Below are positions 1-64,000 of a stretch of DNA of 64,000 nucleotides, one piece after another. The position numbers and the translations under genes were made by a program. A model generated the notes under the pieces. That model did not search any database. It had not been told where the DNA came from and worked only from the letters and a program-made list of their open reading frames with translations. Source of the stretch: Balanoglossus misakiensis (Eukaryota; Animalia; Hemichordata); the NCBI GenBank assembly GCA_040954595.2, contig CM082590.2, positions 7,936,001 through 8,000,000 on the forward strand, written 5' to 3'. Positions within the stretch are counted from its first letter, which is position 1, and each line of letters begins with the position of its first letter.

Positions 1-568
1 TTTTCCGGAGCGAATGGGATGAATTCTCTCCTGTTATTAGCAGACAGCTGGGTTATATTTAGGGTCAAAAGTTTTAGGATCAAAAGTTTTGTCATCAGTC
101 AAAGTACAATAAATCCTGTCTAAATTCCCATATAGCTGCCAAATTTCACATATTTTTTCCACAGTAAAATACTTCATATATATTCCCTATCCCCAGAGTT
201 ATTTGAAAGTCTGTATACATATCTGTAAGCTAATTTAGATGGACTAATCTAACTTTGAAAAAATTTAATAAAAATTGTGAAATTAATTCCCAAAGTGGCA
301 GTCCATGGGTGTTTAATTCTTATTGTACGTATACTTATATTGGTTTTAGCCAATGCAAAAAATTCAGTTGATTCACACACAAAAATCTTTAAAAAAAGTA
401 AATAGTTTCAGCTGTTGGACTAGCAAGACTGTGAGATCGATGGATGGTCTTATACCCACAAATTGTGCGAAATTGTGAGAGCTTTTTATTCTTAAAGAAC
501 TCTGATCTGATGATTACTCAGAGTAAAATAAACCCGAAAGTTCCAAAGTACATGTAATCCACAGTATA

Positions 569-1100
569 GTACGTTGCAAGAAGGCGCTCGTCACAATTCG
601 ACCACAGGCGAGGACTTCCGCAGCGGAGAAGCCGTAGACAAAGCTTTATGGCGATAATAATGAACTTGTCGACAAAAAAGGGGTACATGGTCTAAAATGA
701 AGCTCAACTCGCTCCTTGCCAACATAAATTTCATGTTTTGTGGGCAGTTTCACTGGGAGAAAGCGAGAAATCGCTAATATCGTGATCGTACGTTGCAAGA
801 GGGCGCTCGTCAGAATTTGCCAACAGGCGAGGACTTGCACAGCGGGTAAGCCATTTCCAAAGCTTTTTGGCGATAATAATGAGCTTGTCGAAAGAAAAGA
901 GGGTATATTGTCGAAAATGGAACTTAACTCGATCCTGGCCAACATAAATTTCATGTTTTGTGGGCAGTTTCGCTAGGAAAGAGCGTAAATACTGGGCTCG
1001 CGTACGTTACAGCGTGAAACAAAGTAAGTTTGACTTCTGTCGCAAGAGGGCGCTCGTCAATATTTGACAACAGGCGATGTCAACTTGCACATCAGGGAAG
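569..1100 (+). repeat. ~220-bp tandem duplication (2 full copies + 1 partial)
   Basis: gtacgttgcaaga.ggcgctcgtca...aacataaatttcatgttttgtgggcagtttc at ~569 and ~788; partial copy at ~1040. Confidence 0.8.
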
Positions 1101-1139
1101 CTTTTGGCAAGGGTTTACGACGAAACAATATTGTTTTTT

Positions 1140-1830
1140 TTTCATGGGTTAAAGCTCATGAAAATTTTTCATGGGCTATAGCTCATGAAAATTTTCAAGA
1201 ATTGAAATTTTCGTTTTGGACATTTTTCATGGGTTATAGCCCATGAAAAAAAATCATGAGCTATAACCCATGAAAAAATTTTATGGGCTATAAACAATGA
1301 AAAATGTCCAAAATGAAAATTTCAATTCATGAAAATTTTCAAGAATTGAAATTTTCATTTTGGACATTTTTCATGGGTTATAGCCCATGAAAAAAAATCA
1401 TGAGCTATAACCCATGAAAAATTTTTATGGGCTATAAACCATGAAAAATGTCCAAAATGAAAATTTCAATTCATGAAAATTTTCAAGAATTGAAATTTTC
1501 GTTTTGGACATTTTTCATGGGTTATAGCCCATGAAAAAAAATCATGAGCTATAACTCATGAAAATTTTTCATGAGCCATAACCCATGAAAAATGTCCAAA
1601 ATGAAAATTTCAATTCTTGAAAATTTTCATGAGCTATAACCCATGAAAATTTTTCATGAGCCATAACCCATGAAAAATGTCCAAAATGAAAATTTCAATT
1701 CTTGAAAATTTTCATGAGCTATAACCCATGAAAATTTTTCATGAGCTTTTAATCATGAAAAATGTCCAAAATGAAAATTTCAATTCTTGAAAATTTTCAT
1801 GAGCTATAACCCATGAAAAATGGGCTATAA
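1140..1830. repeat. CATGAAAA-based satellite with units in both orientations
   Basis: Recurrent ccatgaaaaatgtccaaaatgaaaatttcaattc and its reverse complement gaattgaaattttc.ttttggacatttttcatgg. Confidence 0.85.
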
Positions 1831-3169
1831 GTCTAACCCAGCATCCAATCTTGAGAGCAGAAATGGTCCTATCGCCCTCTATAGTCAAAATTGTATATAT
1901 TCTCCGCCATCTTCTCCATTGTCATGAATATTTATAAGCTGGGCTAATGAATAATAAAAAGCCTGGCTGAGTTGGGGTATGACGTCACCAGGCTTATTAT
2001 TCATTAGCTTATAAATATTAACGACGGGAGAAGATGGCGGAGAATACTTATTATTCATTAGCTTATAAATATTAACGACGGGAGAAGATGGCGGAGAATA
2101 CTTATAAGCTAATGAATAATAATAAGCGTACGCAGTTGCGTGACGTCATACTGCGATCAGCATTTGTAGTCATTACCACTAGGGGCGCACTAATGAGGTC
2201 AGGATATCCCCCTAATGCTGACCTTCGACCTTTGACCCACACGTGTTTCATGGAAGTCCCATGTCGGCATGTAAACACGCGAATAGCTTACAAATTGCCT
2301 CGAACTTTCACCAAATCCGGTCAACAAGTGCCCGTGGTTTCAATATAGGATGCCTAAACTCCACACCCGTGCAAGGAGAAGACTGAATCTACAGGAAAAT
2401 TACAGTAAGATTGTATTTTTGCATGATTTTTAGTCATGTTGTGATTGTTTACATGCCGAGCGCTAGGAGTAGGGCATATGGATAGGGAATCCAACAACAG
2501 CGTGGCCAGTAAACACAGCCCTGCCGAGCAGAGCTATGATAGCCGTAGCCGTCCAACCTTCCGACAGCGTGAAATATAGGGTTCGAAGGGGCCTGGCTCC
2601 CAATAAATTCACGGTTTAGCCCACGGTTCCGACAACAACACACTCCTGCGGTGTTGGAGTGAACACAGTAGAAATCCGTCGTGTGCTCAAATCTCTGTTT
2701 TTCGGATCAAAATAACCTATAACAAAACTGGTTTTCAGTGATAAAATTACCCCTGTTTAATAATAACATTGTGAAACAAATAAACTTCAATAACGGTTAC
2801 AAATGAGATGACCGCTTCGCTGTAAATGTAACTTGTAAGTGGTTAGACCTTCATTGAAAATCTTCAATTGGTGTGTAATAATAGTAGGTGGGTACCGGGT
2901 CGACACCATGGTTCAGGGTTTGAATCGTTTTAATAGCTTTAGTACTTTTTATTTCTCGAGCATTATCTCGGTTGTTTACAAAACCATCAGTTCTGTGGAA
3001 AAAAAAGAATAAACATGACGTAATGTTTTGAAAGTAGTAACATACATAATTACCATAATGAAATTCACATAGTATACTCAGTGTGTATATTTCAGGGTAT
3101 TTCTGTGATATGTAAAAAATTCTGTCAGATTATTTTTATTTTGCAGAATTTATACAAAATGTTCAGTAA

Positions 3170-4800
3170 TATCCCCCGGAAGCTTAAATTTTGGGTTAAA
3201 TATTAAAATAACCTTTATATCTTGACTTGAAATAGAAATACAGCCATATAAACAGGACTAAAATGTCAAACAGCTTGTTAGGCTAGGATATTCCCATCCC
3301 AAGTGTTCTGCTGAGGTTGTAAATAAGTGGGCCCAAATATCCCCTTGAAGTTTAAATTTTGGGTTAAGTATTAATTAACCTTTATATATTGACTATAATG
3401 ACTTGAAATAGACAATACAGCCAGATAAACAGGGCTGAAATGTCTAATAGCTTGTCAGGCTAGGATATTTCCATCCTCAGTGTTCTGCTGAGGTTGTAAA
3501 TAAATGGGGCCAAATTTCCCCTGGAAGCTTAAATTTGGGGTTAAATATGAATTAACCTTTATATATTGACTATAAAGACTTGAAATAGAAAATACAGCCA
3601 GATAAACAGGGCTGAAATGTCACTCTGCTTGTCAGGCTAGGATATATCCATCCCCAGTGTTCTGCTGAGGTTGTAAATAAATGGGGCCAAATTTCCCCTG
3701 GAAGCTTAAATTTGGGGTTAAATATGAATTAACCTTTATATATTGACTATAAAGACTTGAAATAGAAAATACAGCCAGATAAACAGGGCTGAAATGTCAC
3801 TCTGCTTGTCAGGCTAGGATATTTCCATCCTCAGTGTTCTGCTGAGGTTGTAAATAAATGGGGCCAAATTTCCCCTGGAAGCTTAAATTTGGGGTTAAAT
3901 ATGAATTAACCTTTATATATTGACTATAAAGACTTGAAATAGAAAATACAGCCAGATAAACAGGGCTGAAATGTCACTCTGCTTGTCAGGCTAGGATATA
4001 TCCATCCCCAGTGTTCTGCTGAGGTTGTAAAGAAGTGGGGCCAAATTTCCCCTGGAAGCTTAAATTTGGGGTTAAATATTAATTAACCTTTACATATTGA
4101 CTATAAAGACTTGAAATAGAAAATACAGCCAGATAAACAGGGCTGAAATGTCAAACAGCTTGTCAGGCTAGGATATATCCATCCCCAGTGTTCTGCTGAG
4201 GTTGTAAAGAAGTGGGGCCAAATTTCCCCTGGAAGCTTAAATTTGGGGTTAAATATTAATTAACCTTTACATATTGACTATAAAGACTTGAAATAGAAAA
4301 TACAGCCAGATAAACAGGGCTGAAATGTCAAACAGCTTGTCAGGCTAGGATATATCCATCCCCAGTGTTCTGCTGAGGTTGTAAAGAAGTGGGGCCAAAT
4401 TTCCCCTGGAAGCTTAAATTTGGGGTTAAATATTAATTAACCTTTACATATTGACTATAAAGACTTGAAATAGAAAATACAGCCAGATAAACAGGGCTGA
4501 AATGTCAAACAGCTTGTCAGGCTAGGATATATCCATCCCCAGTGTTCTGCTGAGGTTGTAAAGAAGTGGGGCCAAATTTCCCCTGGAAGCTTAAATTTGG
4601 GGTTAAATATTAATTAACCTTTACATATTGACTATAAAGACTTGAAATAGAAAATACAGCCAGATAAACAGGGCTGAAATGTCAAACAGCTTGTCAGGCT
4701 AGGATATCTCCATCCCCAGTGTTCTGCTGAGGTTGTAAATAAGTGGGGCCAAATTTCCCCTGGAAGCTTAAATTTTGGGTTAAATATTTTATCATCTTTA
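3170..4800 (+). repeat. 177-bp tandem satellite, ~9 units, inside composite repeat A
   Basis: Marker ctggaagctt at 3521, 3698, 3875, 4052, 4229, 4406, 4583, 4760 (exact period 177). Confidence 0.95.
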
Positions 4801-5509
4801 TATATTGACAATAAAGACAGTCAGATAAATTTTAATATTTACCAGTGAAGCTTATATTTTGCCAAAGTTTCGAAAAAAAATTAAATAGCTTGTCAGGCTA
4901 GGATATACCCATCCTGTTGTAAATAAGTGGGACTAAATGTTCCCTGTTCAAATCATTATAAAGCACATGATGTACACAAATATAGATCTATCACTAACAT
5001 GTAAGAAAAATAAGTCGCTGAAAACCAGTGTTTTGGAGTAATTAGTTTGATTAATCTTTATGTAAAACATAAATATGTCGTCGAGATAAAATAATTTCAA
5101 CTTGAAAGGATAGTGGCTTTTAGCAAAATTATTAAAAATCAATGACAGAAAATCACTTAAACCAAGTCTTAACTACTTTAATTTGGTTTTGTCACACCAA
5201 GATCAACTTTTCTGTTCTATTTGTTGAAATGCTAGGCTAAATTTTACTTTCAAAATCAAACTGTATGTGTTGAGCTCAGGCCAAGTACTATGTGTGGTCA
5301 TTTACATATGGAAGGACATGTACACTAACTATGCAGGGACCATGTTGAACTTTCAGTATAGACTTACTTTCTTGTCATTTTTTACAACTTTTAAAACTGT
5401 ATAGCCAGATAAAAATTTCCTGACGTGATTTCTACAACAGTTCCCCTTCTAGTTACCGTGTTTTTGCGCTTTAAACATTCAAAATAGAAGTATCCGGTCA
5501 AATTCAAAA

Positions 5510-8500
5510 TGTGCCACTGTTTGCGTGTTGACATCGGCGACTGACTCTGTCTCCATAGGATTACACGCGTCACCGTCGCTGATCACAAGCGCCGATCGCC
5601 AATTGAAGTGAAATTTCCAGTAGAATCCAATGTTTCCTAAAGATTTTAAGTGAATTACTGTATAGCCCTGTATGTATAGACTTCATTTTTTACTAAAGTA
5701 CAAGACCTAGCAACTTCTCAAGAAAAGAAATCGCCGTTTTTCCGTGTGTGTTGTTGGCTTCCCGACTTAGCGTATCTCAACGCTGTCCATTGCATTGCAT
5801 TGCTTATCGATGTCCACAGTGACACGCCCCCTTCATTTCTCAGTGGCAATACTCAAGAAAACTCGCTGTTTCATTCAGACTTAAATTGAAAATGTTTGCG
5901 AAAATATCACCAATCGATTTGTGTTGATGTAAAGAAATTTTTAAAGCAAAAACTGAGAAAATCGACCGAGATTTGAGCAAACGGCGACGCGTTCTTTCAT
6001 ACTTGTGCGAGTGACCGTGTTTATTTCATTGGCGTCCATTGATACTGTTGTTGAACATCCGTGTACTTAAAATCACTTTCATTCAAAATATTTCTGGTTC
6101 CTGACTCTATTTTTTGTGTAAAAGTTAGTTCCATGCAATAATCATTTAGAAAAGTGTATAGACTAAGGGCTAGGGTTATTTGCTATTTCTGTAATCGAAA
6201 TTTAATGTGCCACTGTTTGCGTGTTGATATCGGCGGCCGACTCAGTCTCCATAGGATTACACGCGTCCACCGTCACTGATCATCAGCGCCGATCGCCGAT
6301 TGAAGTGAAATTTCCTGTAGAAACTAGCGTTTTCATAATATTTTTCCTGAACTACAATATGGCACGATATGTATACACTTCATGTTTCTTAAAGTACAAG
6401 CTCTAGCAACTTCTCCAAAAATGTAATCGCCGTTTTTCTGCGTATGTTGTTGGTTTCCGTATCTCAACGCCAGTGTTTATCAACGTCCATAGTGACACGC
6501 CCCCTTTATTTACCAATGGCAATACTCAAGAAAACTCGCTGTTTCATTCAGACCGTAGTTGAAAATGTTTGCGGGCATATCACCAATCAAATTGTGTTGA
6601 TGTAAACAAGTTTTTAAAGCAAAAAAACTGAGAAAATCGACAGAGTACTTCGCCATTTCTGCAAACGAAATTTCCCTGTAGACGTGTTGATATCGGCGAC
6701 TGACTCTGTCTCCATAGGATTACACGCGTCACCGTCGCTGATCACAGGCGCCGATCGCCGATTGAAGTGAAATTTCCAGTAGAATCCAAAGTTTCCTAAA
6801 GATTTTAAGTGAATTACCATATAGCCCTATATGTGTAAACTTCATGTTTCTAAAAGTACAAGCTCTAGCAACTTCTCCAAAAATGTAATCGCCGTTTTTC
6901 TGCGTGTGTTGTTGGCTGCCCGACTTCGCGTATCTCAACGCTGTCCATTGCATTGCATTGCTTATCGATGTCAACAGCGACACGCCCCTTCATTTCTCAG
7001 TGGCAATACTCACGAAAACTCGCTGTTTCATTCAGACAGAAATTGTAAATGTTTGCATAGTTATCACCATTCGATTTGTTTTGATGTAAAGAAGTATTGT
7101 TAGCAAAAAACTGAGAAAATCGACAGAGTACTTCGCCATTTCTGCAAACGAAATGTCCCTGTATACGTGTTGATAGCGGCCGACTGACTCTGTCTCCATA
7201 GGATTACACGTACACGCGTCACCGTCGCTGATCACCAGCGCCGATCGCGAATTGAAGTGAAATTTCCATTAGAATCTGATGCTTCCTAAAGATTTGTTGT
7301 GAATAACTATATAGCCCTGTATGTATAGAGTTCATTTTTACTAAAGTAAAAGACCTAGCAACTTCTCAAGAAAAGAAATCACCGTTTTTCCGCGTGTGTT
7401 GTTGGCTGCCCGACTTCGCGTATCTCAACGCTGTCCATTGTTTATCAACGTCCAAGGTGACACGCCCCCTTTATTTACCAGTGGCAATACTCACGAAAAC
7501 TCGCTGTTTCATTCAGACAGAACTCGTAAATGTTTGTGCAGTTATCACCATTCGATTTATTTTGATGTTAAGAAGTATGGTTAGCAAAAAACTGAGAAAA
7601 TCGACGGAGTACTTAGCCATTTCTGCAAACGAAATTTCATGTGCCATTGTTTACGTGTTGATAGCGGCGGCCGACTCCATAGGATTACACGCGTCCACCG
7701 TCGCTGATCAGCAGCGCGGATCGCCGATTGAAGTGAAATTTCCTGTAGAAACCAATGTTTCCCTAAGATTTTTCCTGAACTACAATATGCCCGATATATG
7801 TACACTTCATGAAACTTAAAGTACAAGCTCTAGCAACTTCTCCAGAAATGTAATCGCTGGTTTTCTGTGTGTGATGTTGGTTTCCCGACTTAGCGTATTT
7901 CAATATACGCGGTGTCCATTGTTTATCAATGTCCATAGTGACACGCCCCCTTTACTTACCAGTGGCAATACTCACGAAAACTCGCTGTTTAATTCAGACA
8001 GAACTTGTAAATGTTTGCGCAGTTATCACCATTCGATTTGTTTTGATGTAAAGAAGTATGGTTAGCATAAAAACTGAGAAAATCGACAGAGTACTTCGCC
8101 ATTTCTGCAAACGAAATTTCATGTGCCACTGTTTACGTGTTGATATCGGCGGCCAACTCTGTCTCCATAGGATTACACGTACACGAGTCACCGTCGCTGA
8201 TCACCAGCGCCGATCGCCGATTGAAGTGAAATTTTCAGTAGAATCCAAAGATTCCCAAATATTTATTGTGAACTACGATATAGCCCTATGTGTATACGGT
8301 TTATTTTGACTAAAGTACAAGCTCTAGCAATTTCTCAAGACATGAAATCGCCGTTTTTCTGCGTGTGTTGTTGGTTTCCCGACTTCGCGTATCTCAACGC
8401 TGTCCATTGTTTATCAATGTCCACAGTGACACGCCCCCTTTATTTACCAGTGGCAATACTCACGAAAACTCGCTGTTTCATTCAGACAGAAATCGTAAAT

Positions 8501-8840
8501 GTTTGCGCAATTATCACCATTCGATTTGTTTTGATGTAAAGAAGTATGGTTAGCATAAAAACTGAGAAAATCGACAGAGTACTTCGCCATTTCTGCAAAC
8601 GAAATTTCATGTGCCACTGTTTACGTGTTGATAGCGGCGGCCGACTCTGTCTCCATAGGATTACACGCGTCACCGTCGCTGATCACCAGCGCCGATCGCC
8701 GATTGAAGTGAAATTTTCCGTAGAATCCAAAGATTTATTGTAGACTACATATAGCCCTATGTGTATACGCTTCATTTCCACTAAAGTACAAGACCTAGCC
8801 ACTTCTCCAGAAATTTAATCGCCGTTTTCCGCGTGTGTTG
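5510..8840 (+). repeat. Tandem array of ~480-bp units plus one ~695-bp unit (copy A)
   Basis: Marker ggattacacg at ~5558, 6254, 6717, 7201, 7682, 8170, 8658. Confidence 0.92.
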
Positions 8841-10829
8841 GATGCCCTATACTTAGCGTGTTTACTTCCGTGTTGTCAATTTCAGTGGAGGTGATAGTTG
8901 GTGCGCATGCGCAGTACAGAGACGCACTTAGTGATAGACGCTTTCCCACGTGTGTTGGTTGCCCTATACTTTAGCGTGTTAGTTGATACGCATGCGCAGC
9001 ACATAGACAGACTTAGTGTTAGATGCATTCAAAGTTTTGCCTGAAGTTGTAACTCACTTTAGCTTTGTTATTTCGCGTAGTTTTCTGTTTGAGAGGCTTT
9101 TATAGAGTTTAATCTGGTCTGTTGAAAGCTAACGTGTAGATTACCTGTTATTTTGAGCAGTATTTGTTCATTTTTCGATTTTTTACTGATTTTATTATGA
9201 TGTGTGACTGTACGTTATTTCCTTTATCAGTAAATGAGATTAAATTCTATAAAATGGAATTTCATTGTCACATTGTGCATTTCTTAGCTTGTTGTGTAAA
9301 CGATGATTTTACTTTTACAATCTGAAAAAGAGTACAGTAAACATAGAGTTTGTGTTTTTTTCCAGATTGTAAATTTTAAAGTCTCTTACATTACAAGGGC
9401 GATGCTTACGGTATGGAGAGAGTGAGTGTTTTGTTTGTCTTATTTCAATTTTTTTTTATTGTAGATGAAATTTATCAGTTGCCCTTTACACCGTGTGTTC
9501 TGTACTTTTACAGCGCAACCTTTAATTTAGCAATTTTTCACATTTTCATTGCTTTAGCTGTTAAAATAATGGAAAATTCATTGTTTTAAGCAAACCAGCC
9601 AATTCCTTCAAAATTCAGATATTTTCATCATTACCAAAAACTCCAATTCTTTCAAAATTACAGGTATTTCCATTATTTTTACCAAAAATCAAATTCCGTT
9701 AACATTTTTTTATCAAAATAGGCATCTCTTTCACAAAAATAGGCATTTCTTACCAAATTTAATGTTTTTTTTCATTATCTTATCCGAAATAGCTATTTCT
9801 TCAACCGAAATAGCCGTTTTTTCCAAAATTACACGTATTTTTCCTTATTTTCACCAAAAAAGCCATTTCGATCACTAAAATACCCATTTCTTACAAATTA
9901 AAGGTCAGTTTTACCATTAAAGTTCCAAATTTACATGCCTTTTCCACTATTTTCACCAAAATAGCCGTTTTGATCACTAAAATACCCATTTCTTTCAAAT
10001 TTAAGGTCATTTCAACCATTTTAACAGCTAAAAGCAATGCGAATGATGTAAAAAGTTGTAAAATTACTGGTTGCACTGTAAAAAGTACAGTAAAATGCAG
10101 TACACACACACTGATAAAGGAGCAACTGACAAATTTCATCGATAAAAAAAAAAAATCACCAGAAAAAAATTTGAAATCAGCCAAAAAAAGGCGGAAAAAA
10201 AATTTTGGGGAAAAATTTTTGTCTCTCGCCCTTCTCTCTCCTCCTCATCTTGTCTCCCCCCCCTTCTTCCTCCTCCTCATCTTGTCTCCCTCCCTCCTAT
10301 CCTTCCTACCTGTTGCATGCCCCCCTCCCTGTGTCTCCCCTCGTTGCATGGCCTCCCCCCTCTATCTATCCCTGGTGTATGATCTCCCCCCCCTTTATTT
10401 GACCCCTGATGCATGACCCCTCCCCATGTTTCGACTTACCTGCAAATCTTCATCCTGTGTCCATGTTCCATCCACGTCCAGTCTTCTCTATGTGCACCAT
10501 GTCCACCTCCAGCGGGTCTTGATCTCGCGTCCTTCCACTTGCTAGTCACTTACCTTGACCACTAGGCCACGGAGCTGCATGCAAACATATGCTCGGAACT
10601 TCTATATATCGGTTACCTCACTTACTAATAAGTCAGGAATAGGAATTAGAGCCAATTTTTCGATAAAATAATGTTTATTACAGCTTCTAATGCATGGTAG
10701 AGTAAAAAAAAAGAGCATATTCCTGTTTTAAGAGAGAGAAAAAAGGAAAATAACTGGATCAAATTACCAAAGGTAACTACAAGTTGAGACTCGAGAGGGC
10801 GCTGTGCTTGGCCATTGGTTGAAAAAAAA

Positions 10830-10902
10830 CCCACCCTTGCTGGGGCTCGAACCCGGGACCGCTGCGTGGCAGGCCATGGCCCTAACCACTAGGCCACGCT
10901 AA
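10830..10902 (-). other. tRNA-derived (Gly-GCC-like) Pol III module: A box + B box + T-run
   Basis: Minus strand TGGCCTAGTGG...GCCTGCCACGC...GGTTCGAGCCC followed by T8; the acceptor stem does not pair. Homolog at 62977-63050. Confidence 0.6.
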
Positions 10903-11370
10903 TGTTTGAAAAGGTGATCAAACACTTAGGTTATGAATGCCACAACGTAATTGTATGTAAACAAGATGGCTCGATCTCGTAAAAGCAAGTACTTTTTGAC
11001 TTGCTAAAAGAAGACTGAGCTTGTTCTCGGTTAATACTGTTGGCGGTAACGTTAATTCAGTAGAAAGATGTTCATAGTTTGTACTTTACTGTCGAAAACA
11101 CGCATTTTTCTAAGGGCTTTAGCGCGCCTGTGTTTGGGTCAAGTCACACGTCACGGAAGGCTAAAGGTCATACACAGCGCCATCTAGAGACACTATCTAC
11201 AAGTCATATCAGTCACATGACAGTCGCATGTAAATGACTGTACGTATACGTAATCCAGGTGCAATGACGTCACGGGGAAAAAGGGGAGGAATATGAGACT
11301 ATGATGAGCGTCTTCCTAGTCACGTGAGACGCAGTGGTCATCGACATCAATCTACTATAGAAAAAAAAAT

Positions 11371-11442
11371 GAATCCCTGCCGGGAATCGAACCCGGGACC
11401 TCTCGCACCATAGCCAATCACTCTAGCCTATACGCCACACAG
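11371..11442 (-). other. tRNA-derived Pol III module
   Basis: Minus strand TGGCGTATAGG...CCGGGTTCGATTCCCGG (perfect T-arm) followed by T9. Related copies at 11972-12043 and 63512-63583. Confidence 0.6.
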
Positions 11443-13595
11443 TCAGTTGCCTAATTTGCATGAATGCTAAGATATAACCTATAGACTATGCTCTTGGTGG
11501 TTTACTTAAGTTATTTTCGGCACGCTACGATGAGAACGGGCTTATTTACGACCCGTAACTTCCATGGTAGAATAAGCTCGATAGAAAGATGTCTGTAGTT
11601 TGTGCGATACTATCAAAAAACTTATTTCTAAGGGCGCTAGCCCTGCTGTATTACGGGCAACGCGACACAGCCCTGGATTCTGTCCACTGGGGGGGGGGGG
11701 GGGGGGGGGACCCCTCCAGAGGGCGCTTTGCACGGTGTCCGCAAATACCAGACCACACAGCCAGATCACGCAACTTTAGCCTAACAAATATGGCTTTGGC
11801 TGCGCCAACTCATAACACTGTATTTTTGCAATTATAAATTATATCGGAAAATAGTGACTTTAACCGGTTAAGATGGTTTGAACGTTGACACCGCTTTTAC
11901 TTGTTACTTTATTTGGAAATCATAACACAGAAGAACACAATCCACATCTATACTCTAGAAAAAATAAAATAGAATCCCTAGTGGGATTCGAACTCGTGAA
12001 CACTCTCACCGTATCCAATCACTCTAGCCACTACGCCACACAGTCATTTGCCTAATTTGCATGAATACTAAGATATAGCCTATAGACTATGCTCTTCGTG
12101 GTTTACTTAAGTTATTTTCGGCACGCTACGATGAGAACGGGCTTATTTACGGCCTGTAACTTCCATGGTAGAATAAACTCGATAGAAAGATGTCTGTAGT
12201 TTGTGCGATACTATCAAAAAACTTATTTCTAAGGGCGATAGCGCGGCTGTATTTTTGGGAATAGTCGCTGTTCTTCAAATGATCATTTCATTGACTATTG
12301 CCATACGTTTTTCAAATAATTGACTGTGTTTCAGAGGCTTTTATACATATAATTTATTACGCCTGACAACGATGAAGAAGATGACCATGACGCTGGGGGT
12401 GATATTAACAATTGTAGTGGGGTTGAGGGACTTGTGACAATAATTTTCCAGAGACTTTTATTTGTCCATACATGTATATTTATTTCAATAAAAACAAATT
12501 AATTTACAATCTGACCGTGGAGGGCGTTAACTTTGGTACTGTAGTGTGTTTCAGATGCTTTGCACATAAGTAATTTCTTGCCTATTTCTGACGACCATGC
12601 TGGTGGTTAAATATTAATGTTGGTAGCAGCACACTTGTGACAATGATTTTCCAGAGACATTATTAAAATGCAAATAATTATTTTCCATTGAATTGATCTT
12701 CAAAAACCAATGTGAAATGAAAATAACTGTCCATACAATGTCTTCTTTTAATACTTTCATTTATTTTTTATATTTAAAAAATACAAGTGGCATAACAATA
12801 GCATGGAATAAGAATCAAATTTATTGCATTCAAAGGCCTAATATATTGCAAGTTGTTTTCAATGTCAACCTCTGCAGTTTTTAATTTTTAAATTATTTAT
12901 AGTACATTTATATGCAAATGACAGCTATAACGAATGTACTGAACAATTTTTTTTATAAGTCTACTATTCGATAAGAAACAACGTTATTGAATAAATTATT
13001 GCAAGTCTAATGACACTAGGAAGAAATTGTCATTTTAGAGGACATTATTATTTAGGTATTTATTGCGGCCTGGACTGTACATGGCTTTCCATTTTTGCAG
13101 TAAATGGGCAAAGCATACAAAGTGGTCTTAACACGGGAGGGGGACAACCCCTCCCACACTGTTCACTTGTCTAAATTTACTATGTCTGCCAACTATTGTT
13201 TTGACTTGTATTTTTAGTTTATTCATGTCTTATTTTAACTATTTAAATTTATGCATATATGCAAATTGTAACTGTTATTTACTTTTCAATGAGGGGGGGG
13301 GGGGGGGTCACCCACTTTTTGATATCCACAAAATAGAATCCACCCCCCACCCCAGTTGAAGAAACTGACCAGTCCCTTATGTTGTTGGACTCTGGAAAAT
13401 CAACACCTACCTACTTTTGTAAGAATGTCAATATGCGAAGAACAAACTCTCTGAGCAAAACTTGACCCTTTCTCATTTTTACATGCAAGCCACATATTAC
13501 CTGAATTGTTAGCGGTTACATTTTGCCTGGTCAGCATACATCCTACTTTTGGCCTACTTCATTGGATGGGGCCATGACCAGTTTCATTTGGATCA

Positions 13596-14197
13596 GGGGG
13601 AAGGGGAGGGGTGCTTGATGACTAGGGGGCTATATCTCACATTGTTATTCACTAATGTAGTGGGGAAGGGGAGGGGTGCTTGATGACTAGGGGGCTATAG
13701 CTCACATCGTCATTCACTAATGTAGTGGGGGAGGGGGAGGGGTACTTGATGACTAGGGGGCTATAGCTCACCTCACATTGTCATTCACTGATGTAGTGGG
13801 GGAGGGAGGGGTGCTTGATGACTAGGGGGCTATAACTCACCTCACATTGTCATTCACTAATGTAGTGGGGGAGGGGGAGGGCTGTTTGATGACTAAGGGG
13901 CTATATCTCACATTGTCATTCACTAATGTAGTGGGGGAGGGGAGGGGTGCTTGATGACTAGGGGCTATATCTCACATTGTCATTCACTAATGTAGTGGGG
14001 GAGGGGAGGGGTGCTTGATGACTAGGGGGCTATAGCTCACCTCACATTGTCATTCACTGATGTAGTGGGGGAGGGGAGGGGTGCTTGATGACTAGGGGGC
14101 TATAACTCACCTCACATTGTCATTCACTAATGTAGTGGGGGAGGGGGAGGGCTGTTTGATGACTAAGGGGCTATATCTCACATTGTCATTCACTAAC
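13596..14197 (+). repeat. G-rich minisatellite, ~57-63-bp unit, ~10 copies
   Basis: Unit tgtagtgggggaggggaggggtgcttgatgactagggggctata(gctcac)ctcacattgtcattcactaa. Confidence 0.95.
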
Positions 14198-14689
14198 TAC
14201 ATGAATGCCTAACAGTCGAAATTTGTTCATTTTCTCATCAAAGCTTGCAGATGTCTAACACAGTGAGCCATGCTGAAAATACAGCTCAAAAGTACAACTC
14301 TGTAAATACGACCGCCCCCAAAAGCAGCAATCTTTATTTTCCCAAGAATTTAACAGTTTCAAATCACACCAGTGTTTGTCATTTATTTTTGAGTGTGTCT
14401 TATACATTTTAGACAGAAACAGTTCTCTTATCCGTTGACTGCCGATACGCAACTAAGGACTTGGCTGTCTGACTGACTACTTATTCATGATGTCAATCAC
14501 AAATTCAAACTGAGCAGCTCTGTTCTACTGTGTGGTGTACAAGGTACTCAGGTCTGGAATGTGGACGGCCCACACATCAGCTCAAACGAACATCTCATGC
14601 CTGTGAAAAAAAAAACACATACCAGTCACATTGTATAATGATTCAGTTTAGCATGAAAGATTTTATGATTTTATTCAATTTTCATTTCA

Positions 14690-17620
14690 CAAATTTCAAA
14701 GAGACAAGCAAACACTATCAATATTTTTTGTAAAAGATAGAAAAAATAGAAGCGACTATTGTGTTCATCCTGAAACAAAGCAGACAGAACCAAATAAAGG
14801 CAAAAGCCAGGTTAGAAACCAGTCTCAATGAAAAGTAATGCACTATGGTAAATTCTCTTGAACATGTTTCGTTTCCATACGCAATGTCTCATGCAAGAAT
14901 TAGTTGATCTCCTTTCACTAAAATCAGTAATCTCATCATTATTATCAATACCGTTATCAGTTGCATGAGAGTAAGGAAATTGAGGAGTCAATGAAGTCAA
15001 CTGTTTTCACCTTTTCCATTCATAGTCTGCGTATCCATGGTTTCTGACTAAGTGTTTGGAGCATGTCAATCCAACCCTCGGTTACCAAGGTGATATCATT
15101 TTCATCTGTTAATAAAAACAAACAAAACTGTGAGAATCATAAGTTATTACAGCCTGTGTTTGGCTTCGAACTACATCCATAGTACACTCCCATACAGACA
15201 TAAACAAAGAACACACACTCTGTTAATTCAAGCCAAACACAAAATAGACAAATATCTAAATATATTTATAAAGAAGTATAAAAAATAGAAGTGACTATTG
15301 TGTTCATTCTGAAACAAAGCAGAATCAAATAAAGGCAAAAAGCCAGGTTAGAAACCAGTCTCAATGAAAAGTAATGTACTATGGTAAATTCTCTTGAACA
15401 TGTTTCGTTTCCATACGCAATGTCTCATGCAAGAATTAGTTGATCTCCTTTCAGTAAAATCAGTAATCTCATCTTTATGATCAATGCTGTTATCAGTTGC
15501 ATGAGATTAAGGAAACTGAGGAGTCAATGAAGTCAACTGTTCTCACCTTTTCCATTCATAGTCTGCGTATCCATGGTTTCTGACTGAGTGTTTGGAGCAT
15601 GTCAATCCAACCCTCGGTTACCAAGGTGATATCATTTTCATCCTGTTAATAAAAATAAACAAAACTGTGAGAATCATAAGTCAGCCTGTGTTTGGCTTCG
15701 AACTACATCCACAGTACACTCCCATTTTCTAGAAAGCTCACAAATCCCATACAGACATAAACAAACTAACACACTCTGTTAATTGAAGCCAAACACAAAA
15801 TAGACAAATATTTTAAAATAGTATAAAAAATAGAAGTGACTAGTATGGTCATCCTGAAACAAAGCAGAATCAAATAACGGCAAAAAGCCAGGTTAGAAAC
15901 CAGTCTCGATGAAAAGTAATGCACTATGGTAAATTCTCTTGAACATGTTTCATTTCCATACACAATGTCTTATGCAAGAATTATTTGATCTCCTTTCAGT
16001 AAAACCAGTAACCTCATCTTTATGATCAATGCTGTTATCAGTTGCATGAGAGTAAGGAAACTGAGAAGTCAATGAAGTCAACTGTTCTCACCTTTTCCAT
16101 TCATGGTCTGTGTATCCATGGTTTCTGACAAAGTGTTTGGAGCATGTCAATTCAAATCTAGGTTACCAAGGTGATATCATTTTCATCCTGTTAATAAAAA
16201 CAAACAAAACTGTGAGAATCATAAGTTATTACAGTCTGTGTTTGGCTTTACTTTAAAGTCGAACTACATCCACAGTACACTCCCATTTTCTAGAAAGCTC
16301 ACAAATCCCATACAGACATACATGTTCATTCAAGCCAAACACAAACTAGACAAATATCTATATACTTTTATAAAATAGTATAAAAAATAGAAGCGACTAT
16401 TGTGTTCATCCTGAAACAAAGCAGAATCAAATAAAGGCAAAAGCCAGGTTAGAAACCAGTCTCAATGAAAAGTAATGCACTATGGTAAATTCTCTTGAAC
16501 ATGTTTCGTTTCCATACGCAATTTATTATGCAAGAATTATTTGATCTCCTTTCACTATTATCAATACCGTTATCAGCCGTGTGAGAGTAAGGAGATTGAG
16601 GAGTCAATGAGGTCAACTGTTCTCACCTTTTCCAATCATAGTCCGTGTATCCATGGTTTCTGACTAAGTGATTCGAGCATGTTAATCCAAACCTGGGTTA
16701 CCAAGGAATTATCATTTCCATCCTGCAAATAAAAACAAACAAAACTGTGAGAATCATAAGTTATTACAGCCTGTGTTTGGCTTGCTTTGAAGTCAAACTA
16801 CATCCACAGTGCACTCCCATACAGACATAAACAAACAACACACACTCTGTTAATTCAAGCCAAACACAAAATACACAAATATTTTCAAAATAGTTTAAAG
16901 AATAGAAGTGAATATGGCATTCATCCTGAAACAAAGCAGACAGAACCAATAGGCAAAAAGCCAGGTTAGAAACACAATGTCTCAATGTTTGAATTCACAA
17001 AACACTATCAGAAATATCTCTGCTTTGAGTCATCCAAGAATTGTTTGATCTCCTTTCACTAAAATCAGTAATCTCATCTTTGTTTATCAATGTCGTTATC
17101 AGTCCTCTCAGAGTGAGGAGATTGAGGAGTCAATGAAGTCAACTGTTCTCACCTTTTCCATCCCTAGTCCGTGTATCCATGGTTTCTGACTTACAGAACT
17201 ACCGAGCATGTCAATCATATCCATGAAAACCTAGGTTTCAAAAGTGATATCATTTACAACCTGCAAATAAAAAACACACAAAACCGTGAGAATCATAAAT
17301 TATTACAGCCTGTATTAGGAGCCAAACTACATCCACAGTACACTAACATTTTCTACAAACTTATCATATACAGACACACATAAACAAACAACACACATGA
17401 TGTGATTTCAAACCAAACACAATATAATATTATCTCGATATATATTTATAAAAACAATGGAGTGACTATTGAGTTCTTCCTGAAACAAAGCAGACAGAAA
17501 CATGGCAAAAGTCAGGTTAGAAAATGTTTAAAATTCACAATACACAAGTAGAAATATCTGTTCTTCTATTCATGCAGGAATTATGTGTTTTGCTTCCTTC
17601 AAAATCAATAATTTAATCTT
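14690..17620. repeat. ~540-bp tandem repeat, ~5.5 diverged copies
   Basis: Marker aagccaggttagaaac at ~14805, 15340, 15885, 16441, 16958 and (diverged) 17509. Confidence 0.93.
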
Positions 17621-18096
17621 TGTTTATCACCTCCCCCCCCCCCCCGACAGCACTTCCGGGATGCTGAACACGCCCCCCCCCCCCCTTTCATCAGGGCAGT
17701 ACATGTACATGTATAAGACAGTACGAACGATACTGCTCGTGTTTAAAAGCCAGTTACAATTATGATCATTGATGCATCAACTTACTCTTCCTTATTTGAA
17801 GGTCCACGGGTTTTCCAGGATTCTTGATTCCACAGTCACGACAGCCACCAACGAAACAACTACAAGAATCCACGAGACACGTGATATCTATTGGATACAT
17901 GTATACAAACCAGCGACCCATACACCGTTACATGGCTCGGTTATGGTCTCATGTTAACGGCTAGGAGTTCGGTTAGTGTTAGGGTTAGTGTTAGTTTAGC
18001 GTTAGGGTTAGGGTTAGGCAGTTTCGCGCAATTCCCTGGCCGTTAAACACCAGACCACAACCCAATACAACCACGGTGCATGTTAGGTCTATGGGC

Positions 18097-18180
18097 GCCG
18101 CCATTTTGAATAATTTCAACAGCTGAGGTCAACAGGGTGGGCGCCGCCATTTTGAATAATTATCACAGCGCCCTCTGGAA
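18097..18180 (-). promoter_or_regulatory. Duplicated YY1-type motif plus CTCF-like motif; possible promoter of a leftward transcript
   Basis: GCCGCCATTTTG at 18097-18108 and 18143-18154; cagcgccctctgg at ~18166. Confidence 0.4.
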
Positions 18181-18499
18181 GTAAGATACAAAATGCTTTT
18201 CTTCGAAATCTTTCAATAATGTACTGTATCAAAAAATGTAAAGCATCTGTTTTGGAAATAAAGAAGAAAATGAGTTTTTCTTGTTTTCAGAAAAGCTAGT
18301 TTCAGGCCTGTTTTAAATTTCAAATAAGAAACAAATTTGCTCTCTCATTCACTTGTCTGCTGCAATCCAGATATTCTAGATAAATGACAATGTTGCAGAG
18401 AGCTTATTAACTTGCCTCGTTTTAAACAACTTATTTTAGACTTCTTTTCCTAATTAGGGGGGGGGGTACCTCTATTTTGTCTCTCCTGATATGGAGATA

Positions 18500-18644
18500 C
18501 AGTCAAACCTAAGTATAGTGGCCAGTCAAGGGACTTTCATAAACTGGCCTTTATAGACAGGTCAATTAATGTACATGTAAATTGCACAGGGACTGTAACA
18601 AAGTGGCTACTATATAGAGGTGGCCACTAACACAGGTTTGACCG
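18500..18644. mobile_element. TA-flanked MITE, termini CAGTCAAACCT...AGGTTTGAC(T/C)G
   Basis: Other copies: 34481-34787, 39440-39730, ~40070-40235; degenerate copies at ~38930-39050 and ~24030-24140. Confidence 0.8.
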
Positions 18645-19556
18645 TACACACACACACACACAAAAAAAGGATAGAAATTCAAAATCCAGCCACATATACT
18701 GTTGTACTGTCTTTTATTTGACTTTTCAAGTTGCAAAAAAAAGTTTTCCAATGGTCTTTTTCATTACCCAAAACTCGCATGTACTTGTACAGTAACATGA
18801 TAACAAAACATACTGTTCCATCCCTATTTTGCAATGCAAGAGTCCGACTATCCCCCCTGAATACAATAGGATTGCTCCAAAGTTTGGTTGGGAATAGGGT
18901 GATATTTACATACAACTGTAAAATCACAGATTTGTGGGACAGTTCAGAATGGTTGTGTGTAAAAGAGAAACAGACTGAAGTTCCAGTCAATTGGAGCTTG
19001 TGGGGGTTCGCTCAGGGAATTTTAGTCTTAATACTGTCAAAAAAAATCTTTTTATTCCTATTCTACTTTTCATGATCTTTATAGATATTTGTATTTCTTT
19101 ATTACATCTTACAAAGAGGCTGTAACATCTGCTATCTTGTTAACTTTTTAAAAAACTTAATTTGCAGCAATGACAAACATACTGGATGTGTACTAAGCGC
19201 TCAGAGTAACATTAGTTTTCATTGGTTAATTTTAGGTCATTATTTTTGAACAGACCAATCAAAATCATTCTCCCTGGTGTTCAAGGTATGAATAAACCCC
19301 TTAAGTTCATTGGTTACTTTCAGATTATTACATTTGAACAGGCCAATCAAAATTGTACACAAGTTCTTTCGCTATCCACTCCTGATTTCCCTATAGAGCT
19401 CCCCTTTGTGGCTGATCACTATGAAATAAATTCACATAAAATGCCAATTATCTGTTCAGTGGTATCAAAATGATCTTAATAGCACAAGAAAAAAAAATAC
19501 TTATTTTTTGGACACATTGGCAGTTTATTTTTATTCTTCATCATCAAGGTGAGGTT

Positions 19557-22500
19557 TTAGTCTTGTATCATTCGTCGAATCATGTAGTTCAGAATTCCAC
19601 CATGTCGGAAATAGGTCAACTCAACATCAGTGTCGAAGCGTACGACCGCTTTGAATGATTTCCCATCATCAACCTGTAACCAATCAGATAACATGTTAGA
19701 CAATGCACAGCGAATTACATGTTTTACAGCATTCTATTGGTTGATATAACATACATTACGCAAATAAAAACATGTTACAAAATTAGCTAACACATCAAAA
19801 TACATAACATCAAATTATAACATCATCTACACAATTTGGGACATGGGAATGAATGTCTGAACGCATATATGTTTATATGTTCCCAGAAAATTACAAGAAA
19901 ACTCTGTTTGTTTTTTGATGTTTTTCAAAAACATTGGTCCTTGGAAAACAAATCTACAGACATACAGCAATATCGGCAAGGGCCCTCCTCCATCAATCAA
20001 GTGTTACAGGGACAAAGTCTCTCTCTTGCTGCCCCCTTTCCATTAATTATGCTTGATACAAGACACCGTTCATGTTATTCTACACGTGGATATGTGAAAA
20101 AACTTGCCAAAATGAATAATCGGTCTCTACCATTTATTCATTTTGGGTGAGTTTTTACTCTCATATCATACAAGCAAGATGGAAGATGTGTGTGGTTGAA
20201 CATTGATTCTCTATATATCCACATGTAGAATAACATAAACAGTGTCTTGTATCAAACATAATTAATGGAAAAAGAGCAGCGAGAGAGAGAGACTTTGTCC
20301 CTTTAATATCTCACCTTGACATCGATGACTTGTTTTGTCTTGATGTCCTCTGGTATTTCAATGGTGTAGACTTCTTTCCCAGTGAGACCCAGACTCTCGC
20401 TATTCTCACCCTCCAGGAACTGCAGAGGTATGATCCCCATTCCCACCAAGTTACTACGGTGGATGCGTTCGTAGGATTCTGCGATCACAGCTTTAATGCC
20501 CTGGTAAACAAATAAATAAATAAATAAATAAACAAATCAATGATTTTGGGTAAGAAATATAACAAACATACAAATCAATAAATTGGGGTAAAAATGTGAA
20601 TGAACAAACAAACAAACAAACAAATCGATCAATATTTGGGGTAAGAAATACTCTAGTAAACAAAAACAAACAAGTCAATAAAGTGGGGTACGATATGTAA
20701 TAAACAAACAACAAACACATCAATAATGTGAGATAAGAAATGACCAAGTAAACAAGTAAATAAGACCAATAAATAAATCAATAAATTGGGGTAAGTAATG
20801 CCCTATTAAACTAACAAACAAACAAATAAAAAAATAATTAAGGGTAAGAAATGTGAATGCACAGCCACAGTATTGTCGACGAAAAATGTTGACATATTAA
20901 ACTCAATGTTTTTCCAAAAATGTTTCCTTTACATTACACTAGTTGAAATTTAAGCACATATCTAACAATTACTCATAGTTCCAACTAGTATGCACAACAT
21001 TGATCTCTGCAATTATGTGAGATGGCAAATTGAAATTCTTGAAGAGATTCTGGAAACCACTTTACCTGCAGGAATGGTCCTTTGGCGGCCCAGTCACGAG
21101 ACGACCCTGATCCGTAGTCCTTCCCGGCCAAGACGATCAACGCCGTGTTTTCCTGGCGGTATCTCTCAGCAGCGTCAAAGATGTCCATCTGGAAAAAGGA
21201 ATATTGAATCTTTATCAAAAACCATTCTTTTTGTACATATATACACAGTTGACATATCTTGCCTAAAGTAGCTTGTGAGGTCTGAATTCAAAATAACAAT
21301 TTTCACACAAAACAAAACAAAACAAAACGTAAATGAAAAGCCACAGGTGGTCTAGACCACAATGAATGCTTCAATAATAAAATATATCACTCTTTAAAAA
21401 AATCAACACAATTATCATTATTTCTTTAGAACACACTACACATACATCTCAGGAAATTACGCAAATTAATATCAGTAAAACTACAAGCAAAAGCTGAAAA
21501 GATAAAAATATACCTTAGTCCAAAATACAAGCCATATACAATGTACAGTAAAAAGAGTGGCTAAAATACTGATATTCATAATTATATTATACCAGTATAT
21601 TGATGGTGTAATTCACGCTATTTGATTGGTCGAGACATGACATGTGACCGTGATATATTAGCCATATACCACAGTCATATATCATAGTCAAAGAAAATGC
21701 CTTTTTAAAATGTTTTATGCAAAGTTTCCATATACTGGCATAATATAATAGCAATAAAACACCCCCAGCCATGGTATACCACTCGATTTTGACCAGTTCA
21801 ACTCCATATACGCACTCGCTATCGCTTGTGCGTATATGTTGTGAACTGGTCAAAATCTCGTGGTATACCATGGCTGGGGGTGTTTTATTGCTTAAATAGC
21901 ATCATCTTGAGGAAAACAGAAATAAATAGGTAAAAGACTTTCTACAAATGGTGACTGCTGTGCAACTCAAAGTTTTCAGTATGTTCTCGTACCTGATCTC
22001 CCGATGGAACATGGATAGTTTTTGGAGCAGCTTTTCCGATAAATTTGTTCAAAAGTCGAATATTTGCAAACGTGCCCCTGGCCATGACAGCGTCGTTACC
22101 ACGACGACTACCATATGAGTTGAATTCACGAGGAGTCAATCTGTAAAATACAAAAGAAATATTTAAGACTACCATCTCTGTGACAGCACTCTCAAATGAA
22201 CAAAATTGCTAACTTTTGACCCTAAACTGTGGCCGTGTCGAACCTGTCAACTTCATAATAATGTAAATTTTACTGACTGTTTTCGGTAATATTTCAACAA
22301 TTTTACTGAATGGTATTACATATGGACTGTGGATAATTAAAATACACTCATACTTTGTCAAATATCATTCAATCAGCCAATCTTTAGAAGTGGTTTTTAC
22401 AATTCTAAAAAGGCATGAGCAAGCCCCACAGCCAGCACAAATACTAACAGACACACATAGACAGAAAGGCAGACACAGACACACATACAAATGCACACAG

Positions 22501-25500
22501 ACAGAGAGAGAGAAACACACACATACACACATAGTTGCAACCTTCAGTAGTGATTTTACAATTCTAGGATTAAGCAGGCACAAACACTGACACACACACA
22601 AAGACACAGATAGACACAAACAAACACTAACATGCACACAAAAAGACAGACAGATAAACAAACACAAACATATACACATACACACACACGAAAGCATGTA
22701 AACAATCACACACAGATAGAAAGTGCACACAAACAGATAGACAGACATAAAAAACATACAGACATAATACACACAAACACACACAAATGCATGTAAACAA
22801 TCACAGACACACACATCACATCACATCACATCAGAGATCAGAAACACGAAGACTTACCCTCTGCCTGCAAGGTACCTAGCCGCAGGACTTGTGCGTGAAA
22901 TACTCCCAGCAGGTGAGATGTGGTCTGTGGTTACAGAGTCTCCCAGATTCAACAACACGCGGGCGTTACTCACGCCACTCACCGACGGCAACTCTTTGGT
23001 CTGAAACAGAAAACAACAACAATAATAACAACAACAACAACGACATATGTCATTTTCACAAACTGGCACGTTCACCCCCTCCCTACTTCCCTGTTCGAGT
23101 CCCACAATGCCATTCTGCTCACACTAGTCGCGATTACCCAAACTTCTTCATTCCACTGGGGCAAAAATCTACCCATAAAGTCTCCTAACAATATCAGTAC
23201 AGTCACCCCCTGGACATGAACCACCCAGACATTACCCACCCACCAATTAGCACTGGTGTTAGGAATGCCCCTGGGGTGCGTCACCAGGGGGTGACTGCCC
23301 TAGAATGCTACTCACCATGCTTTCAAAGAACGGTGGTGACTTGATGTATGTTGATTTGCCGTCCCACGGATACAGCTGACTGTCTGGAGCGTCCAGAGAA
23401 TTCCAACGTGGATTGCCTTCCCCTTTCTGTTGAATAAAACATACACAATATTAACCCTTTCAATGCCATGGTTTGAGCCAAAATCCACTGATTTCTATGG
23501 TAAAGTTGGACCTCTATACATCAAAATAGGGGTGAAAAGGTTAATGGCGTTCACTTTTTATTTATTTTGTCGAGGTTTTTACTCTCATATCCTACAAACG
23601 GGATGGAAGTTGTGTGTGGTCGAACGTTGATTCACTATATATTCACAAGTAGGATAACATAAACAGTGTCTTGTATCAAACAGAATTAATGGAAAAAGGG
23701 GCAGCGAGAGAGAGACTTTATCTAAACTTTACCTCAATAGTGGAATAGACTTCTTTGAACATGGCTGGAATGACAAACTGTTTCTCCACTTTATGGATTT
23801 CTTCTCGAGACGGCCAGATGTCTCGCAGGAAGATCTCCTTACCATCCGCACTTTTTCCTGCAAAGATAGAGTTTGTAGAGTAAAACAGGGTCAGTCCAAC
23901 AACAGTGTGTGCTCCCAATGGTGAAACTCGGCTGCTTGAGAAGTATAGGTGAGTTCGATGAAGAAACAAGCGTCGGGTTTCATAAATAGTTTCTTCATCG
24001 AACTCCCCTGCAAAGATAATCGAACTTGTGTTAGTGGACACCTCTATATAGTGGGAACTTGTCTACAGTGGCCATTTTATTTATGTACCGTACCTGTGTA
24101 TGTACATTAATTGACCTGTCTATAAAGGTCATATATCTATGACGAACAGTTAAAGGCAATTTTCTCGATCCCAGGGCAGAACAATGAAGGCAAACAAGAA
24201 TGCCTTTGTGTTAACACGTAACTGTTTATTGGAAACAAAAGATTTGACCCACTGTTGCAATGAGAAAGGCCTTTTAGAAAAAGTCTCTTGAAAGGCTGCT
24301 ATAGGCAAGTCTGTGTTTAGTGGCAACCTCTACATAGTGGAAACTTGTTAACAGTAGCCAGTGTGCCCTCTAAGTCCATATAATGCTACACTGACTCAAC
24401 AAACTCACTGATGACTGAAGAAAAATTACCAACACTACATGCAAAGGTATAGGGCTGACTCAGAGAAATTTTTAGAAATCCTCAAATTGACTCAAAGCTT
24501 TTAAAATTATGGTTGTTATAGGCATCTGTACAATGTACATGTGTACTGACCTGTCTATAAAGGTCATATATCTATATGTCATTCTTTGAACATCGTCAAG
24601 CCGTCATTTAACTCCACATCAATCTAACTCAGACAATTTCAAAGCAATGATATACTTACCAAGGGGCTGAGTCTCAAAATCAATGGACACAGTACCCGCC
24701 AAGGCATAAGCAATAACCAACAGTGGAGAGGCAAGATAATTGGCTCGTGTCAATGGATGGATGCGTCCCTCGAAGTTGCGATTTCCTGAGAGGACACCGC
24801 AGGCAACTAGGTCACCCTGAATAACAAACACAGTTAGTGTTACTGGTTTGACTATTTGTTATAAACTGAAAAACACTTTATTTTCGCTCGCAATAAATTT
24901 TCGCCAAATACGCGAGAGCCAAAATAGCGTGAAAATAAAAAGTCGCGTAAATTGTTTTTGAAGATAACGATGCAGTGAATGAAATAAGACAGCGCAAAAA
25001 TTAATACTCGCGAAACAGTGGCCTCTCTCGATATCGCGAAAGTTTCAACTCGCGAAAATAAAGTGTTTTACAGTATTTGTTATATACACACATTACAGAA
25101 AGACCTTATCTAAACCCTGTCCCTTCAACATTAAATAATGTTGAAAGAACCCAAATAAACCAGACACCTCTCTAAACTGAACAATTTTTTAAGTCAGGGT
25201 CTTTTCGCTCAAGTTTGAAATACTTGTTTCATTAACAGCAAATCGCAACATAATTTATGTGTCAGGTAACTTTTCCACCTCCGAAACAGTCCCCAAATTC
25301 ACACAAAAATATTAGTGATGTACATATTTTTTTCCAGATTAAACTACAGTCATATCTTACCTTTTCTATGGCTTCACTGACAGGCTCTGGGAGAGGTCCA
25401 CTGTTCCCAATACACGTCATGCAACCATAACCGACAATCTCGAAGCTGTGAATGAACGTATGTACATTAAAGACAAAGTAGCTGTGACTTAATATTTTCC

Positions 25501-28500
25501 GTATTTTGTCATGTCACCTACAGTTGTTCTTCTCCCTACATCATGTTGATATGCCAAGTATTCAGCTAGTCACCACAGTCAATATATGATATGCATTACT
25601 AGCAATTTTATTGTTGACAACTGTATTTTAGTCCGGACTAAAATTCAAATATCAACACTAACATGGCACTTCACAGTGTCATGATATGCAAAGTATTCAG
25701 CTCGTCACCATAGTCAATATATGCACTACCAGCGATGTTATTAGTGACAGCTGAATTTTTTTCTGGACTATAATTAAAATATCAACACTAACATGGCACT
25801 TTACAAGTCTACATACCTACTGTACTAATGACTCACCCGAGTTTTTGTAAGTAAGGAGTGACTCCACTTTCTTGTAAATAATAAGTGACGACCCCACTTC
25901 CGGGAGACAGACTTGTTTTGATGTACGGAGCCACAGCTAGCCCGGCCTCTACAGCCTTCTTGGCGAGTAAACCTGCGTGGAAAATGGGCTGCATCAGAAA
26001 GTATTCCAAACAGACATGGTACAGTAAAACCTGTCTAAACCAAACACCAAAGGGACTGAAGAAATTGGTCAGTTTCCAGGTGTCTAGTTTACAGAGGTTC
26101 TTTTAACATGTGGTTCAATGTGAAAGGGACAGGAAAATGTGTTCAGTATAGACAGGTTTCCAGATTAGACAGGGTTCGGTTTGGACAAGTTTTACTGTGG
26201 CTGACACATGATAAGTATTCCAAAAAGACACGATAATATGCAGTGTTTATAGTTTATAGTTTCCGCTGGGTGGGCAAGTGTTTACTTGTACTAAGCCTAA
26301 CTGATTGGTTACTAGTATTAACTTGCTTGCACAAGGCACGACTGAAGTATCAACCAACTTATACCAAAATGATCTGTTACTAGAATTAACTCCTATGCAA
26401 AGAACACAACTGTAACAGTAACTGACTTGTACCAAACATAACTGACTGGTTACTAGTATCAACACACTTGCAACTTGCACAACTGATGGTTAACTATCGA
26501 TATACATATTAACCTATGTAAACTAAACATAACCAATGTATTAACTCACCTGCACCGAGCATAACTGATGGGTTACTGGTATTAGTACAACTAGTTATCG
26601 CAGCAATGACCACAGATCCATGAGACAGGACGTATTCTTGACCGTCAAAGACAAACGGCTTTTTATCCGACTGTTTGGCCGGGTCGATGTTGAATCCCTT
26701 GAAGCCCACTTTGTTGTCCAGACACATCTGGAAGTCGGTCTTCATATCCGTCACTGGGACCTTGTCGTGGGGACGCTTTGGTCCACTCACACAGGTCACA
26801 ACAGTGCTCAAGTCCAGTTCGACAACCTGTAACAGACACACATTTTTGTCATATTCACACATTTTTCTATATTTTCCCCCTTATTTTTGGACCAAATGGA
26901 CCTTATTTTCTATTGTCTTCAGATCTTAATCAAAATTTGAGAAAAAAAAATAACTGGGAAAAGATATGAGTGTATTTTTTGAAAGATGACGACAAGATGA
27001 CTATTGCATTGAGAGCAGAAGATTATTCAGATACAGGACTGTATGGATGAAGGAATGGCTTCGGAAACTACTGCACATTGAGTTTAGTGAGTGAATTTTC
27101 TTACAGTCAACAAAGTTATATATACTTTACATGATTGTCCCCCCACTATGATATACATTATTTGTATTGATAAAATATTAGCTTTATGTTTCATTTGTTT
27201 TGTGACAAGATACATGAAGGCTCACCTGTGAGAACTCCGGATCCTGATCAGAGTTGTTAAAATCTCTCAACATTTTATTTGCCTTCAGATACGCTTCGAT
27301 GAATTTCACCTTTGCTTCATCTCTCCCTGTGTATAAAAACAATGACCATTTAACCTTTTCACCACCATGGTTTGGCCTAAATCTATTGTTTTCTATGGTA
27401 TAGTTGGACCTCAATAGAGGGAATGGGGGTGAAAGGGTTAACATTCATGACAAAGGTGAGTACAATCTTAACTCTTTTCCTACAGGGGCTTGACCCAAGG
27501 AAATTATCCACACTACATACAAAGGTATACGGCTGACTCATAGAAATGTTCATAAATCCTCAAAGCTTGTACAAATTATGGTTGTTAGATGGCATGTTGA
27601 TGCATGGAATGATAGGGGGTATGAAATGGCACTCCTTTTCACTGATTCAGAGAGAAAGGGGTTTAATATCTGAGTGTTGACTCACCAGTTTGTCTCAGGT
27701 AGGTAACAGTTCTCTCATCCGCTGGGAAGAAGCCCACAGTGGCACCGTATTCAGGACACATATTGGCGATAGTGGCTCTGTCAGCGATGGAGAGCTGAGA
27801 CACACCGGGTCCGTAGAACTCCACAAATTTGCCGACGACACCGATCTGACGCAGATGCTGAAATGGAGATGATGGGGAGAACGGTCAATAGGTAAGTCTC
27901 GAACAGGAATAAACATGCTTGTATAGAAGATTTTCTTGTAACAGTAGTTTTGAACAAGTGAATAATTTCAAACACTGAAATGATTAAGATTATGCCTGGC
28001 ATTTCTGTATTAGAAAACTTCAAAGAATTTCACTGAACTTAAAATTTTTTTCTTTCTAATCCAGTGCTTATAAACATTGCATTACATGATCTCTTGCCAA
28101 GTCAAACTTTCTTGCCACTATAAAGTACTATGAATGTAACAATTTAGACCCACAAACATAAATAAAATATGTACACAACAAACAACCAACCAACCAAAAC
28201 ACAAACAACACATACATACCTAGATACACACACACATGTATAAACCCAACAAACTACACTCAAACAAATCAAACAACACAAGTAAACAATACATGCAAAC
28301 AAACAACAAATAGCACAAACAAACAACATAGACACTAACATATACATACACACACAAGACAAGCATACATACACAGACCTAAACCAACCTTAGTAATTGT
28401 CAACACAAGATAGATACATACATGTATAAACTCAACGAACAACACACTGAGACAAACAAACAAACAAATAAACAACACAACACTTACCTTAGTAATTGTC

Positions 28501-31500
28501 AACACAACATCAGTGGATGTCACCAAGCTACTCAACTGACCAGTCAGTTTATAACCAACAACTTTCGGTAACACCATACTGATAGCTTGTCCTAACATCA
28601 CAGCCTCTGCTTCTATGCCACCAACACCTGAATAACAGAACAAAATATCAAATTATATATCTTTTATTTCTTTTTCCCTGCTCCCCAACTATATGCAGTA
28701 TTCTCATGTCCATGTATAGATTCAATGTATGTAGTGATTATGCATACACACCAATTTTGTTCTGGAGAGCAATGACCAGAAGACTTCCAAGGAAACTTGC
28801 TATGTTACCCCTTTCATCACCAAAATGGAGCGAACCTTGTTGTTCTCCATGGTTTGACTGGACCAATACACATCACAACATAGGGGTGGCACTAACACAG
28901 ACTGACTGACTGACTAACTAATTAACAAACTAACTAACCAAACAAAATAAACTGATGTACAACTCACCCCATCCAACAATTCCAAGTCCGTTGATCATCG
29001 TAGTGTGAGAGTCAGTACCAACCAAACTGTCTGGATACAGAACACCATCATGGTTGAAGACCACACGTCCCAAATATTCCAAGTTGACCTGATGGACAAT
29101 TCCGGAGCCAGGCGGGACTATCAACATGTTGCGAAAGGCTTTGGCACCCCACTGTAGTAAAACAAAACACAAAGTTACACATTGGTAAGATATATTTAAC
29201 CCTTTTACCACCATGGTTCAGTCCAAACCCATTGTTTTCTACGGTAAGGTTGGACCTCTAAAGAGGGAACTGGGGGTGAAAGGGTTAAAGTTCCAGTAAC
29301 TGCCAACTTTGAGCTGTTTTCTCATTATTATTGCTTTATGTATCAACTGTGGTTTCTTGTTCTACTCTATGAAACAGAAAATAACTGCTCAGTATTTGTT
29401 TTTTCAACACAGCCATTTTTTAGTAACCAGCACTGTTATTGTTGACAAATGAATTCCAGTCCAGATATGAATTCCTTTGTCAACAATAACAGTGGTCGTT
29501 ACTGATGTACAGGCTTTGTAGGAAGGTAAAGACTGAACATTTCATAAAGCTATCCAGAGTTGAACAAGAAACTGGATTTGAGACACTAGAAAAAAGAGAC
29601 TGAAAAAATACGCAAAAGGGGATGAAAACTACCAAATTACATCACAGATCACCACGGAAATAGCTCTGAGTGTAAAAGCAGAATACTACATTCATTTGAT
29701 TTGTGGAATCCAAAAAAAATACCCATGAAATATGAAAATATTTACATTACTGAAGAAAGTGATAAATTACCTTTAAGAATAGAAATCTTTCTTTGTTTCT
29801 TTCGAATTCCAACTCCTGGTTCTTCTCAAGTGCATCTGAACTGTAAGACATCAGAAAATGTGTACAAATTAGTGCTTATTTTATCTTCCCCATTTTCTCA
29901 TACTTTGACCCACAAAATAATAGGACTGTACCACTCTGCCATACAAAAAGGGGTGCGGCAAGTAGTCACAAACTTCCATCACATAATACATGGTAATTCC
30001 ATTAACCTAGCACCAATTTTTTTAAGTGTAGGGGCTCATGTCTCAAAACAACGTTCAGGTTTCTGTCTGGAAAGCTCAATTTTCATTACATTGTTTTTGT
30101 GACCATTCAGCGAGCCAAATATCAACCAGTGAGACAATCAAGACTTATTCATACAACATACACAATAACAAGTGTTCGGGCAATAGGCCTACTCTGGATT
30201 AAATGACACATGCTGACAGCTAAAGTGTTCTCTAAAAAAGATGCACAAAATAAGTCTCGCATGATAGCAGTACAAACAACTATGCATGGATGAGTATGGT
30301 TTCGCCTATAACTAAGTAACACAGCTAGTCGCATGTTGACTAGAGCAGTGTTTGTCACAACACTTTTCAGATTTCAGATTTCACAATCATTCCCATGGTC
30401 AGAATCAGCCTACATCCGGCAGTTTGAACTTTTGTGGTATTAACCCTTTCACCACCATGGTTCAGTCCAAAATCATTGTTTGCCGTGGTAAAGTTGGACC
30501 TCTACAGAGGGAAGTGGGGGTGAAAGGGTTAAAGCTGAGATGATTCCCACATAGTGTACAAATAGTGGTGTACTGGGCAAACTTGATATCTGACCAGGTA
30601 TAGCTAACTAGGATTTTAGTGTATGAAGCATGATGGAGAACGTTATAAATCTACAATGACATGATAATATTTTAAGGTATGAAGATATGAATGAAAACAT
30701 TCTATAATGAATGAATAGCTACATTATAATATGCACAGCAAACATCTGGCAACACCAAAAACAAAACAAAATTGTGTTTTAAATTGAAGGATAAGTAAAA
30801 ATATTTTAAGAACTACTCATCAGATCCTATGAATGTACAACATTCACCATTCACAATAAACAATATTAAACTGATAATTTTGAAAGATCCATTAAAAAAT
30901 ATAATATAACATTACTAAGTATCTCATAAATTTAAGACCTAAATAATTTAAAGAACGCTGAATCTGAAGTCTGGCAATTTGAGATTAATCACAAATCCTA
31001 AGATTCACACATCAAAGAAATCAAATCAACTTCAGACAACTCTAAGAAATTACTGAGTTTCATCTCAAATCCTAAAGTTCAAACATCATAGAAACCAAAA
31101 TATATATATTTAGAAATCAAATGACAGAAACAAACTAAAAACGCTAAATATTAGAATCAAACTATTTGGAATTAGCAAAATCAAAATTTTTGAAGAATAA
31201 ATTTAGATGAAACTAACCAATCAGTTGAATGACAGAAACAAACTAAAATTGCGAAATATTAGAATCAAACTATTTAGAAAGAAACAAATTTTCACAAAAT
31301 CAAATTTTTTGAAATATAAATTTAGATGAAACTAACCTATCAGTTGAACGACAGAAACAAACTAAACTGCTAAAAATTAGAATCAAACTATTCAGAAAGA
31401 AAGGAATTTTTGCAAAATCACAATTTTCGAAATAAAAATTTAGATAAAACTAACCAATCAGTTGAATGACAGAAACAAAGTAAAATTGCTACAAATTAGA

Positions 31501-34500
31501 ATGAAACTATTTAGAAAGAAAGGAATTTTCCCAAAATCAAAATTTTCGAAATATAAATTTAGAAGAAACTAACCAATCAGTTGGAAGGTTGTGAAAGGGG
31601 CATATCTGGTCTAAAAGTGGTAATCCTGAGTGCAAACAGGCTGAGCATGTGTACGCATCTTTCTTGGATGCAGTTGTTTTTTGTTTCCCAACACCACCGC
31701 CCGGATTGGGTGCGTTTGGCACTATCCTATACGGCCTACGAAATGAAGAAAACAACATCATTGTCAGATACTTCTGTTTGAAACTTCTGTATACCGTACA
31801 TTGAATGAAATATTGAAAATAACATCAATGTATTGTGATACGTTTCAATTATATTTGGAAGAATATGTTGTATTTGGCACTATCCTATACCTATACTATC
31901 CTAAATAACATCCATGTGATACATTTCAATTTTATGAGGAACTTGAAGAATATCATGTTGTTTGGCACTATCCTATACGGCCTACGAAATGAAGAAAACA
32001 ACATCATTGTCAGATATTTGGAACAATATCTTCTTGTTTGAAACTTCTGTATACCAAACATTGAATGAAATATTGAAAATAACATCAATGTGATACGTTT
32101 CAATTTTAAGAGGAACTTGAATAATACTCTGTTTGGCACTATCCTATACGGCCTACGAAATGAAGAAAATAACATCATTGTCAGATATTTGGAACAATAT
32201 CTTCTGTTTGACACTTCTGTATACATTGAATGAAATATTGAAAATAACATCAATGTGATACGTTTCAATTATATTTGGAAGTATACAACATTGTCGTAAG
32301 ATATTTCATGTTTGGAATATTGAACACAACTTCTAAATCTTTCACTGAATGTTTAGTCTAGTCTGTCTACAGGCAGAAAGAACCTTGTTTAAAGGTCACC
32401 AGTTTCAAGAAGTCAAACAGCATAGATAACTTTTCATATCACTCAAAATTGACCAAAATAAGAGAGCAACCTTGTCCCTTTAAAGAATGTGATCCCCTGA
32501 CCCTAAATCAAGAGCTCTATCCCATTGTCAGCAAGTTCACACACAGTAGAGATCTAGAACTACATTTCCAACTGGATCAGCTCTGGGCGAACCCAAGTCC
32601 AGCTTGCGTTAGCAAAATAAGCATCTCACTCGCATCACATTTAACACAGGCTGCATAAACAATATTGCAACACTGGCAGTAATACCCTGTTCACACTGGG
32701 TAAAACTAGAAATGTTTCAGAGACACTATGACTATTTGACATTTGTAAACACACAGGATTAATCTTTTGAGTCGCTTTGTGTCCTCACACACAAAATTAA
32801 AGCGACTTGGCCCCATAGCGTGTTGCAGATAGGTATTAATCCTAACACCAGCTCAGGTCTGGTTGACACAACCGTCTCAAATCTGAAACGTTCCAGGACC
32901 AAATAAACTGTTCACACGTAATATTTCTTGCCAGTATTTGAGCTGAGATGGTTGAGAAACCTTTAGATGATTCCTGTGTGAACACCATGTCATTAACAGA
33001 GACTTACGAAAGTATCTCGAAAAACAGAGAACACACAGAAACAGGATGAAAATATAGTTGGTCAAAGATGACATGAAGATGTATGAGAATTTTTAAATCA
33101 ATAGAAAATGCAGATGTAACTCAATCAAGAAAAATTTAATATGGAAATAAATATGGAGTTTAAAAAACCACTTGATTTCGTTACCCAAGATATTTTGTAC
33201 ACTGAACCCTGTATAATCTGGAAACCTGTCTATACCGAACACATTTTCCCGTCCCTTTCACATAGAAGCACATGTTAAAAAACCTCCATACACCAGACAC
33301 ATTATACAAACCGAACAATTTCTTCAATACCTGTTGAGTACAGTTTAACCCTTTCACCACCATGGTTCAGTCCAAACTCATTGTTTTCTGTGGTGGAGTT
33401 GGACCTCTATAGAGAGAACTGGGGGTGAAAGGGTTAAATATGTTTTTTTTTATACCTTCTGTGCATTTTTTCACCCACCTCCCATTTTTCCATCACCCTC
33501 ATCCAAGTTTATCAACCCCCTCTCTAAGCTGGTTTCCTCGGAAACCGATACAATATTCTTGATTCTTACATACCTTCTTGAGACGTCGACTTGCACCGAA
33601 TGGTCGATCACCAAATCAGCTGGACACACCGGATTAATCTTCTGGGGGTCACCCCCAAGTCTCTTCACTGCATCACGCATTGCAGCAAAGTCAACCACTG
33701 CTGGTACACCCCTGTTGGGAGAATAAGTAAATCCTGGATGAGAATCATGATGGAATAGGCCACTTTCATCACCTTACATCCTTGTATGTCTGATGGTGTG
33801 GGATTGTCAAAATTCAACATTCTGAGACAAGAATTGGGTAAAATATTGCTAGACACCCCTGTTGGGAAAATGAGCAAATCCTCCATCAGAATCATGATGG
33901 AACAGGCCACTTTGAACCTTTACAATATGAGGTTGTCTAAGTTCAAGTATTGCTTGCCTGTCATCTGGAAATGACAACGCCATGGGTCACATTGCCAGAT
34001 CACGCGATTGATAGTAAAGAATACCTTTACACGCATACCATGATAGTTGTGTACCTTGCAACCATAGCAGTGTTTTTGCTAAGGATGGGGAACATTGGTA
34101 ATGGATTTGGGAACCCCCGGAAGCATTCCTACAACCCCCTAATATAACTACATTGATACACCCAGGGGAACCCCGGTAAAATGACTGGGGAACTCTGGTA
34201 GATTTTACCTAGGTACCGCCCTTAACAAAAACACTGCATAGGTTGAATAAACTCACTGGTGAATTAGCAACAACTTACGTAAAGTCTTGTAGAATGACCC
34301 TTGCCGGTTTGAAGGGTATCTCCACATCCTTGTCCTGATTGTCTTTCCAATTGATGATCTTTTCGATGTCTTCTTCCTTGACGTGGAAGTTGTCACAGTT
34401 TCTGACCGACGACTCCAGAAGCACACGGATTGAAAATGGCAGTTTATCTGCAAAAAATGATAGTAATTTTTTTTAATGTACAGTCAAAACTGTCTATAGT

Positions 34501-37000
34501 GGCCAGTCAATGGACTTTCCTAAACTGGCTTTTTAGACAGGTGGCCTTTATATAGAGGTTAATTTATCTCCTTGTAAATTGCACAGGGACTGTAACAAAG
34601 AGGCCACTATATAGAGGTGGCCACTAACACAGGTTTGACTGTACATGTAAATTGCACAGGGACTGTAACAAAGAGGCCACTATATAGAGGTGGCCACTAA
34701 CACAGGTTTGACTGTACATGTAAATTGCATAGGGACTGTAACAAAGAGGCCACTATATAGAGGTGGCCACTAACACAGGTTTGACTGTATCAGTAAGTGG
34801 TATGTCATTTGGGCTAACGTTACGGTGGCCTGAACAAAGAGAGAATGAGCTAAAATCGTAAAATTGTGTTATTTCTAAAATGTTTGTCAATTTTACATAT
34901 TTTGTTTATAAACATCATGTTCCTATTATCCATCTATATTCTGGTATATACCATAGAAAAAAGATTTGGTATCAGTGACATGTGAGTTGAGCTTCAAGGA
35001 CACTAGCCATAACCTGTTCACCCCTATTTCAAAGTAAAATGGTCCAGCACTGCCTCAAGAACAATGGAGTTGGACCAAACCATGATAGCATAAAGGTTAA
35101 ACCAATGAGACAATGGGCTAAAACAACACACTGTCAGAGCTATAAATATAAATGTTGGTATTCATGAACTAATAATGGACAAAACTGCAAAGTCATGTCG
35201 CCCCAACCCACGTTTCTATGCAGACCATATCAACTGTATCATCTCCATTGGCCAGCTAACCTGTACTACGGACTTTTGGGGGTCAAAGATCACACTCACC
35301 ATATCTGGAATCGTTCAGATTGCCCAGGTTATAGTACTTGAATTCTTGGCTGTCAACCGTGAGTGTGTCAAGCACACGTGATTCGAATGGGTTTTCACCT
35401 GAAAAATAAACATGATGACATTAATATCAGTTAAAGACAACAGTTTCTGAAATGCAGATCGATTGTGTTTTCTAGTGGCCATAACCACTGAGGTTCGATT
35501 CATCTTCAAGGGACTTCATTCTTAGCAATATGCCTTCTAACAAACAATTTTTATAAGCTTTGAGTCAATTTGAGGATTTTAAAAAAAATTCTCTGAGTCA
35601 GCCCTATACCTTTGCATGTATTTTTCTTGAGTCACCAGTGAGTTTCTTGAGTCAGTGGAGTTAACATGGGCATAGAGGGCAACTTACTTCCATGAATTAA
35701 TATCATTCTTGAGAGACACTGGGAGTAAGGGCTTTAATATCAAGTTTACTTGAAATTATTACTTTGATTCTAAACTGGGGAATTTTGCGGCCAGGAACAA
35801 AACTACAACAATTTACATGCTCTGAAACCACCTATAGTTAACTGAATAAGTTTTATTAAAAATAACTATGACAGGTATTTTTAACATATTGTTAAACCTA
35901 TTATTAGCATGAATTCAGTTCCTGTTCAGAAAAACAGTACAGTGGCTGGCAGTATATAACAGGGATCAAATATTTCAGAACTTGGGAAAAAAGTCATTCT
36001 TTTCTCAAATGTGATTGTCATATTTATTTATATTATGGGAACAAGAAAATTTTGATTAACATTTAAAGGGACAAAGTCTCTCTCTCGCTAACCTTTTTCC
36101 ATTAATTATGTTTGATACAAAACACTGTTTATGTTATTCTACATGTGGATATATAGTGAATGAACATTCAACCACACACAACTTCCATCCCACTTGTATG
36201 ATATGAGAGTAAAAACTCGCCCAAAATGAATAAATGGTAAAGAACGATCCGGCAATATCTGATTGGTCGATACTATCTGCTCAGGTTTGCAGATAGTATC
36301 GACCAATCAGATATTGCCTGAGTCTTAATTAAATTAGCCAAACAGTTACATCATCGAAACAATGTTGAGGTCAACAGTTGACCTGACCTGCCCACTGCAG
36401 GTCACACGCCCGCATTTGCATATAGCCCCACACCTCCCCTTACATGTAGCAAATTTTCAATGTCACATTTAACACAGACAACGAGACAGACATACATCAT
36501 ATTGTATGAATAGGACAATATGAATTTTCCAGCCAACAGAAGAGAAACAAATTTAATATTTCTAAGTATTTTTAACTTTCCCAGTACATGTTTTGCAAAG
36601 TCACGCCATGCCCTACTTTATTGACCTTTGACCCTTGCGTCTCTGAGTTACGCAAGTGGCGTCCTCGCAATTTATACAAAACCAGTTTCCATGGAAATCG
36701 GAAGAACAATTTTTCGCGCTGAATATTTTGTTCCTGGTGGTGATAAATCTGCGTTCTCTCTCTCTTAAAATGAGCGAACATATCCCCTGTTCCCAGTCGC
36801 TAGACCTGTGGCCTCGTTTGGTAAGTTACGAGTCAAGCCCCAATTAGCCTTCCGCGAACGTCGCCATATTCCCTCGCAGACGGAGTAATGTGAGTTTCAC
36901 TTAAAATATACTCTAACATCACATAGCACAATTCTAGCATCGGCGGGCCCCCAAAAATTGTTAGAATGCGACATTTTTAACACTTACCTGCCACAGCCAT
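19557..37000 (-). CDS. ACO1: Cytoplasmic aconitate hydratase / iron regulatory protein 1; 20 constitutive coding exons (897 aa; 951 aa with the candidate cassette exon)
   Basis: Exons assembled by hand, all GT-AG and phase-consistent: 36988-37000, 35300-35398, 34279-34447, 33574-33711, [31574-31735], 29771-29840, 28968-29151, 28488-28627, 27686-27857, 27226-27326, 26550-26826, 25837-25972, 25361-25445, 24660-24816, 23733-23857, 23316-23426, 22858-23000, 21993-22140, 21066-21188, 20315-20500, 19557-19673 (TAA). Motifs: [76 protein letters not shown] (the three Fe-S cysteines), [43 protein letters not shown]. Confidence 0.96.
20008..20302. mobile_element. Palindromic TTAA MITE in the last ACO1 intron
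   Basis: Same termini; ends 12 bp from the exon edge at 20315. Confidence 0.78.
22440..22830 (+). repeat. Degenerate CA-rich low-complexity tract (ACO1 intron)
   Basis: Direct reading; similar tracts at 28170-28480 and 20505-20830. Confidence 0.85.
24866..25073. mobile_element. CpG-rich MITE with termini CTG(A/T)AAAACACTTTATTTTCGC
   Basis: ctgaaaaacactttattttcgc ... gcgaaaataaagtgttttacag; related termini at ~50073-50243. Confidence 0.7.
26022..26197. mobile_element. TA-type MITE (same family as 44700-44877) in an ACO1 intron
   Basis: cagtaaaacctgtctaaacc...ggtttggacaagttttactg inverted termini. Confidence 0.8.
30440..30532. mobile_element. ~90-bp piggyBac-like MITE (TTAA|CCCT...AGGG|TTAA)
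   Basis: ttaaccctttcaccaccatggttcagtccaaa...gggggtgaaagggttaa. Other copies: 23451-23544, 27350-27441, 29196-29288, 33345-33437, 45626-45718, ~49715-49797, ~49950-50035; partial ~51732-51770. Confidence 0.8.
31574..31735 (-). CDS. Candidate cassette exon of ACO1 encoding an IRP2-like Cys-containing insert (54 aa)
   Basis: Acceptor ttttcttcatttcgtag, donor TG/gttagt; phase 2-2; 162 nt (a second in-frame AG gives 153 nt). No stops: (R)[53 protein letters not shown](C). Lies between the [10 protein letters not shown] and SDALEKNQ exons. Confidence 0.8.
34481..34787. mobile_element. CAGTCAAAC-family MITE with its 3' 73 bp triplicated
   Basis: gtaaattgca.agggactgtaacaaagaggccactatatagaggtggccactaacacaggtttgactgta at 34574, 34647 and 34720. 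Confidence 0.8.
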
Positions 37001-37918
37001 GATTGTGTCCTGGAAAATACACGTATTACTAGACCCGTCTTGTTAAATGGATGCTGATTGAATAATGTAGTATGCAAATTCAATATAAAATGGGCACATT
37101 AAATATAAGACTCGGCAGATCTTTTGTATTTACTCAATCTAGCCATGACTTAACATATATCATACGATATCAACGTCAAACAGTGCACTCCAACTAATTC
37201 AGATATGTAGAATAACCCTGTTTTTGTGTCATTTTCGTCTTTTTCTCCAATATGCGTCAGATAGCCAATCAACGCAGCTCTTTCATTTTCTTGGGCTACA
37301 GAAATGCTGGGTCAAAGGTAAGCGCAAAAAGACTATGTAATTTTACAAATTGTCGCGTTACAAGAAAAGATTGTGGATTTTCACATTATTATTTTTAATT
37401 ATTAATTGAAAAAAGAGACGTTCAGCAGAAATAGTTTTGATTATCTTAAAACAATACAACGTGACCTTTGCATTTAAGAAGTCAGCAGACATGCGCATAA
37501 CCAGTACATATGTTCTAATGGCGACCAAGGTCGAAGTGACCACCACGGTGTTTGTGATATTTCAGCTCAAGATCTGAAGCGGATCTCGTATAACCAGGTA
37601 TTCCTACTGGATCAATGTAAGTTGTGTAGTTTCAATGTAAGTGGATGTGTGTAACTTTCTCCGGGCAGTGTGAACAAAAGATATTAGGTCAGACACTGTC
37701 CTTACGTAAACCCGGTCACCTGATCTGACATCTTCCCCACATGAATCTTACCCCTGAAGAAAGCTAGCGTCTTTGGATTTACTGGAATTATATAAGTGCT
37801 CTGCGGTTGATCGATATGTGCGATGCGGCCAGGAAGCTGGGCAGCTTGTTTGTGAGTTCGCGGTGCGTGATTGTGTACAACTGTTTTTAATACAACAAAA
37901 CAAACTTGGAGTGTGAAA
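37001..37918. promoter_or_regulatory. Probable bidirectional promoter / 5' UTR region shared by ACO1 and SLC25A44
   Basis: Divergent ATGs 918 bp apart; relatively CpG-rich; CCAAT (agccaatc ~37263) and octamer ATGCAAAT (~37072). TSSs cannot be determined from sequence. Confidence 0.6.
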
Positions 37919-39982
37919 ATGGCAAGCGGAAGTAGAGACACGAAGATCATTGAATGGGATGATATGGACAAGCGCAAATTCTATGGTTTTGGTGTGATGA
38001 TATCCATGGGGATTAGAGCAGCCATCTATCCGTCGATTCTGGTGAAAACCAGACTTCAGGTCCAGAAACACGATACGTATTACAAGGGGACATGGGACGC
38101 ACTGAAAAAGATCATCCGATACGAAGGCGCGCGCGGGTTGTACCGGGGTTTTATGGTGAACGCGTTTACTGTCTTCTCCGGACAGTGCTACATCACAACG
38201 TACGAGCTGATGCGGAGACGGTTCAAGCACGCCAGCAACACCACGAAATCCTTCGTCGCCGGGGCGGCCGCCTCGCTGGTCGCGCAGACGATCACCGTGC
38301 CCTGCGATGTTGTGTCTCAGCTCCTGATGATGCAAGGTCAGACCCACGGAGGAACTAGAATCACTGCCGATGCGAATGGCTCATCTTCCCTGAAGCGAGC
38401 CACTGGAGTTATTCGGACTATATGGCTGAAAGAGGGAATGTCTGGTTTCTACAGAGGTTACCTAGCGTCTCTGATGTCATTTATTCCTAACAGTGCGCTG
38501 TGGTGGCCTTTCTATCATTTCTATTGGCGTAAGTTATATTTCATTAAAGGGACAAAGTCTCTCTCTCACTGCCCTTTTTCTATTATTTATGTTTGATACA
38601 AGACACCATTTATGTTATTCTACGTATGGATATATAGTGAATCAACGCTCGACCACACACAACTTCTATCCCGCTTGTAGAATATGAGTAAAAATCTCGC
38701 CAAAATGAATAAATGGTAAAGACTGATTATTCATTTGGGCAAGATTTTCACTCTCGTGTCTACAAGTGGAATATAAGTTGTGTGTTGTCAAACGTTGTTT
38801 CACTATATATCCACATGTAGAACTAGAATAACATAAACTGTGTCTTATATCAAACATAATGGTAAAAGGGCAGCGAGAGAGAGACTTTGTCCCTTTAAAC
38901 CCTCAAAGTGTATATATGTACACAGTGTACAGTCATTCCTAAACTGGCCTTTATAGAAAGGTGGTCACTATAGACAGATCAATTAATGCACATGGAAATT
39001 GCACAGGTACTGTAACAAAATGGCTACTATATAGAGGTGGCCACTTACATTGGCTGTATATGGGCGTATGTAAATTGGAGGTGGCCGTATACCTTTAATT
39101 AATATCTTTCAGCCATTCCAGTTAAGTAGAAGACAAATCAGTCATGCAGTGATGAAAGCTCAACATGCTTCCAACGCTTTTTTCCATTATACAGTAACCT
39201 CTCCTCTTTTACAAGTTTTGACATGTCTAATGTACACATCCACACTTGTCCAATTTCAGAGCAAATGGCCGCCGTCACTCCTGATGGAGTCCCTATCATA
39301 ATCATCCAAGCTGTGGCTTCCCCACTGGCTGGAATGTCTTCAGCAACTCTTACAAACCCGATGGATATCATCAGAACTAGACTGCAGGTGAGTTGCTCTC
39401 ACAAGTGTAATTAAAAACATGTGTCGAGCGTATACTCTACAGTCAAACCTGTCTATAGCAGCCAGTCACATGACTTTCCTAAACTGGCCTTTATAGACAG
39501 GTCAGTTAATGTACAAGTAAATTGCACAGGGACTGTAACAAAGTGGCCACTATATAGAGGTGACCACTAACACAGGTTTGACTGTACATGTGAATTGCAC
39601 AGGGACGGTAACAAAGTGGCCACTATATAGAGGTGACCACTAACACAGGTTTGACTGTACATGTGAATTGCACAGGGACTGTAACAAAGTGGCCACTATA
39701 TAGAAGTGGCCACTAACACAGGTTTGACTATTTGACATATGTGTCGCTTGTTCTGTTGCGATAACATCCTGTTTGTGTCTTGTCTCCTAGGTGACGGGCG
39801 GTGACTCCATCATCACGACGTTTACCACGCTCATGAAGGAAGAAGGTCCCAAGGGATTGACCAAGGGTTTGACGGCGAGATATCTGTCCGCCGCCCCTGC
39901 CAGCTTCCTCCTCTGTGTCAGTTATGAACTTCTCAAAAGAATCAGCTTAAAAGGGGAGCTTATAGAAACCAGAAAGTGGTAG
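37919..39982 (+). CDS. SLC25A44: Mitochondrial carrier SLC25A44 (branched-chain amino acid carrier in mammals); 3 coding exons, 309 aa
   Basis: Exons 37919-38528, 39260-39387, 39791-39982 with GT-AG junctions. Family-diagnostic stretches IIEWDDMDKRKFY, SGQCYITTYEL, IPNSALWWPFYHFY and C-terminal ELIETRKW; carrier signatures YPSILVKTRLQ, VPCDVVSQ, NPMDIIRTRLQ. Confidence 0.93.
38548..38894. mobile_element. Palindromic MITE with TTAA target duplication and AGGGACAAAG termini (Kolobok-like by TSD and termini)
   Basis: ttaa|agggacaaagtctctctctc...gagagagagactttgtccct|ttaa with long internal inverted repeats. Other copies: 20008-20302, 41762-42107; partial 23575-23718 and ~36067-36244. Confidence 0.8.
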
Positions 39983-41761
39983 TCACGGTAACCGGATTGT
40001 TGTGGTAGTTATGGTAACCATGTGGTCATGGTGTCTGTGATAGTCATGGCAACCATGACATTCCTGGTACAGTCAAACCTGTCTATAGCAGCCAGTCAAG
40101 GGACTTTCCTAAACTGGGCTTTATGGAGAGGTGGCCTTTATAGACAGGTCAGTTAATGCACATGTAAGTTGCACAGGGGACTGTAACAAAGTGGCCATTA
40201 TACAGAGGTGGCCACTACTAACACAGGTTTGACTGTCATAGGGTTACTAGAACAGTTATTTTTAAATGATTGAGCAAAAACTTCGAGTACAAATTTTTAA
40301 GTGTAATATTAGGGGTAAAAGGTTAAATGTATATTTTCTGTGAAAAGAGATCAAAAAAATTTAAAGATTTACAGTGAGTGGTTGCTTATTCTGTGTTTTA
40401 TAAATTGTGGCGTTGAAAATTGGAAACTGAATTATGAATTGACCAAGTGGATAAATTTAATTGTCTCTGAATTTTTCGAGATGAATGGTGCTTTTTTTGA
40501 TTGAAAGAATTTACTTCTGTGAAGTCAGAGGAAAGTTTTACGAACAAATGTTATTAGTCTCTGATAAGCTTCTAGAATTTTCTTTTTTTTAAATGTAAAA
40601 TGATCACCTTTTTGCTTTTGATGGGGTGAAAATTTCCTGTCGCGGAAATTTCCTGTTTTACAGTATTCTGCACTGTGTCGATCAATGTTCATACATGTCG
40701 CCCTCTAGAGAAGCAAAGATGCTAACTCCAATTGTCGTGAAATGCCTAAATTATTCTTAAAAAGATTTTTAAAAAGCCAATACTAACGTTAAATACAAAT
40801 TCAAATTCATAAATGTATATTTTATTCAAATTTTGCTCATTTGGTAGTAACCTAATCCCAGATCAAGATACATGTAATTTTAACAAATTAATTAAGAATA
40901 GTGAAAATTAACATTTTTATGTGATCTTTATTTTATTTAGTCTTTTGGTCTCAATGATGGGGGCCGTTATTCAGTTTACTTGTGCCGGGATACGGAGAAA
41001 TAATGCAATTGCCACAGTGCCCTGATTAAATCCTTTTATTTTTTTTTCCTAAACTCAGTGAATTTTGGATCTCAATATTCAAATCATGAATCGCTTACAC
41101 CAAGTGTGTGACCTCTATAGGGTGAATTGCTGTAATAGTGTATGCATTAATTATGTTTTAATTAGAGCAAATGTTTGCATTAATATTAATGATTATGAAT
41201 ATTAATAAGTAGCCAGCACTCGAGTCAACCTGAGTTTTGGCCCTTTGTTCTAAAAATGAGTATTTGACATGAAAAGTGGCACAGAAATGATCATGATTTT
41301 GCACAAAGAGTTGTACAAATGCTACAAACAGTAAAAATTGAATGCCTTTTGTTTTTATGAAGAAATGCTGAAAGTAGATCTTTGTTTTATTTTGCAGCCT
41401 GATGAAATAGTATAGGTTTCTTTTCTTGTATTGTAAAGCCTTGCTGTAAAAAGTAACCCTTCCACCCCTGCAAGAATTTCAGTTGATCCAACCCTGCCAT
41501 TGAACACAATGGAGGTTAAACCAAGTTATGGAGGTGAATGGGGGTTTAACTGCATCTTTGAATGTACAGTTTATACATAGTTCCAGATTGCTGAGTTTTT
41601 TCTCGCATAACATGTATTTGTATGGATAAAGTGTATTTTTATTCTGTAATGAAACAGTGCACTTGGGTGATTTTTCAATAAACACTGAAGATAAAATAAA
41701 TTATCAGTCTTGCATATTTTTTTTCTGCTGACAGCAACATGGAGATTGAAAGATTTCTTAA

Positions 41762-42107
41762 AGGGACAAAGACTCTCTCTCGCTCCCTTTTTTCCATTAA
41801 TTATATTTGATACAAGACACTGTTTGTTATTCTACATGTGGATATATAGTGAATGAACGTTCAACCACACACAACTTCCATCCCTCTTATAGACAGGAGA
41901 GTGAAAAAACTCGCCAAAATGAATAATTGTTCTTTACCATTTATTCATTTTGGGCGAGTTTTTTACTCTCATATCCTACAAGCGGGACGGAAGTTGTGTG
42001 TGGTTGAACGTTGATTCACTATATATCCAGTGTCTTGTATCAGATGCAGTGTCTTGTATCAAACATAATTAATGGAAAAGGGGCAGCGAGAGAGAGACGT
42101 TGTCCCT
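41762..42107. mobile_element. Palindromic TTAA MITE (same family as 38548-38894)
   Basis: TTAA at 41758-41761 and 42108-42111 flank the inverted termini. Confidence 0.8.
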
Positions 42108-42455
42108 TTAATCGGTAGAATGACAACTCAAACCATACCAAAACTGCTTCAAAGTAACTCTTTTCCAGCACCGCCCACCCCCATATAAAGTGGGATGCCC
42201 CTCACTTTGTGAAACCGACCCCACCCACGTTTGACCTTGCAAAAGACATCAACCTACCCCAGGCGGCCTCTAAGGTCAAATTGTACCCCCTAAGATAGTC
42301 ATTCATAAATCACGCTAATTTACATATTGCTGCAATGGATTGCAGTCACTTATATTTGTACATCCTGATGTGCTTCAATAATTCCAAGATAAAGGGCTCT
42401 GCTGAAAAGTCTTTGTATATCTGTGCAGATAAACACATCCTGGGATCTGTACAGA

Positions 42456-44669
42456 ATGGCGAGTGGAGGCGAAGGTAAATTCCTCCAAGAAATCAGTGAT
42501 GATTTCCTCTGCTGTACAATCTGTCTGGAGTTGTATACCACCCCGAGAATTCTGCCCTGTCTGCACACATTCTGCGAGCCGTGTTTGGTCACTCTTGTCG
42601 GCAGCAGACAGACTGTGAAATGTCCGGAATGTCGGACTGTACATCACCTCCCCGTCGGCGGGGTTCCCGGGATCACGCTCAACTTTTTCATGAATGGCTT
42701 GGTCGGGAAATTCCAGCAGCATCAGTCGGCGCCCACCGGGGCATCTTCGATCGATTGCGAGGGTTGTCGGGAAGACACGGCCACTCACAAGTGTGTACAG
42801 TGCAAGCATTATCTCTGCAGCAGCTGTGTGAAGGCCCACAGAAATCTCCCCATTACCCGGACGCACCGACTTCTGACCATCGAAGAATATGAAACAGCAG
42901 AACCGACCAGTCCTGTGGCGTTGCATCCCGAAGATGGAGATTACTGCATCTCACACACAGACAGCAAAATTGAATTCTACTGCGAGACCTGCCAGGTGCC
43001 TGTCTGTTCAAACTGCATGCAGAAACACTCCAGCGCTATACATGTACGCAGAGACTTGAAAAATGCAACTGATGAGTGTTTTCGCGACTTGAAAGTCATG
43101 GTGGACAAACTGAAAGTGAAAGAACAGGAAACTGAAAAGAACAAAAGCCTGGCCAAACAGATATACAGTGATCTGACAGATCAGCGCGTGAGAGAAGAAA
43201 GGAAGGTGAGAACGACAGCAGAAGAAATCATCAACAAAGTAAAGAGAGAAGAGCAGAGACTGGTAGATGAGCTGAATGAAAGTTACAAACTGACAATGAA
43301 AACAGCAGCTGTGGGCATCGATGAGTTGGAATTAAAACATGGTAACATTAAGAGTACATGCAGTTACATTGAAACACTGATGTATCATGGGAATGCGGTA
43401 CAACTGCTCTCTACGAAGAGTGATGCAGAGCGCCGCATCAATCAACTCATCGCCATGGATACTAAAGTGCAAACAGCGCATGAAGGGGTCGTCTTCATAC
43501 CCAGCAGCGAGTTTATTCAGCCAGTTGTTCTTGGGATGTTGACAATAGACTCTGGGGTCTGCGTCTCGAATTGCACAATTGAAAACATCCCAAAACAACT
43601 TCTGAAAGGTGACTCTGCACACCTGCTGATCACAACCAGAGATTCCACAGGAAAACAAGTCGTCCCAAATCAACCAGTGAAAGCCAAGCTGAGAAAACCT
43701 GATGCATCATGGGAGGACATCAAAGTATCAGATAACAGAGATGGTACACACAGAGTGACAGTGACTGGACAAATGGATGGTAAACATCAAGTTGCCGTGA
43801 CAATAGGAGATCAAGCAATACCAGGCTCTCCTGTCATCATACCTGTCATCAGAGGATTATTACATACATTTGGCAGTTACGGAAATGCTGAGGGACAGTT
43901 CAACAAACCCCTGAATATGGCCATAAACAGAGACAAAGACATTGTCACTGCAGACACAGACAATAACCGACTACAAATAACCACCAGAGACGGCAGAGTT
44001 AAGAAAATCTTGAATTTTACACAATTTGAAAAACCTTTCAGGCCACGTGATGTAGCTATTTCAAGTGATAATACACACTATAGTTTAGATGGTAACAATA
44101 AGCAAGTAGTTGTCAGTGATGAGAACGGACGTGTCATCAGATGCTTTGGACAGAATGAGCTGAAGGATCCATTTGGGCTGGCTATCTGTCCTATCAGTGG
44201 CAACGTCTATGTCACAGACTGGGGTGAGCATTGTGTGAAGATTTACACGCAGCACGGAACGTACTGCAGGTCGTTGGGGTTAAAGGGTAAAGGTCAGGGG
44301 AAATTCAATGAGCCCTGGGGAATCAAAGTCGGGTGCAACGGTTTGGTGTTTGTGGCCGATTACTCCAATAAGCGCATCCAGGTGTTCGATTCCGATGACA
44401 AGTATTTGTATTCCTTCGATTGTCAGTGCGGGGACGGCAAATTGAGGTGCCCCCGGGGAATTGATCTGGAAGGGGACAAGTATGTGTACGTCACTGCCAG
44501 TGGGGATTGCGTACTGAAGTTTGAGAGAGGGGGTTTGTTCGTCTGCCGGATTGACTGTTCCCAGGTGAGGCTGAACTACCCCACTGGCATCGCACTGACA
44601 GACGATGCACCTTGTAGCGTGGTTGTCGCTGATAGGAACAACCACTGCATCAAAGTGTTTGTCCAATAA
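42456..44669 (+). CDS. TRIM-NHL E3 ubiquitin ligase (TRIM2/TRIM3-like), copy 1, 737 aa, single coding exon
   Basis: RING (CTICLE...LPCLHTFCEPC...CPECR), two B-boxes, coiled coil, filamin/Ig repeat (DNRDGTHRV...IPGSP), NHL repeats (GQFNKP, VADYSNKRIQVF). ATG at 42456 follows an acceptor-like tgtacag, as in copy 2. Confidence 0.92.
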   Translation: MASGGEGKFLQEISDDFLCCTICLELYTTPRILPCLHTFCEPCLVTLVGSRQTVKCPECRTVHHLPVGGVPGITLNFFMNGLVGKFQQHQSAPTGASSIDCEGCREDTATHKCVQCKHYLCSSCVKAHRNLPITRTHRLLTIEEYETAEPTSPVALHPEDGDYCISHTDSKIEFYCETCQVPVCSNCMQKHSSAIHVRRDLKNATDECFRDLKVMVDKLKVKEQETEKNKSLAKQIYSDLTDQRVREERKVRTTAEEIINKVKREEQRLVDELNESYKLTMKTAAVGIDELELKHGNIKSTCSYIETLMYHGNAVQLLSTKSDAERRINQLIAMDTKVQTAHEGVVFIPSSEFIQPVVLGMLTIDSGVCVSNCTIENIPKQLLKGDSAHLLITTRDSTGKQVVPNQPVKAKLRKPDASWEDIKVSDNRDGTHRVTVTGQMDGKHQVAVTIGDQAIPGSPVIIPVIRGLLHTFGSYGNAEGQFNKPLNMAINRDKDIVTADTDNNRLQITTRDGRVKKILNFTQFEKPFRPRDVAISSDNTHYSLDGNNKQVVVSDENGRVIRCFGQNELKDPFGLAICPISGNVYVTDWGEHCVKIYTQHGTYCRSLGLKGKGQGKFNEPWGIKVGCNGLVFVADYSNKRIQVFDSDDKYLYSFDCQCGDGKLRCPRGIDLEGDKYVYVTASGDCVLKFERGGLFVCRIDCSQVRLNYPTGIALTDDAPCSVVVADRNNHCIKVFVQ

Positions 44670-44699
44670 AAAAACCAACACACAAAATGAAGCAGACTA

Positions 44700-44877
44700 T
44701 AGTAAAACTAGTCTAAACCGAACCCTGTCTAATCTGGAAACCTGTCTATACTGAACACATTTTCCTGTCCCTTTCACACATAACCACATGTTAAAAGAAC
44801 CTCTATAAACCAGACATCTCTGTAAACTGAACAGTTTCTTCAGTCCCTTTGGTGTTCAGTTTAGACAGGTTTTACTG
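44700..44877. mobile_element. TA-flanked MITE (Tc1/mariner-type), termini (C/T)AGTAAAAC...GTTTTACTG
   Basis: TA on both sides; the paralogous empty site is at 48761-48762. Another copy in the opposite orientation at 26022-26197; partial copies at ~33200-33345 and ~50245-50420. Confidence 0.85.
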
Positions 44878-46521
44878 TACATTCTAAATATTACCAACTT
44901 TGGATGGAAATTCTTTGCGATGAGTGATTGACAGATGCTGGTATACTCACAGAGTTAGTGAGTTATTCCAAACATTCTTAATTACTTTTTGTGTGCTAAG
45001 GTGGTCAAATCAGACATTTTCAATGCATTATGGGTAAAATCACCCACAACTCGAGATCGAACATAGCACACACTATTACCCACCATAGTATGTGTACACA
45101 AAATTAATGATTTAGTGTTGGCATTGTTATATTACCTACTCTATACATCTTATATTTAGCTTACTTCAAAATATGTTGTACTTGTGTACCAGATGTAAAT
45201 TGATTTGACATTGAAAATTAATGCCAATTATTCTTTATTTATATAGCAATCAAAATAAGCTCTGTTTATTAAGTAAGGTTTTAGAGCTTTTTAACTTGAA
45301 TGTGTTTACATGTATATAGGTGTGTAATTTTTGACTGTCTGGTGCTTAGATAGAAGTTATTGGTAAACAATAATATAAGGACCTATAGTGTTTAATTTTA
45401 ACAGAATAGAATCTTGTATTACAATTGTTAGATTTCAGAATTGTGTACCCAGTATTTCAAAAAAATTATTTTTGATGATGTGTAAATTACAAGTACAATA
45501 TGTGAATGAATGTATGTAGGGTAATTTATGAGAAACAAGTGGTTAATTTAAATTCTTTTAGCTATTTTCTCAGTATTTGTCCTTACAAAGTTAAACAAGA
45601 AACCACAATTGGACTTTCTGGTTCTTTAACCCTTTCACTACAATGGTTTGGTCCAAATCCATTGTTTCCTATGGGAAGGTTGGACCACTATAGAGGGAAC
45701 CGGGGGTGAAAGGGTTGAAAAGTTGAAAATCAAGGTTTTCAAGGGACTGAATAGAATTTAGTTGGTACGGTATAAACAGTGGCTATCACAAAGATTAATT
45801 GTACAGGTACATTAATTTATCACTCAGTTAATGGCTTTTATCAACAAAATAAATCTGTCTACTCTGTCAGCTTTTATCTGACTTCCCTGACCTCAAAATA
45901 ATTTGTCTCTCTGTGTATAAATACCTCCAGTTGACATGTTCTGTTGATAAAACTGTCAACTAGTCTGGTCAACTGAAATTTCAGTCAGTGTAGTTGGCAT
46001 TTTCACTTTGATATCAGATAAAGGCCAAAATGAACATAAGGAACTTTTTCTGCAGCTCTGATGTGATATTTGAGCTTTTGGTCACATGAAAGATATGTTT
46101 GATATGAAAGAGTTATAATACGGTCTTACATCCTAAAATGTTGATAATTCATCAGTACATGAAATTTCTGACCTAGATTCATATATTTGCAGACAACAGA
46201 GATTGTGTGCAACACTAGAACTAAGGATTGGCATACTTCAGTTGTCTGGTACACTGCAGGTATTTGTACCATTGTTGTGAAGATGACCCAGCGATGACCT
46301 CAGATTAGTTGAGAAATATACCCACAATTCTCACACCAGTTTTTCAATTGTCTTGGTGTACGCCTTAAGTTAGTCACATATCAATCACACTATTTACATA
46401 TCATATACTTTGATTCACTGATGACGTATACTCAGACATTTTGAAGTGTTTCAATACCATCAAGATAAGGGGCTCTGCTACAAACTGTTTCTGAAGCTTT
46501 TAGAGTTGATACACGTACAGA

Positions 46522-48732
46522 ATGGCGACTGCAGGCACTGAAGGTAAATTTCTGAAAGAAGTGGGCGAGGATTTCCTGTGTTGTACCATCTGTCTGGAGT
46601 TGTTTAAAACTCCGAAAACTCTACCATGTCTGCATACATACTGTGAGCAGTGTTTAGTCACTCTGGTTGAAAAGACAGGATCTCTAACCTGTCCAGAATG
46701 TCGAAAGCAATATCAACTTCCTGGTAGTGGAGTTCCAGGAATCAAGACCAATTTCTTCATTTCAAATTTGATAGAACTGTACAACCGACGACAGGAATCC
46801 ACTCAGAGAGCCGAGATCAAGTGTGAAGGTTGCCAAGAGAATACAGCCACTCACAGGTGTGTAGATCAGTGCCAAAATTATCTGTGTAAAAGCTGTGTAA
46901 AGGTCCATAGAAATCTACCAGTCACCCGAACACACAGACTGATGACCATAGAAGAATATGAAACAGCAAAGTCAACCAGTCCTGTATCATTGCAAGCAGT
47001 AGAATACTGCAGTGTCCACATAGAAAACAAAATTGAATTCTACTGTGAAACCTGTCAGGTGCCTGTCTGTTCAAACTGTACAATTGTCAAACACCGCATA
47101 CCAGAACATGTACACAGAGACTTGAAAGATGCAGCAGATGAGTATCTGAGAGACTTGAAAGTCATGGTGGACAAACTGAAAGTGAAAGAACAGGAAACTG
47201 AAAAGAACAAAAGCCTAGCCAAGCAGGTACACAGCGATCTCACAGAAAAGCATAAGAAAGAAGAAAGGAAGGTGAGAATGACAGCAGAAGAAATCATCAA
47301 CAAAGTAAAGAGAGAAGAGCAGAGACTGGTAGATGAGCTGAATAAAAATTACAAACTGAAAGTAAAAACATCAGCTGTGGACATCGATGAGTTGGAATTA
47401 AAACATGGTAACATTAAGAGTGCATGCAGTTATATTGAAGCACTGATGCATTATGGGAATGCTGCTCAACTTCTCTCAACCAAGGCTGATGCAGAACATC
47501 GCATCAATCAACTTATTGCCATGGAAACTAAACCACAGACAGGGTATGAAGAAGTTGTATTTGAACCAAGGAGTGAGTTTAATGAGCATGGAATTCTGGG
47601 ATCGCTGATATCTGATGTCTGTATCACAAAGTGTACAGTTGAAAACATCCCAAAACAACTTCTGAAAGGTGACTCTGCACACCTGCTGATCACAACCAGA
47701 GATTCCACAGGAAAACAAGTCGTCCCAAATCAACCAGTGAAAGCCAAGGTCAAATACCCTGATGCATCATGGGAAGACATCAAAGTATCAGATAAAAGAG
47801 ATGGTACACACAGAGTGACAGTGACTGGACAAATGGATGGTAAACATCAAGTTACCGTGACAATAGGAGATCAAGCAATACCAGGCTCTCCTGTCATCAT
47901 ACCTGTCATCAAAGGATTGGTTCAAACCATTGGCAGTAAAGGAAGTGCTGAGGGACAGTACAACTTACCCTACAGTGTGGCCATAAACAAAGACAAAGAC
48001 ATTGTCACTGCTGATACAGACAATAACCGACTACAAATAACCACCAGAGAGGGCAGAGTTAAGAAAATCTTGAATTTCACACAATTTGAAAAACCTTTCA
48101 GGCCGCGTGACATAGCTATTTCAAGTGATAATACACACTATAGTTTAGATGACAACAATAAGCAAGTAGTTGTCAGTGATGAGAATGGACGTGTCATCAG
48201 ATGCTTTGGACAGAATGAGCTGAAGAATCCATATGGGATATCTATCAGCCCTGTCAATGGTAATGTCTATGTGACAGACAGTGATGAGCATTGTGTCAGG
48301 ATTTATACACAACATGGCAAATATATTAGGTCATTTGGGTCAGAGGGTAAAGGACAGGGGAAATTCCAGTGGCCCTGGGGAATAGTAGTGGGAAGAAGTG
48401 GGATGGTTTTTGTAGCAGATTCTGACAACAAGCGTATCCAGGTGTTCAATTCAGATGACCAGTTTTTGTATTCCTTTGATTGTCAGAGTGGGGATGGTCA
48501 GCCAAGAGACCCCTTGGGAATAATCATTGAGAATGATAAATATGTGTATGTTAGTACTCACATCCCTTATAGCATACTGAAGTTTGAGAGTGGTGGTAAG
48601 TTTGTTTGTCGTGTTGACAGTGATGGGGATAAGCTGAACAACCCCACTGGTCTGGCACTGACAGATGATGCACCTTGCAGGGTGGTTGTAGCTGATAGGG
48701 ACAACAACCGCATCAAAGTGTTTGTACAGTGA
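46522..48732 (+). CDS. TRIM-NHL E3 ubiquitin ligase (TRIM2/TRIM3-like), copy 2, 736 aa, single coding exon
   Basis: Same RING / B-box / B-box / coiled-coil / filamin / NHL architecture; tandem paralog of 42456-44669 at an offset of ~4.06 kb, with homologous 5' and 3' flanks. Confidence 0.93.
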   Translation: MATAGTEGKFLKEVGEDFLCCTICLELFKTPKTLPCLHTYCEQCLVTLVEKTGSLTCPECRKQYQLPGSGVPGIKTNFFISNLIELYNRRQESTQRAEIKCEGCQENTATHRCVDQCQNYLCKSCVKVHRNLPVTRTHRLMTIEEYETAKSTSPVSLQAVEYCSVHIENKIEFYCETCQVPVCSNCTIVKHRIPEHVHRDLKDAADEYLRDLKVMVDKLKVKEQETEKNKSLAKQVHSDLTEKHKKEERKVRMTAEEIINKVKREEQRLVDELNKNYKLKVKTSAVDIDELELKHGNIKSACSYIEALMHYGNAAQLLSTKADAEHRINQLIAMETKPQTGYEEVVFEPRSEFNEHGILGSLISDVCITKCTVENIPKQLLKGDSAHLLITTRDSTGKQVVPNQPVKAKVKYPDASWEDIKVSDKRDGTHRVTVTGQMDGKHQVTVTIGDQAIPGSPVIIPVIKGLVQTIGSKGSAEGQYNLPYSVAINKDKDIVTADTDNNRLQITTREGRVKKILNFTQFEKPFRPRDIAISSDNTHYSLDDNNKQVVVSDENGRVIRCFGQNELKNPYGISISPVNGNVYVTDSDEHCVRIYTQHGKYIRSFGSEGKGQGKFQWPWGIVVGRSGMVFVADSDNKRIQVFNSDDQFLYSFDCQSGDGQPRDPLGIIIENDKYVYVSTHIPYSILKFESGGKFVCRVDSDGDKLNNPTGLALTDDAPCRVVVADRDNNRIKVFVQ

Positions 48733-50584
48733 CACTCAAACATCACAAGATGAAGCAGACTATATTCCAAATGTATCCAACTTTGGATGAGAATTCTTTG
48801 TGATGAGTGACAGACTGATATTCCTCACAGAGTTAGTGAGTTATATCGCAAAAACTCGAAATTGTCAAATCAGACTTTGACTTTGCAATGTGGGTAAAAG
48901 CATCCACAACTCAAGATTGAATTATGAAATTTTTACTTCCAATCATTGTATAAACAGTAAAATTTACTAGTTTGGTCATAGACACTAATTTTTTTTTACA
49001 GTCTATAGGTTTGGTTTACGTTGTATATTTGTAGCATGTTTGTGACATTACTCAGAGAGCTTTGGGTACTTTAAATATACTCAGGCCAAAGTTTATTCTT
49101 TGCATTTATCCAAGCACCTGCTCATTTTCAGATTTTTTAGATAAAAATACAGTTTTTAGGCAGAAATGTATCACATTGATATTGTCAATGTATTTGAGGG
49201 TGGGTGGGGTGTACTGTTCCTTCCAAATTCCCTGGAATTATATTATGCAAGATGTAGATGTATCAATATTCTTTATATATCTGTTACCATGGTTACTTTG
49301 TTGTAAACTGATTTGACCGGATCACCTTTTGTTTCATATTAACTGGAAAGAAATTGTATGTGTGTTGTTGGAAGATTCATGTTTGTGAACTGAAATTTTT
49401 GTTTTATGTGCATACATGATTGACATCAAAACATGAATTAAAATACAAGACAGTTGATTTTTTCTCTTCAAAAACATTTATTGAATCCTTAAACACAACA
49501 ACAACAACAACAAAAGTTTGTTAGGCCAGAGAATTTTATTCTTACCTAGTATGTAGTAAAGTTCCGGAAATGTCAATGCTTGGTGTAATTCTTTACGGCA
49601 AGAGAAAGACAATGGTTTGCCAGAATAGAGTGAAAAAGAAAGATTTTGCATTTGTGGTAATAAACATTGAAATCACTGATTGAACTAATATGCTTGTAGA
49701 GTCGGTCATTCCTTTTACCCTTTCACCACTATGGTTCGGTCCATATCTAATGTTTTCAGTGGTAAAGTTGGACCTCTACACAGGGATTTGGGGGGTGATC
49801 ATCGCACTCTAGCTGGCTGAACTCCCCTCCATAGCTGCATCTGACGATGTTGGCCAGTGTTCTGGTAAACTGGGCGTGTTGCTATGCTACAGAGAACAAG
49901 AAACTGAATTTGTTACAAAAAAACCCACAAATACTGAAAAATAGCTCTCACCCCTTCACCACCATGGTTCAGTCCAAACAAAATCTTTTCTATGGTAAGG
50001 TAGGACCTCTATAGAGGGAACTGGGGTGAAAGTGCTAAGTTGCAGACAGTCGTCCTCTAAAATGGTACATATACTGTAAAACACTTTAAATTTTAACAGC
50101 ATACTTCTTGAGCTTTTCATCCTATGAGGGCATCTCAAGTAACCATGGTAAATATGGAGAAAAGTTTGAAATACAACGTCTCCAAATAACAAATTAACAC
50201 CCTAGCTAAAATAACATGATAACTAAAAGATATGTTTTTACAGTACAGTAAAATCAGAAGAAATCGTTCGCTTAATTTGCAGAGGTGTTCAGTTTACAGT
50301 TGTCTTTTAATAAATGGTAATACATGTATGTGGTTTATGTCGAAGGGATGGAAAAAGGTGTTCAGTATAGACAGGTTTCCAGATTAGACAGTGTTTAGTT
50401 TAGACTGGTTTGAAAGTACAGTATATCAAGTACGGTATATCAAGTAGAAAGATTAAAGGCCGCCATCTTGTCTGTTGTTAGGACTGAGCACTGCCTTATG
50501 GGATTGACTGTTCACTAAACGTCTGTAACCAGCGGCTACAGCTGGAACATGCGTGTGAGACGAGCTAGGCGCTTTCAATTCCCT

Positions 50585-52367
50585 TCAGGCATTGGATTGC
50601 TGTGTGCCTTCATTGTCAGATAACGCTTCTTTGTGTTGTAGTGTTTGGTTGTGTTTAGTGAGATGATTTTTCTGGCGGAAGGATTTGTTGCATGCAGTGC
50701 ACTCGCATGATTTCCCCGCGTCGTGTATCAGGAGGTGGGTCTTGAAGTGGTGCATTCGTTTGAACTCGTCGCCGCACTCTTGACATTTGAATCTTCTGAG
50801 TCCGCTGTCTGTCAACTGGTGCGTCGCAAGGGCGGTGCTGTGCTTGAACTTTTGGCCGCATTTCTGGCACTGGTACGGCGCGACGTCCGAGTGAGTGACC
50901 GCGTGCCTTTCCAGAGACCTGTACGTGCGCCCTCCATTCCCGCGTACGCTTGAAGCCCTTGCTGCAATTTTTGAAGGTGTATTGTCTGTCGTGTTCATGT
51001 TCCTTCAGGGCTCCTTTCTCAGTGAAAACTCTCCCGCAGTTTTTGCACCCGAACGATTTTTCCGTGACGCGCTTTTCCCCACGGTTCTCGAAGCGCTGTT
51101 CTTGATTGCCAGAAACGGTCTTTTCACCAACATGGCCTACTCGATTATCTTCTTGTCCATCCTCGCGACGTATACCCTCCAAAGAGTTTACGGTCGGCTT
51201 TGCGTGTCTCCGCAGATCGCGTTTATTGGTGAGATCGCGTTTCTTAGAGAAACGTCGTCCTCTCTGATCGCAAGCCATCTTCCGATTCAGTTTTTTCTTC
51301 ATTGAACCATTCTTCTTCCCACGCAATCCTGATTCACTTTTCACCACCTTTTTGTTGTCTGGAGGACCTTCTCTCATCACATCTTTGACCACACGTATCT
51401 TTCTGTTCCGAATACTCTGCTTTTTTGCGGTATGACCTTTGACCTGCCCGCTTTGTTGCGTGTGTATGTACCCAATGGACAGACAACCTTGATGAATCAA
51501 GCATTCCATAAAAACCATTTTGTCTGATGAAGAAGAAAAAAAGATGAACTCATAATTTTATATGTTTGCTATATTAAACACACTTTGAAATATGAACAGT
51601 ATCTCTATTACATTCAGCACAAGATGTTATCGCTCATCCATTTGGCAAAATTTGATTATAGTGACAATCAATTATTTCATAATTGACTAATAAAATGTAA
51701 CTATATAATATATAGCTGTAGGGATAATGATTTAACCCTTTCACCACCATGGTTCAGTCCAAACCCATCTCTTACAGTGACTTGTAAAATGTACACAAAG
51801 TCTTTATGGTTGTATATCAGTGCAACATTTGCGTACCTAACTTTGACAGTGTATTGCCATGGAAACGGTCTCTCACTGCACTGACTGAGTTTTGGAAGTA
51901 GATTCCCAACTCGTCCATTCTGTCAGCCATCTTGATTTCTCCAATTATTCCTCGACAGACTGGAAAAAAAGGTGAAATGAAAGTCTCATGAAAGTGACAA
52001 AAAGATAATACTGTAGATATTTATTTTGGGGACTCCCTTAACACCACCATGACCACGCCCCCCTCCCCCCCCCCCGGCCACAAGAGGTCATAGACGACCA
52101 AGGCGAGTGATCTAATGTAATAACAAGGTGAGTGACTATAAAAAGGCTTCCAACAATGACAATCAACAATGCTGACTGAGATAATAATTACATCTAAGAG
52201 AACTTACCGCGTGGATCTAAGATGGTTCGATTACCCTCCTCCGACTTGTCGTTGTTTACTTTGAGTTCAGTCTTCTGGTCCGAGCGATCGCTCCCTGCAG
52301 ATTCACAGAAAATAATCTCAAAGTCTTCTCCGAAAGGAAAACTGAGGTTTTCCTTCGTGTCCATCAT
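50585..52367 (-). pseudogene. C2H2 zinc-finger gene with a frameshift and degenerate fingers (pseudogene, truncated allele or assembly error)
   Basis: In-frame GT-AG exons 52208-52367 (MMDTKENL...), 51837-51959 and a last exon starting at 51523. Upstream fingers (GCKNCGRVF..H) lie in one frame. Three downstream fingers (YQCQKCGQKF, FKCQECGDEF..H...H, CECTACNKSF..H) lie in another, with the shift near 50915-50930. Several Cys/His ligands are lost. Confidence 0.7.
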
Positions 52368-54015
52368 TTAACGTCGGGAGAGAACAGGAAAAACGGTCCT
52401 TAAAGGTCTTTGATGGAAATGAACATGTGTAAACAGGCAACATGCAGGAATTATGCTGATGACCTTTGCACTTTGCTAGAGGGCGCTACGACACACCAAA
52501 CAAATGGATCAAGCGTTGAAAAATTTGGGTGCGCTGTTTACTCACATATCCATTGGACACAAAAACCCGGGGTTTCAATAAAGCCTTTAATAAAAATAAG
52601 TTATTTTTACTCTAAATTGCCAATCTTACTTTTCACGATTCTTACTGTTTTATTGAAAATAGAATATGACATTATCTCAGTTTTGTAACGGCTAGCGAGC
52701 GATCTTCAACATGATGATTTCTTCTAAATCAACTCAAACTCAGACAAATTGTTGTTTTTTTCCTCAATACGATATATATGGTTTGTAATAAAAATAACTT
52801 TATTTAAAATGCTTACCACCTACGGGCAATTTTTCACAACTTAGATTTTAAGAAATAATAACTGGATAACATTTTCAAAATGATGCAATATACAGTAACC
52901 TTTAATAAGCATAAAATAGTTTAGCAATACGCAGATATAATTTTCTTCTGCATATTTAATTGTCCCTTTATGCGTTGTGGTATGTACATTTCGGGTTGCC
53001 ATGGCGCGTATGCAAATAAGGTCTAACGCACCGAGAACGCTTACTGCACACCTGTAATTTAGGTCCGATGAAAAATCACTGTCAAACGTTCACCCATTTG
53101 AACGAAGTCCGTCTAGGTGATAATTTACTTTAATACAATAAACTCACAAACATTGATTAGAGTTTGATTTCAAGAAGGTCATCAAGGGTCAGTTGCAAAT
53201 GAAATCGACAATATCATGAATATGAAAAAGTAAAAAGTTTCAACATCATTGTCTACGCATGCGTGAGAGAAAAAACTTGGCAGACGACACGTGCGCGCCT
53301 TTACCTGGACAATTTGAATGTGGAGCAAATATTATCCCCCAAAATTGGCAGCGAGGACCCACTTCCACGGATTATCTATTCAAGGAATAACTGCCAGTGG
53401 AATATCGAAGAATTCGTGAAGGACGTCTTTTTGCAGGACGTCGCCAGAGACAAGATTTAACGCGAATTGTGTGCGCGTGGAGTCTACCTGGTACAAGATA
53501 GTGTGTATGAAGACGACAAGGTGAGAATTAAAACTGAGTTAATGTTTGCAGTCCTCCCATTCACCCGAAGTGTAGCGCACTGTGGTAGCCTATATATAAG
53601 GTTTTCACATTTGTTCCTAGTCCCAAGGTTTACAATGATTACTGTGTACATTTTAGTGGAAATCGTCGCAAAACACCTTACGTGTGTGGAGTAAACGCGT
53701 AGGCGCACAGCAGTAAAAAATCTTTATGTATGAAGCAGTATAAAGACATTTAGACTAAAAGAAGAGTGGCTGTAGTGGGCTATAGTCTAATTTGTTCCAA
53801 ATTCTACGCTAATTCTACCTAAACGGCAATAGTTTCGCTGCATAAACCTCCCGATCTCAAAAAGCATTTTTTATTAATTGATGTTTCTGACTTCTTTCAT
53901 CTTAAAATGTAAACTATGCCTAGTCTGCTAGACGTAACATACACCTAACGCCCACATGATTAAGATTTTGGGCAACGCCTTGGGAGAGATAGATATAGCT
54001 ATAGGTGGTTGGGTG

Positions 54016-54031
54016 GATGGATGGATGGATG

Positions 54032-54124
<93 letters not shown>

Positions 54125-54133
54125 GTAGGTAGG

Positions 54134-54172
<39 letters not shown>

Positions 54173-54221
54173 GTAGGTAGGTAGGTAGGTAGATAGATAG
54201 ATAGGTAGGTAGGTAGGTAGG

Positions 54222-54291
<70 letters not shown>
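54016..54291 (+). repeat. (GATA)n/(GGTA)n/(GGAT)n microsatellite
   Basis: Direct reading. A second pure (GATA)n tract at 54561-54675 and a GA-rich tract at 54895-55013. Confidence 0.97.
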
Positions 54292-54292
<1 letters not shown>

Positions 54293-54559
54293 TCACCACC
54301 CACCATTACAGAGTCATACGGCGACTCCGTATGGACCGCTTGACTTCAAAGAAAAAATAATCAAACTTGGTAATTGGTACGACCACTTGCACGCAAATCA
54401 GTGCGTCTGTCTCTGCTTCGTGACAGTTTAAATTGCCATGTGAAAAACTCGCAGCTTGTAACACCTGTTGGATATTAATCCCCCATGAGCTGAAACTTTT
54501 TGACTTGTTTTCGTGATTCACTTTCAAACTTGTGTGCATATCTGACTGTCGTGACAGCC

Positions 54560-54676
<117 letters not shown>

Positions 54677-56049
54677 TTCAATAAGTCAATCGACATAGTG
54701 AACGTAGAAATTTAATACATTTAAAAAAATCGATTTATTTTGAAAGTAAAGTCACAGTGTCAGAAAATTATTTTGGTCTTATTCCTCTGGTCTTTCCGTA
54801 CATAAGATGTTCAGAAGACAGGAGTGGGTGAATTTGTCTCCATTAATTACTCGAAAAAAGACAACTCACACTTGAACAAATATAAAAAATAAAATGAGAG
54901 AGAAAGGGGAAAGAGAAGAGAGAGGGGGAGAGAGGGGGGAAGGAGAAAGAGAGAGGGGGGAGGGAGAGAGACGGAGAGAGAGAGGGGAGAGCGAGAGAAA
55001 GAAAGAAAGAGAGAATCGCCATGTCCTACCACTAGGGGCGCACTATGCGAGAAAGGTCAGGGAATCCTCCAATGTTGACCTTTGACCTGTAACCACACGT
55101 GTACTGTTTGTTGATACTGTGATTCTGTTGCAAGCACGCGTACAGCCAGAAATTGCCTCGAACTTTCACCAAATCCGGTCAAGAAGCGCCCGTGGTTTCA
55201 TTATAGGTTGCCTAAACTCCGCACCTGTGCAAGGAGGAGACTGAATCCACAGGAAAATCACAGTAAGATTGTATTTTTGCATGATTTTTACAGTCATGTT
55301 GTGATTGTTTACATGCCGAGCGCTAGGGGTAGGGCATATGGATAGGGCATCCAACAACAGCGTGGCCAGTAAACACAGCCCTGCCGAGCAGAGCTGAGAT
55401 AGCCGTAGCCGTCCAACCTTCCGACAGCGTGAAATATAGGGATCGAAGGGGCCTGGCTCCGATAATTTTCGGTTTTGTCCGCGTCTTCGACAACAACACA
55501 CTCCTGCGGTGTTGGAGTGAGCGCAGTAGAAATCCCTCGTGTGCTCAAATCCGGATCAAAACAACTCAACTGTTTCCCCAATCGACCGTCGAAACTGGCT
55601 TTTAGTGATAAAATTACCCGCGTTTTAATAATAATATTGTGATGCAAATATTAACTGCAGTAGCTGTTGTAAATGAGATGACCGCTTCGCTGTTAATGTA
55701 ACTTGTAAGTGGTTAGACCTTCATTGAACATTTTCAATCGGTGTGTAATAATAGTAGGTGGGTCGACACCATGGTTCAGGGTTTGAATCGTTTTAATAGC
55801 TTTTTATTTCTCGAGCATTATCTTGGTTGTTTACAAAACCATCACTTCTGTGGGGAAAAAAAGAATAAACATGACGTAATGTTTTGAAAGTACAATGTAG
55901 TAACATACATAATTTCCATAATGAAATTCACATAGTGTACTCAGTGTGTATATTTCAGGGTATTTCTGTGATATGTAAAAATTCTGTCAGATTATGATTT
56001 TTATTTTGAGAAATTCTACAAAATGTTCAGTAATAACCTCTGTGAACCC

Positions 56050-56590
56050 AAATTTCCCCTGGAGGCTTAAATTTTGGGTTAATTAAGACCTGAAATAGAA
56101 AATCCAGCCAGATAAACAGGGCTGAAATGTCATACAGCTTGTCAGGCTAGGATATCTCCATCCCCAGTGTTCTGCTGAGGTTGTAAATAAGTGGGGCCAA
56201 ATATCCCCTAGAAGATTAAATTTTGGGTTAAATATTAAATAATCTTTATATCTTGACAGTAATGACCTGAAATAGAAAATACAGCCAGATAAACAGGACT
56301 AAAATATCAAACAGCTTATCAGGCTAGGATATCTCCATCCCCAGTGTTCTACTGAGGTTGTAAATAAGTGGGGCCAAATTTCCCCTGGAAGCTTAAATTT
56401 GCTTAAATATTAAATAATCTTTATATCTTGACAGTAATGACCTGAAATAGAAAATACAGCCAGATAAACAGGACTAAAATATCAAACAGCTTATCAGGCT
56501 AGGATATCTCCATCCCCAGTGTTCTGCTGAGGTTGTAAATAAGTGGGGCCAAATTTCCCCTGGAAGCTTAAATTTTGGGTTAAATATTAA
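56050..56590 (+). repeat. Same ~177-bp satellite, ~3 units, inside composite repeat B
   Basis: Unit gaaatagaaaatacagccagataaacagg...gaggttgtaaataagtggggccaaatttcccctggaagctt repeated three times. Confidence 0.9.
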
Positions 56591-57359
56591 AATTTAATAA
56601 CCAAACCTTCATATGAAGTCTTGTACAGCCAGATAAATTTTAATGTTTACCAGTGAAGCTTACATTTTGCCAATATCTCAAAAAAATAAATTAAATATCT
56701 TGTCAGGCTAGGATATTCCCATCCTGTTGTAAGTGGGACTAAATGTTCCCTGTTCAAATCATTATACAGCACATTGATGTACACAAATATATATATCTAT
56801 TGCTAACACGTAAGAAAAATAAGACTTGAAATAAAAAATACAGCCAGATAAATTTGACCAAATCAGTTCGATTAACTTTTATGTTAAACATAAATATGTC
56901 GAGATAAAATAATTTCAACTTGAAGGGATAGTGGCTGTTAGCAAAATTGTTTAAAATCAATCATGCAAAATCACTTAAACTAAGTAGACTATTTTAATTT
57001 GGTTTGTGTCACACCAAGAACCATTTTCCTGTTCCTTTTTGATGAAATGCTGGGACAAATTTTTATTTCAAAATCAAACTGTATGTGCTGAGCTCAGGCC
57101 AAATACTCTATGTGGTCATTTACATACGAAAGCACATGTACACTAACTATGCAGAGACCATGTTGAACTTTCAGTATAGACTTACTTTCTTGTCGTTTTT
57201 TACAACTTTTAAAACTGTGTAGCCAGATCAAAATTTCCTGGCGTGATTTCTACAACAATTCCCCTTCTAGTTACCGTGTTTTTGCAATTCAAACGTTCAA
57301 AATAGAAGTATCCGGCCAAATTCAAAATGTATTGAAGATTAGAAATTGACATGATTGAG

Positions 57360-60300
57360 GTGACCCGTCCATTGTTTATCAACGTCCACAGTGACACGCC
57401 CCCTCTATTTACCAGTTGCAATACTCACGAAAACTCGCTGTTTAGTTCAGACCGAAGTTGAAAATGTTTGCGAAAATATCACCAATCGATTTGTGTTGAT
57501 GTAAACAAGTTTTTTAACGCAAAAACTGAGATTTGAGCAAACGGCGACGCGTTCTTTCATACTTGTGCGAGTGACCGTGTTTACTTCATTGGCGTCCATT
57601 GATACTGTTGTTGAAAATCCGCGTTTTAAAAATCACTTTCATTCAAAATATTTCTGGTTCCTGACTCTATTTTTTGTGTAAAAGTTAGTTCCAAGCAATA
57701 ATCATTTAGAAAAGTGTATAGACTGAGGGCTAGAGTTATTTGCTATTTCTGTAATCGAAATTTAATGTGCCACTGTTTGCGTGTTGATATCGGCGGCCGA
57801 CTCAGTCTCCATGGGATTACACGCGTCACCGTCGCTGATCACCAGCGCCGATCGCCGATTGAAGTGAAAATTCCACTAGAATCCAATGTTTCCTAAAGAT
57901 TTTAAGTGAATAACTATATAGCCCTGTATGCATAGAGTTCATTTTTACTAAAGTACAAGACCTAGCAACTTCTCAAGAAAAGAAATCGCCGTTTTACCGT
58001 GTGTGTTGTTGGCTGCCCGACTTCGCGTATCTCAACGCTGTCCATTGCATTGCTTAGTCAATAGTGACACGCCCCCTTCATTTCTCAGTGGCAATACTCA
58101 CGAAAACTCGCTGTTTAATTCATACCGAAGTTGTAAATGTCTGTAAAATTATCACCACTCAACTCGCTTTGATCCAAAGAAGACTTTAAAGCAAAAACTG
58201 AGAAAATCGACTGAGATTTGAGCAAACGGCGACGCGTTCTTTACTTGTGCGAGTGACCGTGTTCATTTCATTGGCGTCCATTGATATAGTACTGTTGTTG
58301 AAAATCCGCGTATTTAAAGTCACTTTCACTCAAAATATTTCTGGTTCCTGACTCTATTTTTGTGTGTAAAAGTTAGGTCCATGCAACAATCTTTTAGAAA
58401 AGTGTATAGACTAAAGGCTAGAGTTAGTTGCTATTTCTGTAATCGAAATTTGTGTGTGCCGCTGTTTGCGTGTTGATAGCCGCGGTCGACTCTGTCTCCA
58501 TAGGATTACACGCGTCACCGTCGCTGATCACAAGCGCCGATCGCCGGTTGAAGTGAAATTTCCTGTAGAAACTAGCGTTTTCATAATATTTTTCCTGAAC
58601 TACAATATGGCCCGATATGTAGACACTTCATGTTTCTTAAAGTACAAGACATAGCAACTTCTCAAGAAATGTAATCGCCGTTTTTCTGCATGTGTTGTTG
58701 GTTTCCCGACTTCGCGTATTTCAATGCGCGGTGTCCATTGATTGTTTATCAATGTCCACAGTGACACGCCCCCTTTATTTACCAGTGCCAGTGGCAATAC
58801 TCAAGAAACTCGCTGTTTCATTCAGACTTAAATTGAAAATGTTTGCGAAAATATCACCAATCGATTTGTGTTGATGTAAAGAAATTTTTAAAGCAAAAAC
58901 TGAGAAAATCGACGTAGATTTGAGCAAACGGCGACGCGTTCTTTCATACTTGTGCGAGTGACCGTGTTTATTTCATTGGCGTCCATTGATACTGTTGTTG
59001 AAAATCCGCGTATTTAAAGTCACTTTCACTCAAAATATTTCTGGTTCCTGACTCTATTATTTGTGTCAAAGTTAGGTCCATGCAGTTATCTTTTAGAAAA
59101 GTGTATAGACTAAGGGCTAGAGTTCTTTGCTATTTCTGTAATCGAAATTTAATGTGCCACTATTTACGTGTTGATATCGGCGGCCGACTCTGTCTCCATA
59201 GGATTACACGCGTCACCGTCGTTGATCACCAGCGCCGATCGCCGATTGAAGTGAAATTTCCAGTAGAACCCAATGTTTCCTAAAGATTTTAAGTGAATAA
59301 CTATATAGCCCTGTTTGCATAGAGTTCATTTTTACTAAAGTACAAGACCTAGCAACTTCTCAAGAAAAGAAATCGCCGTTTTTCTGCATGTGTTGTTGGC
59401 TGTCTGACTTCGCGTATCTCAACGCTGTCCATTGCATTGCTTATCGATGTCAACAGTGACACGCCCCCTTCATTTCTCAGTGGCAATACTCGAGAAAACT
59501 CGCTGTTTCATTCAGACCGAAGTTGTAAATGTCTGTAAAATTATCACCACTCAACTCGCTTTGATCCAAAGAAGACTTTAAAGCAAAAACTGAGATAATC
59601 AGGCTACCAAGATTTGAGCAAACGGCGACGCGTTCTTTCATACTTGTGCGAGTGCCCGTGTTTATTGCATTGGCGTCCATGACACTGTTGTTGAAAATCC
59701 GCGTTTTTCAAGTAAAAACGCTTTCGCTCAAAATATTTCCGGTTCCTGACTCTATTTTTCGTGTCAAGATTAGTCCCATGCAAAAATCCTTTTGAAAAAT
59801 GTACAGACTAAGGGCTAGAGTTCTTTGCTATTTCTGTTATCGAAATTTAATGTGCCACTGTTAGCGTGTTGATATCGGCGGCCGACTCTGTCTCCATAGG
59901 ATTACACGCGTCCACCGTCGCTGATCACCAGCGCTGATCGCCGATTGAAGTGAAATTTCCAGTAGAATCTGATGCTTCCTAAAGATTTGTTGTGAATTCA
60001 TATATAGCCCTGTATGTATAGACTTCATTTTCACTTAAGTACAAGACCTAGCAACTTCTCAAGAAATGAAATCGCCGTTTTTTCCGCGTGGGTTATTGGC
60101 TGTCTGACTTCGCGTATCTCAACGCTGTCCATTGCTTATCAACGTCCACAGTGACACGCCCCCTTTATTTACCAGTGGCAATACTCGCGAAAACTCGCTG
60201 TTTCATTCAGACAGAACTTGTAAATGTTTGCGAAAATATCACCATTCGATTTGTTCTGATGTAAAGAAGTATGGTTAGCATAAAAACTGAGAAAATCGAC

Positions 60301-61030
60301 AGAGTACTTCGCCATTTCTGCAAACGAAATTTCATGTGCCACTGTTTACGTGTTGATAGCGGCGGTCGACTCCATAGGATTACACGCGTCGCTGATCACC
60401 AGCGCCGATCGCCGATAGAAGTGAAATTTCGAGTAGAATCCAAAGATTCCCAAAGATTTATTGTGAACTACAATACAGCCCTGTATGTATACGCTTCATT
60501 TCCACTAAAGTACAAGACCTAGCCACTTCGCTAGAAATGTAATCGCCGTTTTTCCGCGTGTGTTGTTGGCTGCCCGACTTCGCGTATCTTAACGCTGTCC
60601 ATTGTTTATCAACGTCCGCGGTGACACGCCCCCCTTTATTTACCAGTGGCAATACTCGCGAAAACTCGCTGTTTAATTCAGACAGAACTTGTAAATGTTT
60701 GCGAAAATATCACCATTTGATTTGTTTTGATGTAAATAAGTATTGTCAGCAAAAAACTGAGAAAATCGACAGAGTACTTCGCCATTTCTGCAAACGAAAT
60801 TTCATGTGCCACTGTTTGCGTGTTGATATCGGCGACTGACTCTGTCTCCATAGGATTACACGCGTCGCTGATCACCAGCGCCGATCGCCGATTGAAGTGA
60901 AATTTTCAGTAGAATCCAAAGATTTATTGTAGACTACATATAGCCCTATGTGTAAACGCTTCATTTCCACTAAAGTACAAGCTCTAGCCACTTCGCCAGA
61001 AATGTAATCGCCGTTTTTCGCGAGTGTTGG
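57360..61030 (+). repeat. Tandem array of ~695-bp and ~477-bp units (copy B)
   Basis: Marker ggattacacg at ~57814, 58503, 59201, 59899, 60376, 60853. Confidence 0.92.
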
Positions 61031-64000
61031 ATGCCTTAGCGTGTTTACTTCCGTGTTGTCAATTTCAGTCGAGGTGATAGTTGGTGCGCATGCGCAGTAC
61101 AGAGACGCACTTAGTGATAGACGCTTTCCCACGTGTGTTGGTTGCCCTATACTTTAGCGTGTTAGTTGGTGCGCATGCGCAGTACATAGACAGGCTTAGT
61201 AGTGAGATGCATTCAAAGTTTTGCCTGAAGTTGTAACTCACTTTAGCTTTGTTATTTCACGTAGTTTTCTGTTTGAGAGGCTTTTATAGAGTTTAAGCCG
61301 GTCTGTTGAAAGCTAACGTGTAGAATACCTGTTATTTTGTGCAGTATTTGTTCATTTTTCGATTTTTTACTGATTTTATTATGATGTGTGACTGTACGTT
61401 ATTTCCTTTATCAGTAAATGAGATTAAATTCTATAAAATGGAATTTCATTGTCACATTGTGCATTTCTTAGCTTGTTGTGTAAACGATGATTTTACTTTT
61501 ACAATCTGAAAAAGAGTACAGTAAACATAGAGTTTGTGTTTTTTTCCAGATTGTAAATTTTAAAGTCTCTTACATTACAAGAGCAATGCTTACGGTATGA
61601 AGAGAGTGAGTGTTTTGTTTGTCTGATTTCAATTTTTTTTATTGTAGATGAAATTTATCAGTAGCCCTTTACACCGTGTGTTCTGTACTTTTACAGCGCA
61701 ACCTTTAATTTTGCAATTTTTCACATTTTCATTGCTTTAGCTGTTAAAATAATGGAAAATTCATTGTTTTAAGCAAACCAGCCAATTCCTTCAAAATTCA
61801 GATATTTTCATCATTACCAAAAACTCCAATTCTTTCAAAATTACAGGTATTTCCATTATTTTTACCAAAAATCAAATTCCGTTAACAATTTTTTTATCAA
61901 AATAGGCATCTCTTTCACAAAAATAGGCATTTCTTACCAAATTTAATGGTTTTTTTTCATCATTTTTCCGAAATAGCTATTTCTTCAACCGAAATAGCCG
62001 TTTTTTCCAAAATTACACGTAATTTTCCTTATTTTCACCAAAAAAGCCATTTCGATCACTAAAATACCCATTTCTTACAAATTAAAGGTCAGTTTTACCA
62101 TTAAAGTTCCGAATTTACATGCCTTTTCCACTATTTTCACCAAAAAAGCCATTTTGATCACTAAAATACCCATTTCTTTCAAATTTAAGGTCATTTCAAC
62201 CATTTTAACAGCTAAAAGCAATGCGAATGATGTAAAAAGTTGTAAAATTACTGGTTGCACTGTAAAAAGTACAGTAAAATGCAGTACACACACACTGATA
62301 AAGGAGCAATTGACAAATTTCATCGATAAAAAAAAAAGTCACCAAAAAAAATTTGAAATCAGCAAAAAAAAGGCGGAAAAAAAATTTTTGGGAAAAATTT
62401 TTGTCTCTCGCCCTTCTCTCTCCTCCTCATCTTGTCTCCCTCCCTCCCTTTCTTCCTACCTGTTGCATGCCCCCCTCCCTGTGTCTCCCCTTGTTGCATG
62501 GCCTCCCCCCTCTATCTATCCCCGGTGTATGATCTCCCCCCCTTTATTTGACCCCTGATGCATGACCCCTCCCCGTGTTTCGACTTACCTGCAAATCTTC
62601 ATCCTGTGTCCAAGTTCCATCCACGTCCAGTCTTCTCCATGTGCACCATGTCCACCTCCAGCGGGTCTTGATCTCGCGTCCTTCCACTTGCTAGTCACTT
62701 ACCTTGACCACTAGGCCACGGAGCTGCATGCAAACATATGCTCGGAACTTCTATATATCGGTTACCTCACTTACTAATAAGTCAGGAATAGGTATTAGAG
62801 CCAATTTTTCGATAAAAAAATGGTTTTTACAGCTTCTAATGCATGGTAGAGTAAAAAAAAGAGCATATTCCTGTTTTAAGAGAGAAAAAAAGGAAAATAA
62901 CTGGATCGAAGTACCAAAGGTAACTATAAGTTGAGACTCGAGAGGGCGCTGTGCTTGGCCTTTGGTTGAAAAAAATCCCACCCTTGCCGGGGCTCGAACC
63001 CGGGATCTGCCGCATAGCAGTCCATGGCCATAACCACTAGGCCACACTAATGTTTGTTTAGGTGACCAAACAACTAGTTTATGAATGCCACAACGTAATT
63101 GTATGTAAACAAGATGGCTCGATCTCGTAAAAGCAAGTACTTTTCGGCTTGCTAAAAGAAGACTGAGCTTGTTCTCGGTTAATACTGTTGGCGGTAACGT
63201 TAATTCAGTAGAAAGATGTTCATAGTTTGTACTTTACTGTCGAAAACACGCATTTTCCTAAGGGCTTTAGCGCGCCTGTGTTTGGGTCAAGTTACACGTC
63301 ACGGAAGGCTAAAGGTCATGCACAGCGCCATCTAGAGACGGTATCTACAACTAGTCAGTCACATGACAGTCGCATGCAAATGTATGTATACGTAATCCAG
63401 TTGCAATGACGTCACGGGGAAAAGGGGGAGGAATGAGACCATGATGAGCTTCTTCCTTAGTCACGTGAGGGGCAGGGGTCATCGACATCAGTCTACTATA
63501 GAAAAAAAAATGAATCCCTGCCGGGAATCGAACTCGGGACCGCACGCACCGTAGCCAATCACTTTAGCCACTACGCTACATAGTTATTTGCTTAATTTGC
63601 ATATAAACTAAGTTATATTCTATAGACTATGCTCTTGGTGGTTATTTTCGGTTCGCTACAGTGAGATCGGGCTTATTAACGACAGTTTACTTCCGTAAGT
63701 TCGATAGAAAGATGCCTGTAGTTTGTACGATACTATAAAAACACTTATTTTTAAGGGCACCAGCGCGGCTGTGTTTGGGCAACGCAACACAGCCTCCGAA
63801 GGTCAAAGGAAGGGGGAGGGAGAGGGAAGCCTCTCCAGAGGGCGTTATGCACGATGTCCATTAAATACCAGACCACAACCGATCTCCAGCCACCATGCCA
63901 GACTTTATTAATTATGAAAGAGTATCGGAAAATAGTGAATTTAACCGGCTTAAGATGGTTTGAATATTAAAACTGCTTGTACCGGCTACTTTATTTGGAA

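Follow-up and report, generated by a model that had tools for sequence, protein, structure and literature searches.

The window, by which we mean the whole 64,000-nucleotide stretch of Balanoglossus misakiensis DNA that was analysed, contains on its minus strand a gene of the cytosolic aconitase/IRP type. The parts of the gene considered below are as follows.

19557..37000, minus strand: complete coding region, with 21 exons, of the cytosolic aconitase/IRP gene (from the exon table, the comparison with Ptychodera flava X1 and the tree)
33574..33711, minus strand: exon 4, constitutive, upstream of exon 5; contains the active-site Asp-His pair
31574..31735, minus strand: exon 5, a likely cassette exon for an IRP2-type insert (NAPNPGGG ... 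CSAC ... CPFH), 162 nt, phase 2-2
29771..29840, minus strand: exon 6, constitutive, downstream of exon 5; begins SDALEKNQ
26550..26826, minus strand: exon 11, first Fe-S cysteine motif (IRP1 C437, T438, N439)
25361..25445, minus strand: exon 13, second and third Fe-S cysteines (IRP1 C503, C506)
21066..21188, minus strand: exon 19, GSGSSRDW; its serine is of the IRP1 type and is replaced by Asn in human IRP2

Head to head with this gene lies a mitochondrial carrier exon (37871-38593, plus strand; PF00153), presumably SLC25A44-like, the two start codons being about 0.9 kb apart. Further along the plus strand, two tandem single-ORF genes (42393-44666 and 46510-48729) encode TRIM2/3-like proteins of about 735 aa with RING, B-box, filamin and NHL domains, and an ORF on the minus strand (50658-51557) gives weak C2H2 zinc-finger matches. 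Two near-identical repetitive open frames on the plus strand, 52 kb apart (9814-10413 and 61998-62555; the first has no Pfam match), are likely a dispersed repeat; an array of long imperfect repeats, seen as recurring translations, occupies about 14700-17000.

Exon 5 is located in an intron of 3,733 nt (33573-29841). The coordinates of the exons, the length of 162 nt, phase 2-2, the AG/GT ends and the peptide given for it in the initial annotation were all reproduced from the sequence. When the exons are joined by coordinates, the model with exon 5 has 951 aa and the model without it 897 aa; both frames are open with a terminal stop only, and the annotation was right that inclusion and skipping each preserve the reading frame. 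Among the six frames of the window PNPGGG occurs once, inside exon 5. The 53-residue peptide of the exon, used alone as a query, retrieves two hemichordate aconitases (E 7e-18 and 8e-16), and its identity is 81% with Glandiceps over the whole length and 70% with Saccoglossus.

The gene belongs to the AcnA/IRP-type family, its orthologues having both PF00330 and PF00694. The skipped model is identical to isoform X2 of P. flava at 826 of 897 residues (92%) and the included model to X1 at 867 of 951 (91%); identity with newt ACO1 is 72%. In a tree of 43 rows, computed with the insert left out and containing no IRP2, the gene clusters with the proteins of Ptychodera, Glandiceps and Saccoglossus (SH-aLRT 99), deep branches being mostly unresolved. 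A scan of the window against Rfam gave no matches, i.e., no IRE at the gathering score.

The motif GSGSSRDW places a serine at position 778, the catalytic base of the aconitase, and all three Fe-S cysteine motifs were found. The seven IRE contacts (R269, S371, K379, T438, N439, R713 and R780) are likewise all present, as judged by motif; the list of these residues follows section 14 of PMC3048577. The initial annotation noted that the gene keeps the cysteines and the serine. Both are there; however, the cysteines are not diagnostic, since human IRP2 (PDB 6vcd_A), which has GSGNSRDW, nevertheless keeps the three cysteine motifs. Therefore, the serine alone separates the gene in the window from IRP2, and the cysteines were rejected as an IRP1 marker. 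The assignment of the gene to IRP2 itself was also rejected, as the catalytic serine is retained.

The splice sites of exon 5 are canonical, as had been annotated; they are, however, atypical for this gene and lie inside tandem duplications that the annotation left unmentioned. Its acceptor is the sole TAG among the 20 introns, and its donor is the sole GTT (T at +3), the other donors having a purine at +3 in 19 of 19 cases. Scored with a matrix built from the gene's own sites, a small sample, the donor is the joint second-weakest and the acceptor the second-weakest of 20. The duplications are two.

31903..32270, minus strand: 171-nt tandem repeat, which duplicates the exon 5 acceptor and the first 7 codons of the exon twice
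31175..31583, minus strand: 119-nt tandem repeat, 3.4 copies, which duplicates the exon 5 donor three times

The extra acceptors at 32152 and 31981 are in frame and run into a stop at 31893, and read-through toward the extra donors at 31455, 31337 and 31218 reaches a stop at 31539, so that each of the two acceptors and three donors leads to a premature stop. These sites could be options for poison splicing or could be neutral. A 94-nt dispersed element also flanks the exon (30440-30533 and 33345-33438, copies 91% identical), and similar text occurs in other introns.

A comparable donor seems to be present elsewhere. Eleven database ORFs carry the insert as a lone exon followed by intron-like sequence, and after the split codon all 11 continue with L, F or S and then V. 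Provided that those exons are phase 2, this pattern implies a GT-pyrimidine-N-GT donor, i.e., a pyrimidine at +3. By similarity, the ORFs are starfish-like, priapulid-like and gastropod-like, plus eight that resemble each other, which makes about four lineages; 3 of the 11 come from a search biased to long read-through. We infer that a weak donor common to several phyla fits an alternative exon kept over a long time.

The existence of two forms in relatives is indicated by public gene models. For 13 species the same contig carries a model with the insert and one without it, and the two show 0-2 other mismatches: P. flava (953 and 897 residues), two Asterias, Acanthaster, two Branchiostoma, Babylonia, two Octopus, Owenia, Priapulus and two Centruroides. 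The pairs of Babylonia and Octopus also differ at the N-terminus, and in B. belcheri both forms are found in different assemblies. These pairs are automatic gene models from several annotation sources, not reads. At the junction, the P. flava protein has SRR...DC when the exon is included and SRS when it is skipped, which is the change in the split codon that the window predicts and that is proper to a phase-2 exon. Transcript-sized contigs of both kinds exist (insert-bearing proteins P0009 and P0024 on 3.4-3.6 kb, insert-less P0143 on 3.1 kb) and suggest that both forms are transcribed in some animals. For the window, a look for RNA runs with a 9.2-kb query listed none, a result that says nothing about expression. 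The annotated proposal that a single invertebrate gene may yield two isoforms thus finds backing in the same-contig pairs of 13 relatives, and in the ancestral bilaterian gene the insert was likely optional, encoded by an alternative exon.

It may be supposed instead that exon 5 is homologous to the IRP2 insert and is always included in B. misakiensis, which would then have one aconitase-competent IRP with the insert. Clusters with insert-bearing members only do occur, namely Glandiceps (1), Saccoglossus (2, partial) and Ornithodoros (4); 12 further insert-bearing species are outside this reading of clusters for insert-less forms. Still, the closest relative, P. flava, at 92% identity, has both models, and the splice sites of exon 5 are weak; we regard constant inclusion as improbable. 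Less probable again is that the exon, though ancient, is in decay in this lineage or is spliced wrongly most of the time. The duplicated splice sites, each leading to a stop, would agree with that; on the other hand, the peptide is conserved over its full length at the level quoted above for Glandiceps, with the motifs and the frame intact, and we consider decay very unlikely.

The same low standing is given to the proposal that the insert-less models of relatives are artefacts guided by vertebrate or insect IRP1, the ancestral exon being constitutive and lost separately in vertebrate IRP1 and in other lineages. The read support behind the models is not visible, and P0143 has a scorpion-like source that may itself lack the exon in its genome. 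Against this, the same pair recurs in 13 species and several annotation sources, the weak donor pattern recurs across phyla, and invertebrate IRP cDNAs are described as IRP1-like, the insert being unmentioned in the available text of PMC4184891 and PMC8947174. It is hard to give such artefacts any real weight, and we retain the alternative exon as the preferred reading.

The relation of exon 5 to the IRP2 insert, proposed in the initial annotation, was brought out by alignment with human IRP2: 6vcd_A has an identical NAPNPGGG and a CPFH at the position of exon 5, and the boundaries correspond. The Glandiceps orthologue aligns with human IRP2 in a single piece and with human IRP1 in two pieces, the break at residue 134/135 being the position of the insert; its best PDB match is IRP1 (1451 bits, against 1280 for IRP2). 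The split codons of exon 5 project to residues 137 and 210 of IRP2 (a hand count), which are 73 apart, the published length of the insert. According to PMC3048577, the 73 residues of IRP2 come from a separate exon. The cysteine of CPFH is residue 201 of IRP2 by hand count on the alignment (CPFH being C201 to H204), and the motif stands 15 residues ahead of the next core Lys; this spacing is shared by IRP2 and by nearly all of the insert-bearing relatives that the pattern matched. Either anchor, NAPNPGGG or CPFH, was found in none of 100 insert-less relatives; the chance of both is about 2e-13 on the insert's own composition, a rough and post hoc figure.

The proposed homology rests on position and two short anchors. 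A profile of 14 invertebrate inserts searched against PDB sequences found no IRP2 (0 matches at E up to 10), and the same profile returned no vertebrate protein among 19 matches. The insert-only profile probably misses IRP2 because the stretch that joins the two anchors varies both in how long it is and in its sequence. In Pfam the window peptide had no match, and three weak single-member matches among the 14 inserts (E 0.08-0.12) were disregarded. No usable vertebrate IRP2 protein was present among the relatives from three homologue searches or in the representative set, and IRP2 is accordingly absent from the tree. An independent origin of the two inserts at a permissive intron, for which one may cite the failure of the profile and the unrelated 5-residue additions that sponge and crinoid models carry at the same junction, has next to no probability and is close to refuted, considering that the two anchors share their order, a fixed spacing and matching boundaries at that rough, post hoc chance. 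The additions in question, in P0162 (Dysidea) and P0023 (Anneissia), are perhaps due to alternative acceptors or microexons.

In all, 29 named invertebrate species proved to have the insert, as collected from the region search, the cluster members and the profile search: 3 hemichordates, 5 echinoderms, 3 amphioxus, 10 molluscs, 1 annelid, 1 priapulid and 6 chelicerates. These are the groups in which the initial annotation had advised looking for the peptide. The region search covered the best 120 of 7,887 matches; an insert of more than 20 residues is present in 22 of the 120, and 19 of those 22 have both anchors. By species, both anchors are found in 27 of 29, the cysteine pair in 23, the three Fe-S cysteines in all 29, and the aconitase serine in 28, the Saccoglossus model being partial and without that region. 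CPFH is absent in two octopus species, whose inserts (P0025, P0150, P0155, P0159) keep NPGGG, and two proteins (P0024, P0177) keep CPFH and have no NPGGG; the cysteine pair is absent in 3 spiders, 1 mussel and both octopuses. The length varies from 31 to 117 residues, with spider and scorpion inserts reaching 87-117. Across 14 inserts P-x-PGGG, one cysteine, a proline and CPFH are invariant, and the second cysteine is present in at least 90%. In the same genus of cephalopods, the 1,482-aa model P0151 (Octopus vulgaris), named aconitase and pyruvate kinase, is probably an annotation fusion of neighbouring genes.

Two sponge isoform pairs have no insert, nor have the insect, flatworm and newt proteins among the matches listed, of which other isoforms may carry it; cnidarians, tunicates and cyclostomes are outside the sampling. 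Because the insert is present in aconitase-type genes on both the protostome and the deuterostome side and also in IRP2, it appears to be older than the divergence of IRP1 and IRP2, whatever the rooting. The data support an age of at least the protostome-deuterostome ancestor. The initial annotation had placed the insert before the duplication, which agrees with these aconitase-type genes, and had understated its age.

On the structural side, the core of P. flava X1 is confidently modelled by AlphaFold (pTM 0.80), and most of residues 132-197 have a pLDDT below 50; the predicted disorder agrees with the unstructured insert of IRP2. Folded alone, the insert gives a mean pLDDT of 62.7 and a pTM of 0.29, the half from the cysteines to CPFH being the most confident (about 70-75). 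A fold search with this weak model was uninformative, none of 48,161 chains reaching Z 2, and an atlas search on the insert region gave three matches below 0.9, all aconitase fragments, which we treat as a lead only.

The following mechanism may be proposed. Skipping of exon 5 would give an 897-aa classic IRP1, with the Fe-S switch between aconitase and IRE binding, since the checked catalytic and IRE-contact motifs are all present. With exon 5 included, the protein would have 951 aa, an unchanged core and, in addition, a predicted disordered surface loop bearing NPGGG, the cysteine pair and CPFH, which would be placed about ten residues past the active-site Asp-His pair. The conservation of three Cys and one His suggests a heme or metal site, and CPFH supplies, at the same spacing, a Cys-Pro motif equivalent to C201-P202 of IRP2. 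PMC2267205 names C201 as a proposed heme ligand of IRP2 and treats heme binding by IRP2 as contested. The sensitivity to heme or oxidation that the initial annotation put forward for the insert-bearing form, disputed for IRP2 as well, would be no more than a possibility here. The loop may hold a thiol-based ligand site, at which the Cys-Pro motif would bind heme or the three Cys and the His a metal, and may in this way adjust IRE binding or the choice of targets, not acting as an iron degron; for this we see slightly less than an even chance.

The insert as an iron degron was considered and rejected, as IRP2 without the insert is still degraded (PMC2267205 and PMC2854138). Iron sensing for the degradation of IRP2 is done by FBXL5, as PMC3048577 has it. 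IRP2 without the insert is reported to have failed to raise TfR1 (PMC2854138), and by analogy a role of the loop in target choice would fit that report.

The insert is absent in human IRP1, rabbit IRP1 and newt ACO1 and present in human IRP2. Invertebrate IRPs group with IRP1, apart from IRP2, in PMC8947174. We believe it quite probable that exon 5 is a homologue of the exon for the 73-residue IRP2 insert and likely spliced alternatively, as a legacy of the ancestral bilaterian gene, and that IRP1 and IRP2 then partitioned the two forms. Once the gene had been duplicated in vertebrates, IRP1 likely settled on the skipped form and IRP2 on the included one; IRP2 would then have lost the catalytic serine. 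A broader statement is offered tentatively, as one that may well fail in some part: that the IRP2 domain is a pre-vertebrate alternative exon with a weak 5' splice site across bilaterians, that its regulated splicing gives a two-form sensor in which the cysteine pair and CPFH sense heme or a metal (3Cys-1His), and that IRP1 and IRP2 are frozen splice forms.

As to novelty, PMC4056636, PMC2854138 and PMC3048577 regard the 73-residue insert as a feature of IRP2 alone and describe its function as unclear. The open literature yielded no account of it in invertebrates; most subscription papers and supplements were outside the scope, so that a prior report is possible. Isoforms with and without the insert appear to be already in public annotation, unremarked, and exon 5 is real, conserved and apparently undescribed. 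A bilaterian-wide exon in aconitase-type genes would rewrite the origin of IRP2 and predicts a layer of splicing in invertebrate iron control that is unexamined. The residues kept by selection (NPGGG, the cysteine pair and CPFH) can be pointed out as targets for mutation, and natural pairs with and without the insert on an identical core would be a cleaner test of it than deletion mutants of human IRP2.

Compared with vertebrate IRP1/ACO1 (PDB 2b3x, 3sn2), the gene in the window has the same Fe-S cysteines, the equivalent of serine 778 and the IRE contacts. It differs in that a 54-codon exon can be added at the place of IRP1 residues 134 and 135, between which IRP1 itself has nothing inserted, and in having Ser at position 685, as in sponges; a domain 1 free of any insert, as in IRP1, would be a feature of the skipped form only. 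With IRP2/IREB2 (PDB 6vcd) it shares the position of the Cys/Pro-rich insert in domain 1, NAPNPGGG, the central cysteines, CPFH, an exon of its own for the insert and the unstructured or predicted disordered state. IRP2, however, lacks aconitase activity and carries Asn in place of the catalytic Ser, which the gene in the window keeps; the insert of IRP2 has 73 residues and is part of the standard protein, while that of the window has 54; and the core of the gene is nearer to IRP1, by the orthologue's bit scores (1451 against 1280).

The described invertebrate IRP1s (ark clam PMC8947174, earthworm PMC4184891, razor clam PMC12896564, sponges PMC7034838) are similar in that a single IRP1-like gene is present and IRP2 is reported missing, to judge from the available text of these papers, where no mention of an insert or of a splice form was found. 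The tree in the accessible part of PMC8947174 lists two insert-bearing starfish accessions as IRP1, without remark. The nearest general parallel is subfunctionalization of splice forms as treated in PMC4417111, PMC4494069 and PMC5306129, where forms of one ancestral gene end in separate paralogues; ACO1 and IREB2 are unmentioned in the main text of the three papers. Alternative splicing in unduplicated outgroups, which is expected under such a process, is seen in the 13 same-contig pairs, amphioxus included, these being models and not reads. The present case differs from those in that a cassette exon is taken or left as a whole, and that this choice appears to be retained in many invertebrate phyla.
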